Positions 1-63,694 are shown, counted from the stretch's first letter. The stretch: 63,694 nt of DNA from Minisyncoccota bacterium (GCA_041651055.1 JBAZJW010000005.1:1-63694); one strand, 5' to 3'. Numbers and translations are program-made. The notes: generated from the sequence alone by a model not told the origin.

Positions 1-8
1 ACCAGTTT

Positions 9-134
9 CCAGATGACGAACCTGCTCAGGCTTGCAAGGAAGAAGTACATGGAAACTGGTGAGGCGATAGTCACGTATGATGACGTTGTCATGGACGCCA
101 TTGAAGAACTGTGGAAGAAAGAAAACAAGTTCTT
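9..134. repeat. Left copy of 126-bp terminal direct repeat (= 63569..63694)
   Basis: Identical base for base by eye. It lies inside one continuous reading frame. nt 1-8 (accagttt) do not match 63561..63568 (tgcaggaa). Confidence 0.9.
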
Positions 135-360
135 CAACGACGACATCAGCACAGTGAGTGTGAACACCAGTGAGGAAAAGAACAGCAATCACGAGATGCT
201 GTTCCGAAGGCGCTGGAATAATCCCAAAGGGTTCAACAGCCCGTACTCGTACTTCGACGGGAAGCTAGTGCCGATAATGGTGGACGACAAAGGAAACATT
301 GTTTACCAGTACAAGCCATCACCTTACGAGCACAGGTGGCAGCAAGAGGGATTGCTATGA
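10..360 (+). CDS. C-terminal segment of the same radical SAM enzyme (10..134 duplicates 63570..63694); full protein about 457 aa
   Basis: The frame is open from the window start. MTNLLRLARKK at 13 is the internal Met seen at 63573. The stop is at 358..360. Confidence 0.75.
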   Translation, partial: QMTNLLRLARKKYMETGEAIVTYDDVVMDAIEELWKKENKFFNDDISTVSVNTSEEKNSNHEMLFRRRWNNPKGFNSPYSYFDGKLVPIMVDDKGNIVYQYKPSPYEHRWQQEGLL

Positions 361-887
361 ACAACATAATCATAGCAATCGGACAGTCAGGCAGTGGCAA
401 GACTACTTGGGTGAAGCAGAACTTTGTGGACGCTCACACCATTGAGAACTTAAAAGAAGGTTTAGTAAAGTATTGCAAGACCGACAGTGACTGCCTCTTG
501 TTAGGGCACTACAACGTGGGAATACGCACTGAGGGCACGGACACTCTAAGCTACAACGCAATTGACGAGGTGCTGGAGTTCATGTTCAATGAGGACAAGT
601 GCAATTACAGCACTGTTGTAGCCGAGGGCGACCGCATTAACAATGCCAAGTTCTTCCAGCGCATAGCACAGCAGTCAATGAATATTCACGTTGAATTGCA
701 TTATTTCAAGTGCGACCTTGCTGAATCAATGGAGCGCCTCAAGAAAGCAGGCTCGACCATAACAGAAACTTTCGTGAAGACGACAATGACCAAGAGTGCA
801 AACAATGCCAAGCTGGCACGTCAGTTAGGATTCAATGTGACCATTCACGACACTAACAGCAAACAACGTGGATTGTGGGGCATGTAA
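357..887 (+). CDS. P-loop kinase (candidate DNA/nucleotide kinase, 5-hmdU-DNA-kinase-like by context)
   Basis: ATGA overlap with the upstream stop. Walker A IAIGQSGSGKTTW is present. The C-terminus is QRGLWGM (PIP-like). Confidence 0.6.
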   Translation: MNNIIIAIGQSGSGKTTWVKQNFVDAHTIENLKEGLVKYCKTDSDCLLLGHYNVGIRTEGTDTLSYNAIDEVLEFMFNEDKCNYSTVVAEGDRINNAKFFQRIAQQSMNIHVELHYFKCDLAESMERLKKAGSTITETFVKTTMTKSANNAKLARQLGFNVTIHDTNSKQRGLWGM

Positions 888-888
888 A

Positions 889-1530
889 ATGTGCGGAATA
901 ATAGGTGCTCACATAAAAGAATTTAACGGCAACACCATAAAATTGTTGATTAACTTGTTTAATGAGAGCAAGATAAGAGGGTTGCACAGCTTTGGAATTG
1001 CGTACTACAATCACGAAGGACACATTTGTGTGGAAAAAAGTCACACACTGGACGCACTTACACTGGTTTCAAGACTTGCTGCGTTGAGCAACGGAAAGTT
1101 CATATTCCATTGTCGATACTCAACGAGTGGCGATTGGACTAATCACAACAACAATCAGCCCATATACCTTCTAGGCATAGGGGCAATTGCCGTTAATGGT
1201 GTCATATGCATGGACGACAAGGAGACAATGGAGAAAAAATACAATGTCGTCTTAGAGACTGCGAATGACGCTGAGATATTGTTGAAAAAACTTGAACAGA
1301 TGGAACTCATGTCGTTCATCAAAAATGAGTCATCAGCGAGCGTTGCAGCAACACTCCTGTCTGGGAATGATGTTTACGCTTTCAGGAATAACAAGCGTCC
1401 ACTATACATATACAACGACAACAAAGCCGAGAACAGAATTGCTGTTTCAACACTTGACATAATACTAAGAGCAGGCGGAAATAAAGATTGTGTCTCAATA
1501 TTAAAACCCTATAATATGTGCACACTATGA
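889..1530 (+). CDS. Stand-alone class II (Ntn) glutamine amidotransferase domain protein
   Basis: N-terminus is MCGIIG (Cys nucleophile after Met removal). Other motifs are RGLHSFG, HCRYSTSG...NQP, VNGVI and ANDAEILL. Confidence 0.75.
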   Translation: MCGIIGAHIKEFNGNTIKLLINLFNESKIRGLHSFGIAYYNHEGHICVEKSHTLDALTLVSRLAALSNGKFIFHCRYSTSGDWTNHNNNQPIYLLGIGAIAVNGVICMDDKETMEKKYNVVLETANDAEILLKKLEQMELMSFIKNESSASVAATLLSGNDVYAFRNNKRPLYIYNDNKAENRIAVSTLDIILRAGGNKDCVSILKPYNMCTL

Positions 1531-2582
1531 TACAAGCTTACAACAAAAAACGCTGGGAAAACTTTAAGCAATATTACAAGCTCATGCGCTACTCATGGGA
1601 TTGTGACCCAGCGTACCCTGCACTTAGGTACATCTGCGACAGGTATGAGTTGAACATGGAACAGCGTTACTGGATAGCATTCCTTTACGGTTGCACCTAT
1701 TGTGTGCCCACAACGTTTTACATTTACAACGAGTTTCCTGACTTTGAGAACGTCAGCATTGACAGGATGCAGAAGTGGTGGAAGGAAAACAAGAAGCGTG
1801 TCTTCTTCCAGTCAGACAGGGCGAAGATGAAAAACTTTGACAAGTTCATTCCTTGCGTGCAAAGTTATATGGAACTTATAAAACCTTGTGACAACAGCCA
1901 ACAACAACTCTTCTTTTCTCTCGAACAAGACTTGGAAAAATTATATGACATAACATACGAGAAAGCAGCAAAAATTTATTACTTCGGAAGATTCAGCCTG
2001 TTCAATTACTTAGAAGCACTCAACGAATTGACAGACCTGAAGATGAGACCTAGTATGATAAAACTTATTGATGCTGAGAGTTCACGCAACGGGCTTTGTT
2101 ACGCCTGCGGTGAGGACGACATGGTCACAATTCATCACGAGCAATCCGTTAAGCCGATTGACTACAAGTACTTAGCACTTGCAATGTGTGACTTGCTCAA
2201 AGAACTGCAGCAAGAAAACCCTGAGCTTAACGTGAACATATGGAACGTTGAGACAGTGCTGTGCGCTTACAAGAAGTTGTACTGGAGCACAAGGTACTTC
2301 GGTTATTACATTGACAGGATGCAGGAAGAGATAACACTTGCTGAGGAGTTCATTCCTAACGGGGTGGATTGGTCAGTGCTGTGGGACTTTAGACGTGAGT
2401 TCCTGCATCATTCCATGCTTGGAGAACTTAACAATTGGCGAGGAGTACGCCATGACAAGATGACAATATTTAAGAATACACAAAAATTTGTCAGTGTATT
2501 TGAGACAGTGCCAGATTTTGGTAACTTCAAAAAAAGTGTAACATTTGAAAAAATTGGTGACGTCTATGAACACGACCTTTAG
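1527..2582 (+). CDS. 351-aa helical protein; candidate aGPT-Pplase / amino-acid:DNA-transferase-like base-modifying enzyme (context only)
   Basis: ATGA overlap with the amidotransferase stop. It sits between kinase/GATase and GNAT. I can quote no diagnostic motif, so the call rests on gene neighbourhood. Confidence 0.35.
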   Translation: MIQAYNKKRWENFKQYYKLMRYSWDCDPAYPALRYICDRYELNMEQRYWIAFLYGCTYCVPTTFYIYNEFPDFENVSIDRMQKWWKENKKRVFFQSDRAKMKNFDKFIPCVQSYMELIKPCDNSQQQLFFSLEQDLEKLYDITYEKAAKIYYFGRFSLFNYLEALNELTDLKMRPSMIKLIDAESSRNGLCYACGEDDMVTIHHEQSVKPIDYKYLALAMCDLLKELQQENPELNVNIWNVETVLCAYKKLYWSTRYFGYYIDRMQEEITLAEEFIPNGVDWSVLWDFRREFLHHSMLGELNNWRGVRHDKMTIFKNTQKFVSVFETVPDFGNFKKSVTFEKIGDVYEHDL

Positions 2583-3105
2583 ACCTATACACGCAACAGA
2601 AAAAAGTGTAATAGAAACAATCTGCCAAGAAAGTGGAAACCCTGACATCAAGCAGTTTCCTAATTACTGGACACGATTCAAGAACTGGGAAAGCAATCCA
2701 CCATGCATCCTCATTGATGACGACACAAAGCGCATCATAGGATTCGCTGCATTCACAATGCAAAAGAAAGGCACTTATTGTAACTTCTACGCATTCTCAG
2801 TGCTTCCTGAATTTAGACGCATGGGGTACGGCGAACGAATTTGGAGATGCACATTATTGTTGGCGAAGAGCATGGGAAAGACCAGAATAAAGGCAGGAGC
2901 AAACATCAACTATTCAGGGTACGCATTCTTCACCAACAAGCTCGGATGGAAACCAATAGCAAAGAAGGGGAACGAGTACAGGTTTGACGCAAACATTACT
3001 GACGTGGAATGCATTGAAGATTTTAAGCGCATTGTCAAGAACCAAGACATTCCGCCTGATGATGAACTTAGTAAATATAAAAATATGGAGGAGTGCTTCC
3101 TATGA
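2566..3105 (+). CDS. GNAT family N-acetyltransferase
   Basis: GFAAFTMQ...FYAFSVLPEFRRMGYGERIW is a GNAT motif A-like R-x-x-G-x-G. ATG 2566 is in frame with the track ORF that starts at TTG 2545. Confidence 0.7.
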   Translation: MNTTFRPIHATEKSVIETICQESGNPDIKQFPNYWTRFKNWESNPPCILIDDDTKRIIGFAAFTMQKKGTYCNFYAFSVLPEFRRMGYGERIWRCTLLLAKSMGKTRIKAGANINYSGYAFFTNKLGWKPIAKKGNEYRFDANITDVECIEDFKRIVKNQDIPPDDELSKYKNMEECFL

Positions 3106-3290
3106 ACCAAGCACAATTCATGCAGAAGTACAGGAGCCTCACGCCTAATCAGAGAACCAGAACAGTGGTGACCATTGAACTTGAACACAACACCAACATA
3201 TTTGAAACGCCTTACAACTGGAATCAAATGTTCAATGAGGTCATACGAAAGACACAAATAGGCAAACAGCTTTTGGAGAAGCTACAATGA
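3102..3290 (+). CDS. Hypothetical protein (62 aa)
   Basis: ATGA overlap with the GNAT stop. The ORF is in the track (alternative start 3093). Confidence 0.5.
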   Translation: MNQAQFMQKYRSLTPNQRTRTVVTIELEHNTNIFETPYNWNQMFNEVIRKTQIGKQLLEKLQ

Positions 3291-3463
3291 CGAATTACAA
3301 AGAATATAGTGATGCAAAAGAAGCAATATCTCATTGTATCTCTAATAAGGAACAGGAGATAGCAAAAATAGAAATCGAAATTATAGAATTAAAACATACT
3401 AGACGAATGCTTGATGAAGAATTTAAAAAGAAACTTAATGAAAAACCAAATTTTATTGGATGA
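3287..3463 (+). CDS. Hypothetical coiled-coil protein (58 aa)
   Basis: Hand-translated MTNYKEYSDAKEAISHCISNKEQEIAKIEIEIIELK.... ATGA overlap with the upstream stop. It is below the track size cutoff. Confidence 0.45.
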   Translation: MTNYKEYSDAKEAISHCISNKEQEIAKIEIEIIELKHTRRMLDEEFKKKLNEKPNFIG

Positions 3464-3467
3464 TAAA

Positions 3468-5267
3468 ATGATTAACGAAGAAAACGCACTGATACTGGAC
3501 ATTGAAACCAAGACTATGTCCAGCAAGCCCAGTGGTGAACTGGACATTCACAGAGTCACTGGAATGTACAGTTATCCTCACAACAAGTTCATGCTCACAA
3601 TAGCCGTGCCTAACGTCCAGGCTGAGGTGGACGGGCACAAGGTCATAGTGGGGCACAACATTGAAGAGTACGACAGGCCAGTTCTTGAACGAGCAGGTAT
3701 TAGCTTTGATTACAAAATCATCGTTGACACGTTGCGCATAGCAAAGAACAGACTAAAACCTTTGATGCGTATAGACACCGAAAGTCATAGCCTTCAAGCA
3801 CTGGCTGAAATTCTCAATCTGAAAACTTTGAAGGGAGAAATTGATTACAAGATATTCCAGAAGCAGCCGAGTGAATGGACGGAGCAGGAAAAGGCAGAGA
3901 TTGTTAAGTACACCAAGGGTGACATTGAGGTTACCAAGGAATTGTTCGAGCTTTTTTACAACAAGTTCGTTGTATTCAGACAGTTCGTCAGTGAGAAGAA
4001 TCAGAAAAACTGGAGCTGGCTGACGTGCAGCAGTGGAAGTTTGAGCTACAAGATACTGTGCAACTTCGCAGGACTAGAAGAAAAGTATGCCAACAAAGAA
4101 AACCCTAGAGAAAAAGTTGGTGGGTTCGTCCTTGAACCAACAGGCGAAGAATACTTTGACGTTTGGTACTTAGACTTCGCTTCACTGTACCCTCAGATTT
4201 ACATGATGTTCAACCTGTTCGGCAACCCCACGCTTAGACCTGACTGCACTGACTGGTTCACTGGCAACAGCGTGTTTGAGATTAAAGGCAAATACGCCAA
4301 GGACAAGCCTCACATTCTAAGCTTGAAGTATGAGTACATGTTCAAGGAGCGCAAGAAGGTCAAGAAGTCCGACCCACCACTAGCGTATGCGTACAAGATT
4401 ATCCTGAATGGTGGCTACGGAGTTACACGTAGTCCAGTGTTTGAGAGCATTTTTTACGAGCACACAGGTGCTGATTGCTGCCGTATAGGGCAGAAGATGA
4501 ATCAGCTGATAGGACAATTCTTTGACGAAGCAGGATTTGACAGCGTTGCTGGAGACACAGACAGCAGGTTCTTGAAGTACAGGGGTTCAATGCCTATTCC
4601 CGAGCAGAAAAAGCTTCTTGAAGAAACGACCAAAAAGCTTATTGACTTTGTGAACGCAAACGTTCCTTTCCCTTCGTCAACGTTCGAGCTGGAAAACCAG
4701 ACGGGAAATGAGCCAGTGAAGTACATCAAGTTCGTCAAAGACAGAATCAAAAATAAGTTTTTGAAAAAGAATTACTTGTACGTTTACAAGGATGACAAGA
4801 CAGGAGCTAACAAGGTTGAGATTAAAGGAATGCCGATAATAAAGCATTCAGCAACAAAGGTTGGCAAGCGTGTGCTGGAAGAATACATCAAGCCCAAAAT
4901 TATTGCGAAAGGCATATGCGATTTTTCCAAGCAGGAAATCATGAAGAAAGCTGCAGAGATACTGAGTTTAGACATTAGTTTGGCTAGTGTCATGTTTAAG
5001 GTGAACGCTGCTAATACTTACAAGTCACAGACGTGCATTCAATACGCCATAAGCCAGAAGTTCTTTGGCGGAGAATCAGGAGTCATCCACCTGGTCAAGA
5101 ACAAGCGTGGCGGAGAAGTCAAGACTGGTGACGGCTATTATTGCTCAATGGATTATGCACGCACAAAACTTTGCTCCAGCGACATCATACTAGAGAAGCT
5201 GGAAAATGAGATTGAACCTTTCGTGACGCACAGAATTAATAATCAAAAAAGCTTATGGAATATCTAA
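3468..5267 (+). CDS. polB: Family B DNA polymerase with 3'-5' exonuclease domain
   Basis: ExoI LILDIET, ExoII HNIEEYD, ExoIII YTKGD. Pol motif A DFASLYPQ, motif B KIILNGGYG, motif C AGDTDS. The C-terminus is QKSLWNI. The start could also be 3411. Confidence 0.9.
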   Translation: MINEENALILDIETKTMSSKPSGELDIHRVTGMYSYPHNKFMLTIAVPNVQAEVDGHKVIVGHNIEEYDRPVLERAGISFDYKIIVDTLRIAKNRLKPLMRIDTESHSLQALAEILNLKTLKGEIDYKIFQKQPSEWTEQEKAEIVKYTKGDIEVTKELFELFYNKFVVFRQFVSEKNQKNWSWLTCSSGSLSYKILCNFAGLEEKYANKENPREKVGGFVLEPTGEEYFDVWYLDFASLYPQIYMMFNLFGNPTLRPDCTDWFTGNSVFEIKGKYAKDKPHILSLKYEYMFKERKKVKKSDPPLAYAYKIILNGGYGVTRSPVFESIFYEHTGADCCRIGQKMNQLIGQFFDEAGFDSVAGDTDSRFLKYRGSMPIPEQKKLLEETTKKLIDFVNANVPFPSSTFELENQTGNEPVKYIKFVKDRIKNKFLKKNYLYVYKDDKTGANKVEIKGMPIIKHSATKVGKRVLEEYIKPKIIAKGICDFSKQEIMKKAAEILSLDISLASVMFKVNAANTYKSQTCIQYAISQKFFGGESGVIHLVKNKRGGEVKTGDGYYCSMDYARTKLCSSDIILEKLENEIEPFVTHRINNQKSLWNI

Positions 5268-5280
5268 AAAGGTGACTACA

Positions 5281-6012
5281 ATGAAACTGAGCAAGTCAAA
5301 AGTGTTGATGTTTAAAGGATGCCCCCACAGGTACAAGGTGACAATAATTGACGGGTGGAAGCCTAACAAGGCTGCTGCTCAGTTGCAGAAAGGCATTGAC
5401 ATTCACGAGCACATAGAGAACGTCACCAAGGACGTGAAGAATGTTACAGAACTCAAGCAGAAGATTCAGGAGCGCACCATAAAGCGAGACCACGCCATTG
5501 ACATAATAAACTTTTTCGATTGGCAAAGCAAGAGGAAGCTGCCAGTGTTTGTCGAAGAATATTTTTTTGATGAGGAATACAACCTGTCAGGAAAGATTGA
5601 CAGGGTCGACATGGACAAGAATGGCGAGCTAGTGCTTATTGATTACAAAACTGGAAAGGGCAAGTGGCTTCCCAACGGACAGCCTGCTTGGGATTATTAC
5701 AGGTTCGAGCTTGCTGTCTACACGTACTTGTTCGAGAAGTGCACGAATCAGACCATTAGCAAGTGGGGAATTTATTTCACCACACAGAATGAGTACATGG
5801 AAGAACCCGTTGTCCGTGCTGAAATAAAAAAAGCCTTGGACACTGTTGTTGAAGTCAGGACACAGATACAAGAATGTATTGACAAAGATTCCTGGGTAAA
5901 GTGTCCCACGTACTTGTGCAAGTGGTGCGAGCTTTACTTGAATAAGAAGTGTGACGGCGGAGAAAGAAAGTTTAATGACGACTTTGACGACTCTGGAATG
6001 CTGGTGATTTAG
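5281..6012 (+). CDS. Cas4/RecB-like PD-(D/E)XK exonuclease with Fe-S cysteines
   Basis: N-terminal Cys in FKGCPHRY. Nuclease motifs GKIDRVD and LIDYKTGK. C-terminal CPTYLCKWC...KKC. GGTGA lies 5 nt before ATG 5281. Confidence 0.75.
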   Translation: MKLSKSKVLMFKGCPHRYKVTIIDGWKPNKAAAQLQKGIDIHEHIENVTKDVKNVTELKQKIQERTIKRDHAIDIINFFDWQSKRKLPVFVEEYFFDEEYNLSGKIDRVDMDKNGELVLIDYKTGKGKWLPNGQPAWDYYRFELAVYTYLFEKCTNQTISKWGIYFTTQNEYMEEPVVRAEIKKALDTVVEVRTQIQECIDKDSWVKCPTYLCKWCELYLNKKCDGGERKFNDDFDDSGMLVI

Positions 6013-6014
6013 AA

Positions 6015-6464
6015 ATGGTCAACGCAATAAAAAAAGGGAAGAGCTTTGAGCGTGAAGTGGCCAATTACTTGACCGCAAAAACTGGAGTCACTTGGCACAG
6101 AGTACCGCAAAGTGGAGCTTTCGCCACTGTGAATAACAGCAACGACAGCAGGTTCGATGGTGACGTGTTCACCGAGGACGAGCAGTTCAAGGACTTAGTA
6201 GTTGAGTGCAAGAGCAACAAGAATGATGTTGACCTGAACGTGCTGTTTAATCCTAAGAGCATGTTTTGGAGTTGGGTCGAGCAGACCGAGTTTGAAAGCA
6301 AGGACAAGAGGTGGTTACTATTCTTCAAAATAACACACAAGGGTTTCTTTCTCGTATCAAAAGGTACGGAAATCTTCGAACTGCTGGATTTACACACAAG
6401 CAGATTGTCAATAAAGAATGTATGGAACGGAGCGGAAACATTACAGATAATAAAAATAAGCTAA
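6015..6464 (+). CDS. hjc: Hjc-like Holliday junction resolvase (PD-(D/E)XK)
   Basis: KGKSFEREVANYL...SG...DGDVF...VVECKS matches the archaeal Hjc motif order. Confidence 0.65.
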   Translation: MVNAIKKGKSFEREVANYLTAKTGVTWHRVPQSGAFATVNNSNDSRFDGDVFTEDEQFKDLVVECKSNKNDVDLNVLFNPKSMFWSWVEQTEFESKDKRWLLFFKITHKGFFLVSKGTEIFELLDLHTSRLSIKNVWNGAETLQIIKIS

Positions 6465-6631
6465 TGCACAATGGACATACCAGAGTCCGACGTGGGCATT
6501 TAGTTGTAATAGGCTTCAATGAGAAGAAGTATTATATTATAGTGGACGAGGACAAGAGATTCCAAGGCTTTTATTCTGGCGATATTGACGAGGTTGAACT
6601 TCCTACTGGGTGGTCGTTTAAATACTGGTAG
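6464..6631 (+). CDS. Hypothetical protein (55 aa)
   Basis: ATG 6464 overlaps the hjc stop. It is in frame with track ORF 6311..6631. Confidence 0.4.
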   Translation: MHNGHTRVRRGHLVVIGFNEKKYYIIVDEDKRFQGFYSGDIDEVELPTGWSFKYW

Positions 6632-6689
6632 ATTAGCCTTATTTATATACTTTATAAGCATATATAAAGGGTATATAAATAAAAAAGAG

Positions 6690-6753
6690 AAAGATATATA
6701 TACTAGCTTGACTATTATAATAGTAGAAACAACGCTTGGAGGCGCAAAAAATG
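6690..6753 (+). promoter_or_regulatory. Early promoter plus conserved leader, copy 1
   Basis: The order is AAAGATATATATA, then CTATTATAAT, then GCTTGGAGGCGCAAAAAATG. It is near-identical to the copies at 9087 and 12601. Confidence 0.7.
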
Positions 6754-7593
6754 ACAAACGAAACAATAAGCACAACAGTTGAAGGCAAAGAAGTTATCTA
6801 CGACGTCAGGAACAAGTCCTGGACTTACGACGGCGTTGCAGAAGCCATAGTCGTCAAGCTAACACCTAGCTTGGCCTCAACAGTGAACAAGGCTCTCGAG
6901 AAGAACGTAGCCGAATATCAGGCCAGGATACTGGAAGAAGCAGCCACTAAGAAAGCAGCAGAGCTTGCCAAGATGCAGGAGCAGCTAGACACGTTCAAGC
7001 GCAGGGTAACACAGGCTTTTACTTATGTTGGATACACGCTCAAATTCGCCGACCTGACCAATGTCTGGGCTAGGGTGAACGAAGTCAGCGTCAGTAAGGA
7101 TAACATAAGTGCAGAAGTCAGGTACGACAGCAGCGTTTACCACAGTGGAAGCTTCGGCTCTTCACTGACTAATAAGCCGTGGATAGTCAGTTTTTCCTAC
7201 AAGAACATAAGATATACTACTCTGGAGAAGGCATTGGAAGCAGCCAAGACAAGGATTGACGAGAAGATAGCAGAGAACACTGCCAAGGTAGAAGCTAAGA
7301 AGAAAGAAGAAGACAGGGACGTTGAGACACAGGAGAAGCTTGACCAGTACGGAATAAAGCTAGTCACTGAAGTTGAGTACGGCAGGAACAGAAGCTACAA
7401 TTGCAAGCGAGCCGTCATAACAGTAGCCGAGGACAACGACCAGAAGTACGGCGTAGCCCTTAAAGGCAGCTTCGGAATGACAGACCTTGAAGTCGAACAC
7501 GTCAAGATAAGGGGAAGATTCAGCGCAGAGCAGTTTCAGAAGCTCGCGGAGTTCGTCAAAACACTCGACGTGACTCCAGTGTACGATTACTAA
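6751..7593 (+). CDS. Hypothetical protein (280 aa)
   Basis: ATG lies behind the conserved GGAGG leader. The track ORF starts at an upstream TTG. Confidence 0.7.
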   Translation: MTNETISTTVEGKEVIYDVRNKSWTYDGVAEAIVVKLTPSLASTVNKALEKNVAEYQARILEEAATKKAAELAKMQEQLDTFKRRVTQAFTYVGYTLKFADLTNVWARVNEVSVSKDNISAEVRYDSSVYHSGSFGSSLTNKPWIVSFSYKNIRYTTLEKALEAAKTRIDEKIAENTAKVEAKKKEEDRDVETQEKLDQYGIKLVTEVEYGRNRSYNCKRAVITVAEDNDQKYGVALKGSFGMTDLEVEHVKIRGRFSAEQFQKLAEFVKTLDVTPVYDY

Positions 7594-7609
7594 TTGGAGG
7601 CGATGAAGA

Positions 7610-7927
7610 ATGACAGAAAAAATAACAGTATTTGGAAAAGAAATTCGCAAGGGGCACTGCTCTTGCTTGCCAGCAAGGATAGTGGTCAAGAGATTCGACC
7701 ACTACATAATGTGCGATATAAGTAGTTTCTTCTCAACTGAGATGAAACCGAGCTACGACGGGCAGGGCAAGACCAAGGACATGGGCACGCACCTGACAGA
7801 AGACGAAATCATTAAATTCTTAGAAGAAAGCACAAGCTTTGAAACGTCAGAAACTGACCATGAGAAGCTGCTCATAATCAACACGCCAGAGTTCAAGATT
7901 GTTGTGATAGTGGAGGAAAGAAAATGA
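7610..7927 (+). CDS. Hypothetical protein (105 aa)
   Basis: It is preceded by TTGGAGGCGATGAAGAATG, a leader-like sequence without a TATA box. Confidence 0.6.
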   Translation: MTEKITVFGKEIRKGHCSCLPARIVVKRFDHYIMCDISSFFSTEMKPSYDGQGKTKDMGTHLTEDEIIKFLEESTSFETSETDHEKLLIINTPEFKIVVIVEERK

Positions 7928-8073
7928 CATACGCAAGAGACATAAAACCCGAGTACCTAACAGACACTTTTTTTGGCAAGGGCTTTGAAGCCAAGCTCAA
8001 GAAAGCAGAGAAGAATGAGAAAGACCTTGAAGTTGGAATATTTTTTAACGTCAGGGACATGAAAGAGGTGTAA
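7924..8073 (+). CDS. Hypothetical protein (49 aa)
   Basis: Hand-translated MTYARDIKPEYLTDTFFGKGFEAK.... ATGA overlap with the upstream stop. Confidence 0.4.
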   Translation: MTYARDIKPEYLTDTFFGKGFEAKLKKAEKNEKDLEVGIFFNVRDMKEV

Positions 8074-8075
8074 CA

Positions 8076-8210
8076 ATGACAACACAAGTTGGCGAGACTG
8101 CTTACAATCAAGACAGGCAGGTCATCGAACAGAAGACTCAGGAAGCCGTCCTGAGTCTCACTAAATCTTTATGTTCATCAAAGAATAACAAACGTTTTGG
8201 AGGAAACTAA
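8076..8210 (+). CDS. Hypothetical protein (44 aa)
   Basis: Hand-translated MTTQVGETAYNQDRQVIEQK.... It fills the gap before 8212. Confidence 0.35.
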   Translation: MTTQVGETAYNQDRQVIEQKTQEAVLSLTKSLCSSKNNKRFGGN

Positions 8211-8211
8211 A

Positions 8212-9066
8212 ATGACACAAAGAACAGTAAACAAGTTTACCAGCTTGGCCTACTTGAAAAACATTGGGCTGGAACTGGACATGGCGAAGGAACGACCTTT
8301 GTACTTGAGCGACAGCAAGAAGCTGGACAGCCACAAGGCAATACAGAATGAGGACACCAAAGAAATATGCTGTGTGACCAACACAAACTACACCCTGGTT
8401 CAGCATCGAGAGATGATTAACCAGGTGGTCAACACTTTGAGTGCACTGAACTTGGAGTGTTACGGCAGCGTGGTCAACATGGGAAGCAAGGTCTACGTTA
8501 ACGTCTTGTTCCCGAAGATGAAAGTGAACGACGACGCCAAAGGAATACACTTGGGTGTAAGGTTCACGAATAGCTTCGACTTGACTACAGGCGTGAATTT
8601 TAGCATGTACGGCATGAGGATAGCCTGCGACAATCAGATGTTGCTGAAGAACCTGCTGTTCGCCGAGAGGCGCAAGCACGTTGGAGAGATTGACCTGAAC
8701 GAGATGACAAGGACTTTCCTGGAAGGCGCTGTCACACAGGTCAAAGAGTTTGAGATACTCGTCAATGACTGCATCAAAGACAGCGTTGAATGGAAGTTGC
8801 TCATGCAGTTCTTGGAACAGAACGTTCTGGGCAAGAAGCACCATAACGAGATTGTGGCAAGAATCAACGATACTCTAAAGGCAGAAGGCAGGCGCAAGCC
8901 GACAAGGTGGGATTTGTACAATGCATTCACGCATTACTTGTCGCATGACACTTTGCTCAAGGACGGCATCATTGACTACATGGAAAAGAAAGCAGCCATG
9001 GTACTTGCTGAGCCACTCGAGAACTTTGTTGACCAGACCATTGAGCTTAAAGTTGAAGCTCAATAA
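8212..9066 (+). CDS. DUF932-like protein (phage/plasmid-associated family)
   Basis: YTLVQHREM...GSKVYV...LGVRFTNSFDLTTGVNFSMYGMRIACDNQM resembles the DUF932 core (nShDGs...R.vC.N) as I recall it. Confidence 0.5.
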   Translation: MTQRTVNKFTSLAYLKNIGLELDMAKERPLYLSDSKKLDSHKAIQNEDTKEICCVTNTNYTLVQHREMINQVVNTLSALNLECYGSVVNMGSKVYVNVLFPKMKVNDDAKGIHLGVRFTNSFDLTTGVNFSMYGMRIACDNQMLLKNLLFAERRKHVGEIDLNEMTRTFLEGAVTQVKEFEILVNDCIKDSVEWKLLMQFLEQNVLGKKHHNEIVARINDTLKAEGRRKPTRWDLYNAFTHYLSHDTLLKDGIIDYMEKKAAMVLAEPLENFVDQTIELKVEAQ

Positions 9067-9086
9067 TTTTTTTTATTTTTTATAGT

Positions 9087-9150
9087 AGAAAGATTTAAAT
9101 ACTTGCTTTACATTCCAATATTATAATAACGCTTGGAGGCGCAAACAATG
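9087..9150 (+). promoter_or_regulatory. Early promoter plus conserved leader, copy 2
   Basis: AGAAAGATTTAAATA, then ATATTATAAT, then GCTTGGAGGCGCAAACAATG. A T8 terminator-like run lies just upstream (9067..9082). Confidence 0.7.
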
Positions 9151-9486
9151 AATGAAACAACAAAGTTTGTCTTGACAGGAACACCAAATATAGGGTTTAA
9201 GCCTGAACAAGAAACCATTGAAGCAGAAGTTTCTGTATTCAAAGGAACTAATGAAGGGCTGTGCATAAAGTTCAAGATTGGCAACAGGGAAGTCGTAAGC
9301 ATAGCACCATTTTTCGACGGCGGTAACGTGCTCATCAGCAAAGGACTCAGTGTTGACTTTGATAGCCATGAGGCTTTTGGCCACAATCACCTGTCGCCGT
9401 ATGTGTATGAAGAGCTTACACAACTGCGTACTGACAAGGAAGCTATTGAACGCATTGGAGAAATGCTCAGGGGTGAAAGAAAATGA
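9148..9486 (+). CDS. Hypothetical protein (112 aa)
   Basis: ATG lies behind the conserved leader. Confidence 0.7.
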   Translation: MNETTKFVLTGTPNIGFKPEQETIEAEVSVFKGTNEGLCIKFKIGNREVVSIAPFFDGGNVLISKGLSVDFDSHEAFGHNHLSPYVYEELTQLRTDKEAIERIGEMLRGERK

Positions 9487-9698
9487 AACTAATACAACTC
9501 AAATATTTAATCAAAGATGCTAGAGAATCTGCAACTTTTGAGCGAGCCCATTTTTATGTTTTTGATAGGAATGGTGACAAGAAAAACACAGAACTCAAAG
9601 AAAGAACTAAGCTATATCGTGACGCCTGGATAATAAGCAGACTCGACAGAGCACTTGAGATGATAGAGAAAGAACAGAACAAGAGGAAGCTGAAATGA
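9483..9698 (+). CDS. Hypothetical protein (71 aa)
   Basis: ATGA overlap with the upstream stop. Track ORF. Confidence 0.55.
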   Translation: MKLIQLKYLIKDARESATFERAHFYVFDRNGDKKNTELKERTKLYRDAWIISRLDRALEMIEKEQNKRKLK

Positions 9699-9880
9699 AA
9701 CTTAAAACAATTTCGGTCGAGCACAAGGCTGCCAAGAACTACCGCAGCTACGGAGTAACCCTCACTGCAGAACTTGGAACATTCGAGGACGAGAATGCCT
9801 GCGTGAAAGAACTCCAGGCACGAGCAAGGAAGTATGTGGCAGAGCAGCAGAACATTGACGGGGGAATCGGCAGTGTTTAA
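9695..9880 (+). CDS. Hypothetical protein (61 aa), possibly the N-terminal part of a fused 9695..10208 product
   Basis: ATGA overlap with the upstream stop. It ends 16 nt after a G5 run (9860..9864), where the next frame is already open. Confidence 0.5.
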   Translation: MKLKTISVEHKAAKNYRSYGVTLTAELGTFEDENACVKELQARARKYVAEQQNIDGGIGSV

Positions 9881-10208
9881 TTTTCCCAATACCACGTCAC
9901 TGTTAGCTAGGCGTAACGAACTGTTCAAGATAGCAGACGACTCCAGCCAGACGCCTGAGCGCAGAGAAGCAGCACGCAAAGAAGCAGACAAGCTAACAGA
10001 ACAGGCAATGACGCAGGCACGGGAACAGGCCATGAAAGAACCTGTCGAGCCACTTACACAAAAACCCACTGAACCCAAATCTGTTCGTGGAAGCAAAATA
10101 ACTCACATTCAATGCGCCAAGTGCGGTGCTATGAAACCGATTTACGTTGACCGCTTGAACAAAAATCCAAGCAAGTACGTGAACTGGAAATGCTCAAAAT
10201 GCAGGTGA
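9834..10208 (+). CDS. Hypothetical protein with C-terminal zinc ribbon (start uncertain)
   Basis: CAKCG...CSKC at the C-terminus. It overlaps the previous ORF by 47 nt. Confidence 0.5.
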   Translation: MWQSSRTLTGESAVFNFPNTTSLLARRNELFKIADDSSQTPERREAARKEADKLTEQAMTQAREQAMKEPVEPLTQKPTEPKSVRGSKITHIQCAKCGAMKPIYVDRLNKNPSKYVNWKCSKCR

Positions 10209-10213
10209 AGACA

Positions 10214-10351
10214 ATGCTGAAACAGATGATACTCGTAGGTAATGAAATAGAAATACTTGAGAGAGCATTAACCTTTATGGAATCCGAGAAAGAATTTACA
10301 GAGGACGAAATGAGACTGTTTCGAAGAGCACACTACATTAATAAAGGGTGA
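10214..10351 (+). CDS. Hypothetical protein (45 aa)
   Basis: Hand-translated MLKQMILVGNEIEILERALTFMESEKEF.... Confidence 0.35.
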   Translation: MLKQMILVGNEIEILERALTFMESEKEFTEDEMRLFRRAHYINKG

Positions 10352-10356
10352 AACAA

Positions 10357-10521
10357 ATGGCAGAAGTTGAGAAAGCAATAGTTGAAGTGAACTTCACTCT
10401 GTTGAAGAGTGTGTTCGCAAACAAAGGCGTATGCATTTGCTCGTTAACACAACAGTGTCCTTGTAAGGATTTTGTGTTCAACAAGAAGTGCAAGTGTCAA
10501 ACGTTCAAGGTGCAACAATGA
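10357..10521 (+). CDS. Small Cys-rich protein (54 aa; CIC-x5-CPC-x9-CKC)
   Basis: Hand-translated MAEVEKAIVEVNFTLLKSVFANKGVCICSLTQQCPCKDFVFNKKCKCQTFKVQQ. Confidence 0.4.
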   Translation: MAEVEKAIVEVNFTLLKSVFANKGVCICSLTQQCPCKDFVFNKKCKCQTFKVQQ

Positions 10522-10673
10522 CCAAGATGACACTCCCATGGGCTAACAAGTTCAGGGAACTTGTAAAAAATTCGTCTAGTTCACCAGAAATAATTATGAA
10601 GTTCACCAAATATTGTGACGAACAAGAAAGAAAACTAATGGAGGCGTGGAAGAATGGCAAAAATAAAGTTTAG
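10518..10673 (+). CDS. Hypothetical protein (51 aa)
   Basis: ATGA overlap with the upstream stop. It is in frame with track ORF 10488..10673. Confidence 0.4.
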   Translation: MTKMTLPWANKFRELVKNSSSSPEIIMKFTKYCDEQERKLMEAWKNGKNKV

Positions 10674-11538
10674 GGAAGACTTGCGCTTGAGCAAGCACAA
10701 CAAAGAGCAGCTTCTTGTAATCAACAAGATTATCGAGGAGTATGCAGCAGAAGGCTACAAGCTGACACTCAGGCAGCTTTATTACCAGCTTGTAAGTCGT
10801 GACATCATAGCAAACCAAGTGCGTGAGTACGCAAAACTTAGCAACCTGTTAGTAAAGGGCAGGATGGCAGGCGTTGTAGATTGGGACGCAATTGAAGACC
10901 GTGTTCGAAGACCTTTCCTGCCGTACTGGTGTGAAGACGTGCCTGACGCAATCAATGACATTACGAACTCGTACAGGCTTGACCGACAGAAAGACCAAGA
11001 CACATACATTGAAGTTTGGGTTGAGAAGGACGCCTTGTCTGGTGTGCTTAGACGCATAACAAGTGAGTTCCACGTCAACCTAATGGTCAACAGGGGATAC
11101 AGTTCGTGCACAGCAATGTATGACGCTGCCAAAAGGATGAAGAACGCAATGTGTAATGACAAAGAATGTCACATACTGTACTTAGGCGACCACGACCCGT
11201 CAGGGCTTGACATGGTCAGGGACATCAGGGACAGACTCGCTGAGTTCGGCGTTGACGTCACTGTCAAAGCAATAGGACTAACGACAGAGCAGGTCAAGAA
11301 GTACAACCCACCGCCTAATCCAGCGAAGATAACAGACCCACGTGCTGGAGCATATATAAGAGAACACGGCAGAGTTTCGTGGGAAGTGGACGCCCTGAAT
11401 CCGAAAACGCTTCACGCTCTTGTCAGGTCAAACGTAACAGCACTGATTGACATGGACAAGTTCAACAAAATCGTTGAGCAAGAAGAAGAAGACAAGAAGA
11501 AACTGACAAGGATAGCCGTAGAATATGAGGAGGATTGA
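10654..11538 (+). CDS. Topoisomerase VI subunit A / Spo11-like protein without a B subunit ('Mini-A'-like)
   Basis: LTLRQLYYQLV gives a candidate catalytic Tyr in a winged helix. Toprim Glu in VWVEKDAL and the acidic cluster in YLGDHDPSGLDM. Confidence 0.5.
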   Translation: MAKIKFREDLRLSKHNKEQLLVINKIIEEYAAEGYKLTLRQLYYQLVSRDIIANQVREYAKLSNLLVKGRMAGVVDWDAIEDRVRRPFLPYWCEDVPDAINDITNSYRLDRQKDQDTYIEVWVEKDALSGVLRRITSEFHVNLMVNRGYSSCTAMYDAAKRMKNAMCNDKECHILYLGDHDPSGLDMVRDIRDRLAEFGVDVTVKAIGLTTEQVKKYNPPPNPAKITDPRAGAYIREHGRVSWEVDALNPKTLHALVRSNVTALIDMDKFNKIVEQEEEDKKKLTRIAVEYEED

Positions 11539-11542
11539 GAAA

Positions 11543-11746
11543 ATGACCGAAAAAGAATGTCCAGATTGTCAAGGAAGCGGATACGAAGAGTGCCCAACTT
11601 GTGGAGCAGAAGACATGCTCACTTGTGAAGCATGCGATGGCACTGGAGTGATTGAAGTTGAAGACAAGTGCCCAGACTGCGGAGCAGACACTGAAGAAGA
11701 AGTTGAATCCAGACGTGACGCAATGCCAGATGAAGGTGATGAATAA
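11543..11746 (+). CDS. DnaJ-type zinc-finger protein (CxxCxGxG repeats) with acidic tail
   Basis: Motifs CPDCQGSG, CPTCG, CEACDGTG and CPDCG. Confidence 0.6.
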   Translation: MTEKECPDCQGSGYEECPTCGAEDMLTCEACDGTGVIEVEDKCPDCGADTEEEVESRRDAMPDEGDE

Positions 11747-12174
11747 TGACGGATGAAACATTTGAACAAGCAATTCAAATGGGTGATGATTATTTACAAC
11801 ATTGTCCAAATGAAATTGAAAAACTAAGACAAGAACTGACCGACCTGAATGCTTCCATAAAAAACTTGGAAGATAGGCAGGTGCTGTCAAGGAATCTTTT
11901 AGCCAAGGGTGATGAGAGCTACGCCAATGAGAAGCTGGAACTCATCAACCAGATTGCACTGGAGAAGGACGGGGACAAGCCTAAGTTCAGCAACGAAGTG
12001 AAGCGCAATGCTAGATTCCAGGAGCTTATGGCCACTGGTCATCCGCTTCATACACTGAAAGCACAGCTTGAGGATGACAAGACAAAGCTAGAGTACAGCT
12101 ACAACGAACTGAGTTTTTTGAAGAGAAAGTTTCAGGTGCTGCTATTGATTAGAGGCACTGACGTTAATGTTTAG
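11746..12174 (+). CDS. Hypothetical coiled-coil protein (142 aa)
   Basis: Track ORF with ATGA-type junction. Confidence 0.6.
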   Translation: MTDETFEQAIQMGDDYLQHCPNEIEKLRQELTDLNASIKNLEDRQVLSRNLLAKGDESYANEKLELINQIALEKDGDKPKFSNEVKRNARFQELMATGHPLHTLKAQLEDDKTKLEYSYNELSFLKRKFQVLLLIRGTDVNV

Positions 12175-12316
12175 TTTCGTTTCAGGGCAGAAGGAGTGAA
12201 CCAGAAGAAATGTCCGACGACATCGTCACTGTTTGATAGCCTCTTCAGTGGTGTGCAGTCACGTTTTCTTTTGCGCCTCCAAATTCTGCCCTGTCATAAT
12301 CACTGAGGTAACTCAA

Positions 12317-12562
12317 ATGAAATGCAATCACGAAATAGCCCTTCACACTGGCAAGCAACTGGAGCAAGAATTGGCCGACGTTGACATAGCAGGAGACTTT
12401 AAGAAAACATTGACTGACCTGCTGACTTGTGGAAGGTGCAGTACTGTTGTAACCAACACGGGACAGTATGAGCGAGTGCCTAATGCCATGGCAGAAATAT
12501 ACGTGGAGAAGGGCATGTACAAGCGTTACAAGGTTTATAGGTTGAAGATTGAAGACTATTAG
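12317..12562 (+). CDS. Hypothetical protein (81 aa)
   Basis: ATG 12317 lies behind GAGGTA. The track ORF begins at an upstream alternative start that is unlikely to be used. Confidence 0.5.
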   Translation: MKCNHEIALHTGKQLEQELADVDIAGDFKKTLTDLLTCGRCSTVVTNTGQYERVPNAMAEIYVEKGMYKRYKVYRLKIEDY

Positions 12563-12600
12563 AGCCTCTATAAAGCTTGTTTCCGAGTGTGGAAAAGAGA

Positions 12601-12663
12601 AACATTTATATACTAGCTTGTCCTACTATTATAATATAAAAATGCTTGGAGGCGCAAAAAATG
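12601..12663 (+). promoter_or_regulatory. Early promoter plus conserved leader, copy 3
   Basis: AACATTTATATA, then CTATTATAAT, then GCTTGGAGGCGCAAAAAATG. Confidence 0.7.
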
Positions 12664-12855
12664 AATAAAATACAAATATCTGAAAACAAACGCTGGGAAA
12701 TGGCAGCCAGGGCAAACGACGATTTGGCAGATGCTCTAATAGAGAATAAGATGTCTAAGGACGACAAGGCAGCATTCGTTGACTGTTACAAAAAAGATAT
12801 ATGCAAGATGCTTTGGAACAAGGCTAGGTTGTGCCGAGAGAACGTGGTGAACTAA
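12661..12855 (+). CDS. Hypothetical protein (64 aa)
   Basis: ATG lies behind the conserved leader. Confidence 0.65.
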   Translation: MNKIQISENKRWEMAARANDDLADALIENKMSKDDKAAFVDCYKKDICKMLWNKARLCRENVVN

Positions 12856-12856
12856 A

Positions 12857-12982
12857 ATGAACTGCGAGCAATTCCTCAAGAAGCACAAGATGTTCTACAT
12901 GGAACTGTACGAACTAATCTTTGTTCTTACTCTGGCTGGATTTACCAGCCGAGAGATTCAGAAGTGGGCGGGGGTGTTCTAA
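12857..12982 (+). CDS. Hypothetical protein (41 aa)
   Basis: Hand-translated MNCEQFLKKHKMFYMELYELIFVLTLAGFTSREIQKWAGVF. Confidence 0.35.
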   Translation: MNCEQFLKKHKMFYMELYELIFVLTLAGFTSREIQKWAGVF

Positions 12983-12983
12983 T

Positions 12984-14189
12984 ATGACTGACTGGACTCC
13001 ATTAAGCCCGAGGTCTTGGCAAGCAGACGCCTATGCCAAGTGGGAAGCAGCACACTTTTCAGCAACCATTGAAGCAGGCACAGGCTCAGGCAAGACATAC
13101 TTGGGCTTGATGGTCAGGCACCAGTTTCCGACCAAGAAGCTTCTTGTTGTCGTGCCCACGATTCACTTAATGTACCAGTGGGACAAGGAGTTCAAGGGCG
13201 CATTCGAGGGCTTGTCAATAGGAATGGTTGGTGAAGGCTTCCACAATTTCGAGGAAGATATTACAATTGCCGTAGTGAACAGCATTCGTGAAGAAGACCT
13301 AAAAGTGTTTGAGATAGTCATTCTTGACGAGGCTCACAGGTACATGAGCATAGTCAACAGGCTTTTCTTGGAGCGCCACAAGTTTCCTATACTGATGGCT
13401 CTGACCGCAACCATGGAGCGTGAGGACGGACTTCACAAGTCATTCCTGGCCAACTACCCCTGCGTTTACAAGATTAGCCAGAAGGACTGCATTGACGCTG
13501 GATGGCTTTGCAAGTACTCAGTAGTTAATCTTCCGTGCCCACTTCTCCCAGCAGAGCAAGAAGCTTATGATTCCGCTCACGGGTTCGTTAGGGCTAACTG
13601 GCATAGGTATCAGACAATGGCTGGAGTCATGGCAGGCATGAGGCAAGGAGAAGGCACGGCATTCAATCTGATGAAAGCCATTTCTACTAGGAGAAGTGTA
13701 CTGCTTAACAGCGCAACCAAGATAGTCTACACTGCAAACCTAATAGTCAAGGAGCCGAACGTGAAGACAATTGTCTTCGGTGAGTACAAGAACGCTGCTG
13801 AGAAGCTTTACAAAATCCTGCAGAAGTACAACATTCCTTGCGCCATTTATCACAGTGGCATGGGAATGAAGAAGCGTCAGGACATGCTCGAGCAGTTCAA
13901 GGACGACAAGTTCAAGGTCATGATTAGCGTGAAGGCACTTGACGAGGGCTTGAACGTTCCAGCAGTGGAACGTGCTATCATCATGGGCGGTAGCAAAGTT
14001 GAGCGTCAGATGACGCAGCGTCTCGGCAGAGTCCTAAGAGGGCAAGAGAATAAGAAAGCCTTAGTCATCCAGCTTTACATTCCAGACACTAAGGATGAAG
14101 ACTGGACGAAGGCAAGAACCAAGCCATTCGAAGGAGCTGCCGAGAAGATAGTTTGGGCGAAGAGTTCAGTGCTTCCAGAAATGATTTAA
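12984..14189 (+). CDS. Superfamily 2 DEAH-box DNA helicase
   Basis: Walker A EAGTGSGKT, DEAH box ILDEAHR, motif III TATMER, motif VI QRLGRVLR. Confidence 0.85.
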   Translation: MTDWTPLSPRSWQADAYAKWEAAHFSATIEAGTGSGKTYLGLMVRHQFPTKKLLVVVPTIHLMYQWDKEFKGAFEGLSIGMVGEGFHNFEEDITIAVVNSIREEDLKVFEIVILDEAHRYMSIVNRLFLERHKFPILMALTATMEREDGLHKSFLANYPCVYKISQKDCIDAGWLCKYSVVNLPCPLLPAEQEAYDSAHGFVRANWHRYQTMAGVMAGMRQGEGTAFNLMKAISTRRSVLLNSATKIVYTANLIVKEPNVKTIVFGEYKNAAEKLYKILQKYNIPCAIYHSGMGMKKRQDMLEQFKDDKFKVMISVKALDEGLNVPAVERAIIMGGSKVERQMTQRLGRVLRGQENKKALVIQLYIPDTKDEDWTKARTKPFEGAAEKIVWAKSSVLPEMI

Positions 14190-14201
14190 AGAATTAAATA
14201 G

Positions 14202-14240
14202 CCTCTGTTAGCTTAACAGAGGATTATTTTTCTTTATTTC
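14202..14240 (+). terminator. Hairpin plus T-rich tract after the helicase gene
   Basis: CCTCTGTTA-gct-TAACAGAGG (9-bp stem) is followed by ATTATTTTTCTTTATTTC. Confidence 0.6.
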
Positions 14241-14241
14241 T

Positions 14242-14296
14242 GCTATATAGTTAGGTTTAAATATATGTTTACTATTATAATTATAGGTGAATACAA
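14242..14296 (+). promoter_or_regulatory. Promoter of the regulator/glycosylation operon, with CTATATAG palindrome
   Basis: The order is TGCTATATAG, TTAGG, TTTAAATA, ..., CTATTATAAT, ..., GGTGA. Confidence 0.6.
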
Positions 14297-14434
14297 ATGC
14301 CAAATGTGAATCTAGACAGGACAATTAATATTTCGGTCAGCGTACGCATTGACCAGTACAAGTGGCTCAAAGCTAACAAGTTCAACCGCTCAAAGCTTTT
14401 TCAGGAGTTCGTGGACAAGCAAATGAAAAAATGA
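14297..14434 (+). CDS. Ribbon-helix-helix (CopG/Arc-like) DNA-binding protein (45 aa)
   Basis: Hand-translated MPNVNLDRTINISVSVRIDQYKWLKANKFNRSKLFQEFVDKQMKK, which has a beta-strand then two-helix pattern. Confidence 0.5.
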   Translation: MPNVNLDRTINISVSVRIDQYKWLKANKFNRSKLFQEFVDKQMKK

Positions 14435-14649
14435 ATCAGGTAAAACTCAGGGCTATATCCAGCAGGCACGGCAACGAATCTTTCGGTGTAACTATCCCTA
14501 TTGAGATTGCCAGCAAATACGAAGGCACTTACTTTCACGTCACAGAACGTGACGGGTGTATTCTTTTAGTTTCAGGATGTCATGCAGAGGTGAAGAGGGA
14601 TGCAAGAGAAAATAAAATTGGGGTGGATGTCAGATTCGCCAATGTTTAA
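14431..14649 (+). CDS. AbrB/SpoVT-type (swapped-hairpin) DNA-binding protein
   Basis: The GVTIPIEIASKY pattern. ATGA overlap with the upstream stop. Confidence 0.5.
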   Translation: MNQVKLRAISSRHGNESFGVTIPIEIASKYEGTYFHVTERDGCILLVSGCHAEVKRDARENKIGVDVRFANV

Positions 14650-15811
14650 CACGGGCTTCTCGAGTATTAGCCGTGACCTAATCAACAGGCTTAACAAGAA
14701 GCCTCAGTATGATTGCAAGTATCTAGGGCATAATTACCAAGGTCAGGCACTGACACGGGGTACAAAGTTCATTGACGGAAGTGAACTTGACTTCGAGCTT
14801 CACGGCGGTGGAATGAAACCCTTTGCTCAGGACGTCATGAGTTGGTGGATTAAACAGCAGAAGCTTGACGTGTTCGGCGTCCTGTTAGATACGTTCATGC
14901 TTTACGGCAGTGACGGGTGGTTTCTTAGACAGGATACTAGCCCTGCAAAGACTATAATGTATTTTCCAAGTGACGGTGAAGCCTGTCTTCCAATCAACTG
15001 CGAGAACATTCTTAGGAAGGTTGACATGCCAGTGGCCATGAGCAAGTTCGCCAAGAAGCAGGCATGGGACGTTTACAAAATAAAGACGGAGTACATTCCT
15101 CATGCTGTTGACCAAAAGCTTTTCTTTCCATTCACAACGGAAGAAAGAATTGCGCTTAAAGCAAAGTGGGGCTTGAAGAACAAGTTTGTTGTTGGCACTG
15201 TGGCCAGGAATCAGCCACGGAAAATGCTGGACAGAACTTTCAAGGCATTCAAGATATTCGCTGAAGGAAAGGATGACGTGGTTTTGTTCTTGCATTCCGA
15301 CCCGAATGATATTTCTGCAGTATTTGATTCTTATCAGTTGATGATGCGGTACAACATTCAGAATAAGGTGTTGTTTTCAGGAGTAAAATATTTTAGAGGT
15401 CTTCCATACAAGGAAATGAACAGCGTATACAACATCATGGACGTTCACTTCTTGTCAACATCTGGTGAGGGCTTCGGAGTTCCAACCATTGAAGCTGCTG
15501 CTTGTGGAATCCCGTCAGTAGTGACAGACATTACCACCACGCAAGAACTCTTGGTTGAAGACGGGGAATGCGGACTTCCAGTGAAGTGCCTTGGCGGAGA
15601 ACTTGATACGCTAACTGGAAGCTGGAATGTTGAGCGAGGAGTAATGGACATTCTGGACGCAGCTAAACAATTGCAAAAACTTTATGATGACGCCAAGCTT
15701 AGAGCCAAGCTCGGCGAGAACGGAGTGAAGAAAGTCGAGAAGTTCTATGACTGGGAAAAAGTTGCGGATGACTGGGACAGGCTAATCAGGGAGAAGGTGA
15801 TGGAACTGTGA
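14600..15811 (+). CDS. GT-B glycosyltransferase, family 4-like
   Basis: STSGEGFGVPTIEAAACGIPSVV is an E-x7-E type motif. SD GAGGTGAAGAGGG precedes the ATG. Confidence 0.75.
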   Translation: MQEKIKLGWMSDSPMFNTGFSSISRDLINRLNKKPQYDCKYLGHNYQGQALTRGTKFIDGSELDFELHGGGMKPFAQDVMSWWIKQQKLDVFGVLLDTFMLYGSDGWFLRQDTSPAKTIMYFPSDGEACLPINCENILRKVDMPVAMSKFAKKQAWDVYKIKTEYIPHAVDQKLFFPFTTEERIALKAKWGLKNKFVVGTVARNQPRKMLDRTFKAFKIFAEGKDDVVLFLHSDPNDISAVFDSYQLMMRYNIQNKVLFSGVKYFRGLPYKEMNSVYNIMDVHFLSTSGEGFGVPTIEAAACGIPSVVTDITTTQELLVEDGECGLPVKCLGGELDTLTGSWNVERGVMDILDAAKQLQKLYDDAKLRAKLGENGVKKVEKFYDWEKVADDWDRLIREKVMEL

Positions 15812-16527
15812 TTATTGCAGCAATGATTTTTCAGAACTCCGAAGACTACATTGAAATGGCTTTGAAGTCAGTCATGACGTGGGCTGACAAGATAGTTCTG
15901 GTGAATGGTGGCTGCACTGACAAGACTCTGGACATTATAACACACCTTAGAGATGAAAGGTTTGTAATGATTTTTAATCCTTGGGATTCTAAGGACAAAG
16001 GCATGGACGGCAAGCAGCGGAATGTGTACTTGAAATATCTTCTGGAAAATCATATTGGTGACTGGTGCTTAGTCATTGACAGTGACGAAGTGGCGAGTGA
16101 TAGCTGCGTGTACCTTAAAAAGAATCTTGAAGAAGTGGAAGCGCAAGGAATCAATGTCATCAGTCCTAAAATGGAGCATTTCATGTACGACTTGAAGCAC
16201 GTTGACGCTTCAATGGACAAGCACTGGTGTCTTCACAGGCTGTTCAAAGTACAGCCAGGGCTTCACTATCCAGAAGTTGAGCACAACGTTTTAGAAGTGC
16301 CCAACATTAAGCATGCGCATACCGAAGGTATAACACTGTATCACTTAGGATATATTAGAGGATTGTTTAGTGTCATGAACAGGTACAACAAGAATCTAAG
16401 CAAGAGCAACATTCATACGCCAGAATTTTTAGACAGGTGGAAGAATCATCACATTCTAGGAACGTACCCTACAAGATTTTATAATGGTGAGTACCCTAGA
16501 GCAATGAAAGAATACTTTGGCATTTGA
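15808..16527 (+). CDS. GT-A glycosyltransferase, family 2-like
   Basis: IIAAMIFQNSEDYIEMALKSV...LVIDSDEV has a DxD-type motif. Confidence 0.6.
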   Translation: MIIAAMIFQNSEDYIEMALKSVMTWADKIVLVNGGCTDKTLDIITHLRDERFVMIFNPWDSKDKGMDGKQRNVYLKYLLENHIGDWCLVIDSDEVASDSCVYLKKNLEEVEAQGINVISPKMEHFMYDLKHVDASMDKHWCLHRLFKVQPGLHYPEVEHNVLEVPNIKHAHTEGITLYHLGYIRGLFSVMNRYNKNLSKSNIHTPEFLDRWKNHHILGTYPTRFYNGEYPRAMKEYFGI

Positions 16528-17081
16528 CGATGGACTACAAACAATCAGACTACAATGATGCGTACTGGGAAGGCAGGGACAAGATAGAGCCTAAACATTA
16601 CGTCATCTGTTCGGACATTTACAAGTCATTCATTCCGAAGACACTTCTTGACTTCGGCTGCGGAGCAGGACAATTGGTAAAAATTTTTAATGATATGGAA
16701 GTTAATGCGTTCGGTTATGAGCCTTCAAAAATTGCGAACACATACAAACGCTCTGGAAAAATTGATTCGCAGTACGCATTCTTAGATTATGATTTGATAA
16801 CTTGCATGGACGTGGCTGAGCATATTCCAGTTGTAGATGTTGATGAGTTCTTGTCAGAAATAAAAAAGGCTTCTGTCAGGGAAGAATTTGTTGTAGTGTT
16901 CAGCATTTGTTTCAGGGGCGACCCAAACTTCAAGCACGACAGCACTCATATCACCGAACGCACTCGAGAGTGGTGGGAATACAAGCTCAGAAGCAATGGC
17001 TACGATATACTAAAGACTCCAACTTTCTGGGCGTTTAATAATCAAATGATGGTCACAAGAATAAAGAAAGAGGTGGGATAA
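16524..17081 (+). CDS. Class I SAM-dependent methyltransferase
   Basis: Motif I LLDFGCGAGQL. Confidence 0.7.
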   Translation: MTMDYKQSDYNDAYWEGRDKIEPKHYVICSDIYKSFIPKTLLDFGCGAGQLVKIFNDMEVNAFGYEPSKIANTYKRSGKIDSQYAFLDYDLITCMDVAEHIPVVDVDEFLSEIKKASVREEFVVVFSICFRGDPNFKHDSTHITERTREWWEYKLRSNGYDILKTPTFWAFNNQMMVTRIKKEVG

Positions 17082-17082
17082 G

Positions 17083-17943
17083 TTGACGCAAAGGATTAGT
17101 ATACATATTGCAACGAAGGACAGGCATTCAGAGATTGCCTGCTTGTTAGTGAGTCTTCGCAGTCAAACATTTCAGGACTGGGACTTAGTGATTGTTGACG
17201 AGAGTCAGACACCATTGAACACTCACGTGCCCACAATGCACTTGCTTAATAGGCTGCGCTTGGAAGGTCACAAGGTCAACTTGATGCGCAATACAATGCT
17301 GTTAGGCGTGTGCCATGCTAGGAATATCTGCATTGACAACGATACTTTCAAGAATAAGCTAACACTAAGAGTAGATGACGACGTCATTCTTGACACTGAC
17401 TACATAGAAAAACTTTACAATGTTCTTGCGTCAGATTATGACATTGCTTCTGGAGTGACTCCATTAGTATCGCAGCCAGAGTTCATTAGAGAACCCAAGC
17501 GTCTGAACGGAATTGTCAATAAGATTGAGTACGACAAGGAAGGAAACATTGTCAGGCTTGATGATGACTGCGGAATGTGCTACGACGGATATGTTAATCA
17601 ACCTGACGCAGATGGAGATTGTCTGCTACCTTTTGATATGGTTGTTTTGCCAGCAGACCACTTCCGTAGTTGCGCATTATACAAGACTGAAATCACTGAC
17701 AAGGGCATAAGATATGAGTCTAACTTGAGCCCAGTGGGTTTCAGGGAAGAAAGTTTTTTCAGCCTCAGAGCAAGATACTTGGGTTGCAATATTGGCGTTG
17801 ACCTGTCAGCAAAGGCTTGGCATTTCATGACTCCTTCTGGCGGTTGTCGTTATCCCAATTATCAAGAACTTGTGATGCAGGACAACGAGCTGTTTATGAA
17901 ATGGTCAAAGGCTATGTTCAAAGAAAAAGGTGAGCCGAAATGA
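17083..17943 (+). CDS. GT-A glycosyltransferase, family 2-like
   Basis: ISIHIATKDRHSEIACLLVSLRSQTFQDWDLVIVDES...RVDDD. It uses a TTG start. Confidence 0.65.
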   Translation: MTQRISIHIATKDRHSEIACLLVSLRSQTFQDWDLVIVDESQTPLNTHVPTMHLLNRLRLEGHKVNLMRNTMLLGVCHARNICIDNDTFKNKLTLRVDDDVILDTDYIEKLYNVLASDYDIASGVTPLVSQPEFIREPKRLNGIVNKIEYDKEGNIVRLDDDCGMCYDGYVNQPDADGDCLLPFDMVVLPADHFRSCALYKTEITDKGIRYESNLSPVGFREESFFSLRARYLGCNIGVDLSAKAWHFMTPSGGCRYPNYQELVMQDNELFMKWSKAMFKEKGEPK

Positions 17944-18356
17944 TTAGAGTCACAGTGAGTGGCGGTTTCGACCCATTGCATATTGGACACTTGAGGATGA
18001 TGCAAGAAGCCAAGACGCTCGGAGACTACTTGATTGTCATCGTAAACAATGACAACTGGCTGAATAAGAAAAAAGGTTACACGTTCATGCCAGAAAATGA
18101 ACGGGTTGAACTCATTGAAGGACTTGCCTGCGTTGACGAAGTAGTACTGTCCAAGCATAAGCCCAACCCTGACGACATGAGCGTATGTAATGAACTCCGT
18201 GACATCCAGCCAGACATTTTTGCGAATGGTGGTGACAGGTTTTCTGACAATACTCCAGAGAAGAATCTTTGTGACGAACTAGGTATTGATACAGTGTTCA
18301 ATGTTGGTGGCGGAAAAATAAGGAGCAGTAGCGAACTTGTCAACAAATGTAGGTGA
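17940..18356 (+). CDS. Cytidylyl/adenylyl-transferase of the HxGH family (TagD / RfaE domain II-like sugar or glycerol-phosphate activation)
   Basis: SGGFDPLHIGHLRMMQEAKTLGDYLIVIVNND...ERVELIEGLACVDEVV. Confidence 0.75.
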   Translation: MIRVTVSGGFDPLHIGHLRMMQEAKTLGDYLIVIVNNDNWLNKKKGYTFMPENERVELIEGLACVDEVVLSKHKPNPDDMSVCNELRDIQPDIFANGGDRFSDNTPEKNLCDELGIDTVFNVGGGKIRSSSELVNKCR

Positions 18357-18362
18357 TGAACA

Positions 18363-19457
18363 ATGAAGCTTAATGTTATGGGAAACGTTTTCAGTCAGAC
18401 AGGATTCTCGGTTCATACAAGATTCTTAGCCGAAGCACTGCAGGACTCGGGCTATGACGTTGCCATTGAAAGCCCGAAGCACCCGAACTGGGAAATGCTT
18501 TGCCCTGATAAAATGTTTAAGATGTTGAACAAGAACTATCAGCGTGAGCCAACAATAATGATTACATCACCAGATTATTATAGGCTCAAGTGGGCTGACA
18601 ATCCTGAGAAGCTTATTGGATTCTGCATTTGGGAAGGAGACACTGTGCCTAAGTCTTGGACTAGAAACTTGGAATTGTGCGACCAGATTTGGGTTCCGAG
18701 CGAGCATGTAAAAAATGCTATTATGCATTCACTAAGTTCTGAAGAAGTTGAGGAGCTCGCGATTGTGGAAAAAATGTTTGTTGTTCCTCATGGCGTAGAC
18801 CTCAAACAATTCTACCCGAAGAAAGTGGAACGGGATGACCGATTTACTTTCGTAGCTGTTAAGGGTTGGGCTGAAGGGCTTAACGACAGGGGTGGACTCC
18901 AGTACCTAATTAGAGCCTTTGTGGACGAGTTTCAAGAGGGTGAGGCTGTTAAGCTTATGGTCAAAGTGAACGCTGTATACGGCGGTTCAGAAGAGCTTGT
19001 AGGCTCTTGGCTTAAACAAGCTGGTATAGAGAAGCTTCCGAGTAACGTAGAGCTAGTATTTAAAGACATTCCGTACTCTGAGCTAATAGATACCTATAAC
19101 AAAGGGGACGTCTTTGTATGCTCCACTAGGGGTGAAGCTTTTAATCTCGTAGGATTAGAGGCTATGGCTTGTGGGCTTCCAACGCTGCAAACAGGCTTTG
19201 GCGGTCAACTGGATTATATGACTCCAGGCAATTCTTGGTACATTGATTGTAAGCTCGAAGAGGTCACTCATAACAAGCTTCTTGAGGGAATCAAGTGGGC
19301 TACACCTGACCATGAAGACCTAAGAGTCAAGCTTAGATACTGCTTCGAACATCAAGATGAAGTAAAACAAAAGGGAATTCAAGCTTTGAAAGATGTTCAA
19401 GAATGGTCATGGAATAATTCTGCAGTGAAAGCAAAGCAGGCTCTTGATAAATTATGA
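18363..19457 (+). CDS. GT-B glycosyltransferase, family 4-like
   Basis: STRGEAFNLVGLEAMACGLPTL. Confidence 0.7.
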   Translation: MKLNVMGNVFSQTGFSVHTRFLAEALQDSGYDVAIESPKHPNWEMLCPDKMFKMLNKNYQREPTIMITSPDYYRLKWADNPEKLIGFCIWEGDTVPKSWTRNLELCDQIWVPSEHVKNAIMHSLSSEEVEELAIVEKMFVVPHGVDLKQFYPKKVERDDRFTFVAVKGWAEGLNDRGGLQYLIRAFVDEFQEGEAVKLMVKVNAVYGGSEELVGSWLKQAGIEKLPSNVELVFKDIPYSELIDTYNKGDVFVCSTRGEAFNLVGLEAMACGLPTLQTGFGGQLDYMTPGNSWYIDCKLEEVTHNKLLEGIKWATPDHEDLRVKLRYCFEHQDEVKQKGIQALKDVQEWSWNNSAVKAKQALDKL

Positions 19458-19529
19458 GTCTCAGAGAATGGACTTTGGGGGTGGTTTTAAGAAAGTTGCC
19501 ACTCCCTGAGACAAAAATATAAAAAAAAA
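19458..19529. terminator. Bidirectional terminator at the convergence point of the two gene arms
   Basis: Imperfect long hairpin with outer stem GTCTCAG / CTGAGAC and inner stem GGGGTGG / CCACTCC. It is followed by an A9 run, which is T9 on the minus strand. Confidence 0.55.
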
Positions 19530-19739
19530 TTATTTGCCCTGAAAGAACTTCAAGGCTGCATTCAACAATGCACTTGCCAATGGTATGACTATGTAGGCAT
19601 ATGTTCCCCAATCAATCTGTGGCAAAAGGTCTAGAAGAAACACTGCAGCAGTACCGCCGCAGGCAATTCCCAAGCCCTTCAAAATCTTCTTGCCGTCTTC
19701 CTTGTTTAACTTATACTTCGGACTTTCTTTACTTACCAT
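19530..19739 (-). CDS. Holin-like small membrane protein (69 aa, two hydrophobic segments)
   Basis: GLGIACGGTAAVFLLDLL and YAYIVIPLASALLNAAL. It is the last gene of the late arm, next to the peptidase. Confidence 0.45.
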   Translation of the reverse strand: MVSKESPKYKLNKEDGKKILKGLGIACGGTAAVFLLDLLPQIDWGTYAYIVIPLASALLNAALKFFQGK

Positions 19740-19745
19740 TTTTGT

Positions 19746-20375
19746 TCACCTCACAAGTGTGGCATGTTGTGCCCAACTATGTTCCTGATTGAACGTCCAC
19801 CACAAGTCATAATATTTCTTTAGTTCGCTATGCGGGACATTCTTTAAATAGTTTTCTATACTTTCTACTGGGTAATAACACCAGTCCAAGCAGTACCAAC
19901 GGAAATCGTCTTTCAAATAAATGACGTAAGCGTGCCCAACTCTCTTATTGGTTCTTGGCTCTAGCACATAACCGCAGGCAACTTTCCTGCGCCAAGCAGG
20001 AATATCAGCAGCGTCCATTAGTGTCATGAGCATTAAAGCTCCGTCTTCACAGTCACCAGTGCCCAACGCAAAGGTTTCTGCAGGTGACTGCCAGCGTTCA
20101 GGTTTGTTCCATTTAAGCATATCACTCTTGTACGATACACGCTTCATAACAGCTCTGAGACATGTCAGTGCTGCTTCATCATGGCTTTTAGCCTCACCAC
20201 TTATAGTATTGCCAAGTTCTTGTATTTCCATACAAGTGTCAGTGAGTGTTGTACGTATGTCAACAAGTTCTCCGCCAGTAATTGTCATGTATTTTATATT
20301 AGACTTTGGCCACTTATTATTCCAATAATTTTCAAATACTGAAGGAAACGCTTTTATTAACGGCGAAAAATTCAT
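19746..20375 (-). CDS. Transglutaminase-like cysteine peptidase (candidate lysin; Pei-like fold class)
   Basis: GTGDCEDGALMLMTLMDAADIPAWRRKVACGYV...GHAYVIY...WYCLD gives a Cys-His-Asp core in the transglutaminase order. Confidence 0.6.
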   Translation of the reverse strand: MNFSPLIKAFPSVFENYWNNKWPKSNIKYMTITGGELVDIRTTLTDTCMEIQELGNTISGEAKSHDEAALTCLRAVMKRVSYKSDMLKWNKPERWQSPAETFALGTGDCEDGALMLMTLMDAADIPAWRRKVACGYVLEPRTNKRVGHAYVIYLKDDFRWYCLDWCYYPVESIENYLKNVPHSELKKYYDLWWTFNQEHSWAQHATLVR

Positions 20376-20386
20376 TATGATTCACC

Positions 20387-21913
20387 TCATTTATAACCTA
20401 GCCATGCACTCCATATTTTTGGTGTGGGATTGTCAGTATCACTCTGCAAGTTAAATCTTATTTTTATAGCTATTCCTTCCACTGTCGGAACTGTTAACGT
20501 ATTTAATCCAATACCTTGCCATGTGCTACCATTGTCAACGCTGAACTCAAACGTGCAAGAGTTATAATCTTGCCCATGTATCCTAAGTTCCACACCAGTT
20601 ATTACTGCATCACTATATTTTGTTATACTTGTTGCACTGCCAGATGATTGTCCAGTATCTAACATGAGTGTACTATTCAATTCTTGTGTATTAGTGTGCG
20701 TAAATTGTGACGAACTTTCTTCGAAGGTGTAACATATTGCATCTGTGATGGCATTAGGATTGTTGGAGGCTTGTATGTTGCCTGTTATCTTATCATCTCT
20801 TAATGAAATAATATCCCATAATTCAGTGCCATTACGTTCATAAGAAAGTGTAGTTACCCAATTGGCAGCACTAATATTGTGAGTGAACTCTTGCACTATA
20901 TGAAGTCCTGAAATGTCACACCTCGGGCATTCACAGTAAATGCTTTGTCCTGGACGAAGTGTTGGAAGTCCATGAAGTACTGTAAGTGTTCCTTTGGTAT
21001 CTGTTACGTTGGAACTTCCAAGCTTTAGACTAACATCAGTCTCAATTGCTTCCTGTGAATGAAGATTGTTATCATTGACTAATAGGTCTTTCTGCCAAAA
21101 ACTAGCTATATCTGTGCTATCTTTTTTACTTTTAGCATAATAAAAATTTCCAGCACTTTCAACCTTGTCGCCAGTCATTATGATATTATTACGACGTTCT
21201 AGAAGGTCTTCACCATAATTATTCACTGCCGCAAGGTTCTGTCCTATGACTACACTCTCAGCAGTATTTATTTCTTGAGTGAACGTATGTATATCGTAAT
21301 CAAAATCTAAGTAGCCATAGTACCCTGCTTTGTTCAATGCATCACTGAATATTTTTGCAGGTTTTGCCCAAGTGTAATCTCTATAAATTAATGTGGTCAT
21401 TCCAGTGCTCATGTTAGTAGTTGTAAGAATACTAGAGAACCAGTTAGTGACCATAGAAGATAATAACACATATACTGTCTGGCTCGTAACACTCTCAACA
21501 ATTAGCCTGTCTTGAACTTCTGGAGCTTCCCTGCCTTCAAGTACCATAAAATATCCGTTGTTAGCATCAAAGCTTTTGAAAGGTGCATCGATTTTTCCTC
21601 TGAATATTTGATTAGTTGCATCTGTAAAATCTGCATAAATGTCAATTCTTTCTCCGCCCGTAATGATAGAGTTCCACTTACCTTCTGTGTTATCAATGTC
21701 AACAGTGAAAGTTCCAAAGCCTCGATTAAGAGTTTTTCTTGTTACAGAAATATTAAGCACATGAGGACTTGTAGAGCTTGCGAGGTCGACTTGAGTTCCG
21801 CTATGAAGCGTAACTAATACTTTTAATTTGGGCGTATAAGTAGAACGTGGAGTAATTACAATAACTTCATCATCATGAAAACTTCCAGAATTAGGTCGTG
21901 ATAGTGTTGCCAT
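20387..21913 (-). CDS. Tail/baseplate structural protein (508 aa)
   Basis: Called from its position at the distal end of the tail module. No motif was quoted. Confidence 0.4.
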   Translation of the reverse strand: MATLSRPNSGSFHDDEVIVITPRSTYTPKLKVLVTLHSGTQVDLASSTSPHVLNISVTRKTLNRGFGTFTVDIDNTEGKWNSIITGGERIDIYADFTDATNQIFRGKIDAPFKSFDANNGYFMVLEGREAPEVQDRLIVESVTSQTVYVLLSSMVTNWFSSILTTTNMSTGMTTLIYRDYTWAKPAKIFSDALNKAGYYGYLDFDYDIHTFTQEINTAESVVIGQNLAAVNNYGEDLLERRNNIIMTGDKVESAGNFYYAKSKKDSTDIASFWQKDLLVNDNNLHSQEAIETDVSLKLGSSNVTDTKGTLTVLHGLPTLRPGQSIYCECPRCDISGLHIVQEFTHNISAANWVTTLSYERNGTELWDIISLRDDKITGNIQASNNPNAITDAICYTFEESSSQFTHTNTQELNSTLMLDTGQSSGSATSITKYSDAVITGVELRIHGQDYNSCTFEFSVDNGSTWQGIGLNTLTVPTVEGIAIKIRFNLQSDTDNPTPKIWSAWLGYK

Positions 21914-24900
21914 TAGTCAATCACCACACATCCACCATATCCATCACCTGAATCTGAGCAATAGCTAGTCCACCAATTCCACCAAGCATAATAAGGTCGT
22001 CCTGACACGTTATAAAAATCTGCAAGTATATACACTGGATATTCTGAAGAATTGGTGACATTCTGCATAAATGCCTGTCTGCTATAATTAAGTACCACTG
22101 TTGATGATGCAAGTTTTGTTGTCTGATTCATTATATACATTGTTGTAGAATTCGTCATGTTGGTGGTATTTATGTAACCATCTGTTGCATTGGTTTGTAA
22201 ATACAAATCAATATTATGGTCAAATGCTGAGCTTGAAACATTCTGAATACTTAAATTTTTAAATCTGCTCATAACTTGTCCGTGAGGACTTACATTTTTC
22301 TGGCTTGAACTCATAGGGTTAAATAACATGTAAGTAATTCCTGTAGGAACAAATTCTACACTGAACGGGGAATAATAAATCATCATGGTTTGTGATTCAG
22401 AATATTCATCATTATGCCCAGTGATAGTAATATTACCAGTGCCTCTATATTTAACTCGTAAATCTGAAAATTGTATAGTGGTATTAGAATTATTCACAGC
22501 AATAGATTTATTACAATCTTCTGTAGAACAGTTAGAAAGATTAAAACTTGAATAGTTTAAACTAACATCTGCTAGTGTCCCAGTTGCAGTTAAATTCCAA
22601 AAAGTGAGATAGCCTTTACTAGTTGATAAAATATCAAATATTATTGGAACATCACATGTTGTGGTTGTATTACAAGTTGATGATTGTAAATAATTATTGA
22701 AAATATCACTATCTAAGGTAACAACAGTGGGCGTTGTTGAATTGTTTAAATCTCCACTGACATTGAATTGGTATGATATATTAGTTCCTACTTTCACGCC
22801 CAAATCAGAAACAGAATCGCTTGATACCTGCAAATCAACATAGTACATTCCCACTGGAAGCTCTGTCTGCGTGTTGGTCATATTTATCTTGTAACGTAAG
22901 TATTTTCCTGGATTACTAAATGTTAAGAAACTTTCATCTGTAGCCTCTTGCCAGTTAGTACCATTATCAGCTGAAACATATAATCTTACATCAGAACCTG
23001 CAGGTTGTAACTCACTAAAGTCTGGATAAACATTTACTATATCCTCATCACTTGATAATATAATATCTGAAAATGCTTCTGCACTTGTCTGATTATCTAA
23101 CCAATGATTATCTGTCTGTGAATAATTAATTCCTGCTCCACTATAATTTATCTGATAGAAGTAAACATAACCAACACCAGTTCCTCCACCGAAACCACAA
23201 TCAGCTCCATAACCATCCGCATATCCAAATGAATATCCTTTAATGTTTGTACCACTTCCTGGATTTGCAACAGTTTTTAGAAATACTCCATCTTTGTAAA
23301 CATATAATTGTGTAATGTCACTAGCATTATATCTAAAACTTAATACTCCTGAAGATGTAGAACTTGAACTACCATAACAAGATAGTGATATTACCTCAGT
23401 GTTAGGAAGTGTGCCTGCTGCATTGGTGACCAAATTTATGGATGCTATACCTATACCACTTCCAAAATTTCCCCAACACCCGTTTGATTCATACCCGTAT
23501 GCACTACAACTCATATTGTAATAAATGTCTACTCGTGTTTTTGTATTAAAATCCAAGCCTTTAGAATTTAAATGCGCATACTGCTGTGCTGTGTCAATAT
23601 AGGAACCATCTGAGTATGCTGTTGCACTTGATAACGTATATATAGTCTCATTAGAATCCCACTCGGCAATACCTTCACCGCCTTCATTATAATTCCATCT
23701 TCCACTTACGTCAGAAGTCATATCATCAAACACAAACGTTGGAAGTGATGTTGAATAATATGAGCCGTTGTTAGTGTCATCAAAATAACTATCATTGTAC
23801 CAAAGTTCTAAATAGTCTAATTCTATTGGATTTGATGCAGTTGCATTAACCCAAAACGTAATGTTATCTTGCATACTAGCAGCACTGCTTAAACGTATAT
23901 ATGTTGTATAGGTACTAGTAGCTGTAAAATCAACGTCTGTTAATGTTGTTGTATTATCATACCACCTGTTTTCAACAAGTGTATTATTATTTAAGTATCC
24001 TCTAAAAGTTACTTGTGTATTATTGTCGTTATCACTGTCCAGTGTTGTATCAAGTGTTGTGTCATAAGCATATATATCAACTGTTACACCAGTAAGTTCA
24101 CTCCAGTTTTTTGTATTGAATTCAAATGTACCATTATCTGTAATATTTATTTCTGATACTCCAGTACTAAACTCCGTTGTTTCAACGTATGGAATTGTAA
24201 AATTGTAATATAAGGGCAACGTTCCGCAAGTGTAATTTATTCCATAATCTTTAAGACTAATGTCTATACAAAATGTTGATGCATAACCATCTGATGATAA
24301 ATTTATGATTGGAGTTGTGAACATCTCCCATTTCTTTGTTGTATTATAATCTTCAATTTTAAAAACTAATGTAAAAAGTCCCAATATTCTTTCAGCACTA
24401 TAATTAATATTTCCAGAGGTATCAGTACAATTAATGTACCAATAATATGTGCCAGTAGTCAATAATAATGTAAACGTAGCATTACCCGATGAAGTATTTG
24501 TAGTGTTACTATTATTATTTATGTACAATGTACAGTTTCCAAAACTGTATGCGTCACTAGCTGTATAATTGAATACCACTTCATAACTTGTATTCGCATA
24601 TGCGGTTTCATTGGCAGGACTGTTTATTACTAACGACGGAGGATTATTATCAATAATTATCGTCATGTTTTGACTATTAGCTGAATCAGTGCCATCACTA
24701 CAATTTATCCAGAATGCCCATTGCCCATCGTCAATAGTAGAGTTAGCAACTAATGTAGAATATACAGACACATCTACACTATCATTAAATCCGTAATTAG
24801 TTCCGTTAACAAAAATTGAGCAGTTTAGAATGTCACTGTCAATATCGTCAGCTTCAAAATCAACAGACAGTGTATTATTTGTTGTTGCTGTATTATTAGT

Positions 24901-27900
24901 CATATTTACAATTGTAACATTTGGAACACTATTACTTACTGTAATCTGTTCAGAATAATTATATGGTGACGAAAACAGTTCATCAATTGCCTGAACGGAA
25001 ACATTTATTTTGTCAGTTTTAGAAAAATATGAATTATCTAAACTAGAATTAAGTATTGTTCCTGCAACTGTATTATTAAACGATTCACTAAAAATATATG
25101 TATCGTTGATGTACCAAAAAAATGTTATATTGCCAAGTCTTGAATAATAATTATAGTATGACGTATTAGCACCCAAGTATGAATTTGTATATACTGTTGT
25201 CAAATTAAATTCTGGAGCTGACACCAATATAGGATTAGTTGGATAAACAGTTACAACTGACGAATTGAGCCAAGAACTATTTGCTGTAATATTACTGGCC
25301 AAACATGAGAATGTCCAATTAGTGTCTACTGCTTGACTTGAAATAGTATTTATTGCGTACTCTACACTTTCTTGGAATGGTAATTTACTTGTATAATTAA
25401 CTTCTGCAAATGTTACTCTGGTAGAACCTGAACCATCTGAGCCTCCATCGTCAGCTTGTTGTTCTGTCTGGATATAAATATCTCCTGATAATGTATCAGC
25501 ACATAATAATTCATCTGTATTATTATAGACATAAACTGTATCTGCTGTTGTGTTTATGACAATAAGTAAATCAATATAATCCACAAGATACTGTACAGAA
25601 CAACCTGGAGTGCCACTACATAATGCAATACCACCCATGGCGCAAATATTATCAGTACCATTACTTATCTGTGTATACGCATAGGAATTAGAATTTAATA
25701 CTGCGGCTGCAAGAACTGTCATATTTTTTATTGTAACGTTTATTGCGTCAGGAGCATTAGATAATGTAGTAAAACTTATAAGTTGTTTAACACCACCAAG
25801 AATAGTTGATGCACCATCACCACCAGGATTAACAACAGAAGAATTTAAAACATTCAATCCTTCTGACAATGTTGATGTGCCAACAGGAGCGTCACCCCAT
25901 AATGTTGTATTGACAACCGAATCATCAAAATTATCGTAAGTATAATTTCCTATTGACGTGTAATTAATACTTCCAGAACTATTTAATCCGTCATCATTAA
26001 ACCATTCATAATAGAACCAATCTATAATGTCACCGTCAACATCTGTCGCATTACAATATCCTGTTAATGAACTATTGGTATATGCTGGGTCAGGAAGTAT
26101 TCTTGACGTATTTACAACAGCTAAGGAATTCAGTATTCGTATTGCAGAACTATTAATAGCAGTCCCATTGTGTGTTCCATTCTGTGGTGTTATCTGTATT
26201 ATTACCATACTGTCTTTTCTCACATTGGTAAGAGTTGTTATGTTGGTTGAATTTGCAAGTCCCGAACTGTTGTATACATCATTGATAAACCATGTAAAAT
26301 ATGAATCTGTTTCTGCGTCCTCGTCAACATCAGTTATTGTATAGTTAGGAATCAATACTGTATCATAATACGCTGTTGTTGGAGTAATATTTACATTGGT
26401 GACAACTGGTAATGTATCAGTCATCTGAATACAGTATTCTTCGGATTCATTTGAGTGTCCAAAATTTGAATCGTTTGCCCAAAACTTCCAGCATACTTCA
26501 GGCTTATGGGTGATATTTAATATTGATGTAACACTCACATTGATAGAAGCTGCAGTATTATTGATTACTGAAGAACTATTTGTCATTATGCCAGATATAT
26601 TTGACGCAAAAATATAATAACTAATATTTCCAATCGTATCTGTTATGGTGATATTTGTTATTAAGCTACTATTATATTTGAATGTATCATTAGATGTATT
26701 TTTTGCATTTTCAAAATATGGAGCATTAGTATCTTTTGTTATAGAATAATTTAAACTTGTACCTGTAATACCATCATTAATACACGCAACCCAGAAATAA
26801 TAATAACCATCTGATAACGTAGTGTTACTAGATATATTTGTTGGTGTATTATTCAATACAGAATCGTTTGTATTATATATAGTTCCATTAATTAACAACG
26901 AACAATTCAACGTTGCATAAATATTATCTGTTGCATTTATATAAGCCCACTGTATATTCTCATTTGCAATAGTGTCATTTTCTGGTGAAATAATAGTTAC
27001 TTCAGGTATAGAACCCAATGTGATATTTAATAATCCGCTAGTTGAACTTTCTGTCTCGACATTAAGTGTTCCATCAATACAAGCTATGAATAATTTATCT
27101 GATGATGACACCAACGCATCACCTGCAGCTAATGTGCACACATGACTATTTGTTCCTGTTGTTGAACAATTTCTACTGGTGCCCATCGTTGTCCAGTTTT
27201 GGTCTTCTTTATTTATTCTGCAATAAGCATTTTGTATTGTATTAAATGTTACTGTTGGAGTAGTGTCAATAGTCAATATTGATGTTGCCTCATTACCATT
27301 TCTCCAAGCAGTACTATTTTGTCCACTACTTGCGCTTGTTAAATTATATGTTGAATTATCTATTGTTGGAAATAAATAATCAAAAGGATATGCAAATCCC
27401 GCACCACTATTATACATATTTGATATTTCTGTTGCATTTAATGTTCTATTCCATTGTGCGAACTCGTCTATCGTTCCCTGAAACCAGTCATTATTTCTTA
27501 TGCTCCAAATGGCTAAGTAGTTTAATGTAGGCCATGCTCTTATAATATTTGCATCAGTAAGAGTGCTTTGTAATACTCCATTCAAATATAATTTACATGT
27601 GCCAGCAGTTCCATCAATTATCACCAAAATATGATTCCAAGAATTATTACTCAATACGCTACCATAAGTAAAAAGACCACCGCCTGTATTTAAATTTACA
27701 GTTAAATTTTCAGTTGCAGTTCCTCTTGTCATTATAGCCCAGTCACCCGCAGCCCAAGCACCATTAGAAGATGAAGCCACTATTGCATTATATCCAGCAG
27801 TTGTCCAGCCACCTATGCCATGTTTGTTTACCCATACGCTAACAGTCGTATTCGTGGTTTGAGCATTTGCTGAGTGGTTAAACCTCTGGTCTATTGCTGT

Positions 27901-28095
27901 GAAATTATAAGCCTGATTAAAGAATCCTGTAACGTTGCTTGGTGTTCCGAGCTTCGTGTATGTTTTTCCTACGTCGGCAGTTAGAACTCCATTGGTAGCT
28001 GAGTAGTATTGTATTAGTCCATCTGTTAATGCTCCCATAACTGAACTCGACAACATAAAAACAACAATGAACCAAAATAAAATTTTAAATTTCAT
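21913..28095 (-). CDS. Giant (2060 aa) secreted LamG/concanavalin-like domain protein, extremely rich in N-x-S/T sequons (adhesin/fibre-like)
   Basis: N-terminal signal-like MKFKILFWFIVVFMLSSSVMGAL. LamG pattern ...TVSVWVNKHG...WNHILVIIDG...CKLYLNGV...FQGTIDEFAQWNRTLNATEISNMYN. Sequons occur throughout. Confidence 0.8.
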   Translation of the reverse strand: MKFKILFWFIVVFMLSSSVMGALTDGLIQYYSATNGVLTADVGKTYTKLGTPSNVTGFFNQAYNFTAIDQRFNHSANAQTTNTTVSVWVNKHGIGGWTTAGYNAIVASSSNGAWAAGDWAIMTRGTATENLTVNLNTGGGLFTYGSVLSNNSWNHILVIIDGTAGTCKLYLNGVLQSTLTDANIIRAWPTLNYLAIWSIRNNDWFQGTIDEFAQWNRTLNATEISNMYNSGAGFAYPFDYLFPTIDNSTYNLTSASSGQNSTAWRNGNEATSILTIDTTPTVTFNTIQNAYCRINKEDQNWTTMGTSRNCSTTGTNSHVCTLAAGDALVSSSDKLFIACIDGTLNVETESSTSGLLNITLGSIPEVTIISPENDTIANENIQWAYINATDNIYATLNCSLLINGTIYNTNDSVLNNTPTNISSNTTLSDGYYYFWVACINDGITGTSLNYSITKDTNAPYFENAKNTSNDTFKYNSSLITNITITDTIGNISYYIFASNISGIMTNSSSVINNTAASINVSVTSILNITHKPEVCWKFWANDSNFGHSNESEEYCIQMTDTLPVVTNVNITPTTAYYDTVLIPNYTITDVDEDAETDSYFTWFINDVYNSSGLANSTNITTLTNVRKDSMVIIQITPQNGTHNGTAINSSAIRILNSLAVVNTSRILPDPAYTNSSLTGYCNATDVDGDIIDWFYYEWFNDDGLNSSGSINYTSIGNYTYDNFDDSVVNTTLWGDAPVGTSTLSEGLNVLNSSVVNPGGDGASTILGGVKQLISFTTLSNAPDAINVTIKNMTVLAAAVLNSNSYAYTQISNGTDNICAMGGIALCSGTPGCSVQYLVDYIDLLIVINTTADTVYVYNNTDELLCADTLSGDIYIQTEQQADDGGSDGSGSTRVTFAEVNYTSKLPFQESVEYAINTISSQAVDTNWTFSCLASNITANSSWLNSSVVTVYPTNPILVSAPEFNLTTVYTNSYLGANTSYYNYYSRLGNITFFWYINDTYIFSESFNNTVAGTILNSSLDNSYFSKTDKINVSVQAIDELFSSPYNYSEQITVSNSVPNVTIVNMTNNTATTNNTLSVDFEADDIDSDILNCSIFVNGTNYGFNDSVDVSVYSTLVANSTIDDGQWAFWINCSDGTDSANSQNMTIIIDNNPPSLVINSPANETAYANTSYEVVFNYTASDAYSFGNCTLYINNNSNTTNTSSGNATFTLLLTTGTYYWYINCTDTSGNINYSAERILGLFTLVFKIEDYNTTKKWEMFTTPIINLSSDGYASTFCIDISLKDYGINYTCGTLPLYYNFTIPYVETTEFSTGVSEINITDNGTFEFNTKNWSELTGVTVDIYAYDTTLDTTLDSDNDNNTQVTFRGYLNNNTLVENRWYDNTTTLTDVDFTATSTYTTYIRLSSAASMQDNITFWVNATASNPIELDYLELWYNDSYFDDTNNGSYYSTSLPTFVFDDMTSDVSGRWNYNEGGEGIAEWDSNETIYTLSSATAYSDGSYIDTAQQYAHLNSKGLDFNTKTRVDIYYNMSCSAYGYESNGCWGNFGSGIGIASINLVTNAAGTLPNTEVISLSCYGSSSSTSSGVLSFRYNASDITQLYVYKDGVFLKTVANPGSGTNIKGYSFGYADGYGADCGFGGGTGVGYVYFYQINYSGAGINYSQTDNHWLDNQTSAEAFSDIILSSDEDIVNVYPDFSELQPAGSDVRLYVSADNGTNWQEATDESFLTFSNPGKYLRYKINMTNTQTELPVGMYYVDLQVSSDSVSDLGVKVGTNISYQFNVSGDLNNSTTPTVVTLDSDIFNNYLQSSTCNTTTTCDVPIIFDILSTSKGYLTFWNLTATGTLADVSLNYSSFNLSNCSTEDCNKSIAVNNSNTTIQFSDLRVKYRGTGNITITGHNDEYSESQTMMIYYSPFSVEFVPTGITYMLFNPMSSSQKNVSPHGQVMSRFKNLSIQNVSSSAFDHNIDLYLQTNATDGYINTTNMTNSTTMYIMNQTTKLASSTVVLNYSRQAFMQNVTNSSEYPVYILADFYNVSGRPYYAWWNWWTSYCSDSGDGYGGCVVID

Positions 28096-29111
28096 TGTTG
28101 TACCTCTAATTTATGAACAGGTAAAATATAACTTTTATTTATCCATTCTATTATCCCATTTTTACAAATTATTTGTTCGTCAAATATTTTACAGCACGTT
28201 TCACCACCACTAGAAGAACATGCACCATCACAATTACCATCAATACATGAATCACAAATAACCCCATCATGATTTTCAGAACACATATATCCCTGTTTTT
28301 TAAAGTCAACTGTTTTATTATTAACAGTTAATATTTCTGAACAATTTTGCTTTATTGATGATATTATTTTTATTTCATCACCAAGATATATAAGTTCATC
28401 TTCAATAATACTACCATTGTCAGTAGATTTATTTACTATTATGTGTTCATATTGTGGTATAGTTTCATTATAATATGTTGTCACACCGATGCAATTCTTT
28501 ATTATTTTTTTCTGTGGATTATTCATTTCTATGTTAAAAATTTCATCGTTAATAATAGGCTTGTACTTTATTGTAAGCTTATCCTCTCCAACTAACTGAC
28601 GTACTTTTGCATAATAAGCTCCATTTTGCCATATTATTCTTATATTATGACCAAAATTTTCAGGACTAATAGCATCTCTTGTTGCTTCAGTGAATCCTTC
28701 AAGATTAGAATATTCTACCTGCAATATTTTTCCTTTGCAGTTCAAGCATCTTATAATGCTGCTAAGGGAGACAAAGTCAACCTTGTCCAGCATAGGATTG
28801 AAAACATAAGTTTGCTGTACAGTAATATTTGAAGCGTAAGTAACATTTCTTATAAGATGAAATTCAGTTTCTGAAATATTCTCATAGCCATGGCTTCTTG
28901 ACTTTGCTGTCATGAGCTTTGAACCATTGTAAAGTTTGACAGTTTCTGTTGCTCCGAGTTCCCACGAAGAATCTTCCCAAACGTAAAGCTTTGTGTTCGT
29001 GTCACTAACAACTATCTTAGCACCTTCAGGAAGCATAATGTATATTGAGACACTAAGTATAGTTAAGATTAAAAATCCTATTGTTATTTTTGTTGTATTT
29101 CCCATGGTCAA
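28092..29111 (-). CDS. Membrane-anchored/secreted Cys-rich protein (339 aa)
   Basis: N-terminal hydrophobic ITIGFLILTILSVSIYIML. C-terminal CSENHDGVICDSCIDGNCDGACSSSGGETCC. Confidence 0.6.
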   Translation of the reverse strand: MTMGNTTKITIGFLILTILSVSIYIMLPEGAKIVVSDTNTKLYVWEDSSWELGATETVKLYNGSKLMTAKSRSHGYENISETEFHLIRNVTYASNITVQQTYVFNPMLDKVDFVSLSSIIRCLNCKGKILQVEYSNLEGFTEATRDAISPENFGHNIRIIWQNGAYYAKVRQLVGEDKLTIKYKPIINDEIFNIEMNNPQKKIIKNCIGVTTYYNETIPQYEHIIVNKSTDNGSIIEDELIYLGDEIKIISSIKQNCSEILTVNNKTVDFKKQGYMCSENHDGVICDSCIDGNCDGACSSSGGETCCKIFDEQIICKNGIIEWINKSYILPVHKLEVQQ

Positions 29112-29479
29112 TCATATTGGTCTTGGATAATCGTCATATTGTAGCGAAGATTAGTTACTGTTGCAGCAGTTTTTGAATCATCAAAAAATGTTAAGTCTTC
29201 AACAATATAATTGCCATTACGTTCTGAATTACCGTCAGTATAAGCATGTTTAAGACCATCTCGTAATGCTCGTAAATCAGTGCGTGCTGAATCAATAGTT
29301 GTTGCGCTGCCAATTATTATTCCACTGATAACAAATCTAAAGTCCCAAGCGTCAGCAAACACCTCGTTCATCACAAGTCTTTTTCCAAGTAATTGTTTTC
29401 GAGTAGCAGGCACTGATGTTTCTAAAATATTTTCAGCATAGATAGTTACGCCGCCGAATGTTATTGTTGTATATGCCAT
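29108..29479 (-). CDS. Small tail protein following the tape measure (123 aa)
   Basis: Called from position. ATGA-type overlaps on both sides. Confidence 0.45.
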   Translation of the reverse strand: MAYTTITFGGVTIYAENILETSVPATRKQLLGKRLVMNEVFADAWDFRFVISGIIIGSATTIDSARTDLRALRDGLKHAYTDGNSERNGNYIVEDLTFFDDSKTAATVTNLRYNMTIIQDQYD

Positions 29480-31188
29480 TATGCTACACCTGTCACTCTC
29501 TTAGATTTTGATGAATTGTCAGTGGTGTAATAATTGTTAGTGACATTTCCACTATGAAGTGCAGGGTTGTAACCACTTCTTTTTGCAGATTCTGTTTGTG
29601 TCATATAAGTCTGTGTGCCTATATCCCAAACAACATTGCTTTGACTAGGGTCTCCTGTACTACTTCCTGAGCCACCTTTGTATGAAACGCCACCACTGCT
29701 TCCTCTTGAACTCTTACTACCACCTGAGCCACCTGACATTGCAACTTGAGCCTTGACCATTGCCTCAACGACCTTTCTTGTTTGGCTGTCTAATTGTTCT
29801 AAGCAGTTGCTGTAGCTTTCTTGCGCAGTGGTTGCTTTTATGACTGCCTTGACGTCAGCGTCCTTAGATATTATTCCTTCTTGGTAAAGCACTGTCATTG
29901 ACTTGACAGTTTCTCCCATGAGATACTCATTGTCCATAAGGTTAATCTTGGCTTCCTCGCTTTTCTTTATTGTGCGAGTGTCCGAGTCTATGGCTTCGGT
30001 GTGCTGCGTTGTCACGTCAGTACCTGTACCTCCACCGACACTTCCGCCACCAATGGTTGCTGCTCCGTTGAGTCCAGGAATGGCATTGCCCGTTACTGCT
30101 CCACCTGCTGCTTTTTCTGCCTGAATCTGTCCGTACTCTGCAGCCGTCATGAGTTTTCCACCAAAAGAACTTCCGCCTACACGCATTGCGTCCTCAGCGG
30201 AATATCCTGCATTAATGTAATCATTTATGTTAGCCCTTTTTGCTGCACTCATCTTGATGTCAGCAAAACTATCCGCAGTGAAAACATCTTTGGCAAGTCC
30301 TATAACATTACCAAGTTTTGCTCCAAGGTCACCGACCTTGTCAATCACCCATCCTATTCCTGTGAGCATTCCTGATAATACTTTGCCAGCAGCCTGCCCC
30401 AATGCTATCCAATCATCTTTGTGTTCTATCAATACATCAGCCAACTCAGTTAGAGTGGGAATTAATTCATTGCCTACCTGCACTTTAAGGTCTGAGAATT
30501 GTTTGTTAACCTTGGCAAGTTTTACAGAAAGACTTTCCTCAAATACAAGTCCGTTGTCTTCAATTGTTTTCTTCATGCCTTCAAGAGTAGCTTGCAAGAA
30601 TGCTTCTTTCTTTTGAGTTTCAGTAAGTGCTGCTGCCACTGTGCCGTGAACATTTGCATAATTTTGGTATGCTGCTTCTGCGTCCACTATTATTCCCAAG
30701 TTATCTAGTATAAGTTTGCTTTGTCTACCAACACCTAACGTTATGTCCCCAACTGCTTCCGTTACTGACCTTCCAGTGAGCTGTCCAAGAATCGCTGCTC
30801 GCTCAAAAAATTCAGGAAGCTTGTTCTGTTCAATTCCTAACGCAAGTGCCTTGTTAGCACTGGACATAAGTTCAAAATCTGTGACTGTCTCATGAGTTGC
30901 GTTGTTTAAAGAAACTAACAAGTCGTCACTGTTCTGTGCCATCTTCTTGAACTGTGCTGTCATTACTTCTGCATTAGCAGCAGCCTTAACGCTGGAAACT
31001 CCGAAGGTAAAAAGTCCTGCAGCTGCTGCTGTCAGTGCAATTCCTCCAACCCTTGCAGCCATGCCAAGCTTGGTCATGCCAGTTTCTGCCCTGTTAAAAG
31101 TGTCCGAGAATTGGTCGTACGCCTTGATGACTATTCCAACAGTGGCTCCGCCTACAATACCACTCATTAACGAATCACCAAGTCCCAT
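29479..31188 (-). CDS. Tail tape measure protein
   Basis: 569 aa, helical and Ala/Gly-rich with hydrophobic segments and Gly/Ser tracts. It follows the frameshifted chaperone. Confidence 0.75.
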   Translation of the reverse strand: MGLGDSLMSGIVGGATVGIVIKAYDQFSDTFNRAETGMTKLGMAARVGGIALTAAAAGLFTFGVSSVKAAANAEVMTAQFKKMAQNSDDLLVSLNNATHETVTDFELMSSANKALALGIEQNKLPEFFERAAILGQLTGRSVTEAVGDITLGVGRQSKLILDNLGIIVDAEAAYQNYANVHGTVAAALTETQKKEAFLQATLEGMKKTIEDNGLVFEESLSVKLAKVNKQFSDLKVQVGNELIPTLTELADVLIEHKDDWIALGQAAGKVLSGMLTGIGWVIDKVGDLGAKLGNVIGLAKDVFTADSFADIKMSAAKRANINDYINAGYSAEDAMRVGGSSFGGKLMTAAEYGQIQAEKAAGGAVTGNAIPGLNGAATIGGGSVGGGTGTDVTTQHTEAIDSDTRTIKKSEEAKINLMDNEYLMGETVKSMTVLYQEGIISKDADVKAVIKATTAQESYSNCLEQLDSQTRKVVEAMVKAQVAMSGGSGGSKSSRGSSGGVSYKGGSGSSTGDPSQSNVVWDIGTQTYMTQTESAKRSGYNPALHSGNVTNNYYTTDNSSKSKRVTGVA

Positions 31189-31193
31189 TTTGT

Positions 31194-31364
31194 TTATCTC
31201 CTTGCACTTTCGTAAGCTGCTGCTTTTTCTTCTTCACGCTTAATAAAAGCGTCAATTAAATAATTTATTTCTCGGTACGTGAGCTTTCCTATGTTGAAGA
31301 AGTTGTACCCGTGCTCGTGGAGGAACAGGATTGTTTGTTGTTCTCCATTAGTGGTTTTTTTTTT
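31194..31364 (-). CDS. -1 frame extension of the tail chaperone (GT-like product)
   Basis: Hand translation after a -1 slip in TTAAAAAAAAAACC gives TTNGEQQTILFLHEHGYNFFNIGKLTYREINYLIDAFIKREEEKAAAYESARR*. It stops 5 nt before the tape measure ATG. Confidence 0.6.
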   Translation of the reverse strand, partial: KKKTTNGEQQTILFLHEHGYNFFNIGKLTYREINYLIDAFIKREEEKAAAYESARR

Positions 31365-31801
31365 AACAACCATTCTTCAGCTTCTGTGAGCTTTACTTTG
31401 TCCTGCTCCACAGAAGGCTTTTGCTCAACGTCTAAGGAAACTGCTGTGAGCGCAGTTGATATTGCACTCATTGTTCCAGGCTTCATTGCTGCGTAGTCTT
31501 TCTCAAAGGAAATTTTTGGTTCCACAAGGTGTTCATCCAGTATTATCTTGTCTTGTTCTTTTGCTGGAAGTCCTATGAGTTCGAGCCACTTGCCACGAGG
31601 CGCAGGTATCATCTTCACATAAGGAGCAGATGACACCAAGACTTTTTCTTTAATCTTCTTGCCTTCGGGATATTCTTCCGTTGGAGGCAATGTTTTGTCC
31701 ACATAAGCAAAACGTTCCAGCATGAGCAACGGAACGTCCACTGGCAGTAACTGTTCTTTGTCATTCCTTTGAAACAGTGCAGTTTCTTTTGTTAAATACA
31801 T
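31289..31801 (-). CDS. Tail assembly chaperone (G-like, zero-frame product)
   Basis: It lies between the tube and tape measure genes. It contains the A10 slippery run at 31355..31364. Confidence 0.65.
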   Translation of the reverse strand: MYLTKETALFQRNDKEQLLPVDVPLLMLERFAYVDKTLPPTEEYPEGKKIKEKVLVSSAPYVKMIPAPRGKWLELIGLPAKEQDKIILDEHLVEPKISFEKDYAAMKPGTMSAISTALTAVSLDVEQKPSVEQDKVKLTEAEEWLLKKKPLMENNKQSCSSTSTGTTSST

Positions 31802-31820
31802 TTAATCCACCCCCAAATAT

Positions 31821-32804
31821 TTACCACGGATTGTACTTGACCACAGTGTCCGAAGCAACTGCTGAGCAGACCTTTGGCTTTATTGTTATGGTCTGTTCTT
31901 GTCCACCGCTGAATGTTGAAGGGTCGTCCATGGTTGGAATGTTGCATCCACTGAACGTCATGTTCAAGTACCTTGTTGCTGTTGGAGCAATTCGGAAGAA
32001 CATATTGAAGTCACTTCCGCCCTTGTAGTACTGGTCGTACAATGTCTTCGCCCAAGTGGTGTTAGCGTCAACCTTGAGTTCTACACTGTACTCACGATTC
32101 GTGGGGTACGGCAATGTCACATACGGGCTTCCGTTAATCCATGGTTCAGCCACAATTCCATTTGATATTTTTATTGTTGCTGAGTTTATCTCATTCATCA
32201 CTGTACCACTAGGCAGGCTGAACTGTGCATGCTGAGAAAGGTACGGCAGAGTTGTCGAAGCAGTCACTGTGGTTGCAGCTCCTGAGCCGTAGCCAACGTA
32301 CTGTGCCTTTGTCGCAATGTCTAACTTGACAGCGTCTCCTCTTGGAAGTGACATGGTGAACTCGTCAATCATGTTTCCATATGCTGTCTTGACATGATTA
32401 AGTCCTGTGTCACTGAATCTCTTAGCGTCTTCCAGTGTGAAGCTGTTGAAAGGAGCAGTTGTTCCTGACGTGAACGCATTGCTGCTGTTGTTGTTAGTCT
32501 CACTCATTACGTGAGTACTTGCTGTTCCAGAAGTATCAACGCAGCTTCCTAGAGCAAACGCAAGCATTCTCCAGTCTTGAGGATAACAACTGAATGCTGC
32601 ACTCGCTCGAGTGAGCGTTGGCACGTGCTGTGCAACGTTCCTTGATGCACCTTGCGTGTACCTGACATGCATTACTCCAGTTTCTTCTTTGATGTTCATA
32701 TTCTGAACCATTCCTAACCACTGCCCAGTTCCGCTCGCAGCAGCGTATGTTCCTGACTCAAAAATCATCGCAGATTGTGTTTGGTCTCCAACCATTCTTG
32801 CCAT
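31821..32804 (-). CDS. Major tail (tube) protein
   Basis: 327 aa, immediately upstream of chaperone/TMP, in the canonical siphovirus order. Confidence 0.55.
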   Translation of the reverse strand: MARMVGDQTQSAMIFESGTYAAASGTGQWLGMVQNMNIKEETGVMHVRYTQGASRNVAQHVPTLTRASAAFSCYPQDWRMLAFALGSCVDTSGTASTHVMSETNNNSSNAFTSGTTAPFNSFTLEDAKRFSDTGLNHVKTAYGNMIDEFTMSLPRGDAVKLDIATKAQYVGYGSGAATTVTASTTLPYLSQHAQFSLPSGTVMNEINSATIKISNGIVAEPWINGSPYVTLPYPTNREYSVELKVDANTTWAKTLYDQYYKGGSDFNMFFRIAPTATRYLNMTFSGCNIPTMDDPSTFSGGQEQTITIKPKVCSAVASDTVVKYNPW

Positions 32805-32819
32805 TTTCCTACACCTCGT

Positions 32820-33278
32820 TTATGCATTACTTGTGACAAACTTGTGAGTCACAGTAAATATTCCACTATGTATTCCATGTTCTCCTTCCTCATCGACAGG
32901 CACAAATGACGATACAGCAAAATCGTAAAGATTTCCTGGAATGCTTCCGCCTGAGCCTGTTTGTTTAGTCCGAAGATAATTAAATACTGAATCAGAAAGT
33001 ACGTCACGCTGCTCGACAGACTGTGACCATATTCTAATTTCGGTCGTGATTATTGTCCACATGTCAGTAGTGTTCTGCCCTGCGCTGTTAGCTTTGAATC
33101 CTATGTTGCGGACTGTGATGACAGGGTACAAAACATTCCTGTTAGGGTACGATGTCATTATGAATTTTAGGTTTCCAGTTCTTTTGGAAGATATGGGGTC
33201 TGTTACTCCGCTGTTCAGAAGAAGGTCACGTATGAGCAATACAGTGTCGTGAATTATTGTACTATTTCCCACAGCCAT
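32820..33278 (-). CDS. Tail terminator/completion-like protein
   Basis: Called from position. It is the first gene behind late promoter copy 1. Confidence 0.4.
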   Translation of the reverse strand: MAVGNSTIIHDTVLLIRDLLLNSGVTDPISSKRTGNLKFIMTSYPNRNVLYPVITVRNIGFKANSAGQNTTDMWTIITTEIRIWSQSVEQRDVLSDSVFNYLRTKQTGSGGSIPGNLYDFAVSSFVPVDEEGEHGIHSGIFTVTHKFVTSNA

Positions 33279-33333
33279 GGTTTACCCTTCGTCTGCAGCC
33301 ACAGACAACCTATCTCTATCTTACCTATACAAG

Positions 33334-33361
33334 CATTTAAACTTTAAGTTGTGCTATATAG
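33334..33361 (-). promoter_or_regulatory. Late promoter, copy 1
   Basis: The minus strand reads CTATATAGCACAACTTAAAGTTTAAATG. Confidence 0.7.
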
Positions 33362-33781
33362 TTAAGTCCTATAATCTTGAGCCTCTAAGCCCGTTGTAGA
33401 GGCTTTGAATTTTTGGTTAAGCCTATCCGCTATTATCTCATTAATCCTGTCCCTATTGCGCTCTAAACTGTTCCAGAAGTGCCTTCTAGGGCTTAGTCTG
33501 GACGTGCCATACTCTAAGAAGGGAGCGTATTCTACGTTGGTATGAACGTGACCTACACCCAGGTTCACGGTAGATTGAACGCTCTGCATGAAGCGTCCTG
33601 TATCAACGCTCCTTGTTTCAGACTTGGCACCTGAAATGCTCTTGACAATTTCTCCTTGCAGAAACATGGTTGCCTGAGACACGCCCTCATTAAGCTCCTT
33701 CTCAACACGCTTCAGTTCTTTATTCAAGAAAGAAATGGCTGCTGCCACACCCACAGTTTCAATGCCAACGTTACCTGCCAT
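33362..33781 (-). CDS. HK97 gp10-like head-tail connector protein
   Basis: VEYAPFLEYGTSRLSPRRHFW resembles the gp10-family signature. Confidence 0.55.
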   Translation of the reverse strand: MAGNVGIETVGVAAAISFLNKELKRVEKELNEGVSQATMFLQGEIVKSISGAKSETRSVDTGRFMQSVQSTVNLGVGHVHTNVEYAPFLEYGTSRLSPRRHFWNSLERNRDRINEIIADRLNQKFKASTTGLEAQDYRT

Positions 33782-34218
33782 CAGAACTCTCCGGGGAAGC
33801 TTCCAGTGTTCAACTTCCTGACGTAGACCTTCTTGTAAATGTCAGTGCCTTGAACGTTCTGAATTATTGCCCCGTCAGGAAGTGCTGCAAATATTTCTGT
33901 AATGGAAGTTCCACTTATGGAAATCTTGACGTGAGCACCACTGAAGTTAATTGACGGATTAAAGAACATCTTACGGTCATCAATCTGAATCTGTCCTTGC
34001 TCTAAGAGCTTGAAATCCTGACCACCAGTCCTGCCCATGCCAACAGGGAAGTCCATGGCGTAAGCATACTGAGTTGAGCCAGAAGCCGTTAAATAATTCT
34101 GGTCGTAAGCAGTGCCTGAGTAAGTTGGAGCATAATGCTTAACCTGCATTAACCTTCCATACAGCGCAACATTTCCAGAAAAATCTAAGGCAAATTGCTG
34201 ACCTATATTAAGCACCAT
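33781..34218 (-). CDS. Head closure/head-tail adaptor-like protein
   Basis: Called from position in the connector block. Confidence 0.4.
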   Translation of the reverse strand: MVLNIGQQFALDFSGNVALYGRLMQVKHYAPTYSGTAYDQNYLTASGSTQYAYAMDFPVGMGRTGGQDFKLLEQGQIQIDDRKMFFNPSINFSGAHVKISISGTSITEIFAALPDGAIIQNVQGTDIYKKVYVRKLNTGSFPGEF

Positions 34219-34229
34219 GGTCTAACAAC

Positions 34230-34400
34230 TCACTTGTGCTTGCGCTCAAGCTTTTCTTCTTTACTGTCAGCCTTGTCGAACTTGCTCTTTTCTGAAACAA
34301 GTTCATAATTGCCAGTGGCCAAAAGCCTGTCCACTTGCTCATCAGGAACGCTGATAACTTCAACATGCTGATGTGGACTGTTTCTTAGTAATTCTTTCAT
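34230..34400 (-). CDS. Hypothetical protein (56 aa)
   Basis: Hand-translated MKELLRNSPHQHVEVISVPDEQVDRLLATGNYELVSEKSKFDKADSKEEKLERKHK. Confidence 0.4.
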   Translation of the reverse strand: MKELLRNSPHQHVEVISVPDEQVDRLLATGNYELVSEKSKFDKADSKEEKLERKHK

Positions 34401-34410
34401 TAGCAACACC

Positions 34411-34791
34411 TCACAATGATTGACGATAATTTATGTTTGTTCCGAGGTCTTTAAGTTCCTCGTTGGCCTGCACTAAGTAATCATCCGCTGCAGACTTGGC
34501 ACTTGACGTCTTGCCTTTATTCAACGTAAATTCTCCTATGGTAACGGAAGCTGCGTCCGTGCCTTCAAGTTCCATACTCGATAGCACATTGGCACAAGTG
34601 AAATGCAGTATTGGTGGAATGTACTTCTCGTCCACGCTGGACAAACTAAGCGTGGCTCCAGTGTACCTTTGAACCCTGAGCCTAGCCATGTCAATAGTGT
34701 TCGTCATGTTAGTTCCACTTATGCGCTCAGGAACGTCAGGAATCTCAATATGAACCTGCGCTATGAACGAACCAGTATTCCAATTTGCCAT
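34411..34791 (-). CDS. Head-tail connector (gp6-like) protein
   Basis: Called from position. 126 aa. Confidence 0.4.
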   Translation of the reverse strand: MANWNTGSFIAQVHIEIPDVPERISGTNMTNTIDMARLRVQRYTGATLSLSSVDEKYIPPILHFTCANVLSSMELEGTDAASVTIGEFTLNKGKTSSAKSAADDYLVQANEELKDLGTNINYRQSL

Positions 34792-35015
34792 TATCCCTTA
34801 CCCCCGAACATTGCAAACATCTTAGCACCAACCCAAACAATGAACGCTCCAAAAGTTCCAGCACAAACAGTTGCGAACCCTATGATTCCAGTGGCCTTCT
34901 GCCTGAACTCAGTGTTGAGCTTCTCTTGGCACTTGAGTTCTCTAAGGTCTTCGTGCATGATGTCTAGCTTCACACTTATTGTATCAAGAGTTATTCTTGT
35001 CATTTGGGAACACAC
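34791..35015 (-). CDS. Small protein with C-terminal transmembrane segment
   Basis: GIIGFATVCAGTFGAFIVWVGAKMFAMFGG. Confidence 0.5.
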   Translation of the reverse strand: MCSQMTRITLDTISVKLDIMHEDLRELKCQEKLNTEFRQKATGIIGFATVCAGTFGAFIVWVGAKMFAMFGGKG

Positions 35016-35314
35016 TCTTCTGCATTACAAATCCACTGCTGCACGTTGTTGCTTTCTGAGGTAAGCATAACGTCATCAATAACTAAAGCCCAGCCATTCC
35101 TGCAAAGTTTATTTCCAACTTTGGCATTTATGCACTTTCCGTTATCAAGACCATAATATTGCTGAAGACTTGTACACTGCATCACTGTCTTACTGCTGCT
35201 GCAATAATAGACATTATCATCAGTAAGCTTTATTCCACCAAGAACTATCAGTCCTGCTAGCAGAGCCGAAAGCAAACCAATGCCAATCGTTTTTTTCTCA
35301 ACCATCATAAACAC
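35000..35314 (-). CDS. Small N-terminally anchored Cys-containing protein
   Basis: IGIGLLSALLAGLIVLGGI, then 7 Cys. Confidence 0.5.
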   Translation of the reverse strand: MFMMVEKKTIGIGLLSALLAGLIVLGGIKLTDDNVYYCSSSKTVMQCTSLQQYYGLDNGKCINAKVGNKLCRNGWALVIDDVMLTSESNNVQQWICNAEECVPK

Positions 35315-35315
35315 C

Positions 35316-35909
35316 TCAGTCTAATGAACTTGTTTTCCAAACTTCTAGTATTATGCTCGGGACAGCAGGACTGTAACCAGTGGCTGCTGTGTAAGGCATG
35401 GTAGTTCCAGCATCGTCCGTTGCAATCATCACGTTGACCCAATCATCTGTTCCCAAGTCTAAAGTAAGCGCAACCGCCAAAGGAACCTCAAGAGTGGCAC
35501 TTGAAAGGCACATCTTCGTGTTCGAATTAGGAACATCCGTGTTGTTAATTCTGAACCAAAGCTCTGCGCACTTGTTCACGGTGTCCGTCGTGAATATTGC
35601 GCTCACTGCAAAAGTATAGTGTCCTGCAACGTCAATGGTGATATTCTTTCCATTTTCTAAACTCAGCTGATATCCGCTGAAATTGCTGAAGTTAGAATAG
35701 TACGCTGTTGATGCACTGCCCAAAGTCTGGGTTGTCAAGTCATAAAAAGTGGCATGAGGGTTGTATCTTGTGAAGTTACCATCAATCTGAACGTTACCTA
35801 TCACTTCAAGGTTTCCGTCAATGACCATATCATCTCCAGATTGCGTGATAGAAGCATACGCTACTGCACACAACAAAGCTAAAGCAAAACAAGCGATTAC
35901 CCACTTCAT
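35316..35909 (-). CDS. Signal-peptide protein (197 aa)
   Basis: MKWVIACFALALLCAVAYASI. N-x-S/T sequons are present. Confidence 0.6.
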   Translation of the reverse strand: MKWVIACFALALLCAVAYASITQSGDDMVIDGNLEVIGNVQIDGNFTRYNPHATFYDLTTQTLGSASTAYYSNFSNFSGYQLSLENGKNITIDVAGHYTFAVSAIFTTDTVNKCAELWFRINNTDVPNSNTKMCLSSATLEVPLAVALTLDLGTDDWVNVMIATDDAGTTMPYTAATGYSPAVPSIILEVWKTSSLD

Positions 35910-36628
35910 TCAACCGTCACGCTCCCGCCTTTGATTATGAAATTGGTTCCATATATTTCAAACTTGCTGATATTATAGAGGTCAGCAGTTAGAGTGACTG
36001 AGCCAGAACCATTTACCAAAACTGAGTTTCCTAAGACATCTATATTAGTGTTCAGAGTGCAAATGTCTCCTGCTTTGATGTTCCACGCACCACTTGAGTA
36101 AGTGCAAGAACTTGCTCCTGTTGTGTTGTCATACCAATACATACTTTCCTCATACAAAGGAATACTGCCAACATCGGCAGATAACATTCTCCAGTGAGTT
36201 CCGTTCCAGCAGCGCCACTCAGTAGTATCTCCTCCAGTGTAATCACTGTAAGCATAAACCATGATAGGGTCTGCCCAGCAGTCTCCCAGACTTAAATTTT
36301 CAACGCCAGCAGTGTCCTTAATATTCCATACACTATTACTTGTGGCATTTACAGGAACAGAATAATTAATGTACAAATAAGTTTCTTGTCCACTGGCTGC
36401 ACTGCCTGAACTTGACCAGTTACCATCGAAAACATAAGAGCAATTATGCTCTCCAGCGTCATTCCAAGTTCCACTGCAAGTATAAACTCCAGTGTATTCA
36501 AGCCCGCAACTACCATCTCCAGCCGTTGAAGCATTTGCCGTTTCCTGATAGCACCAAGAGCCTGCAAAGCTAATAGCTGACGCTAGTATTAAAAAAAGAA
36601 ACCAATAAAAAATTTTTAAGTATTGCAT
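35906..36628 (-). CDS. Signal-peptide protein (240 aa)
   Basis: MQYLKIFYWFLFLILASAISFAGS. Sequons and Cys/Trp-rich. Confidence 0.6.
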   Translation of the reverse strand: MQYLKIFYWFLFLILASAISFAGSWCYQETANASTAGDGSCGLEYTGVYTCSGTWNDAGEHNCSYVFDGNWSSSGSAASGQETYLYINYSVPVNATSNSVWNIKDTAGVENLSLGDCWADPIMVYAYSDYTGGDTTEWRCWNGTHWRMLSADVGSIPLYEESMYWYDNTTGASSCTYSSGAWNIKAGDICTLNTNIDVLGNSVLVNGSGSVTLTADLYNISKFEIYGTNFIIKGGSVTVE

Positions 36629-37722
36629 ACGTTCATCACTCCTGTTCCATCAGGGCTTCTCAAAATGAGACATGTGGTGTTTGTAGTAATGCTCGCATTA
36701 TTGGCGAACCATATTACTTGGTTAGAACCTGTCATGTTTAGCTGTCCACCCAAATCCTGATTTGTTGCGTTCAAGTAAGTGATTCCAGTAACATTCTTGC
36801 TGTTCATAACTATATTGCCAGTCATAGTTCCGCCAGCAAGAGCAAGATAGCTAGATTTGTCCGCACTCCAGTTTCCGTGGTTAGCAACTTGCTCAGCAAG
36901 AGTATAAAGTCCATCAGTACACGTTATACTGTCATTCACTGTAGTCACTGCGCTGTTTGCTGGACAAGCTGCTGGATAAGTGTGCAAGTCTGACCATATT
37001 AGTGCGCCACTAAGATTCGTTGCACTGATGAACGCCGCACTTGTTATATTGAAGCCTGTAGCGTCAAGATTCTTCTCAAGATTCGTAGCGTACAAGTTTG
37101 TTGTATACAGATTGAGCCAATACAATGATGACGTGCCAAGACCAAAAGTACTGTTTATTCCTGGGTTTACACTTCCGTTCACACTCATGGTTGTGACATT
37201 AGCAACTATCTCAGTTCCTAACACTGTAAGATTTTTTCTTACTATAAGATTAGACGTTATATCCATGCTGCCAGTAAGGTCTAGGTCACCAGTATCTCTG
37301 TTGAGTCGCATGGCCACTGTGCCTGCAGTATTTGTCCATCTGAAATCTGTCTGATTGTCAGTGTCTTTTATCTCAAACCACCTTGACGCTGATGTAGTAT
37401 TTCCTGTGCTGTCATTGGTCACTAAGTACCATTTGTAAAAACCTACGCTTAATCCTGTAACTGTAACATTCCTCCACGTTGCATTAGTGACTGTAGCTGA
37501 CGTGTTGTATACTGGAGTATTATTATTTACAGCACTTAAAAATAGCCACGTTGTCATTCCACCGCCAGTTGCTCCTACTGAAAGTGTTGGTGTCCAGTTG
37601 AATAACATACTTGTGCTAGTTTGTTCTGCAAGATTGGCAGGTGCGGTAAGTGTATAAGAGACACTTGCAAATGCTATCGGCATGCAAAGCAGAAGCATGA
37701 TTGCTATTATTGAAAGTTTCAT
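36616..37722 (-). CDS. Signal-peptide protein (368 aa)
   Basis: MKLSIIAIMLLLCMPIAFASV. Many N-x-S/T sequons. Confidence 0.6.
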   Translation of the reverse strand: MKLSIIAIMLLLCMPIAFASVSYTLTAPANLAEQTSTSMLFNWTPTLSVGATGGGMTTWLFLSAVNNNTPVYNTSATVTNATWRNVTVTGLSVGFYKWYLVTNDSTGNTTSASRWFEIKDTDNQTDFRWTNTAGTVAMRLNRDTGDLDLTGSMDITSNLIVRKNLTVLGTEIVANVTTMSVNGSVNPGINSTFGLGTSSLYWLNLYTTNLYATNLEKNLDATGFNITSAAFISATNLSGALIWSDLHTYPAACPANSAVTTVNDSITCTDGLYTLAEQVANHGNWSADKSSYLALAGGTMTGNIVMNSKNVTGITYLNATNQDLGGQLNMTGSNQVIWFANNASITTNTTCLILRSPDGTGVMNVCNT

Positions 37723-37865
37723 AGTTTCACCTGCCTTCCCTTATGATAAAAGTCCCCATTGTCCTTGACTTCAAAGACAGTGAAGCCTCTAAAATCTTTT
37801 ATTATGAAAGAACCATCCTGAACTAATGATTCACTTGTTGCTCTTGCCTGTTGGATATTGCTCAT
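37719..37865 (-). CDS. Hypothetical protein (48 aa)
   Basis: Hand-translated MSNIQQARATSESLVQDGSFIIKDFRGFTVFEVKDNGDFYHKGRQVKL. ATGA overlap with the next gene. Confidence 0.4.
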   Translation of the reverse strand: MSNIQQARATSESLVQDGSFIIKDFRGFTVFEVKDNGDFYHKGRQVKL

Positions 37866-37871
37866 GGCTAA

Positions 37872-38201
37872 TCACCACGCCCAAACCCTAACAACCTGCG
37901 AGTCCGTATTGCTCCTGAGCCAGCAGCCACTCCTGTTCACTCCGTCAAAAGTGAGTGAATCGTTAGGGAAAATGTCTGCGTGGAAAGAAGTTCCACTATT
38001 GAAGCTTAATTGTCCTACGCTGGTTCCTGAACTTGCAAGTGCAAACCTTTGGCATTCTGTGTTTCCGTGAGTGCCGAAGCCAGTGTTAGTACCTGAGAAG
38101 TCAACCCAGTTCCAAGCTGTACCTGAGTTAAGTGGGCAGCCTGAATAAAACATTCGGTCAGAGCCGAAGTACTGATATTTCTTATCTTGCAATCCTTGCA
38201 T
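37872..38201 (-). CDS. Hypothetical structural-module protein (109 aa)
   Basis: Track ORF. Preferred over the overlapping 38015..38248. Confidence 0.45.
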   Translation of the reverse strand: MQGLQDKKYQYFGSDRMFYSGCPLNSGTAWNWVDFSGTNTGFGTHGNTECQRFALASSGTSVGQLSFNSGTSFHADIFPNDSLTFDGVNRSGCWLRSNTDSQVVRVWAW

Positions 38202-38269
38202 TGTCTAAACACCTCGTTTGATTTGTTAGCGGTGAACCCGAGTGCCACTCGCTCGAAAGTATTAAAAAA

Positions 38270-38716
38270 TTATGGTCTGTATCTAATTACTATTTGAGGA
38301 TTTGCCAGTGCTGTTGCCGAAGCTGCCTTGGTGGCAGTCAGTGTGAGCACGTCACCTTTTGCTAACACGGCATACTGTAAGTAATTGGTTCCGCTGCCGT
38401 TATCGCAAAGACTGTCTAAGCCAGCTGCAGTGAGTGCTCTTCCGCCATTGCCAGTATTGTCACTGTCTGTATTGAATGCTGTGCTTAGCAAGTTATTGCT
38501 CTGTGTTGTGTTTGCTACTTGGATAGTCCAATGGTTGTCTGCATGAGCTGCAATTGCTGTAGTGACTGATAGTCCCATGTCAATTATTTCGCAAGCGCAA
38601 GGTGCAACAAAGACCACCATTGAGTTGGTAGCGTCAACGCTTGTTGAATCTCCTTCTTCCTCATGAAAATTAACTATGTGATACTGGTCATTTCCACCAA
38701 GTCCGCCTCTTGTCAT
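38270..38716 (-). CDS. Hypothetical structural-module protein (148 aa)
   Basis: Track ORF. Confidence 0.5.
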   Translation of the reverse strand: MTRGGLGGNDQYHIVNFHEEEGDSTSVDATNSMVVFVAPCACEIIDMGLSVTTAIAAHADNHWTIQVANTTQSNNLLSTAFNTDSDNTGNGGRALTAAGLDSLCDNGSGTNYLQYAVLAKGDVLTLTATKAASATALANPQIVIRYRP

Positions 38717-38717
38717 T

Positions 38718-38972
38718 TTAGCACCTGCTCTTCATTGCCTTACACTTAGGACACTTGTAGACTGTCTCAAAAGCGTCCTTCTTGAAGACTTCCATAGTTG
38801 TCTTGCACCTGTTGCATACTTGTTCTGCCTTTGGAATGGCAAATACTTTTTCCTCAACAGGCTCTGCAACCTTCGCCACGACTGGCTCTGCTGTCTGTGT
38901 CTTGACTGGTTCGTCAATATCACAAATTGTCTCAACTTCCTCTTCAACTTTTCTTTTAGGTATTTTAAGCAT
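38718..38972 (-). CDS. Zinc-ribbon protein (84 aa)
   Basis: CNRC...CPKC. Confidence 0.5.
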   Translation of the reverse strand: MLKIPKRKVEEEVETICDIDEPVKTQTAEPVVAKVAEPVEEKVFAIPKAEQVCNRCKTTMEVFKKDAFETVYKCPKCKAMKSRC

Positions 38973-39023
38973 GATTGTTCACCTCGTTAATAATGAAAAA
39001 ATAAAAAATTAAAAAAAAAATGT

Positions 39024-40064
39024 TTAAGCTGCTCTGTAAATGTAGCCTGTGTCTCCTTCAGTGTCTGCTTCACCAAAGTTTCCAGACAAGAACATTGTTG
39101 CTGGAACCTTAGCGCCTGTGCCTGCTGCCTTGAAAGTCAGAAGACCTGCGCCCTGAGTTGCGCAACCAAACATACAACCTGCGAGAGTTCCTGTGCATCC
39201 AGTAAAGTCTGCATAGATTGCATTGGTTCCTGAGCCGACGGCTGGCTTTATGTCAAAGTCGCAATTTCTTACGATGAGACCTAATATTCCAGAGCCACCG
39301 CCTTTCAAGAACAAGTGGCAATCAACCGAAGCTCCACCCATGAAAGTGCAGTCTTCTATAATGACGTCCTGTGGCTGTGTAGTGCTAGTTCCTTTAAGGA
39401 CTACACCACCAACGTTCTTGTAGAATGTGCATCCAGATATGAGTATCTGCCATGCGTTTCCTGCGCTGCCCCACTGGATTGCTCCGCCCGTGGCTGCGTT
39501 TGTTGCCGTTGTGCCCACGCAGTTCTTGAAGTGACAGTTTACAATTGTGGTTCCGAATGCTGCCTTCGCTGCATAATCATCGTCGAAGAGTATTCCACCA
39601 CCAGTTCCACCATTGCCGTTGATTCCCAAGTTTGCTATCAGGCAACCAGGTGCTCTAATGGCAATTATTGGGCTTGTGGTTGTTGTTCCAACTTTCAACT
39701 GTGGAAGTCCACCCTGAGTTCTTCCCCTGCTGACTCCGATGAGTGCAAGGTTAGAAGTTGCGTAAGGAATTATTATGTTCTCTGAGTAACTCACTGGGTC
39801 GCCAGTGTAGTCAGTGTGTGTCTGTGCTGCAACGTAGACCACGTCACCTGCGCTTGCCGCAGTGACTCCTTCCTGTATTGTGATGAACGCTTCATCCCAA
39901 GTTGTGCCGTCACCAGAAGCTCCAGTTGCCTTGCTCGCATCAACGTACCAAACATTTCCTGCACCGCTGACCATTACTGGATTAGCTACATTGCCAGTTA
40001 CCTGCCCGCTAACGTCAAGGTCTTTGACCTTAAAGTTGCTCCTTCTTAATCCGCATTTTGTCAT
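39024..40064 (-). CDS. Right-handed parallel beta-helix (pectin-lyase-fold-like) protein
   Basis: GTTWDEAFITIQEGVTAASAGDVVYV is followed by repeated G-x-x-hydrophobic-x-N-C/N turns (NCHFKNC, ISGCTFYKN, IEDCTFMGG, VRNCDF). Confidence 0.6.
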   Translation of the reverse strand: MTKCGLRRSNFKVKDLDVSGQVTGNVANPVMVSGAGNVWYVDASKATGASGDGTTWDEAFITIQEGVTAASAGDVVYVAAQTHTDYTGDPVSYSENIIIPYATSNLALIGVSRGRTQGGLPQLKVGTTTTSPIIAIRAPGCLIANLGINGNGGTGGGILFDDDYAAKAAFGTTIVNCHFKNCVGTTATNAATGGAIQWGSAGNAWQILISGCTFYKNVGGVVLKGTSTTQPQDVIIEDCTFMGGASVDCHLFLKGGGSGILGLIVRNCDFDIKPAVGSGTNAIYADFTGCTGTLAGCMFGCATQGAGLLTFKAAGTGAKVPATMFLSGNFGEADTEGDTGYIYRAA

Positions 40065-40119
40065 TATGATTCACCTACTCGTTCGTTTTTATTACTTATT
40101 GAACACAGCCTCTTGGACT

Positions 40120-40180
40120 GCAATTCGGTGTTTTTCTTGAAAATGAAAAACAAAAAAATAAAAAAATTAAGGTAACAACT
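40120..40180 (-). terminator. Oligo-T terminator after the capsid gene
   Basis: The minus strand reads TTAATTTTTTTATTTTTTTGTTTTTCATTTTC directly after the MCP stop. Confidence 0.6.
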
Positions 40181-41044
40181 TTACGAGGTTGTTATTGTAC
40201 AGACTGCGTAATCCCTGATTAGCTTGACTGCAATTCTCTGTGAAAGGACTGCTCCTTCCATGTCGAATGTTTCAAGGCTGAACTTCTTCAGGGTTACTGG
40301 TCGCTTCTCGGCTATGGCGTAGGCGTGTGCCCTGTCAAACACGAAAGCGTACTTGCTGTAAGTGGTTGAAGGAGCTGCGTTTGTGCTAAACCTGTACAGC
40401 CTCAAGCCGTAAATGGTTCCGAGGAAGCCGTTTCTGTTGACTTCGTCACTGCCGTGCTTGTCTGCGTCCATGAAGGTGTCAATCTGCCTTATGTCCGAAG
40501 CAACTTCGTTGCCCAGGTACATTGTGGTGGCTTCATAGTCGTTGTCTTCAAGGTACTGGATTGCCCTGGATATGTTAGCAATGGTTATTGCTGCACCGCC
40601 AGTGACAGAGTCCGAAGCGCCGTAGAGTGCAGTAAGGATGAGCTTTGTCTCATTCTCTGCGAATCTCTTGCCGAGTGTCCTGACACTTCTGTCAAGCATG
40701 TTCCACTTGGCGTCTTCCAGCATTTCCTCAGTTATCCTGACGGCAACGCCGTACTTCTCAGGCTTGATGTTTGTGGTTGACCACGTGGGTTTGTCCAGCC
40801 AGAACTCTGCGCCTTCCGCAATAGGTCTAACCTTGCCTGTGTTCACGTCGTCAAGGTCAACATCTATGCTTGAGCCTGGAATCTGTGCTGCGCCGAAATA
40901 CCATCCAGCTTCACTCCTTGGAAGGAGCTTCTTGTCCACTTCGTCGATGAGGACGTCGTAGATTTTCCTGGGTATCAGAAGCTGTCCTTCTGTGGCATCG
41001 CCCTGGTCGATGTACTCTTTTAGATATTTGTAGTCAGTTGCCAT
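40181..41044 (-). CDS. HK97-fold major capsid protein
   Basis: Size, position after protease/scaffold, and ...GKVRPIAEGAEFWLDKPTWSTTNIKPEKYGVAVRITEEMLEDAKWNMLDRS... (E-loop/P-domain-like pattern). ATG 41044 lies behind GGGTGA. Confidence 0.8.
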   Translation of the reverse strand: MATDYKYLKEYIDQGDATEGQLLIPRKIYDVLIDEVDKKLLPRSEAGWYFGAAQIPGSSIDVDLDDVNTGKVRPIAEGAEFWLDKPTWSTTNIKPEKYGVAVRITEEMLEDAKWNMLDRSVRTLGKRFAENETKLILTALYGASDSVTGGAAITIANISRAIQYLEDNDYEATTMYLGNEVASDIRQIDTFMDADKHGSDEVNRNGFLGTIYGLRLYRFSTNAAPSTTYSKYAFVFDRAHAYAIAEKRPVTLKKFSLETFDMEGAVLSQRIAVKLIRDYAVCTITTS

Positions 41045-41049
41045 TTTGT

Positions 41050-41487
41050 TCACCCGTGGAAGTCTACAACACAGAAACCGCCTGACGCTGCTCCCGTTAT
41101 TGCACGACCTATTGACCTGCCGCCGTCCTGCGTTATTGTAACGCTGCCGACCGCTGCCACTGCGTGAGTTCCCAGTGTGCCAACCTTGGCACTAACCAGT
41201 ACGTCACCACAAGCTGGAACGACGAATGCTCCCCTTGTTGCTACGCCAACCAATGCACCGCTTGCAACGTTCTTGAGTGCCATTCCTAAGAACTGGTCAC
41301 CAGAAGCTGCCAGCGCAACTGTAACTTCAGTTCCTGCAAGGCTTGTCGTTCCTGAATCAACAATGTTGTCTGCGCCTGAAGAAAATACTAGCTGTCCGCC
41401 AGATATTACTTCCATTGCGTAGCACGATATGATTCTCGGCACTGTTCCGTCAAGAACAGGCACTGCTCCGTTTGGATTCGCTGTCAT
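41050..41487 (-). CDS. DUF2190-like head decoration/cement protein candidate
   Basis: 145 aa, Gly/Ala/Val-rich, between protease and MCP. Family assignment is from memory only. Confidence 0.35.
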   Translation of the reverse strand: MTANPNGAVPVLDGTVPRIISCYAMEVISGGQLVFSSGADNIVDSGTTSLAGTEVTVALAASGDQFLGMALKNVASGALVGVATRGAFVVPACGDVLVSAKVGTLGTHAVAAVGSVTITQDGGRSIGRAITGAASGGFCVVDFHG

Positions 41488-41492
41488 TTTGT

Positions 41493-42470
41493 TTACCTCT
41501 TTATGGGGAAGCTTCCGTCAGCGTTGGGCACCATGAACAGTGACAGCTTTCCAGACTTTGAAGTCTCGACAGCGTAATTGTCATGAGCCATAACCTTCTC
41601 GGTCGTTGTCCCGTTGTCTACTTTTCCCTTTGTTGCTCCCAACATTTTTTCCATCTCCTGAACCTTGCTCTTCAGAGCAGTGTTCTCGTTCTCCGTTGCA
41701 ACCTTTTCGGCTACAATCTTGTCCATTGCCAGCTTTTCCGCTGCAACCTTGTCAGCTTCTGCTTTTTCAGCAGCTGCCTTCTCAGTAGCAACTTTTTCAG
41801 CTGCAATCTTTTCCGCTGCGACCTTTTCCGCTGCAAGCTTTTCAGCTGCAACTTTGTCTGCAGCCAGCTTTTCAGTGGCAAGTTTTTCGGCAGCAAGTTT
41901 GTTTTCTTCTTCCATTCTTGCTACACCTCTCTCGGTATTTTCGTCTATTATCTTCTCACCGATTAACTGGAACTTCTCTATTATATCCGTAATCTCTGCT
42001 TCGGTGAGAGTTGATTGTAATTGTTTGAGGTCTAAGCTTTCCACAACATCACTGGTCTTGCCCTCGTCAGTTTGGATATTAGCTGACGCAACTCCAGGAG
42101 TTGGCGTTGTGCTTAGTTCCAAGTAGTGTATTCCTTTTGCATGCAGGAACTCGTCGTCTTCATTTTCTCGGACTAGCTGCTTGACCATTGCACCAACGCT
42201 GACTTTCAAGCGCCTGTCCCTTATTTTTTGGACAACGCCAGTGCCGTCTTCCTCAACCCAGCCTTCGTAGTGTTGCTGCCCGTTCTTAAAAGTCTGATAC
42301 TCAACCTTGCCTATGCTGTTGTCCGTGGTGGCTTCGTGGTCTTTTATTATTGTCACGCCAGCAAGAGTCTGGCTGCCTTGTTCGAGTTCTTCAGCAGTAT
42401 ACATTATCTTATTCCTGCTCATGCCTGCTTCGATAGCAAGCCCTTTGACCTTGAACTTTGTGCCGTTCAT
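41493..42470 (-). CDS. Prohead protease (HK97/S78-like) fused to a repeat-built scaffold domain
   Basis: N-terminal ...IIKDHEATTDNSIGKV...KVSVGAM gives His and Ser motifs. Fourteen K-h-A-A-E pentads follow. Confidence 0.65.
   Translation of the reverse strand: MNGTKFKVKGLAIEAGMSRNKIMYTAEELEQGSQTLAGVTIIKDHEATTDNSIGKVEYQTFKNGQQHYEGWVEEDGTGVVQKIRDRRLKVSVGAMVKQLVRENEDDEFLHAKGIHYLELSTTPTPGVASANIQTDEGKTSDVVESLDLKQLQSTLTEAEITDIIEKFQLIGEKIIDENTERGVARMEEENKLAAEKLATEKLAADKVAAEKLAAEKVAAEKIAAEKVATEKAAAEKAEADKVAAEKLAMDKIVAEKVATENENTALKSKVQEMEKMLGATKGKVDNGTTTEKVMAHDNYAVETSKSGKLSLFMVPNADGSFPIKR
41691..41900 (-). repeat. 14 tandem 15-bp units encoding (K-[LVIA]-[AV]-[AT]-[ED]) pentads
   Basis: aa 191-260 read KLAAE KLATE KLAAD KVAAE KLAAE KVAAE KIAAE KVATE KAAAE KAEAD KVAAE KLAMD KIVAE KVATE. 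Confidence 0.9.
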
Positions 42471-42694
42471 TCTAAGACCTCTGCGTAACCACTAAAGTTG
42501 ACTCTGACATTCTCAGCCACAACAACATTCTTGGTTTCTCCAGAAGTTGGTGCTGTGCCAAACTTTTTCTTGTAGGCGTCAACTGCAACTGCGTACATAT
42601 CACTTTCCGTGTATGATTTGCCAGTTCTCGGATTCTTTTGTCCAGAAAGAGTCTTCTTTATTGAAGATAGCATGTCGTCAAAAGCTTTTGGCAT
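42467..42694 (-). CDS. Hypothetical protein (75 aa)
   Basis: First gene behind late promoter copy 2. Confidence 0.55.
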   Translation of the reverse strand: MPKAFDDMLSSIKKTLSGQKNPRTGKSYTESDMYAVAVDAYKKKFGTAPTSGETKNVVVAENVRVNFSGYAEVLE

Positions 42695-42733
42695 TAAATG
42701 TCACCTCGGATTTAGGTTCTTAGGTCAGATTAG

Positions 42734-42761
42734 CATATAAACTTTAAGTTGTGCTATATAG
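42734..42761 (-). promoter_or_regulatory. Late promoter, copy 2
   Basis: The minus strand reads CTATATAGCACAACTTAAAGTTTATATG. Confidence 0.7.
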
Positions 42762-42766
42762 TTTTT

Positions 42767-43126
42767 TCAGCGTGTTATGAGTTCTATGTGCTGACGTTGC
42801 CTGCTAGTAGAAGCATTGTTTCCCCTAACAGTAACTGGGTCAACGTCTTCTCCTTCAATTCCGCCTCTGGAAGTTTGAAGCCTATTCTCTATGCCCTGAT
42901 AGTTTGGAAGTGACTGTTTGCCACTACCTGAATAATCATCCCAGTCTCCAACGACGTGAATGTCTTCTTGGTCTAAAACATCGTTGCCACTATTGCAATC
43001 ATGTTCAACATCGTCATTATCTGGAGAAACAACTACACGCATGTTGCAGCGTGGACAAATGAACACAGACCTTCGTCCGTGAATTGTGTCGTCACTCATT
43101 TTCTTCCTTTCTTCTTTCCACCGCAA
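42767..43126 (-). CDS. Hypothetical zinc-finger-like protein (119 aa)
   Basis: FICPRCN...HDCNSGN. Confidence 0.5.
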   Translation of the reverse strand: MRWKEERKKMSDDTIHGRRSVFICPRCNMRVVVSPDNDDVEHDCNSGNDVLDQEDIHVVGDWDDYSGSGKQSLPNYQGIENRLQTSRGGIEGEDVDPVTVRGNNASTSRQRQHIELITR

Positions 43127-43136
43127 GGCATTCCAA

Positions 43137-43319
43137 TCAACTCCATATCTTGGCGTTTATCTCTTCGTGCTTCTTCATTGCACAGTCACCGCACACCCAC
43201 TTACCAGCCACTAAGCACAACGCAGTTTCTTTAGGCTGAGCACAGTTAGGTGCTTGGCAGTCAGGACGCTTGCGCATCCCAAATGCTGGCTTGACTTCTT
43301 CCACAAAATCGTCAGTCAT
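43137..43319 (-). CDS. Small Cys-rich protein (60 aa)
   Basis: CQAPNC...CGDC. Confidence 0.45.
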   Translation of the reverse strand: MTDDFVEEVKPAFGMRKRPDCQAPNCAQPKETALCLVAGKWVCGDCAMKKHEEINAKIWS

Positions 43320-43537
43320 CTTTTCTTCCCCCCATGCTGTTTTATTTCGTCAGTAATGGCAGTTCTTAACATTTCTTCAAGCTTTGAATCACTTATTGAT
43401 ACTTGCAAAAAATCGTCACTGCTGTAACGCTCAGGGTGTATGGTGTGTTCTAAAATCTTTGGCCTGTACAACAGATTGTTTTCGTCAATGTAAAACAGTT
43501 CTCCATGATAATAAACTTCTGTAGTTATTCGTGCCAT
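43316..43537 (-). CDS. Hypothetical protein (73 aa)
   Basis: Track ORF with overlapping junctions. Confidence 0.5.
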   Translation of the reverse strand: MARITTEVYYHGELFYIDENNLLYRPKILEHTIHPERYSSDDFLQVSISDSKLEEMLRTAITDEIKQHGGKKR

Positions 43538-43538
43538 T

Positions 43539-45620
43539 TTATTCTATCACTGGAATCCATGCGCATCTACAAGCAACGTGTGCTGGAAGCATGTTACGTG
43601 CTTCACTAAGAGGCAATACTTTGTTACTGAGTCCTAAACAAGTGGGGCAAGTCCTGTCCGAAATGGCTGCAATCCATTGCACCTTCTCGACGTTTCGGTC
43701 TTTGTACGTCATTAATGCTCCTTCTGCTGCTGCCCTGACTGTCTCCGTTCTTGCAATGGTGTAAGGTCTCACGCTTGCACTGGCGACAATCTTTGCCCTG
43801 CCGTCATCGTACCTTTCCACTTCGCCGTCCTTAACAGCAAGAAGGTCTCCAGGTCTTACCTCATTCTTTATGCTAGTGGCAATCTTGTTGATTGATTCTC
43901 CGTTGTCGAAGCCACGCCTTATTATTTTTCGCAGCTTCTCAACCTGAGTGTCTGATAACTTGCCGATTTCTTCTTCGAACTGGTCTTTCGCTGCTAAGAA
44001 AGGAAACGTGTCCTTGTCGACAAAGCTTAAAATGTTATTCTTGAACTCGTTGTAGTCAAAGCCCACCCATTCCTTGATTGAATAATCTAGTGACAGGTCT
44101 TCAAACAGCTTGTCTGGTGATACGTCTTTGCACGTGCAATGCTCAATCATTTGCGAACCAACTTCTTTGGCCTTGGGCTTTTCTGCAGGCTCTCCTTGTT
44201 TGCGCACTGGGAATCTTGCACCTGGACTGTTAGCACTTCCTGGAACTGCAGGCAGTGCCTGAGCGTCCTTACGTGCCTTTTCTTGTTCAATGCTTTCTTC
44301 ACGCTCACCAAGTTCTAACAACTCGTACAGCCTGTCTTCCAGTTTGAATCGTAAGTCGTCACTTATGGTGAACACTTTAAGCATTTCAGTAATCCTTATT
44401 ACTTCCTCATTGACGTCTTTCTTACTAGGCTTGCCCCAGACAAAGTCAATGTTGGCTCCAGTATTTATTGGTGCAGTGACTCTTGCAAAAATGTCTTCCT
44501 CAACAATTTTTTCAATGTCAATCTGGAATGAGTGAGCACGCTTTTCGAATGCTTCTTTCTGCTCAGCTGCCAGTCCTTCAGGAATGCTTCCGTAACCCAG
44601 CAAGACTTCAGGGGTTTGTGACGTAACACTAATCATTTCAAGGTCGTGCTCTAGCACGGCAGTGAACTTGTCACCAACATTGCCGAAGTCTATTACTTTG
44701 AAGTCAACGTAAGGGTCGGTGCTCCATTCTTGTTTCTCATTCATGAACTCCATTGTCTTGCCGAATGCCTCAACGGATTCGGCAGTTGGAACAATGCCTT
44801 TTTCGGCGTCACCGAGCTTTGCCCAAAGTGGACTGTTAGCCTTGCGCTTGAGAATGGTATGCATGTCCTTGCGTGCCTTGATGAAATCGTTGATGATGTG
44901 AAGCATTGGATAAATTATTCCGTTGCCGTAAGCATCATCACCAATCTGGTTTATTGCTAAGTGAGCAATCTGGTGAGGCTCGAATGGTATTGGAGACTCA
45001 CCAAACAATGTAGGGTTGTACTGATAATACCTTTCAAGCTTTCCCTTGTCATTGCGGGCGACGAACATATTCCTACTGCAAAGAACTTTCATTTCCATCG
45101 GTGCACTTTTACTGGTCGCACCACCTAGTTCCATGAATGAGTTGCCTGTGAGCAATGCTTCTTTAATCCACTTCCTGAGAAGGCTCTCGAAATGATTGTC
45201 CTTGACAAACTCGTCAAGAACTTTCTGTACGTTAGCATCGTCTGCTTTTATTGTAAACCCATTACCGACAATGAAGTCCACGTACTTGTCAACAATTGCA
45301 GTGACCAGTCCGAACTTCTTGTACATCTTGAGAAGGACTTCAAAGTTGAACGGGTGGTCAATGGCATTCTTTAAAATGTCCCCTCTGAACTTTATTTTGT
45401 CGTCAAAGACTTTTCCCCTGAACTCCTCAAATATGGAGTTTATTCCATCACCATTGCATATTTTGCTTCCATGCGAGAATACAGAAATGGACGAGGCTGC
45501 TGCACTTGGTGCAGAGGTGTTTGTTGTAGGACGTGAGACCTCGGGTATTATAGTATTACTATGCTCAGTGATTGTAGGTGTCTTTAGATTTATGGTAAAT
45601 AGCGCACACACGTATAGCAC
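43539..45620 (-). CDS. Portal protein fused to a Mu-F/SPP1-gp7-like head morphogenesis domain
   Basis: The C-terminus ...ARTETVRAAAEG...DRTCPTCLGL...PAHVACRCAW is the MuF-family ending. The N-terminal ~450 aa sit in the portal position after terminase. The start is probably GTG 45611, behind GAGGTG. Confidence 0.7.
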   Translation of the reverse strand: MLYVCALFTINLKTPTITEHSNTIIPEVSRPTTNTSAPSAAASSISVFSHGSKICNGDGINSIFEEFRGKVFDDKIKFRGDILKNAIDHPFNFEVLLKMYKKFGLVTAIVDKYVDFIVGNGFTIKADDANVQKVLDEFVKDNHFESLLRKWIKEALLTGNSFMELGGATSKSAPMEMKVLCSRNMFVARNDKGKLERYYQYNPTLFGESPIPFEPHQIAHLAINQIGDDAYGNGIIYPMLHIINDFIKARKDMHTILKRKANSPLWAKLGDAEKGIVPTAESVEAFGKTMEFMNEKQEWSTDPYVDFKVIDFGNVGDKFTAVLEHDLEMISVTSQTPEVLLGYGSIPEGLAAEQKEAFEKRAHSFQIDIEKIVEEDIFARVTAPINTGANIDFVWGKPSKKDVNEEVIRITEMLKVFTISDDLRFKLEDRLYELLELGEREESIEQEKARKDAQALPAVPGSANSPGARFPVRKQGEPAEKPKAKEVGSQMIEHCTCKDVSPDKLFEDLSLDYSIKEWVGFDYNEFKNNILSFVDKDTFPFLAAKDQFEEEIGKLSDTQVEKLRKIIRRGFDNGESINKIATSIKNEVRPGDLLAVKDGEVERYDDGRAKIVASASVRPYTIARTETVRAAAEGALMTYKDRNVEKVQWIAAISDRTCPTCLGLSNKVLPLSEARNMLPAHVACRCAWIPVIE

Positions 45621-45650
45621 CTCGTCCTAAAGCTTAAAGATGATAATGGA

Positions 45651-45677
45651 TATAAACTTTAAGTTGTGCTATATAGC
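45651..45677 (-). promoter_or_regulatory. Late promoter, copy 3
   Basis: The minus strand reads CTATATAGCACAACTTAAAGTTTATAT. Confidence 0.7.
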
Positions 45678-45679
45678 AT

Positions 45680-46987
45680 TTACCTTAATGTAGGAGCGTA
45701 AGAAACATTCTGACTGCATCCCCAACAAGCAAGTGCCAGTGCGTCAGGATAATCATCAAACCCGTACTCACTGTGGTGCAACTTCAAATCCCCGTTTCCC
45801 ATAGTCTCATAGCGCAAGTCCCTCAATTGCTCAATAAGCTTCCTGTTGTTAGGATACTTGATTCTGTTGTTTTCCATGAGCACTTTTAGGTTGCTGTAAA
45901 TATCAATTTTTTCTTTTATTGTAAACTTACAGCCCACTAGCCTTCCAGGGATTGCCACGTTAAGCTCATCATACACTCCAGCGCCTAGTCCGTTCATGTC
46001 CACAAACACTTTTTGGAATACGAACTGAGAATCTAAGAACCTGACTCGACCGCTCAACTGCACTGTAGTGTTAGTCACCCACGATTCTATGTAAACCACT
46101 TTGACCTCGTTGTTAAAAATGTTGCGCTCAATGACAATGATGACTGATTCGTCCTCGCCCATGCGAGCGCAGTCAACCCCAAGATAATAAATATGCCTCG
46201 GGTGCTCACGCTTCTCAATAATCTTTATACTCTCGTCCACGCAGTTCTTGATAAGGTCATAACTGAAGTAGCTGTCTGCACTTTCTAAGAACTCAGCAAG
46301 CCATTCCTGCCTGAACTTGTCCTTGGGCGTCTTGCCCCTTGCCTCATCAATTTCTTTCTTGTCCAAGTACGGATTGTCGTAGCTCGTGAAGTGCCAGCTC
46401 TCGTAATCGTGATTGTGTTCCTTGTCAATTCCTAGAATGTAAAGTTCGTAAAACCAGTTCTTGCCAGTGGGTGTGCTGATGAACACCGCCCATCCTTTCT
46501 TGTCCGCAATGGTTGGCCTGAGTGCTTCCCACCAAACATCACTCTTAATCTTACTGGCTTCATCAATTATCAAGAAGTCCAGACCTTCACCAATAAGGGA
46601 TACTGGATTGTCCGCTGACTTGCCAAGCACCTTGCTCCCATTGTGGAGTTCAATCATCATGCTGCCTTTACTTAGACTGCTGCTCTTGACTAACCACGGG
46701 AAGTACTTGTTGAACCCCCAGTATATCTCCCTGAATACCTTCTCGGCCAGCTCGTAGCTCGGAGCCACAATCCAGCCCATCTGGTCAGGCTTGATGACCA
46801 TTGCCTTCATCGCTTCTCTGGAAGCCGATAGTGACTTGCCCCAGCGTCTTCCACAAGTCATAAGCCTGAAACGAGCAGTAGAATTATGGAACTGCTGCTG
46901 CCCAGCGTGAGGCACGTACTTGGACTCAGTGAAAAACTTTTCCTGATTAAAAACGTACTGTGTGCGCTCTATTGCTTCAACAGTCAT
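45680..46987 (-). CDS. terL: Terminase large subunit
   Basis: Walker A-like CGRRWGKS, Walker B LIIDEAS, and a C-terminal nuclease-length domain. It lies directly upstream of the portal. Confidence 0.8.
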   Translation of the reverse strand: MTVEAIERTQYVFNQEKFFTESKYVPHAGQQQFHNSTARFRLMTCGRRWGKSLSASREAMKAMVIKPDQMGWIVAPSYELAEKVFREIYWGFNKYFPWLVKSSSLSKGSMMIELHNGSKVLGKSADNPVSLIGEGLDFLIIDEASKIKSDVWWEALRPTIADKKGWAVFISTPTGKNWFYELYILGIDKEHNHDYESWHFTSYDNPYLDKKEIDEARGKTPKDKFRQEWLAEFLESADSYFSYDLIKNCVDESIKIIEKREHPRHIYYLGVDCARMGEDESVIIVIERNIFNNEVKVVYIESWVTNTTVQLSGRVRFLDSQFVFQKVFVDMNGLGAGVYDELNVAIPGRLVGCKFTIKEKIDIYSNLKVLMENNRIKYPNNRKLIEQLRDLRYETMGNGDLKLHHSEYGFDDYPDALALACWGCSQNVSYAPTLR

Positions 46988-47295
46988 AGTTCTTCATCCT
47001 TTTTTCTATCATCTTCTCTAAAGTCCCCACGTTGCATCTTAAAAGTCTCCATCTCGAGTATCAATTTAGTTTTCTTGAATTTTACAAACGCATGACCATT
47101 ACTATAACACCACCTAAGTGCATCTAATAGTATGAATACTTCAGCCATGTTCATGTCTGTCTTTATCTCTCCCACTGAAGTTAAATAAATGATATCTCCG
47201 TTAATAGCTTGTTTTACAACTTTTTGTTGAGACATGCATAGTAATGTAGAACGCAACAAATTCGTTACTAATAATATGTCAGTATCAGGTTTCAT
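46984..47295 (-). CDS. Hypothetical protein (103 aa; small-terminase position)
   Basis: Called from position only. Confidence 0.35.
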   Translation of the reverse strand: MKPDTDILLVTNLLRSTLLCMSQQKVVKQAINGDIIYLTSVGEIKTDMNMAEVFILLDALRWCYSNGHAFVKFKKTKLILEMETFKMQRGDFREDDRKKDEEL

Positions 47296-47498
47296 TTTTT
47301 GAGTCTACGTTTTATGAGCATCCTGAATGGATACCTGATAATCTCGACAATACCAACTACTATGGTCAGTATGAGTATAAACAATATTGCAGCGCATGCC
47401 CAAATAAGTGACTCTGCTATTATCAACGGCACAGCAATTATGACCAGTACCAAGATTGCTAAACACAATAGTATCAAAGTAATTATCATTTCATTCAC
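47292..47498 (-). CDS. Small integral membrane protein (68 aa)
   Basis: IITLILLCLAILVLVIIAVPLIIAESLIWACAAILFILILTIVVGIV. Confidence 0.55.
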   Translation of the reverse strand: MNEMIITLILLCLAILVLVIIAVPLIIAESLIWACAAILFILILTIVVGIVEIIRYPFRMLIKRRLKK

Positions 47499-47499
47499 C

Positions 47500-48159
47500 T
47501 CATTCTGCTACAATCCAAAAATCTGTTTCTCCATCTATCACTTCAATGACCTTCCAACCACTTTCTTTAAAGTACCAAATGGCTTCGTCTTTAGTCCAGA
47601 AGTGCAAAGAACAATTATTGTCACTGTTCGTGATGTATGCTTTCGCATAATTCTTAAATTCTCCCCTATCTTTCAATAAGTCTGGGAACTGAAACATTCC
47701 CCTGCCGCAAGGAGCTAAGTAGTGCCTCAAGTTTTTGAGGATATAATAAACCTTGTACTTGTTAACATGCTGGAGCACGATGTGACTGTACATTTTCGTA
47801 ATGCAGTTTAGTGCAAGTACTGACTCACCTATTCCAGTGCAGTGGATAATGCTGACGTTGTCAATGCCTTCCAGGTACTTCTTGCTCAGTGACACCATTG
47901 AGTTGCTCACGTCTAGTCCCATTACTTGCTTGCAGTCTTTAGAAATGTGTTTGGCTAGTCTTCCAATTCCTGCGCCGTAATCAAGAACAATGTCGTCCTT
48001 GTTTATTTTCAAAGTTTTCGTTATGAACTCTGCGTCCTTATTTGTGTTCTTGTTAAAATCATCTTCAGTGCGTGCTCCCCATACTATCTTACTCATGGCG
48101 TCTTGAGATTCGTTGATGTTCTTCCAGAATATTTCTTCAGGGTCGTAGTTGGTCATCAT
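47500..48159 (-). CDS. Class I SAM-dependent methyltransferase
   Basis: Motif I VLDYGAGIGRL. Confidence 0.7.
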   Translation of the reverse strand: MMTNYDPEEIFWKNINESQDAMSKIVWGARTEDDFNKNTNKDAEFITKTLKINKDDIVLDYGAGIGRLAKHISKDCKQVMGLDVSNSMVSLSKKYLEGIDNVSIIHCTGIGESVLALNCITKMYSHIVLQHVNKYKVYYILKNLRHYLAPCGRGMFQFPDLLKDRGEFKNYAKAYITNSDNNCSLHFWTKDEAIWYFKESGWKVIEVIDGETDFWIVAE

Positions 48160-48380
48160 TTCTTTTTACCCCCAGAAGTTTTTATTGGTATGAACGATAG
48201 TGTCACAGTGGTATTACTAAAAGGATGCGTTATGGACACTGTCCTGTTAGGCATTGGCGTAGTATACGGCATGGGCGTTGTTGTAGGACAGAATGGTACT
48301 GGCTTGTAATTCTTGCACCTAAATCTAAACTCACAGTACTCGCAGTTCTTTTTTTGTTCGAAGCATGGTGGAGTTATCAT
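48156..48380 (-). CDS. Small Cys/Pro/Thr-rich protein (74 aa)
   Basis: CFEQKKNCEYCEFRFRC. ATGA overlap with the methyltransferase. Confidence 0.45.
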   Translation of the reverse strand: MITPPCFEQKKNCEYCEFRFRCKNYKPVPFCPTTTPMPYTTPMPNRTVSITHPFSNTTVTLSFIPIKTSGGKKK

Positions 48381-48397
48381 TCTTTATTCACCTCTAA

Positions 48398-48480
48398 TAG
48401 CAGGGGGAAGATTCGAACTTCCGCACTCTTTCGAGTCCAGGTCATGAGCCTAGCGGGATTGACCACTACCCGACCCTGCT
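48398..48480 (-). tRNA. tRNA, anticodon CAU (Met/Ile2-type), with A1:U72 pair and an atypical 14-nt extra arm
   Basis: Hand-folded. Acceptor AGCAGGG/CCCTGCT. D stem GGG/CCC with loop ...AGTGGT.... Anticodon stem CTAGG/CCTGG with loop CTCATGA (anticodon at 48444..48446). Extra arm ACTC-GAAA-GAGT. T arm GGAAG-TTCGAAT-CTTCC. Discriminator A, no encoded CCA. Confidence 0.75.
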
Positions 48481-48498
48481 GAAAATATTAAAAAAATT

Positions 48499-49098
48499 TT
48501 AGTTGGTTGACGGGTTGAACGCAGGCGTCTGCATCTTTGTTCCAACAGCCATCTTTTTGTGTTCTTCACCAACAACCGAAAGATTCTCAGCTGAAGACGA
48601 AGCACTTATCTTCTTCTTACGCTCCTCAACGAACTTCTGTTCCTGAGCGAGTTCTGCTTCGTTCATGTCACTCTGGGCTATGCTGACAGTGCACCCGTGC
48701 TTGTACGGCTTGCAACTGTAGCTAGTATTCACGACTAGCTCGAACCACACGTCACCGCCTTCACGCCTGCGCATGTTCTTGCGCTCAACACCAACGACTT
48801 CGAAGTAGTCCTTGTGCCCGTACTTGGCAAGGTCGAATGATGCAACAAGGTCTAAGAAGGGCTTCTCGGTTTCTTTGAAGTCACGATTGTAGCGCAGCTT
48901 GAGTTCGTTGTACAGTGTCTGCTTCTTCATCTTGAACTCTTCCAGTGCGCACTTCCTGCAGAACGGCAGGTGCTTCTTCACGTACTCCTGAGCAAATGTG
49001 TTGCACTTGTCCATGAAAATGTCTTCCGCTGTTACTTGTCCTGGCTGATGTCCTTCTTCTTCCTGCTCCGCAGGAGTCATTGCTCGTTCAATCCTCAT
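48499..49098 (-). CDS. Hypothetical protein (199 aa)
   Basis: ATG lies behind GAGGTGG. Confidence 0.6.
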   Translation of the reverse strand: MRIERAMTPAEQEEEGHQPGQVTAEDIFMDKCNTFAQEYVKKHLPFCRKCALEEFKMKKQTLYNELKLRYNRDFKETEKPFLDLVASFDLAKYGHKDYFEVVGVERKNMRRREGGDVWFELVVNTSYSCKPYKHGCTVSIAQSDMNEAELAQEQKFVEERKKKISASSSAENLSVVGEEHKKMAVGTKMQTPAFNPSTN

Positions 49099-49492
49099 TT
49101 TCTTCCACCTCTGGTTTGTTTACTATTAGCCCCATGTCTTCTAGCTTGTCCACTATCTCGTAGTAGTTCTTCTCTTCTGGAACGGACACTGTTATCGTCT
49201 TGGGCAACTGAGTTGGTGGTGCGACCTTCACGCCGTCCTTGAGCTGTTTCTCGCAGACTTCTATGGTGAAGTTTATTTCTTTCATCTTGTTCTCTGCTGC
49301 CTTGAGCCTCTTGTTGTATTCTCTGCGCTGCACTTCAACATCTACAGCAATTCCTTCACTAAGCATTAGCTCTGCTTGGTGCTTGACGAACAACATCTCA
49401 TCAAGTTCTTGCTTAGTAGATATAAGCCTGGTCTTTATTATTTGCTGCTCCTCAGCATCCAAGGGGCGCATTTCAGGTTTTTCTTCACTCAT
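49088..49492 (-). CDS. Hypothetical coiled-coil protein
   Basis: ATG 49492 lies behind GGAGGA. The track start at 49510 has no SD. Confidence 0.55.
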   Translation of the reverse strand: MSEEKPEMRPLDAEEQQIIKTRLISTKQELDEMLFVKHQAELMLSEGIAVDVEVQRREYNKRLKAAENKMKEINFTIEVCEKQLKDGVKVAPPTQLPKTITVSVPEEKNYYEIVDKLEDMGLIVNKPEVEENED

Positions 49493-49823
49493 TCTTCTCA
49501 TCCTCCACATCTACTTCTTCACAGTTCTTGTCCAGGTCAGTCTTGACAGAAATCTTAACTTTGTAGTCTTCAAAACTGTCCATATCCTCAATGAGCACGT
49601 CTTCGTTGCCATTAAAGAAATGTTCTTCAAAGTCTCCAGTATCAAAAAATCCTTCTATATGTTGAACAAGTGCTTTATGCATATCTATTGCATACCCAGC
49701 CCTAAATACTCTAAGCTCAAACTTCTTTTCTGAAGTTTCAAAGTTTTCATCACTTTGTCCTTCTTCTGGGAAGACTTCATAATTGTCTTCACTCTCAACT
49801 ACAATCGTTATTATACTTTTCAT
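49485..49823 (-). CDS. Highly acidic protein (112 aa; 33 D/E vs 11 K/R by hand count)
   Basis: ATG 49823 lies behind GGAGGG. Confidence 0.6.
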   Translation of the reverse strand: MKSIITIVVESEDNYEVFPEEGQSDENFETSEKKFELRVFRAGYAIDMHKALVQHIEGFFDTGDFEEHFFNGNEDVLIEDMDSFEDYKVKISVKTDLDKNCEEVDVEDEKNE

Positions 49824-50787
49824 TTTTATTCCCTCCAAGTTTGTAATGTTGACAACAGTCCACTGTATTGCACGGGCTTCGCATGTTGTCGAAACTAGCA
49901 GCTTCTAACTGGCCAATAAGTGACCTTCTCGCCACGCAATCGTCCAGTTCGCTCAGTGACGTACTGTCAATATGACCTAATACTAGCTCATTCTTGCTGT
50001 CCAGGCAACAAGCGTACCATTTCCCATCTGGATTCAGGAACGCTTCTGTTTTCACACGATTTATTTGTGGACACTGCTTGCTCTCATTCTTGAGCTTATG
50101 TTCTAAGAACTTGTCACGCTCCGCCCACAAGCATGGAATGATTCCTTGCACAACGTCCTTGTCGTTTATCAAGAACTTGATGCAGTTAATGGTGAGTTGC
50201 GTATAGTCTTGTCCTTCAGTGTAAGAATGTGCAACCATTCCCATTTTCTGATTAAGTACTGTCGCTGCAACATTCTTGTACATTACTGGGTCAATGACGT
50301 TCACTTCAATGGTGACTTCTCGTGTCTTGTGAAGTGCTGTCCTGAGCATGAGGAAGCCAGTGAATTGTTCCCATGCTTTGTAGAAGTCCGCATTCTTTGC
50401 GAGCTTATACTGTTCTGGGATTATGCTGTCGATATTGCACACGACCTTGTCCACTAGCTTGTCGTTAAGAATGGTATTCCACTGTTCTGTCGTACTGGAC
50501 AAGAAGTTGGTGAATAGCACAACAGTAACGTCTGGCAGGTAGTAGCGCACTGCTTTAAGGAATGCTATTATTTCGGCGTGCAGGAAGGCGTCACCATTCT
50601 CGCCTATTATTACTTGGTCTATTTTCTTGTTGTGCCTCTGATTGTAAATTATTGCTTGCCTTAGAACAATTTGAAGCGTGTCTTTACTCATGAATGTTTC
50701 TTCATTACATGCTCCCCTGTCTTTAGGACAGAATATGCAGCTTGCACTGCACTTGCTCGTCAAGCTCAGGTTGAGGCTTCGTATCAT
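49795..50787 (-). CDS. Radical SAM enzyme with Cys-rich C-terminal (SPASM/twitch-like) extension
   Basis: CX3CX2C cluster LTSKCSASCIFCP. C-terminal CPQ...GKWYACC...CNTVDCC. Confidence 0.7.
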   Translation of the reverse strand: MIRSLNLSLTSKCSASCIFCPKDRGACNEETFMSKDTLQIVLRQAIIYNQRHNKKIDQVIIGENGDAFLHAEIIAFLKAVRYYLPDVTVVLFTNFLSSTTEQWNTILNDKLVDKVVCNIDSIIPEQYKLAKNADFYKAWEQFTGFLMLRTALHKTREVTIEVNVIDPVMYKNVAATVLNQKMGMVAHSYTEGQDYTQLTINCIKFLINDKDVVQGIIPCLWAERDKFLEHKLKNESKQCPQINRVKTEAFLNPDGKWYACCLDSKNELVLGHIDSTSLSELDDCVARRSLIGQLEAASFDNMRSPCNTVDCCQHYKLGGNKNEKYNNDCS

Positions 50788-51005
50788 AGTTTCAGCTCTG
50801 TCTGGTCTATGACTATTGGCTCGTTTTGTTCTATGCTGAGTATTTTCTCCAGTTCGCCTTCCAGTCCTACTAGCCTGGAGACCTTGTACAATCGCTGCAC
50901 GTCCACTAACTGATAGTGTTGCCCGTCATAAAGTGGTGTGTGCGTTTCCACGTTTATGAACTTGTTGTTGTACCCGTCATATTCTGCTCGTATTGTCATA
51001 GTCAC
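50784..51005 (-). CDS. Hypothetical protein (about 71-73 aa)
   Basis: Track start is GTG 51005. An ATG at 50999 is also possible. It overlaps the radical SAM start. Confidence 0.5.
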   Translation of the reverse strand: MTMTIRAEYDGYNNKFINVETHTPLYDGQHYQLVDVQRLYKVSRLVGLEGELEKILSIEQNEPIVIDQTELKL

Positions 51006-51160
51006 ACCTCTCCTGCTTCAAAAGAAATTCTCAATCTTCCACGCTTGCTTCCTTTCTCAATGGTTAGTGTTGAAGGGATTATTCTTTTTGTTGCTGCTTC
51101 AACTTGTGCAACAGCAGAACTGTATAGTCCTATACTTGCCAAATCATCTGAAAAACTCAT
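51002..51160 (-). CDS. Small ORF (52 aa) between methyltransferase and radical SAM genes
   Basis: Hand-translated MSFSDDLASIGLYSSAVAQVEAATKRIIPSTLTIEKGSKRGRLRISFEAGEV. ATGA overlap with the methyltransferase stop. Confidence 0.45.
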   Translation of the reverse strand: MSFSDDLASIGLYSSAVAQVEAATKRIIPSTLTIEKGSKRGRLRISFEAGEV

Positions 51161-51753
51161 TTGTTAATCACCCTCAACAATGTTATTAACGACGCAAGCC
51201 TGTCCTCGAATATTATATTCTTGACGTATGTTTGGTGAACAACTTCTAAGCCCAAATGGTACGCCCACTTTCGCATCTGCCACATTGTAGGCACGTTCAC
51301 GTGTTCCTTGTCGCAACTGAACAACTGGTACTCGCTGTATGCTGGAGTGGCAAGGAAGATGTACCCGTTCAGCTTGGCCACTCGTTTGAGTTCTCTGAGC
51401 ACGTCCATGGGTCGCTCGGTGTGTTCCAGGGCGTGAGAGCAGAACACAAAGTTTATGCTTTCTCCAGCGAACGGAAGGTCGTTCATGTCACCTTTCATTA
51501 CACTGTTGCAGTTTGGGTGAATGTCAATTCCCATCCAGTTAAATCCTTGCTTAATGAAGAATGGTCGTGTTGTGTCGTCCCTGCAGCCAACGTCCAGAAT
51601 GGTTGCCTCGTTGTTCTTGTCTTTGACAATTACTTTGCGGAAGTACCTGAGCACATCGAGCAAGTGACCTTCTGCCTTGCATATTTGAAGGTCTTGCTTT
51701 TCTTCCTCAGTGTACTCTGCTGGAAAAACAATAGTGTTTTCTTTGGTTATCAT
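51157..51753 (-). CDS. Class I SAM-dependent methyltransferase
   Basis: ILDVGCRDD...GIDI...FVFCSHALEH (Methyltransf_11-like). Confidence 0.65.
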   Translation of the reverse strand: MITKENTIVFPAEYTEEEKQDLQICKAEGHLLDVLRYFRKVIVKDKNNEATILDVGCRDDTTRPFFIKQGFNWMGIDIHPNCNSVMKGDMNDLPFAGESINFVFCSHALEHTERPMDVLRELKRVAKLNGYIFLATPAYSEYQLFSCDKEHVNVPTMWQMRKWAYHLGLEVVHQTYVKNIIFEDRLASLITLLRVINK

Positions 51754-51756
51754 TTT

Positions 51757-51945
51757 TTACCTCAAGAATATTCTCATTATCTTCGGACGTATATCGTTCC
51801 ACAACTTTGTCTTGTGTTGTCTTTCGTATTTTAACATGCAAAGTGAGTATAGTTTCAGGTCATAAAACACCGCAACATCTCTAAGGACAGAATCGTCAAG
51901 AGCAAACAACGTGTCCAATGGGTCAACTTCTGCATAGTCACTCAT
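51757..51945 (-). CDS. Hypothetical protein (62 aa)
   Basis: Track ORF. Confidence 0.5.
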   Translation of the reverse strand: MSDYAEVDPLDTLFALDDSVLRDVAVFYDLKLYSLCMLKYERQHKTKLWNDIRPKIMRIFLR

Positions 51946-52126
51946 TTTGTTTTACCTCTTTGGTCTTGAATACTGTGATGTCCGCCTTCTCTTCGGCTTG
52001 TTCCAGGCTGTCGTACAGGAACTTAATTTTGTTCCTGCTGCTCAGTGCGTCCCTGTCGTTCACTGTCAGGCTGGCACTCGGGAGCGTCTTGTCGCTGGGT
52101 TTTATTTGGATTCTTAGTTTCATCAT
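51938..52126 (-). CDS. Hypothetical protein (62 aa)
   Basis: ATG lies behind AAGGTGAT. It overlaps the 3' 104 nt of the upstream ORF. Confidence 0.45.
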   Translation of the reverse strand: MMKLRIQIKPSDKTLPSASLTVNDRDALSSRNKIKFLYDSLEQAEEKADITVFKTKEVKQNE

Positions 52127-52547
52127 TAATCACCTTGTCATAAAACTTTTCGAACTGGTCTTTCACTTGAATGTCCATGTTAATGTTCAAGTTCTTCTTC
52201 ACGCTGGGGTAGTATTCCTCTTTGATTTTCATGAGGCAGTCCATCATGTACTTGCAGTCTTGCGGGTCTTCCGCCCATTGCCTCATCACGTTGAAAATGT
52301 CCTGAAGCCTTTTCAAAAGAATATTCTCATCAAAGATTTCTATGCCGTACACTCTGCTCTTGGCTTGAAGTATTGGTACGGGACAGAGTTGGTCAGGATT
52401 GTACTTTGGAAGCTCTAGGCCAAGTGCACACTTATTAGAGGCTAACACTGGGCACGATGCGCACTTCGTTCGGCTACACTCCTGCATTAAGCTCTTGAGC
52501 GTTTCTAGTTGGACGTGGTCAAGAACGGAGAAGCCTTGCGAGAGCAT
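52023..52547 (-). CDS. Cys-cluster protein (first gene of the minus arm)
   Basis: ECSRTKCASCPVLASNKCALG...LCPVP. The C-terminal 30 aa are low complexity and overlap the next ORF. Confidence 0.5.
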   Translation of the reverse strand: MLSQGFSVLDHVQLETLKSLMQECSRTKCASCPVLASNKCALGLELPKYNPDQLCPVPILQAKSRVYGIEIFDENILLKRLQDIFNVMRQWAEDPQDCKYMMDCLMKIKEEYYPSVKKNLNINMDIQVKDQFEKFYDKVINDETKNPNKTQRQDAPECQPDSERQGRTEQQEQN

Positions 52548-52595
52548 CACATCGTTAATTATTAATCACCTCAAATATAAAAGAACAGAAATATA

Positions 52596-52620
52596 ACAAA
52601 TATATAAACTTTAGGATGTT
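52596..52620 (-). promoter_or_regulatory. Promoter of the minus arm (origin-proximal)
   Basis: The minus strand reads CCTAAAGTTTATATATTTG. This is the same AAAGTTTATAT core as the late promoters but without the CTATATAGCACAACTT upstream element. Confidence 0.55.
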
Positions 52621-52831
52621 TCAGCATGCGCCTGTTATACGGCTTCATCAAACTAATCAAGGTCTAATCAAGCTGCAAATCCTGATAAAAAAAGTTAGTA
52701 AAAAATAAGGTACCAATTTTTTACTCTGTTTTTATAAAAATTTTTATATTTTGATATATAATAAATCTATATTCTAAGAAATATATTTTCTAAAAATATC
52801 GTCTGAGTATACAGGTTCGCTTCGATTTTAC

Positions 52832-52864
52832 TAAAGGTTTTATGCTAAAAAGAGGGTAAGGAAC
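52832..52864. repeat. Origin inverted repeat, left arm
   Basis: TAAAGGTTTTATGCTAAAAAGAGGGTAAGGAAC. Confidence 0.8.
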
Positions 52865-52971
52865 AAAAGTAGTGTCCGTACTTCTATATAATTTTTTTAA
52901 AAGAATATAAAACAATATATATTTTTATATATGTATAAATTTTTTTATACAATACATGGTGTCAGTTCTCG

Positions 52972-53003
52972 CTCCTTACCCGTTTTTTGACCTAAAACCT
53001 TTA
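52972..53003. repeat. Origin inverted repeat, right arm
   Basis: The reverse complement reads TAAAGGTTTTAGGTCAAAAAACGGGTAAGGAG. It shares TAAAGGTTTTA, AAAAA and GGGTAAGGA blocks with the left arm. Confidence 0.8.
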
Positions 53004-53127
53004 ATTTTTTGTCCTCTTTAAATACTATCCCTAACGTAAAAACCAAAATTATAACAATTTCTTTTTACTTAAAACGCTTTTATATTCTACGAAATATATT
53101 TTACAAAACACTATTTCGGAGAATATA

Positions 53128-53162
53128 AAAATTTATAAATAAGCTTATATTTGGGTTTTTTC
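53128..53162 (+). promoter_or_regulatory. Promoter of the plus arm; probably a leaderless transcript
   Basis: AAAATTTATAAATA sits about 24 nt before ATG 53163, and there is no SD. Confidence 0.55.
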
Positions 53163-53408
53163 ATGGAAACAAAAGCAATCCTCATAAAAATTCCAGAAAG
53201 TGAGCACAGCTTCCTGCGTTCTAGAAACTACAACGTGAGTGCTCTGCTGCGCACTCTTGTCTCCAGCTTCGTGATTGAGCAGAATCAAAAAGAAATTATT
53301 GAAGCAGAAAAAAGAAGAAAAGAGGAATTGATGTATGCTACCTACACCAAGCCTGAACCCAAGCTTAATACCGAACCTGAACCTGAAAAACAATTGCCAA
53401 CTGACTGA
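53163..53408 (+). CDS. Ribbon-helix-helix-like DNA-binding protein (origin-proximal)
   Basis: METKAILIKIPESEHSFLRSRNYNVSALLRTLV fits a strand-helix-helix pattern. Confidence 0.45.
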   Translation: METKAILIKIPESEHSFLRSRNYNVSALLRTLVSSFVIEQNQKEIIEAEKRRKEELMYATYTKPEPKLNTEPEPEKQLPTD

Positions 53409-56124
53409 GCCTCGTCACTTGATAAGCGAAATCAGGAAGTTCTATGACTACTTTAGTCCGCACGAACTTTGGTGCATGCGGTACAAGCAAAAAGAAAACC
53501 CTCACATAATACAAGTTCATTCCTTCGAAGAATTTCTCAGGGCAATAGCTAAGTACAACAACAAGGAAGAAATGTGCTGCGTGTACGCTGGAGTGAACCC
53601 GTACAAAACTTGGCGCTTGAACGAGAACGTCACGCACTTGAAACAACTTTTCTTCGACATTGACTGCACCACTCAGGAAGAGTTCGACGAGATTCAGAAA
53701 CACGCTGAAGAGCTAGGAATGAGGTGGAGCAAGCACATCAACTCAGGGCGTGGCAAGTACCTTCTGTTCCCAGTTACGCCCACTGAGATAACGGACACTA
53801 ATCGTGACGACATTTACAACCTGACAGCGAGCCTAGTGGATTACTTTAATGAGAAGTTCAAGGCACTAGACGCAAGGTGCAAGGACGTCAGTCGCATCAG
53901 TCGTGTTTGGGGCACTGTGCATTACAAGAATGTCATTGAGCACAAAGGCAGCCCCTTGCAGTGTCAAATAATAGCGGAGCAAGAAGTTAGCCCTGAGCAG
54001 ATGTCCAAGAACTTAGAGGTCGCTCAGGGCATTGCAGCAGGGCGCAAGCACGAGTACAAGCTATTCAACGACAACACAGTTGGCGAGTGTTACGCTTGCG
54101 ACAGTGTGCTAGAAAACCCGCTTCCACCAACAGTTAACAACGGGGAGAGCAGCACGGGATTCAACGACAGGCTAGGAAAGAACCTTGCCATTTACGCTTG
54201 CAGACTGCACGGGCGCAACGGACTAGAAATGGTCAGGAAGTGCTACTCAAGCAGGGACAAGAATCCGAAGGAAGCTGACGGGTGGTTCAAAAAAGCAGAG
54301 GGCGACCCTGACTTTAAGCTGAACTGTTACGAAATAAAAAATTATCTTGAGGAAAATTATCCCACAGTGTTCAGCACTCAGTGCAAGCGTTGCATGAGAG
54401 AAAAAAGGAATAGAATAATTTACACTGACGAGCCTGACGCAATGCGTGAGCTGAAAGAAAAGTACAAGGGCAGGCTGAAGTTTTTTATTGCTGATAAGGA
54501 AATGTTTGACGGCATTGTAAGCCCGAGTGAGCAAGGTGACGCCAAGCAACTGTACATCATCGGAAACATTTATCAGCGCAACAACGGAAGGGCAAACCGC
54601 AACTTCCAGCGAGTGCTGAACATGGAAGACATTGAGAATAATAATTCTAATTTTGAAATGTTTTACTTCGGCGAGCCACTCCCTGGAAGGAACAGGGAAG
54701 TTGTGAGGTACGAGCGTGCAGGATTCTACCGTTACGAACTGAAAGAAGGTGACCGCAATTATATTTTGCTTAGTGAGAAGAAGATTCCGTACGGAGAGAA
54801 CATCATCAGGGGAATGATTACCGAAGTGAACGGCAAGTACACCATTGCAGAAGGCGTCAGCCTTAGAGGAACTCAGCAGGTAGTATTCGTGTTTGACCAC
54901 AAGCCCAAGCTGGCAGAGGTCAACAATGATGACGAACTGTTCAAGCTCGTGGACTTCACTGAGCAAGAACTAATCGACACCATTTACTCAAAGCTGGACG
55001 GTAACAGGCTGGTGACTTTTAGGCAGCCAGCATTCATCAATACTTTGGTACTCTCGTGGCTTTTCAGTGGCAAGAAGAATTATCCGCTGCACGTCAACAT
55101 AGTAGGCCAACCTCACTGCGGAAAAACAGAACTCTTAGAAAGGCTTAGTGAGTTGATGAACGAGGAGATTATGGACTGCGGTGGCAGCACTATTAAAAGT
55201 TTGATTCCTAGTTTTCACGGGATTGCTCCAGAAATTGGTGCACTGTTCAGGAGCAGGAGAGTGTGCATGCTTGATGAGCTCATCAACATGCTGGCCAGGA
55301 CTGGAAAGAAAAGTGAGGAAACCAGTGACATGTTCATAACGGCCAATAATATATTGGAGCATAAGAAGAATCACAAGTTCGGCTCAGGCAAGGGTAACAT
55401 CATGATGAGCATGCACAGCAAGGTCATCGCAGTTAACAATCCAGCAACGGGCAAGACCATAAAAGAAACGTTCAAGATAATGCCAGAGGCATTCATGGAC
55501 AGGTTCCTGCCCGTAAGGTTCAGTTCCAATTACAAGTTGTACGTGAGCAGTGGCAACTACGTTGAAGACAAAGCCAAAACCATAAAAAAGTTCACGTTCC
55601 TCAGCATAACGGACTATCTTAACAATTTCATGGTTGACATTGACAAGAAGCGTTACGACGAGTGCCTTAAAGAAATCAAGCCACTGGTTCCAGAGGAGAT
55701 TCAATTCTTTTTTTCCAGCAGGACGTCGTCCCACCACATGCAACTGATTCTTGACGGCATTATCAAGGTCAGGTGCCTGCTCGAAAAAGACAGTTCGTGG
55801 GTAGCAACTGAGCGTGATTACGCAAAGTTCACGAACTGGCTTCGAGACTGGGTGAGGTGGTGGTGGGACGACAAGCTCCCGCAAGGCAAGACCATTACCA
55901 GAGTGCTTAATGACGAGCAAAAAATCATTCTGGAACTCGTGGGCAATGGACTAGGAAGAATAAAACTTTTCAAGCTACTGGAAGAGCGCAACATTGAAGC
56001 CAAGTACAACCTAAAATTCCTTTACGACAATGGTGTGCTAAGCAATGACGAGAACAACATCTTCCCACTCATCAACACTAACGAGAGTGAAGTCAGCATT
56101 GAAGACATGGACGTGAGAATATGA
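53335..56124 (+). CDS. Archaeo-eukaryotic primase (PrimPol) domain fused to an SF3 (D5-like) helicase
   Basis: AEP motifs LFFDIDC, SGRGKYLLF and RVWGTVHYK. Walker A VGQPHCGKT and Walker B CMLDEL. The start is uncertain (ATG 53335 overlaps the upstream gene; TTG 53419 is possible). Confidence 0.8.
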   Translation: MLPTPSLNPSLIPNLNLKNNCQLTEPRHLISEIRKFYDYFSPHELWCMRYKQKENPHIIQVHSFEEFLRAIAKYNNKEEMCCVYAGVNPYKTWRLNENVTHLKQLFFDIDCTTQEEFDEIQKHAEELGMRWSKHINSGRGKYLLFPVTPTEITDTNRDDIYNLTASLVDYFNEKFKALDARCKDVSRISRVWGTVHYKNVIEHKGSPLQCQIIAEQEVSPEQMSKNLEVAQGIAAGRKHEYKLFNDNTVGECYACDSVLENPLPPTVNNGESSTGFNDRLGKNLAIYACRLHGRNGLEMVRKCYSSRDKNPKEADGWFKKAEGDPDFKLNCYEIKNYLEENYPTVFSTQCKRCMREKRNRIIYTDEPDAMRELKEKYKGRLKFFIADKEMFDGIVSPSEQGDAKQLYIIGNIYQRNNGRANRNFQRVLNMEDIENNNSNFEMFYFGEPLPGRNREVVRYERAGFYRYELKEGDRNYILLSEKKIPYGENIIRGMITEVNGKYTIAEGVSLRGTQQVVFVFDHKPKLAEVNNDDELFKLVDFTEQELIDTIYSKLDGNRLVTFRQPAFINTLVLSWLFSGKKNYPLHVNIVGQPHCGKTELLERLSELMNEEIMDCGGSTIKSLIPSFHGIAPEIGALFRSRRVCMLDELINMLARTGKKSEETSDMFITANNILEHKKNHKFGSGKGNIMMSMHSKVIAVNNPATGKTIKETFKIMPEAFMDRFLPVRFSSNYKLYVSSGNYVEDKAKTIKKFTFLSITDYLNNFMVDIDKKRYDECLKEIKPLVPEEIQFFFSSRTSSHHMQLILDGIIKVRCLLEKDSSWVATERDYAKFTNWLRDWVRWWWDDKLPQGKTITRVLNDEQKIILELVGNGLGRIKLFKLLEERNIEAKYNLKFLYDNGVLSNDENNIFPLINTNESEVSIEDMDVRI

Positions 56125-56228
56125 CACTCGACAAGTTCATGAAAGCACTTTTGTTATTAGTGCTTGGTGAAATGACTATTGAAACAGTGGCGTTCATAAC
56201 GTGCCCACTGTGGTGGTGGATACTATGA
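56121..56228 (+). CDS. Tiny hydrophobic protein (35 aa)
   Basis: Hand-translated MTLDKFMKALLLLVLGEMTIETVAFITCPLWWWIL. Confidence 0.35.
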   Translation: MTLDKFMKALLLLVLGEMTIETVAFITCPLWWWIL

Positions 56229-56371
56229 CAATGGATTATTCGTTAATAATATTTGCAATTCTGTGCATACTAGGCATTGTAGCAATAATTTTGATAACTC
56301 CATTTTTGGGATATGTTGTTCACAAGTATTGGGACTGGGCGGACGATTTTATTGATGAACACTTGAGGTGA
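56225..56371 (+). CDS. Small membrane protein (48 aa)
   Basis: Hand-translated MTMDYSLIIFAILCILGIVAIILITPFLGYVVHKYWDWADDFIDEHLR. Confidence 0.4.
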   Translation: MTMDYSLIIFAILCILGIVAIILITPFLGYVVHKYWDWADDFIDEHLR

Positions 56372-56376
56372 AAAGA

Positions 56377-56499
56377 ATGGGAAAACATAGAAAGTGGTAT
56401 TATCCAAGGCACTGTAACAAACCTATGATTGTTATAGATGATTTCGACAAAAGTAAAACTGTGACTATGAAATGTGAAGTGTGCGGTCACAAACTTTGA
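56377..56499 (+). CDS. Small zinc-ribbon-like protein (40 aa)
   Basis: Hand-translated MGKHRKWYYPRHCNKPMIVIDDFDKSKTVTMKCEVCGHKL. Confidence 0.35.
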   Translation: MGKHRKWYYPRHCNKPMIVIDDFDKSKTVTMKCEVCGHKL

Positions 56500-56639
56500 G
56501 GTCAAAAGATATAAACTATTGCAGAGATTGTGTGAACTTCGGAGTATGTGAATCTGATTATGTATGTAAAAAGGATTCACTTGCAGGAGAATGTGACTAC
56601 TTTGATAAGCGTGTTTTTTGTGGTGAAAAGAATCAATAA
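56496..56639 (+). CDS. Possible small Cys-rich protein (47 aa, TTG start)
   Basis: Open frame ...NYCRDCVNFGVCESDYVCKKDSLAGECDYFDKRVFCGEKNQ. There is no ATG and no clear SD. Confidence 0.25.
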   Translation: MRSKDINYCRDCVNFGVCESDYVCKKDSLAGECDYFDKRVFCGEKNQ

Positions 56640-56674
56640 CTTTGAGGTCAAATGTTATTATATGAGGTGAAAAA

Positions 56675-57088
56675 ATGATGAAGAACTTGAATGTTGAACT
56701 GCCTAAGAAGGCAGAAAAAAAGATTGATGGGCTAGTAATATATAATGAACGCCCGAAAAAAAGTGTATTGGAAAAACTTCTTTGGTGGATGAAGTTTATT
56801 GCAGCCGTGCTAGTGGTGTGCGCTGCAGTGATGGTGTACACTGCAGGCTACGCATCAGCGAGTGAGTATCATGCAGCGAGCAACGAGCCTGTAAGGTTTT
56901 GCTACCTGTTAGAAGAAGACGCTAACGGGTGGACTAGGTGGTGCACTCCTGACAACGCACTGTACAATGGCAAGGGCTACAAAGTGTTTGACCTTGAATG
57001 GCTTGAGACTCCTTGCATCAACAACATTGACTGCTGGGAAAACAAGAACCGCTGGGCACTATGGATAATCAATGCAATGGAGGACTAA
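56675..57088 (+). CDS. Membrane-anchored Cys/Trp-rich protein (137 aa)
   Basis: TM segment FIAAVLVVCAAVMVYTAGY. SD GAGGTGA. Confidence 0.6.
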   Translation: MMKNLNVELPKKAEKKIDGLVIYNERPKKSVLEKLLWWMKFIAAVLVVCAAVMVYTAGYASASEYHAASNEPVRFCYLLEEDANGWTRWCTPDNALYNGKGYKVFDLEWLETPCINNIDCWENKNRWALWIINAMED

Positions 57089-57089
57089 A

Positions 57090-57305
57090 ATGAACAAAGC
57101 ATACAAGGCAGAACTTGAAAGGCAGATTAAGAGCCGAACTGTTAGCATGTGGCTTTGGGCACTCGTGTTTATTGGTGGAGTGCTTTTGTCTGCTTCAATA
57201 ATTTTTGCAGTGATAGGCGTTCCGTTGATTATCGTTGCGCTTATTTTTGCGTACCGTGCTGAGAACAAGCGCAAGAGTCTGAGCTTAGAATTGTTGAAAG
57301 GGTGA
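57090..57305 (+). CDS. Small membrane protein (71 aa)
   Basis: MWLWALVFIGGVLLSASIIFAVIGVPLIIVALIFAY. SD GGAGGA. Confidence 0.55.
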   Translation: MNKAYKAELERQIKSRTVSMWLWALVFIGGVLLSASIIFAVIGVPLIIVALIFAYRAENKRKSLSLELLKG

Positions 57306-57330
57306 GGATATTATAATACTGCAGAAGCTA

Positions 57331-57404
57331 AATCTTTATATACTTGCTGTTGTTTAGCTTTTGTAGGTATCATCCAAAACTAACCGCAAACGAGGTGTAA
57401 CCAA
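57331..57404 (+). promoter_or_regulatory. Promoter upstream of 57405
   Basis: AATCTTTATATACTTGC resembles the early TATA context. SD GAGGTG lies before the ATG. Confidence 0.5.
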
Positions 57405-58211
57405 ATGGAAATACAAAACACATTGTCAGATGTTGATTCAGAAGTTGATTATATAATATCTCATTCTTCGCCTGTCCAGAGTTTTGACGGGGTTAATATA
57501 AGTAACAAGACCAGACTCAATGCTGAGTATGGCAAAACAGCAAACAATGGAGGAAATAAAATGACTGAACCAAACTATCCGCAAACAGCGGAACCAAAAA
57601 CAGAACTTAGCCTTGACGCAGACGACCTGAAGATAGCACAGGAAGTCAGTGAGGACGCCCCCAAGAAGAAGCGCACTGACGACAGCACCAGAGAACTGGG
57701 CATTGACGAAATGGGCGGACAGTGGATTAAGAACCCTGTCGTTGGAGAATCTACTGAGATGTTGACCATTGAGAAGGTCATGGAGAACAAGAAGATTGAT
57801 GCCAAGCGAGCAGACGGGCAGGCATTCAAGACCAACCTGAGCAGCGTGGACTACAAGATTGACATCTACACGGACAAAGGAATCTTCTGCCCTTCATGCT
57901 GGGAAGTCTGGGGCAAAGTAAAGGCTGCCATTAAGAAGAACAAGGACTTGACAGGCCAGGTCATCAAGGGCACGAAGTTCAGCGTGAAGCACGTCGTGAA
58001 CGGGCTGTACGCTGCCAAGCCAGCAGCAGAAGTCAGGAAGCTCTTAGAACTTCCGAACACTCCCGAAGGACTTGCAGCAGCGGAGAAGGCAGTGCAGGAA
58101 GCCAAGGACGCGCAGAAGAACAAAAAGTGCTACGAGGTCACTTTGTACGTGCAGAACCCTGCCAAGACGCAAGCAGCAGGCGCACCAGTATTTGACGAGT
58201 TCAAGTATTAA
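57405..58211 (+). CDS. Hypothetical protein (268 aa; alternative start 57561)
   Basis: Track ORF. It ends in ...PVFDEFKY. A second good SD, GGAGGAAATAAAATG, is at 57561. Confidence 0.6.
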   Translation: MEIQNTLSDVDSEVDYIISHSSPVQSFDGVNISNKTRLNAEYGKTANNGGNKMTEPNYPQTAEPKTELSLDADDLKIAQEVSEDAPKKKRTDDSTRELGIDEMGGQWIKNPVVGESTEMLTIEKVMENKKIDAKRADGQAFKTNLSSVDYKIDIYTDKGIFCPSCWEVWGKVKAAIKKNKDLTGQVIKGTKFSVKHVVNGLYAAKPAAEVRKLLELPNTPEGLAAAEKAVQEAKDAQKNKKCYEVTLYVQNPAKTQAAGAPVFDEFKY

Positions 58212-58217
58212 TTTTTT

Positions 58218-58319
58218 TTATTGAGTTGTATGTAAAAGGAATCCTTACATGGTAACGTGTAAGGGCGAAATGCTTGTCCGAGCCCTCGTTGAGAGTTCCT
58301 TCATAAGACAACTCAATAA
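58218..58319 (+). ncRNA. Structured intergenic element (about 100 nt) closed by a 12-bp stem
   Basis: TTATTGAGTTGT (58218..58229) pairs with ACAACTCAATAA (58308..58319). Internal hairpin ATGTAA...TTACAT and stem GGGC/GCCC. It sits just after a T8 run. Confidence 0.35.
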
Positions 58320-58355
58320 TTATTATCAAAAAATTAAAAACGGAGGAATAATAAA

Positions 58356-59192
58356 ATGGGAGCAAAAACTAAGACAACGAATCTTTTAGCATTCTTGAAG
58401 AAAGTGACTTTCAACAACGCCCTGAACGACATCCTTCTGGACTTTCGGGCTGATGGAGTTCACGTCAGGGCAATGAGTTCTAACATCTTGTTCAGTGAAG
58501 GACTGCTCAAGAAGAGTGCGTTCACTGAGTACGAGGCAATAGGCAGAGTTGGAATACCAAACTGCACCAAGCTCGTGAACCTGCTCAAGACCAAGAAAGG
58601 CGACATCCTTCTTAGCAAGACAGCTGATGGAAAACTGTGCTACGCTGTTGAGACGAGCGCAGCGCACATTCCACTTTGTGAGGACAAGTTCGTGAGCAGC
58701 AACGTTGAGGAGCAGCCACCATTCATTCCAAACCTTGACGCTGGGTTCAACCTGACCTCAACTGAGTTCAAGAAGATACTCACTGACTGGAACACCATTG
58801 GAAGCAGCAAGATTGAAGTCATCAGTGACGGAAAGAGCCTAACATTCAGCACTGAGGACGACACTGGTTACCAAGTTGCTGAATCCTTCCCAGTCAAGTA
58901 CACTACAGGCAAGACACTGCTAGGACTTTGCTTGAAGGACGTCATGAAAGTGGCTGAAGGAAACCTTAACGTGACTTTCAAGTTCACCACTAGCGACAAG
59001 GACAACCTGCCATTGAGAGTGAGGGAAGAACGTGAGCACTACACTGTCGACCTAATCATTGCGCCTTTAGACCCTGACAGTGAGACGCACAAGAAAGCGC
59101 AGGAAGAAGCAAAGAAGAGGCAAGACGCTCAGGATGCAGAAGAAAAAGCAGAAGCTGTTGCTGCAAGTGAGGTGGACTCTGATGGGCAGTGA
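58356..59192 (+). CDS. pcna: PCNA-like sliding clamp with acidic C-terminal tail
   Basis: About 250-aa two-domain-length core (...DILLDFRADGVHVRAMSSN...FSTEDDTGYQV...) plus an acidic tail. It is adjacent to the RFC homologue. Confidence 0.6.
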   Translation: MGAKTKTTNLLAFLKKVTFNNALNDILLDFRADGVHVRAMSSNILFSEGLLKKSAFTEYEAIGRVGIPNCTKLVNLLKTKKGDILLSKTADGKLCYAVETSAAHIPLCEDKFVSSNVEEQPPFIPNLDAGFNLTSTEFKKILTDWNTIGSSKIEVISDGKSLTFSTEDDTGYQVAESFPVKYTTGKTLLGLCLKDVMKVAEGNLNVTFKFTTSDKDNLPLRVREEREHYTVDLIIAPLDPDSETHKKAQEEAKKRQDAQDAEEKAEAVAASEVDSDGQ

Positions 59193-59263
59193 GGATTACG
59201 ATGAGGATGACGTTTACGATGAGGACAGCACAGGACACGATTTTGAGGACGAGGTGAACTGAC

Positions 59264-59392
59264 ATGCGTAAATACATCATAAAATTCACTGATGGACGGC
59301 TTAGTGACAAAGAAATAAAAGCCGAAAATATTGCGCATGCGAAAACAATGGCCAGAGTTAAGTATGGCTTTTGTGTAGTGAGAGCGAGGTGA
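59264..59392 (+). CDS. Hypothetical protein (42 aa)
   Basis: Hand-translated [42 protein letters not shown]. The leader CGAGGTGAACTGACATG is repeated before rfc. Confidence 0.4.
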
Positions 59393-59399
59393 ACTGACA

Positions 59400-60284
59400 A
59401 TGTGGATAGAAAAATACAGACCTCACAAGTTTGAGGACGTGCAAGGCTTAGACCCTGAACTTCCCAAGCTGGTAAATGATGACATGCCTCACCTCATGTT
59501 CGTGGGCAAGGCAGGCTCAGGCAAGACCACTACAGCACGAATCATTGTTGACGTGCTAGGCTGCGACTGCTTGCGCTTGAATGCTTCTGATGAGCGAGGA
59601 ATCGACGTAATCAGGGACAAGGTGAAAGACTACGCTAGGACTAGGAGCAGCAACGGAAAGTTCAAGATAGTCTTCCTGGACGAAGCGGACTTCCTGACCA
59701 AGGAAGCTCAGATGATTCTTAGAGGAGTCATTGAAGCGTACCACACAAACTGCAGGTTCATCCTGACGGGCAACTACATCACTAAGTTCGACGACGCTAT
59801 CAAGAGCCGTTGCAAGCAGTTCAGCTTCAACACACAAAGCAATGAGCAAGTGGCAGCGTATCTTGACAAAATATGCTGTAACGAAAACGTATGCGCTACA
59901 CGCGATGCACTCGAGAAACTCGCTGCCAAGTACAACCCTGACATCAGGACAATGCTGAATGAGCTAGAGACACTGGCCAAGAAAGGCACGAAAATAATGC
60001 CTTCAATGATTAGTGAGGAAGACGACAGGGTTGCCGAACTTGTGAAGCTGCTGCAGTCAGGGCAGATGAGCAAGGCAAAGAAGTGGATACTGGACAGCTC
60101 GTTCGACATTCACTACGTGCTGAACCTGCTCAACACTTACTCGTGGAATGCTGCTTGGGACACGCCTAAGAAGTTGAAGTTCTGGGAAGCCCTGGGCGAA
60201 ACGGAGTTCAGGATGGGACTGAGCGTTGACGAGGAAGTGCAGTTGTCGAGTGGTCTTGTTAGAATGTACAAGGCGCTGATGTAA
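59400..60284 (+). CDS. rfc: Replication factor C small-subunit homologue (clamp loader AAA+)
   Basis: [16 protein letters not shown], Walker [10 protein letters not shown], Walker [11 protein letters not shown], sensor SRC in AIKSRC. Confidence 0.85.
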
Positions 60285-60285
60285 A

Positions 60286-60696
60286 ATGATTTATTGTCCA
60301 CGTTGTGGCTATACAGAATCTACCAATTTAGGACTTGCGATGCCATGTCCAAATTGTATAAGTGCAAGATTAGAAAAACCAATATTACAGGTGAACCAAA
60401 TGGAAACAAAAAGCCGTTATGAAGTAGTATCAGACCTTGAAGCTAAGAAGCGAGAGCTAATCAAGGAGCGCAGTGGCCTGAAGGACACGCTGCTTGCCAA
60501 GCAGAAGAACCTGAAGAACATTGAGCGACAGAAGGCAGACACCATAGTCCTGATTGACAGGCAGATTGACGACCTCAAAGATGACATAGCAAACTTTGAG
60601 AAGACATTAACAGAGCGAGAAGCGACCATAAACGAGCTCATCAAGAGTGTTGATGACAGCCTTGGAAGATTCAGCAAGCTCACTGAATATAAGTGA
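60286..60696 (+). CDS. Zinc-ribbon plus coiled-coil protein (136 aa)
   Basis: CPRCG...CPNC, then heptad-rich sequence. Confidence 0.55.
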   Translation: MIYCPRCGYTESTNLGLAMPCPNCISARLEKPILQVNQMETKSRYEVVSDLEAKKRELIKERSGLKDTLLAKQKNLKNIERQKADTIVLIDRQIDDLKDDIANFEKTLTEREATINELIKSVDDSLGRFSKLTEYK

Positions 60697-60814
60697 TGCT
60701 CATAGAAAACAAAAAACCAAATTTGACTCCCACCTATGAGAACCCAATATGACCTAAAGATGGTTGTATGTAAACTAGAAAAAATAAAAGTGGGAGATTA
60801 ATTTTTTTTATTGT

Positions 60815-60900
60815 GGAGAGTTACCGAACTGGCGAACGGCTGGCAGCGACGCTTATCAAAACAGGAAGCCAGATGGCAGGTTCGATTCCTGCACTCTTCA
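60815..60900 (+). ncRNA. tRNA-like element with intact acceptor, D and T arms but a 23-nt 'anticodon' loop
   Basis: Acceptor GGAGAGT/ACTCTTC, T8 A9, D arm CCG-AACTGGCGAA-CGG, stem CTGGC/GCCAG enclosing AGCGACGCTTATCAAAACAGGAA, T arm GCAGG-TTCGATT-CCTGC, discriminator A. Confidence 0.5.
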
Positions 60901-60991
60901 TTATTGCTCACCCGTAAAAAACGCATAAGACGGCTAACCTTATGCAAGGTTGTGGCGGATTGTGGGCTTTTATAATTTAAGGAGAAAAAAG

Positions 60992-61258
60992 ATGGAAGTT
61001 GAAAAAAAATACTTGAGACCTAAACAAATGCAAGTTTTTAATAGTATGGAAAAAGGTAAGTGGTATAATGCATACAATTTGCATATTCCGAATGCTCACA
61101 AAATTCTTGTTGCACTTTACAATCAAAATATGGTGGACATGGAAGATGATAATTCTGGAGAAAAATTTTTCAGTAATAACATTCATCACAAATTTAAAAT
61201 AAAAGATGATGTCACAATTATAAACAATATTCCAAAAATTAAAAAACGAAAGATTTAA
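60992..61258 (+). CDS. Hypothetical AT-rich small protein (88 aa)
   Basis: ATG lies behind GGAG. The C-terminus is Lys-rich. Confidence 0.5.
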   Translation: MEVEKKYLRPKQMQVFNSMEKGKWYNAYNLHIPNAHKILVALYNQNMVDMEDDNSGEKFFSNNIHHKFKIKDDVTIINNIPKIKKRKI

Positions 61259-61308
61259 ATAGAAGCTTTACAATTACTATTATAATAAAAAAGTGAGGTG
61301 TAAAAAAG
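61250..61308 (+). promoter_or_regulatory. Early-type promoter (TATA plus CTATTATAAT)
   Basis: AAAGATTTAAATA...CTATTATAAT...GAGGTG.... Confidence 0.6.
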
Positions 61309-61614
61309 ATGACAACATTAATTTTGGAGGCGCAACGCAAAGAGATACTAAGCCGTGGCGGACTGCTTCAGTCAGTGTTTGGTGACATGTCACCAGAAGA
61401 AGCACTAACAAGGCTTCAACAACCGCAAGAGCCACGCCCGATAATTCTGAGAAGACGATTTTCTGACCCACTGTTTGCACGCAAGCTGCTCGTCATGAAA
61501 GACAACGTCAGGCACAAGTTTAGACTGCAGAGAAAAATAAAGGACGTTGACAAGGAATACAAAGCACTTCCATATTATGGAAGACAAATTGAAGTTATCG
61601 AGGTGCACAGATGA
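61309..61614 (+). CDS. Hypothetical protein (101 aa)
   Basis: Track ORF behind the promoter. Confidence 0.6.
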   Translation: MTTLILEAQRKEILSRGGLLQSVFGDMSPEEALTRLQQPQEPRPIILRRRFSDPLFARKLLVMKDNVRHKFRLQRKIKDVDKEYKALPYYGRQIEVIEVHR

Positions 61615-62084
61615 GCGGAAACATAATGGACGATTTGAGACAGACAGCTTCTGGCATTCCGCCAGACCCCAAGATGTTCTTCATCCTTAACAGGTGGTTC
61701 AGCAATGAGCCCACCAATGCAGAACTTTGTGAGCGCCTTGACAAGTTCAGCAGGGGCAGGGCTAATCCTGAACTGCTTTGCAACATGCTGGCAAGGGGAG
61801 TTAACAAGCAGAAAACATTCATTCCTTACATCAAGAAGGCCAAGGACGAGGACGAAGAGCTTGTCGAAGAACTTAGACGATACTACGGAATGAGCACTCA
61901 CGAGTTCGCAGTGCAGCGCAAGTACATGAGCATTCATGACAAGAAGCTTCTTGCTCAGGTCGCAACGGCACTGGGTTGGGACTCTAAGAAGTGCAAGGAC
62001 TTCGGCGTTGAGTACGTCAAGCCAGAAGTAAAGAAGCTACCCAAGACCAAAGAGCCACAGGGCAAGAGCCTATTTAACTTTTGA
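61611..62084 (+). CDS. Hypothetical protein with C-terminal PIP-like tail (157 aa)
   Basis: It ends in PQGKSLFNF, close to the PolB tail QKSLWNI. Confidence 0.6.
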   Translation: MSGNIMDDLRQTASGIPPDPKMFFILNRWFSNEPTNAELCERLDKFSRGRANPELLCNMLARGVNKQKTFIPYIKKAKDEDEELVEELRRYYGMSTHEFAVQRKYMSIHDKKLLAQVATALGWDSKKCKDFGVEYVKPEVKKLPKTKEPQGKSLFNF

Positions 62085-62091
62085 GGTCGCA

Positions 62092-62226
62092 ATGGTCAAG
62101 TGTGCTAGATGCAACAGGGAAATGAAGAACCCCGAGAGCATTGAGCGAGGCTTCGGAATTACTTGCTGGAAGAAAATGCACCCGAAGCCAGAACAGAAGT
62201 TACTATCAGATTTTAATGAGGTGTAA
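62092..62226 (+). CDS. Small zinc-ribbon protein (44 aa), DUF6011-like pattern
   Basis: Hand-translated MVKCARCNREMKNPESIERGFGITCWKKMHPKPEQKLLSDFNEV, which fits C-x2-C...G-x-G-x-x-C. Confidence 0.4.
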   Translation: MVKCARCNREMKNPESIERGFGITCWKKMHPKPEQKLLSDFNEV

Positions 62227-62229
62227 AAA

Positions 62230-62577
62230 ATGGGATTGTTTGACGACAAGACGATTGAGAAAATGCGTGAAGACAAGTTCAACAAAGCAATAGCGGAAGG
62301 CATGAGTTTGAGGGACGCTGAAATGGCATTCCACACCAGTGATGAGATACCACAGTCCGCAATCAAGGGCGTGAATCCGCAGCCGTTGAAGATTTTGTTC
62401 TACTTCAAAACAGCTCCAGAAGTGGAACTCGTGAAGAGGCACTTCAACGTTCTTGAGTACGTTGAACTCAACACTAGCGACACAGAGTTGTTGCTTAGAC
62501 TTTTACTTGCACTGGAGACGGGAATAATAAAGGAGGATGACTTGCCATGCTTGAAGAAATCAGAAAATCAGCTCTAA
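62230..62577 (+). CDS. Hypothetical protein (115 aa)
   Basis: Track ORF. It overlaps the radical SAM start by 31 nt. Confidence 0.55.
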   Translation: MGLFDDKTIEKMREDKFNKAIAEGMSLRDAEMAFHTSDEIPQSAIKGVNPQPLKILFYFKTAPEVELVKRHFNVLEYVELNTSDTELLLRLLLALETGIIKEDDLPCLKKSENQL

Positions 62578-63694
62578 GGTGGGCTGAGAACAACCAGGAC
62601 AAGACCTGCACGAAAGGTTGGTACAACAGTCCTAGAATTAGCAGTGAGTTCATGGACTGCTCAACCCCGTTCAGCTTTGACCTGTACAACTTCTGCTCAT
62701 TCGGTTGCTTGTACTGTTTCGCATACTACAGCAAGGCAAACAATCCGAGCGTGGCGCACAACAACAAAGCAATGGAACTGAAGAGCGTGAACGTGGACAA
62801 GATACTGGACATTTTCGAAGGCAAGTTCCCGAACAATATTTACTACAAGCACTTCATCAAGAACCGCAAGGTCATCCACATTGGCGGACTGGCGGACAAC
62901 TTCTGCAACTTCGAGCGCAAGAACAAGCGAGGACTGCGCATAATCGAGTACCTGCTCAAGACGGGCTACCCAACAATCATCAGCACCAAAGGTGACTTCC
63001 TCAGCATTCCCGAGTACGCTGAGATGTTCGAGAAGTACAAGGACACTGCCAAGATGGCAATTCAGTTCAGCATAATAACTAACAAGCCAGAACTTGCAGC
63101 GCAGATTGAAGTAGGAGCGCCTTCGCCTGTACGACGCATGGAGATTCTCAAGCAGATGCATGCTTGGGGTTACTGGACAATATTGCGCCTCAGACCTTTC
63201 CTCATAGGCGTGAGTGATAGAGACCTGGACGGGTTCCTGCAGTGCATGAACACTTACGACATTGACGCAATCAGCACTGAGTTCTACTGCTTAGATATGA
63301 GGGCGAAGGAAGAAGACAAGAAGCGTTACAAGTGGATGAGTGATGTTTGCGGATTCGACATCATTGACTATTACGAGAAGTTGTCGCCTGCTAGTAGAGG
63401 CACTTACCGCAGGCTAAACAGGAACGTAAAAGAAAAGTACGTGAAGAAAATGTACAAGTTCTGCGTTGAGAATGGAAAGCACTTTGCCATAAGCGACCCC
63501 GACTTTAAAGAACTCAACATGAGTGGCTCTTGCTGTGGTCTCCCTGATGACTGGAACTGGTGCAGGAACCAGATGACGAACCTGCTCAGGCTTGCAAGGA
63601 AGAAGTACATGGAAACTGGTGAGGCGATAGTCACGTATGATGACGTTGTCATGGACGCCATTGAAGAACTGTGGAAGAAAGAAAACAAGTTCTT
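62547..63694 (+). CDS. Radical SAM enzyme, SplB/spore-photoproduct-lyase-like (N-terminal 382 codons; runs off the window end and continues at 135..360)
   Basis: ATG 62547 lies behind AGGAGG. It carries a CX3CX2C cluster CSFGCLYC in ...FDLYNFCSFGCLYCFAYY.... The frame is open to the window end and in phase with 13..360 through the repeat (63573 = 13). It is absent from the ORF track because it has no stop inside the window. Confidence 0.75.
   Translation, partial: MLEEIRKSALRWAENNQDKTCTKGWYNSPRISSEFMDCSTPFSFDLYNFCSFGCLYCFAYYSKANNPSVAHNNKAMELKSVNVDKILDIFEGKFPNNIYYKHFIKNRKVIHIGGLADNFCNFERKNKRGLRIIEYLLKTGYPTIISTKGDFLSIPEYAEMFEKYKDTAKMAIQFSIITNKPELAAQIEVGAPSPVRRMEILKQMHAWGYWTILRLRPFLIGVSDRDLDGFLQCMNTYDIDAISTEFYCLDMRAKEEDKKRYKWMSDVCGFDIIDYYEKLSPASRGTYRRLNRNVKEKYVKKMYKFCVENGKHFAISDPDFKELNMSGSCCGLPDDWNWCRNQMTNLLRLARKKYMETGEAIVTYDDVVMDAIEELWKKENKF
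63569..63694. repeat. Right copy of 126-bp terminal direct repeat (= 9..134)
   Basis: Same as the left copy. The offset of 63,560 nt gives the genome period. Confidence 0.9.

Follow-up and report, generated by a model that had tools for sequence, protein, structure and literature searches.

What a radical SAM enzyme (rSAM) encoded by a virus, next to a methyltransferase and two very small ORFs, might be acting upon is the question raised by a 63,694-nt stretch of DNA (hereafter, the window) that belongs to a tailed virus and originates from a landfill metagenome. An earlier note, made from the sequence, had described on the minus strand a SPASM/twitch-like rSAM linked to these neighbors by overlapping stop/start codons, and had proposed a virus-encoded peptide-modification or small-molecule pathway for which the 52- and ~72-aa ORFs would be substrates or partner proteins. 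All of its ORF coordinates were recovered on that strand (table 1), as were the overlaps, in the form of 4-nt junctions (ATGA, GTGA, ATGA), and the rSAM motifs KCSASCIFCP, CPQ, GKWYACC, and CNTVDCC; both class I methyltransferase (MTase) calls were confirmed by Pfam.

Table 1. Coordinates of the module and of the other genes of the window considered here.
Feature	Position	Strand	Details
Glycosylation cassette: GT4, GT2, class I MTase, GT2, RfaE-II/TagD-like nucleotidyltransferase, GT4	14600..19457	+	Pfam, NCBIfam
MT2, class I SAM-dependent MTase, third of the conserved trio	47500..48159	-	219 aa
tRNA-Met (CAT), embedded in the module	48398..48480	-	ARAGORN
p199, conserved clade protein of unknown function, invariant Cys pairs	48499..49098	-	
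p140, conserved clade protein of unknown function	49088..49510	-	Between rSAM and MT2
Very acidic ORF, insert	49485..49838	-	pI 4.2; probably 112 aa from ATG at 49823
Radical SAM enzyme, predicted twitch-type auxiliary Fe-S domain	49795..50787	-	330 aa; Pfam, PDB profile, AF2/Foldseek
73-aa ORF, variable slot	50784..51005	-	GTG start; window-specific ORFan; outside the conserved system
52-aa ORF, variable slot	51002..51160	-	Window-specific; outside the conserved system
MT1, class I SAM-dependent MTase, first of the conserved trio	51157..51753	-	198 aa; Pfam Methyltransf_23/11
Other rSAM, SPL-like, PA0069/Rv2578c-like	62547..63694		Adjoins ADDT/kinase genes

The rSAM is the catalytic core of this cassette. 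It belongs to the radical SAM superfamily by virtue of its CX3CX2C motif (C13-X3-C17-X2-C20), which the alignment shows to be kept in 17 of 17 full-length homologues (homologue P0007, truncated at its N-terminus, was left out of this count), and of a partial TIM-barrel core recognized by profile and fold. The Pfam Radical_SAM model PF04055, carried by most homologues, scores 15.8 bits on the window protein, below its cut-off of 29.5, and the Pfam SPASM model scores 23.8 bits, above its gathering score of 21.5, with a match that spans model positions 3–42 of 67 only. In the alignment, the seven-Cys SPASM pattern CX9-15GX4C...CX2CX5CX3C...C is represented by its first half, the CX2CX5CX3C block being absent, and five C-terminal cysteines are invariant in 18 homologues (C239-X15-G255-X4-C260, C261, C306, and C312), C311 being variable. 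This is the signature of a twitch domain, that is, a truncated SPASM domain with a CX9-15GX4C motif and further cysteines sufficient for one [4Fe-4S], so that the twitch half of the original label stands and a full seven-Cys SPASM domain does not.

Structural comparisons point in the same direction. When a single-sequence search of the PDB was uninformative, a profile search was required: the family profile retrieved BtrN (E = 4.7e-9), both the core and the C-terminal domain being aligned, the latter on the BtrN cluster ligands. The AF2 model (pLDDT 87, pTM 0.88) matches many rSAM structures with a Foldseek probability of 1.00, BtrN ranking first (2.8e-10) and DesII second (1.5e-9), with the RiPP maturases SuiB, SkfB, and ChlB close behind and TM-scores that are modest (0.5–0.7). 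From the five cysteines, the BtrN alignment, and the first rank of BtrN by fold, the C-terminus is predicted to be a twitch-type domain holding one auxiliary cluster. With regard to curated families, the models for viperin (viperin-like chain-terminator synthesis), QueE/7-deazaguanine, MoaA, and anSME yielded 15–30 bits against NCBIfam cut-offs of 180–441 and were rejected; none fits, as had been anticipated for viperin and QueE. The family, which has no name, is rare (95 proteins; 23 loci in 185,579 species genomes) and is confined to uncultured lineages of bacteria and archaea, among them CPR, DPANN, Omnitrophota, and Planctomycetes. A tblastn search with the rSAM against 50,697 phage records returned no match, none of the PHROGs families covers the rSAM, either small ORF, p140, p199, or p175, and PADLOC reported no defence-system membership for the module.

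Which genes travel with the rSAM is best appreciated from related viruses. All the clade relatives with enough sequence keep the rSAM and MT2, and MT1 is kept wherever the contig reaches it (a TerL-based search for long clade relatives returned short contigs only). MT1 orthologues lie directly upstream of the rSAM (54–67% identity in loci L001/L025 and L011/L029/L030) and MT2 orthologues always downstream (55–67% in every clade relative). The same order is found in L028, an unrelated virus whose other genes differ, with MT1-like (42%), rSAM (32%), and MT2-like (39%) members. The conserved unit is therefore MT1–rSAM–MT2: the link between rSAM and methyltransferase that had been proposed is borne out, and the second MTase, mentioned in passing by the earlier note, proves to be part of it. 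In the clade, the module adjoins packaging/structural genes, immediately upstream of terminase and portal; in L028 (17 kb), the trio is not beside structural genes, no glycosyltransferase (GT) is present, and a CCA-adding-type enzyme is encoded. Two unrelated viruses place a homologue among glycan genes, namely L012 (GT2-TPR, rSAM, GT2-MTase fusion, capsule-type GT) and L018 (portal, GT9 heptosyltransferase, MTase, rSAM fusion, hexapeptide acyltransferase).

The two small ORFs behave otherwise, as no relative has them. In L001/L025 nothing lies between MT1 and the rSAM, and in L011/L029/L030, L002, and L028 this slot is occupied by unrelated ORFs, those of different loci sharing no similarity with each other. 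None of the related loci contains a homologue of the 52-aa ORF, which also lacks any Pfam, NCBIfam, PHROG, or PADLOC match; its in-frame coding score is -0.016, when real 60-codon chunks score 0.36 +/- 0.12, and one frame of the opposite strand outscores it, so that its status as a gene is doubtful. The 73-aa ORF shows a weak coding signal (0.115), has no Pfam/PHROG match, is not found in L001, L002, L011, or L028, and retrieved only itself among 1.84 billion representative proteins; its start is more likely the ATG at 50999, giving 71 aa, which lies 7 nt downstream of an SD-like GGAGAGG and from which a public protein collection also calls it. Neither ORF encodes a cysteine. Both are window-specific inserts with no conserved role, and a conserved adjacent precursor-peptide gene, as expected of a RiPP system, is not found here. 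The earlier note had listed three grounds for giving up its proposal: two of them do not apply, as the C-terminal cysteines turned out to be conserved and no housekeeping family fits, and the third does, the small ORFs being absent from relatives. Co-occurrence in related viruses thus holds for the trio and not for the small ORFs.

The very acidic ORF at 49485..49838 is missing in L001, L002, L011, and L026, where an orthologue of p140 directly follows the rSAM. These p140 orthologues are 42–67% identical, p140 is not kept in L028 and has no Pfam or PHROG match, and it may be a packaging protein. As for p199, orthologues (52–60%) occur in all clade relatives and are missing from the L028 cassette, with no relative in PDB or Pfam. 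A promoter/terminator scan gave no useful signal, and such a scan is not applicable if the host is archaeal.

The AF2 model of MT1 (pLDDT 93) is nearest to MTases whose function is not known; its characterized matches include the sugar O-MTases AtmM and RebM, and the fold search does not tell substrate classes apart. Among solved structures, MT2 is best matched by phosphoethanolamine N-MTases (3e-13) and by NTMT1, a methyltransferase of protein N-termini whose alignment covers most of MT2, and Pfam Methyltransf_PK matches as well. The PADLOC model for mad2, the N6-DNA MTase of MADS (bioRxiv 10.1101/2023.03.30.534895), also gave a moderate match to MT2 (1.5e-14). The amino-DNA MTase motif (D/N/S)PP(Y/F/W) is absent from MT1, MT2, and all aligned orthologues; because this DPPY-type catalytic motif is missing, we set aside an assignment of MT2 to mad2 and attribute the match to the shared SAM-binding fold.

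Since no member of the rSAM family has been characterized, its substrate class rests on guilt by association, and the cellular members are in this regard the most informative. Glycan genes surround about 14 of 21 loci, and a methyltransferase is adjacent in about 11 of 21. Examples include an Elusimicrobia locus with NeuB, CMP-sugar synthetase, DegT, Wzz, and an adjacent MTase; Bacteriovoracaceae and a relative with Rml-like genes, a flippase, GTs, and an adjacent MTase; a Diapherotrites locus with an adjacent MTase, a carbamoyltransferase, an epimerase, and a GT; a Nanoarchaeota locus with an overlapping FkbM-type MTase, GT17, GT10, and GT4; and a JGI contig where a flippase and an FkbM MTase overlapping the rSAM are found with GT2s. 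Within four genes on either side in 12 further species genomes, 13 MTases, about 12 GTs, and three rSAMs were counted among 70 neighbors (glycan genes at 6/12 loci, adjacent MTase at 4/12). The cellular or viral contexts without glycan genes (about 7/21) are a Shinella conjugative element, a Planctomycete PDH locus, Omnitrophota ComEA/ComEC loci, two short contigs, and the viral L013 and L016. No DNA-modification genes were seen beside the cellular members in the loci examined.

As the cellular relatives mostly sit in sugar/polysaccharide loci, sugar tailoring is the most likely function, rather than maturation of the small ORFs: we estimate at roughly 0.45 the probability that MT1–rSAM–MT2 is a virus-borne sugar-tailoring cassette. 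This estimate starts from what is observed, namely gene content, cysteine conservation, structural kinship, and neighborhood statistics, from which we infer the substrate class, the chemistry, and a link between the trio and the GT cassette. Of the two pathways originally envisaged, it is then the small-molecule one, with a sugar as the molecule, that the evidence favors over the peptide one. The genome itself could supply the rest of such a pathway, as it encodes in total four GTs, a sugar-phosphate nucleotidyltransferase, and three class I MTases, which is the combination of GTs with sugar-activating/tailoring genes typical of phage-encoded glycosylation. The nucleotidyltransferase (Pfam CTP_transf_like) matches NCBIfam rfaE_dom_II (3e-20) and glycerol-3-P cytidylyltransferase (5e-13), and because it is RfaE-II/TagD-like, the sugar may be heptose or glycerol derived. 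The cassette that holds it lies about 26 kb from the trio, on the opposite strand.

On the side of chemistry, structural kinship and glycan-locus neighborhoods lend indirect support to a putative action, of the BtrN or the twitch-epimerase type, on the carbinol C-H of a sugar or a cyclitol. The rare family from which the virus lineage would have taken its rSAM is found in cells mostly beside methyltransferases, in glycan-biosynthesis loci. The [4Fe-4S] cluster held by CX3CX2C would cleave SAM reductively, and the resulting 5'-deoxyadenosyl radical would take a hydrogen from the carbinol carbon of a sugar that is most likely nucleotide activated, or already in a glycan. An electron could then pass to the one auxiliary cluster, held by C239, C260, C306, and either C261 or C312, which would leave a keto-sugar as in BtrN/DesII; or else the invariant cysteine not needed for the cluster could give a hydrogen back on the other face, so that an epimer would form as in NeoN/HygY. 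Methyl groups would be added to this sugar or to its substituents by MT1 and MT2, and the product would be supplied to the viral GTs, which would decorate virion proteins or the host envelope. More tentatively, the trio may be a mobile viral cassette for an undescribed sugar, radically oxidized or epimerized and then methylated, and installed on the virion, the host envelope, or hypermodified DNA.

Several observations sit uneasily with a sugar substrate, namely the glycan-free contexts, the distance of the GT cassette, the proximity in fold of RiPP maturases, and the lack of a GT in L028, to which can be added a non-discriminating MT1 fold and an MT2 whose relatives methylate amines and which matches a DNA MTase model. 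Among the alternatives, a role in the modification of nucleotides or nucleic acids is the one that survives best, albeit as an unlikely one. The trio would here make or install a modified nucleotide or base on viral DNA or on tRNA/rRNA, in its DNA form as an extra step of the thymidine-hypermodification pathway of the genome, the twitch cluster binding a nucleotide as in MoaA and MT1/MT2 methylating the base or an appended amine. The genome does encode DNA-hypermodification genes (an ADDT amino-acid:DNA transferase, a P-loop nucleotide kinase, a GATase-like protein, and a GNAT), and the resemblance of MT2 to amine N-methyltransferases and mad2, the weak MoaA matches of the rSAM N-terminus, and some distant viral homologues adjoining gp32, RNR, HNH, and 2OG oxygenase genes are in line with this role. 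Given the tRNA gene inside the module and the CCA-adding-type enzyme of L028, an RNA or nucleotide target also fits. Moreover, phage GT cassettes can glycosylate DNA (bioRxiv 10.1101/2023.12.21.572611), so a sugar product could also finish on DNA. However, the DNA-modification cluster is found on the other arm, at a distance of about 12 kb, with an SPL-like rSAM of its own, the class to which gp53, the isomerase of thymidine hypermodification in phage M6 and the characterized DNA-modification rSAM, belongs (PMC8989533); the arrangement typical of gp53, an SPL-like rSAM beside a 5-HMUDK kinase and an aGPT-Pplase/ADDT, is not that of the twitch rSAM. The missing (D/N/S)PP(Y/F/W) motif, the mostly glycan-related cellular loci devoid of DNA-modification genes, and the MoaA, QueE, and viperin scores far below cut-offs likewise argue against it.

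It is improbable, in turn, that the rSAM and the MTases act on residues of virion or other viral proteins without a dedicated precursor (e.g. by anSME-like oxidation, epimerization, or C-methylation, MT2 then methylating an N-terminus or lysines). Such a role would agree with the packaging/structural genes next to the module in the clade and the portal gene in L018, with the NTMT1 and Methyltransf_PK matches of MT2, and with the protein- and peptide-acting SPASM/twitch enzymes that are close structural neighbors of the rSAM, but the trio of L028 stands away from structural genes, the cellular homologues lie in glycan loci and not beside candidate protein substrates, the anSME models reach 18 bits against cut-offs of ~350–440, and no RRE or peptide-binding domain is found (no PqqD match for any module protein in Pfam at E <= 0.1, and no N-terminal RRE in the rSAM, because its CX3CX2C begins at residue 13). 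Finally, the RiPP model, where the rSAM would mature the 52- and/or ~72-aa product and a methyltransferase would tailor it, is largely refuted: SPASM/twitch enzymes are frequent RiPP maturases, translational coupling links the small ORFs to the MT1 and rSAM genes on either side, and L011, L002, and L028 have a small ORF in the same slot, but the occupants are mutually unrelated or absent, the ORFs of the window are an ORFan and a frame without coding signal, both free of cysteine, the RRE/PqqD domain is lacking, and the cellular homologues have MTases and GTs instead of an adjacent small conserved ORF.

To our knowledge, carbohydrate-acting radical SAM enzymes are few and nearly all come from antibiotic pathways, and our search of the literature turned up no specific report of a characterized rSAM in the glycosylation of O-antigen, capsule, or archaeal viruses. 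The present family appears to carry carbohydrate radical chemistry into loci for cell-surface glycans in uncultured bacteria and archaea, and thence into viruses. If sugar tailoring were the genuine function of the trio, radical chemistry would be added to the known virus-encoded glycosylation enzymes, the rSAM would be the first sugar-tailoring radical SAM enzyme described from a virus, and a compact three-gene system would provide the first functional handle on this rare family and a means to define its activity. The case also calls for caution in that small ORFs beside a SPASM/twitch enzyme are evidence for a RiPP only if conserved.

Among known systems, the best solved relative of the rSAM is BtrN (PDB 4M7T/4M7S; 2-deoxy-scyllo-inosamine dehydrogenase of butirosin biosynthesis), the archetypal twitch radical SAM enzyme, with a fold TM of 0.72 on BtrN length. 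Both have their CX3CX2C at the extreme N-terminus without an RRE, a single short C-terminal Fe-S domain, and an association with carbohydrate pathways, and C260 and C306 of the window protein align with BtrN C188 and C235, which we take to be auxiliary-cluster ligands. In contrast, identity is only ~13%, the window protein has ~80 more residues and additional helices between core and twitch, its fourth ligand lies elsewhere than at the CX2C of BtrN (the family having an invariant CC pair and C312), and the family occurs in glycan loci and viruses rather than in aminoglycoside clusters. DesII (PDB 8HZV; TDP-4-amino-4,6-dideoxy-D-glucose deaminase/dehydrogenase) acts on a nucleotide-activated deoxysugar, the type of substrate suggested by the Rml-like/NDP-sugar genes around cellular homologues, but it has ~480 aa and no auxiliary cluster, and shares 11% identity with no sequence-level match. 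NeoN and HygY are twitch rSAM epimerases of aminoglycoside pseudo-oligosaccharides that combine one auxiliary cluster with a catalytic cysteine returning a hydrogen atom; judging from this description, the one invariant cysteine that the window family has beyond the four for a cluster is comparable, and C261 or C312 may by analogy be the hydrogen donor. At the level of pathways, O-methyltransferase and GT operons of phages glycosylate capsid and tail tube proteins, as summarized in PMC11600133 (citing Freeman et al. 2023). In these mycobacteriophage operons, a phage MTase and tandem GTs build a methylated glycan, and the window genome has both kinds of genes; the operons as summarized there include no rSAM, whereas here the trio and the GT cassette stand apart. 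M6, for its part, also has a phage rSAM in a genome with an aGPT-Pplase/ADDT-type transferase and a nucleotide kinase, but gp53 is spore-photoproduct-lyase-like, and its role fits the other rSAM of the window.

The methyltransferase MT1, the 330-aa radical SAM protein (hereafter rSAM), and the methyltransferase MT2 form a conserved trio. All of the ORFs that the earlier note had listed are present on the minus strand where it placed them, and the linkage by overlapping stop and start codons is found as three 4-nt overlaps (ATGA, GTGA, and ATGA) at the junctions of the MT1, 52-aa, 73-aa, and rSAM ORFs. In close viral relatives retrieved from metagenomes (TerL 77–82% identical), the gene order is p175, p62, MT1, a slot, rSAM, p140, p199, a second slot, MT2, TerL, and portal (p175 and its like being clade proteins named by length). 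A distant virus (L028) retains an MT1-like (42% identity), an rSAM (32%), and an MT2-like gene (39%) in unchanged order, without p140 and p199, without a terminase nearby, and with different other genes (metallophosphatases, a CCA-adding-type enzyme). Since the trio keeps its order in this otherwise different genome, MT1, rSAM, and MT2 travel together; they are likely a functional unit, and the proposed linkage of rSAM to methyltransferases extends to both enzymes across the clade and L028. The acidic ORF of the module (pI 4.2, 33 Asp+Glu, ~29 nt overlap with the rSAM 3′ end) is window-specific, with no homologue in the related loci fetched, and the 74-aa ORF (48156–48380) is likewise missing from relatives. 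The composition of the acidic protein recalls DNA-mimic anti-restriction proteins.

Features of the module, of the remaining genome, and of two homologous loci
Feature	Position	Strand	Remark
MT1, class I methyltransferase, 198 aa	51157–51753	−	generic class I Pfam models
52-aa ORF	51002–51160	−	ORF reading
73-aa ORF, GTG start	50784–51005	−	ORF reading
rSAM, 330 aa	49795–50787	−	Pfam SPASM just over gathering score, Radical_SAM under
Acidic protein, 112 aa from ATG at 49823	49485–49838	−	between rSAM and p140
tRNA-Met (CAT)	48398–48480	−	within the module, between p199 and 74-aa ORF
MT2, class I methyltransferase, 219 aa	47500–48159	−	generic class I Pfam models
929-aa protein without Pfam match, probably primase-helicase	53335–56124	+	start of rightward arm
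Entry paired with 53335–56124 on RFC-like clamp loader/family B polymerase	59400–60284	+	
Glycosylation cassette: GT4, GT2, class I MTase, GT2, RfaE-II/TagD-like nucleotidyltransferase, GT4	14600–19457	+	
Transglutaminase-core protein (cysteine protease or transglutaminase fold)	19746–20375	−	structural arm distal end
2060-aa protein, N-terminal ConA-like lectin (Laminin_G_3) domain	21913–28095	−	low-GC island; tail-type genes adjoining
Thymidine-hypermodification-type cluster	62547–63694 + 13–3105	+	across window ends
Shinella sp. rSAM homologue	L019 8001–9850		conjugative element with relaxase, T4SS coupling protein, McrBC
rSAM homologue fused to ~330-aa N-terminal domain without Pfam match	L018 7014–8930		unrelated 62-kb virus

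rSAM carries a KCSASCIFCP motif near its N-terminus and CPQ, GKWYACC, and CNTVDCC motifs near its C-terminus. When aligned with 17 homologues, C13, C17, and C20 are kept, and C239, G255, C260, C261, C306, and C312 are invariant, with C311 varying. The stretch C239-X15-G255-X4-C260 corresponds to the first, canonical half of the SPASM/twitch motif, and the CX2CX5CX3C block found in complete SPASM domains is missing. Because the five invariant C-terminal cysteines would be compatible with one auxiliary [4Fe-4S] cluster plus a spare cysteine, we class the domain as twitch-type. rSAM falls far under every curated NCBIfam cut-off: the MoaA, viperin, anSME, HxsC, and spiro-SPASM models give 15–30 bits versus cut-offs of 180–510, in keeping with the mismatch to viperin noted earlier. 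The best solved relative of the family profile is BtrN (E=4.7e-9), with C260 and C306 aligning onto two cysteines of its C-terminal domain, which we take to be the cluster ligands C188 and C235. A confident AF2 model (pLDDT 87, pTM 0.88) retrieves BtrN first and DesII second in a Foldseek search against the PDB, both being carbohydrate-acting enzymes; RiPP maturases, viperins, anSME, and MoaA rank closely behind, and fold alone therefore leaves the substrate unsettled.

The rSAM family is rare and has no name. A profile search recovered 95 proteins at E≤1e-10 (every one E<1e-50), and 185,579 species-representative genomes hold 23 loci, every one in a MAG from an uncultured lineage (Saccharibacteria, Omnitrophota, Scalindua, Planctomycetes, Nitrospira, Verrucomicrobia, Thermoplasmatota, Iainarchaeum, and Nanoarchaeota among them). 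In the long contigs sampled first, rSAM homologues lie among glycan genes (NeuB, CMP-sugar synthetase, DegT, Wzz, Rml-like genes, flippases, and glycosyltransferases [GTs] of families GT1, GT2, GT10, and GT17), and the immediate neighbor is usually a methyltransferase (MTase) of Methyltransf_23/11 or FkbM-type Methyltransf_21 type. Two unrelated viruses show GT2-TPR, rSAM, a GT2–methyltransferase fusion, and a capsule-type GT (L012) or, next to a P22-type portal, an rSAM fusion flanked on one side by a GT9 heptosyltransferase and a class I MTase and on the opposite side by a hexapeptide acyltransferase (L018). The exception in the first sample is a conjugative element of Shinella sp., the sole named genus among family members, where JmjC-like genes and a second radical SAM protein, of smaller size, accompany the homologue; this non-glycan context is outside the reach of our main explanation. 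A less selected test, covering 70 proteins within ±4 genes of rSAM in 12 further species genomes, counted 13/70 MTases, ~12/70 GTs, and 3/70 radical SAM proteins; per locus, glycan genes occur in 6/12, an adjacent MTase in 4/12, and neither in 4/12 (two of these four loci being <4 kb). With all contexts together (~14/21 glycan-linked, ~11/21 with an adjacent MTase), the association is strongly enriched, but it is no rule.

Our preferred reading, held tentatively (probability of roughly 45%), is that MT1, rSAM, and MT2 form a sugar-tailoring cassette, which retains the small-molecule side of the pathway first envisaged and drops its peptide-maturation side. By analogy with BtrN and DesII, a 5′-deoxyadenosyl radical would take a carbinol hydrogen from a sugar, probably nucleotide-activated; an electron could then pass to the auxiliary cluster, giving a keto-sugar, or the spare invariant cysteine could give hydrogen back, giving an epimer, by analogy with the twitch epimerases NeoN and HygY. 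The MTases would then methylate the product, and viral GTs could place it on virion proteins or the host envelope. Gene content, the conserved cysteines, the relatedness to BtrN and DesII, and the neighbor counts are observed here, and the substrate, its chemistry, and a tie to the GT cassette are inferred from them. MT1 is modeled as a minimal fold of class I (pLDDT 93), and its nearest structures are proteins of no assigned function; among its characterized structural matches are the sugar O-methyltransferases AtmM and RebM, but also RNA and small-molecule MTases. The nucleotidyltransferase of the viral glycosylation cassette is closest to RfaE domain II and TagD. This six-gene cassette is convergent with the end of the structural arm, the GT2 standing second in it has a weak SunS-like match, and the transglutaminase-core protein faces it. 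Farther on, positions 20000–30000 (−) form an island of 32–35% GC versus ~44% elsewhere, probably a module for host recognition that was exchanged recently.

The window represents a nearly complete virus genome, assembled as a circle, and was found in a landfill metagenome only. Its final 120 nt (63575–63694) duplicate positions 15–134, so the contig is either circular in assembly or redundant at its termini; the radical SAM ORF 62547–63694 runs on into ORF 13–360. Among the replication genes are those for a family B polymerase (PolB) and an RFC-like clamp loader; these, together with TerL kinship (nearest isolates Halogranum tailed virus 1 and Thermus phages, ~31% identity), suggest a deep-branching, possibly archaeal, virus.

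A nucleotide or nucleic acid as the target of the trio appears unlikely. MT2 matches the PADLOC model mad2, a predicted N6-DNA MTase of MADS (bioRxiv 10.1101/2023.03.30.534895), and the (D/N/S)PP(Y/F/W) catalytic motif was not found in MT1, MT2, or any orthologue. The hypermodification cluster encodes a spore-photoproduct lyase (SPL)-like radical SAM protein (PA0069/Rv2578c-like), a P-loop nucleotide kinase (Ploopntkinase3), a GATase-like protein of PurF/GlmS N-terminal type, an ADDT amino-acid:DNA transferase (E=1e-21), and a GNAT acetyltransferase, with PolB next in line. From this gene set, the viral DNA is predicted to contain a hypermodified thymidine that is amino-acid-derived and possibly acetylated or amidated. 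As this DNA pathway already has a radical SAM enzyme of the expected, SPL-like class, a DNA role of the twitch enzyme is weakened, albeit still conceivable. Among solved structures, MT2 is closest to phosphoethanolamine N-methyltransferases and to the protein N-terminal methyltransferase NTMT1. That the trio acts directly on viral proteins seems less probable still.

The earlier note had also proposed the small ORFs as substrates or partners of rSAM. The slot between MT1 and rSAM is empty in two relatives (L001 and L025), where the MT1 orthologue directly overlaps the rSAM start, and is occupied by a basic, Cys-rich 74-aa ORF in three (L011, L029, and L030), a hydrophobic 35-aa ORF in L002, and a 57-aa ORF in L028; no pairwise comparison among these and the window ORFs found similarity. 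When 1.84 billion representative proteins were searched exhaustively with HMMER, the 73-aa ORF matched only itself (annotated as 71 aa, ATG at 50999). By codon-usage log-odds, the 73-aa ORF reaches 0.115 and the 52-aa ORF −0.016 (against 0.36 ± 0.12 for real 60-codon chunks and −0.72 for off-frame chunks), and the 52-aa ORF is outscored by one opposite-strand frame. Neither ORF contains a cysteine or has a Pfam, NCBIfam, PHROG, or PADLOC match, and rSAM has no space for an N-terminal RiPP recognition element. We regard the slot as, most plausibly, a hotspot of lineage-specific inserts and, for all these reasons, the maturation of the small-ORF products into a modified peptide (RiPP) by rSAM is unsupported and very improbable.

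The radical SAM superfamily and the twitch architecture are already known; the rSAM subfamily has no characterized member, and no description of a conserved viral MTase–twitch rSAM–MTase cassette was found in the literature searched. M6 gp53, a characterized DNA-modification radical SAM enzyme, is SPL-like (PMC8989533), a class shared with the protein of the hypermodification cluster, whereas the enzyme of the trio is twitch-type. For the sugar-tailoring reading, the analogy lies with mycobacteriophages, whose O-MTase/GT operons, according to PMC11600133 citing Freeman 2023, glycosylate virion proteins, in the way that a GT-installed product of the trio might come to decorate those of the present virus.
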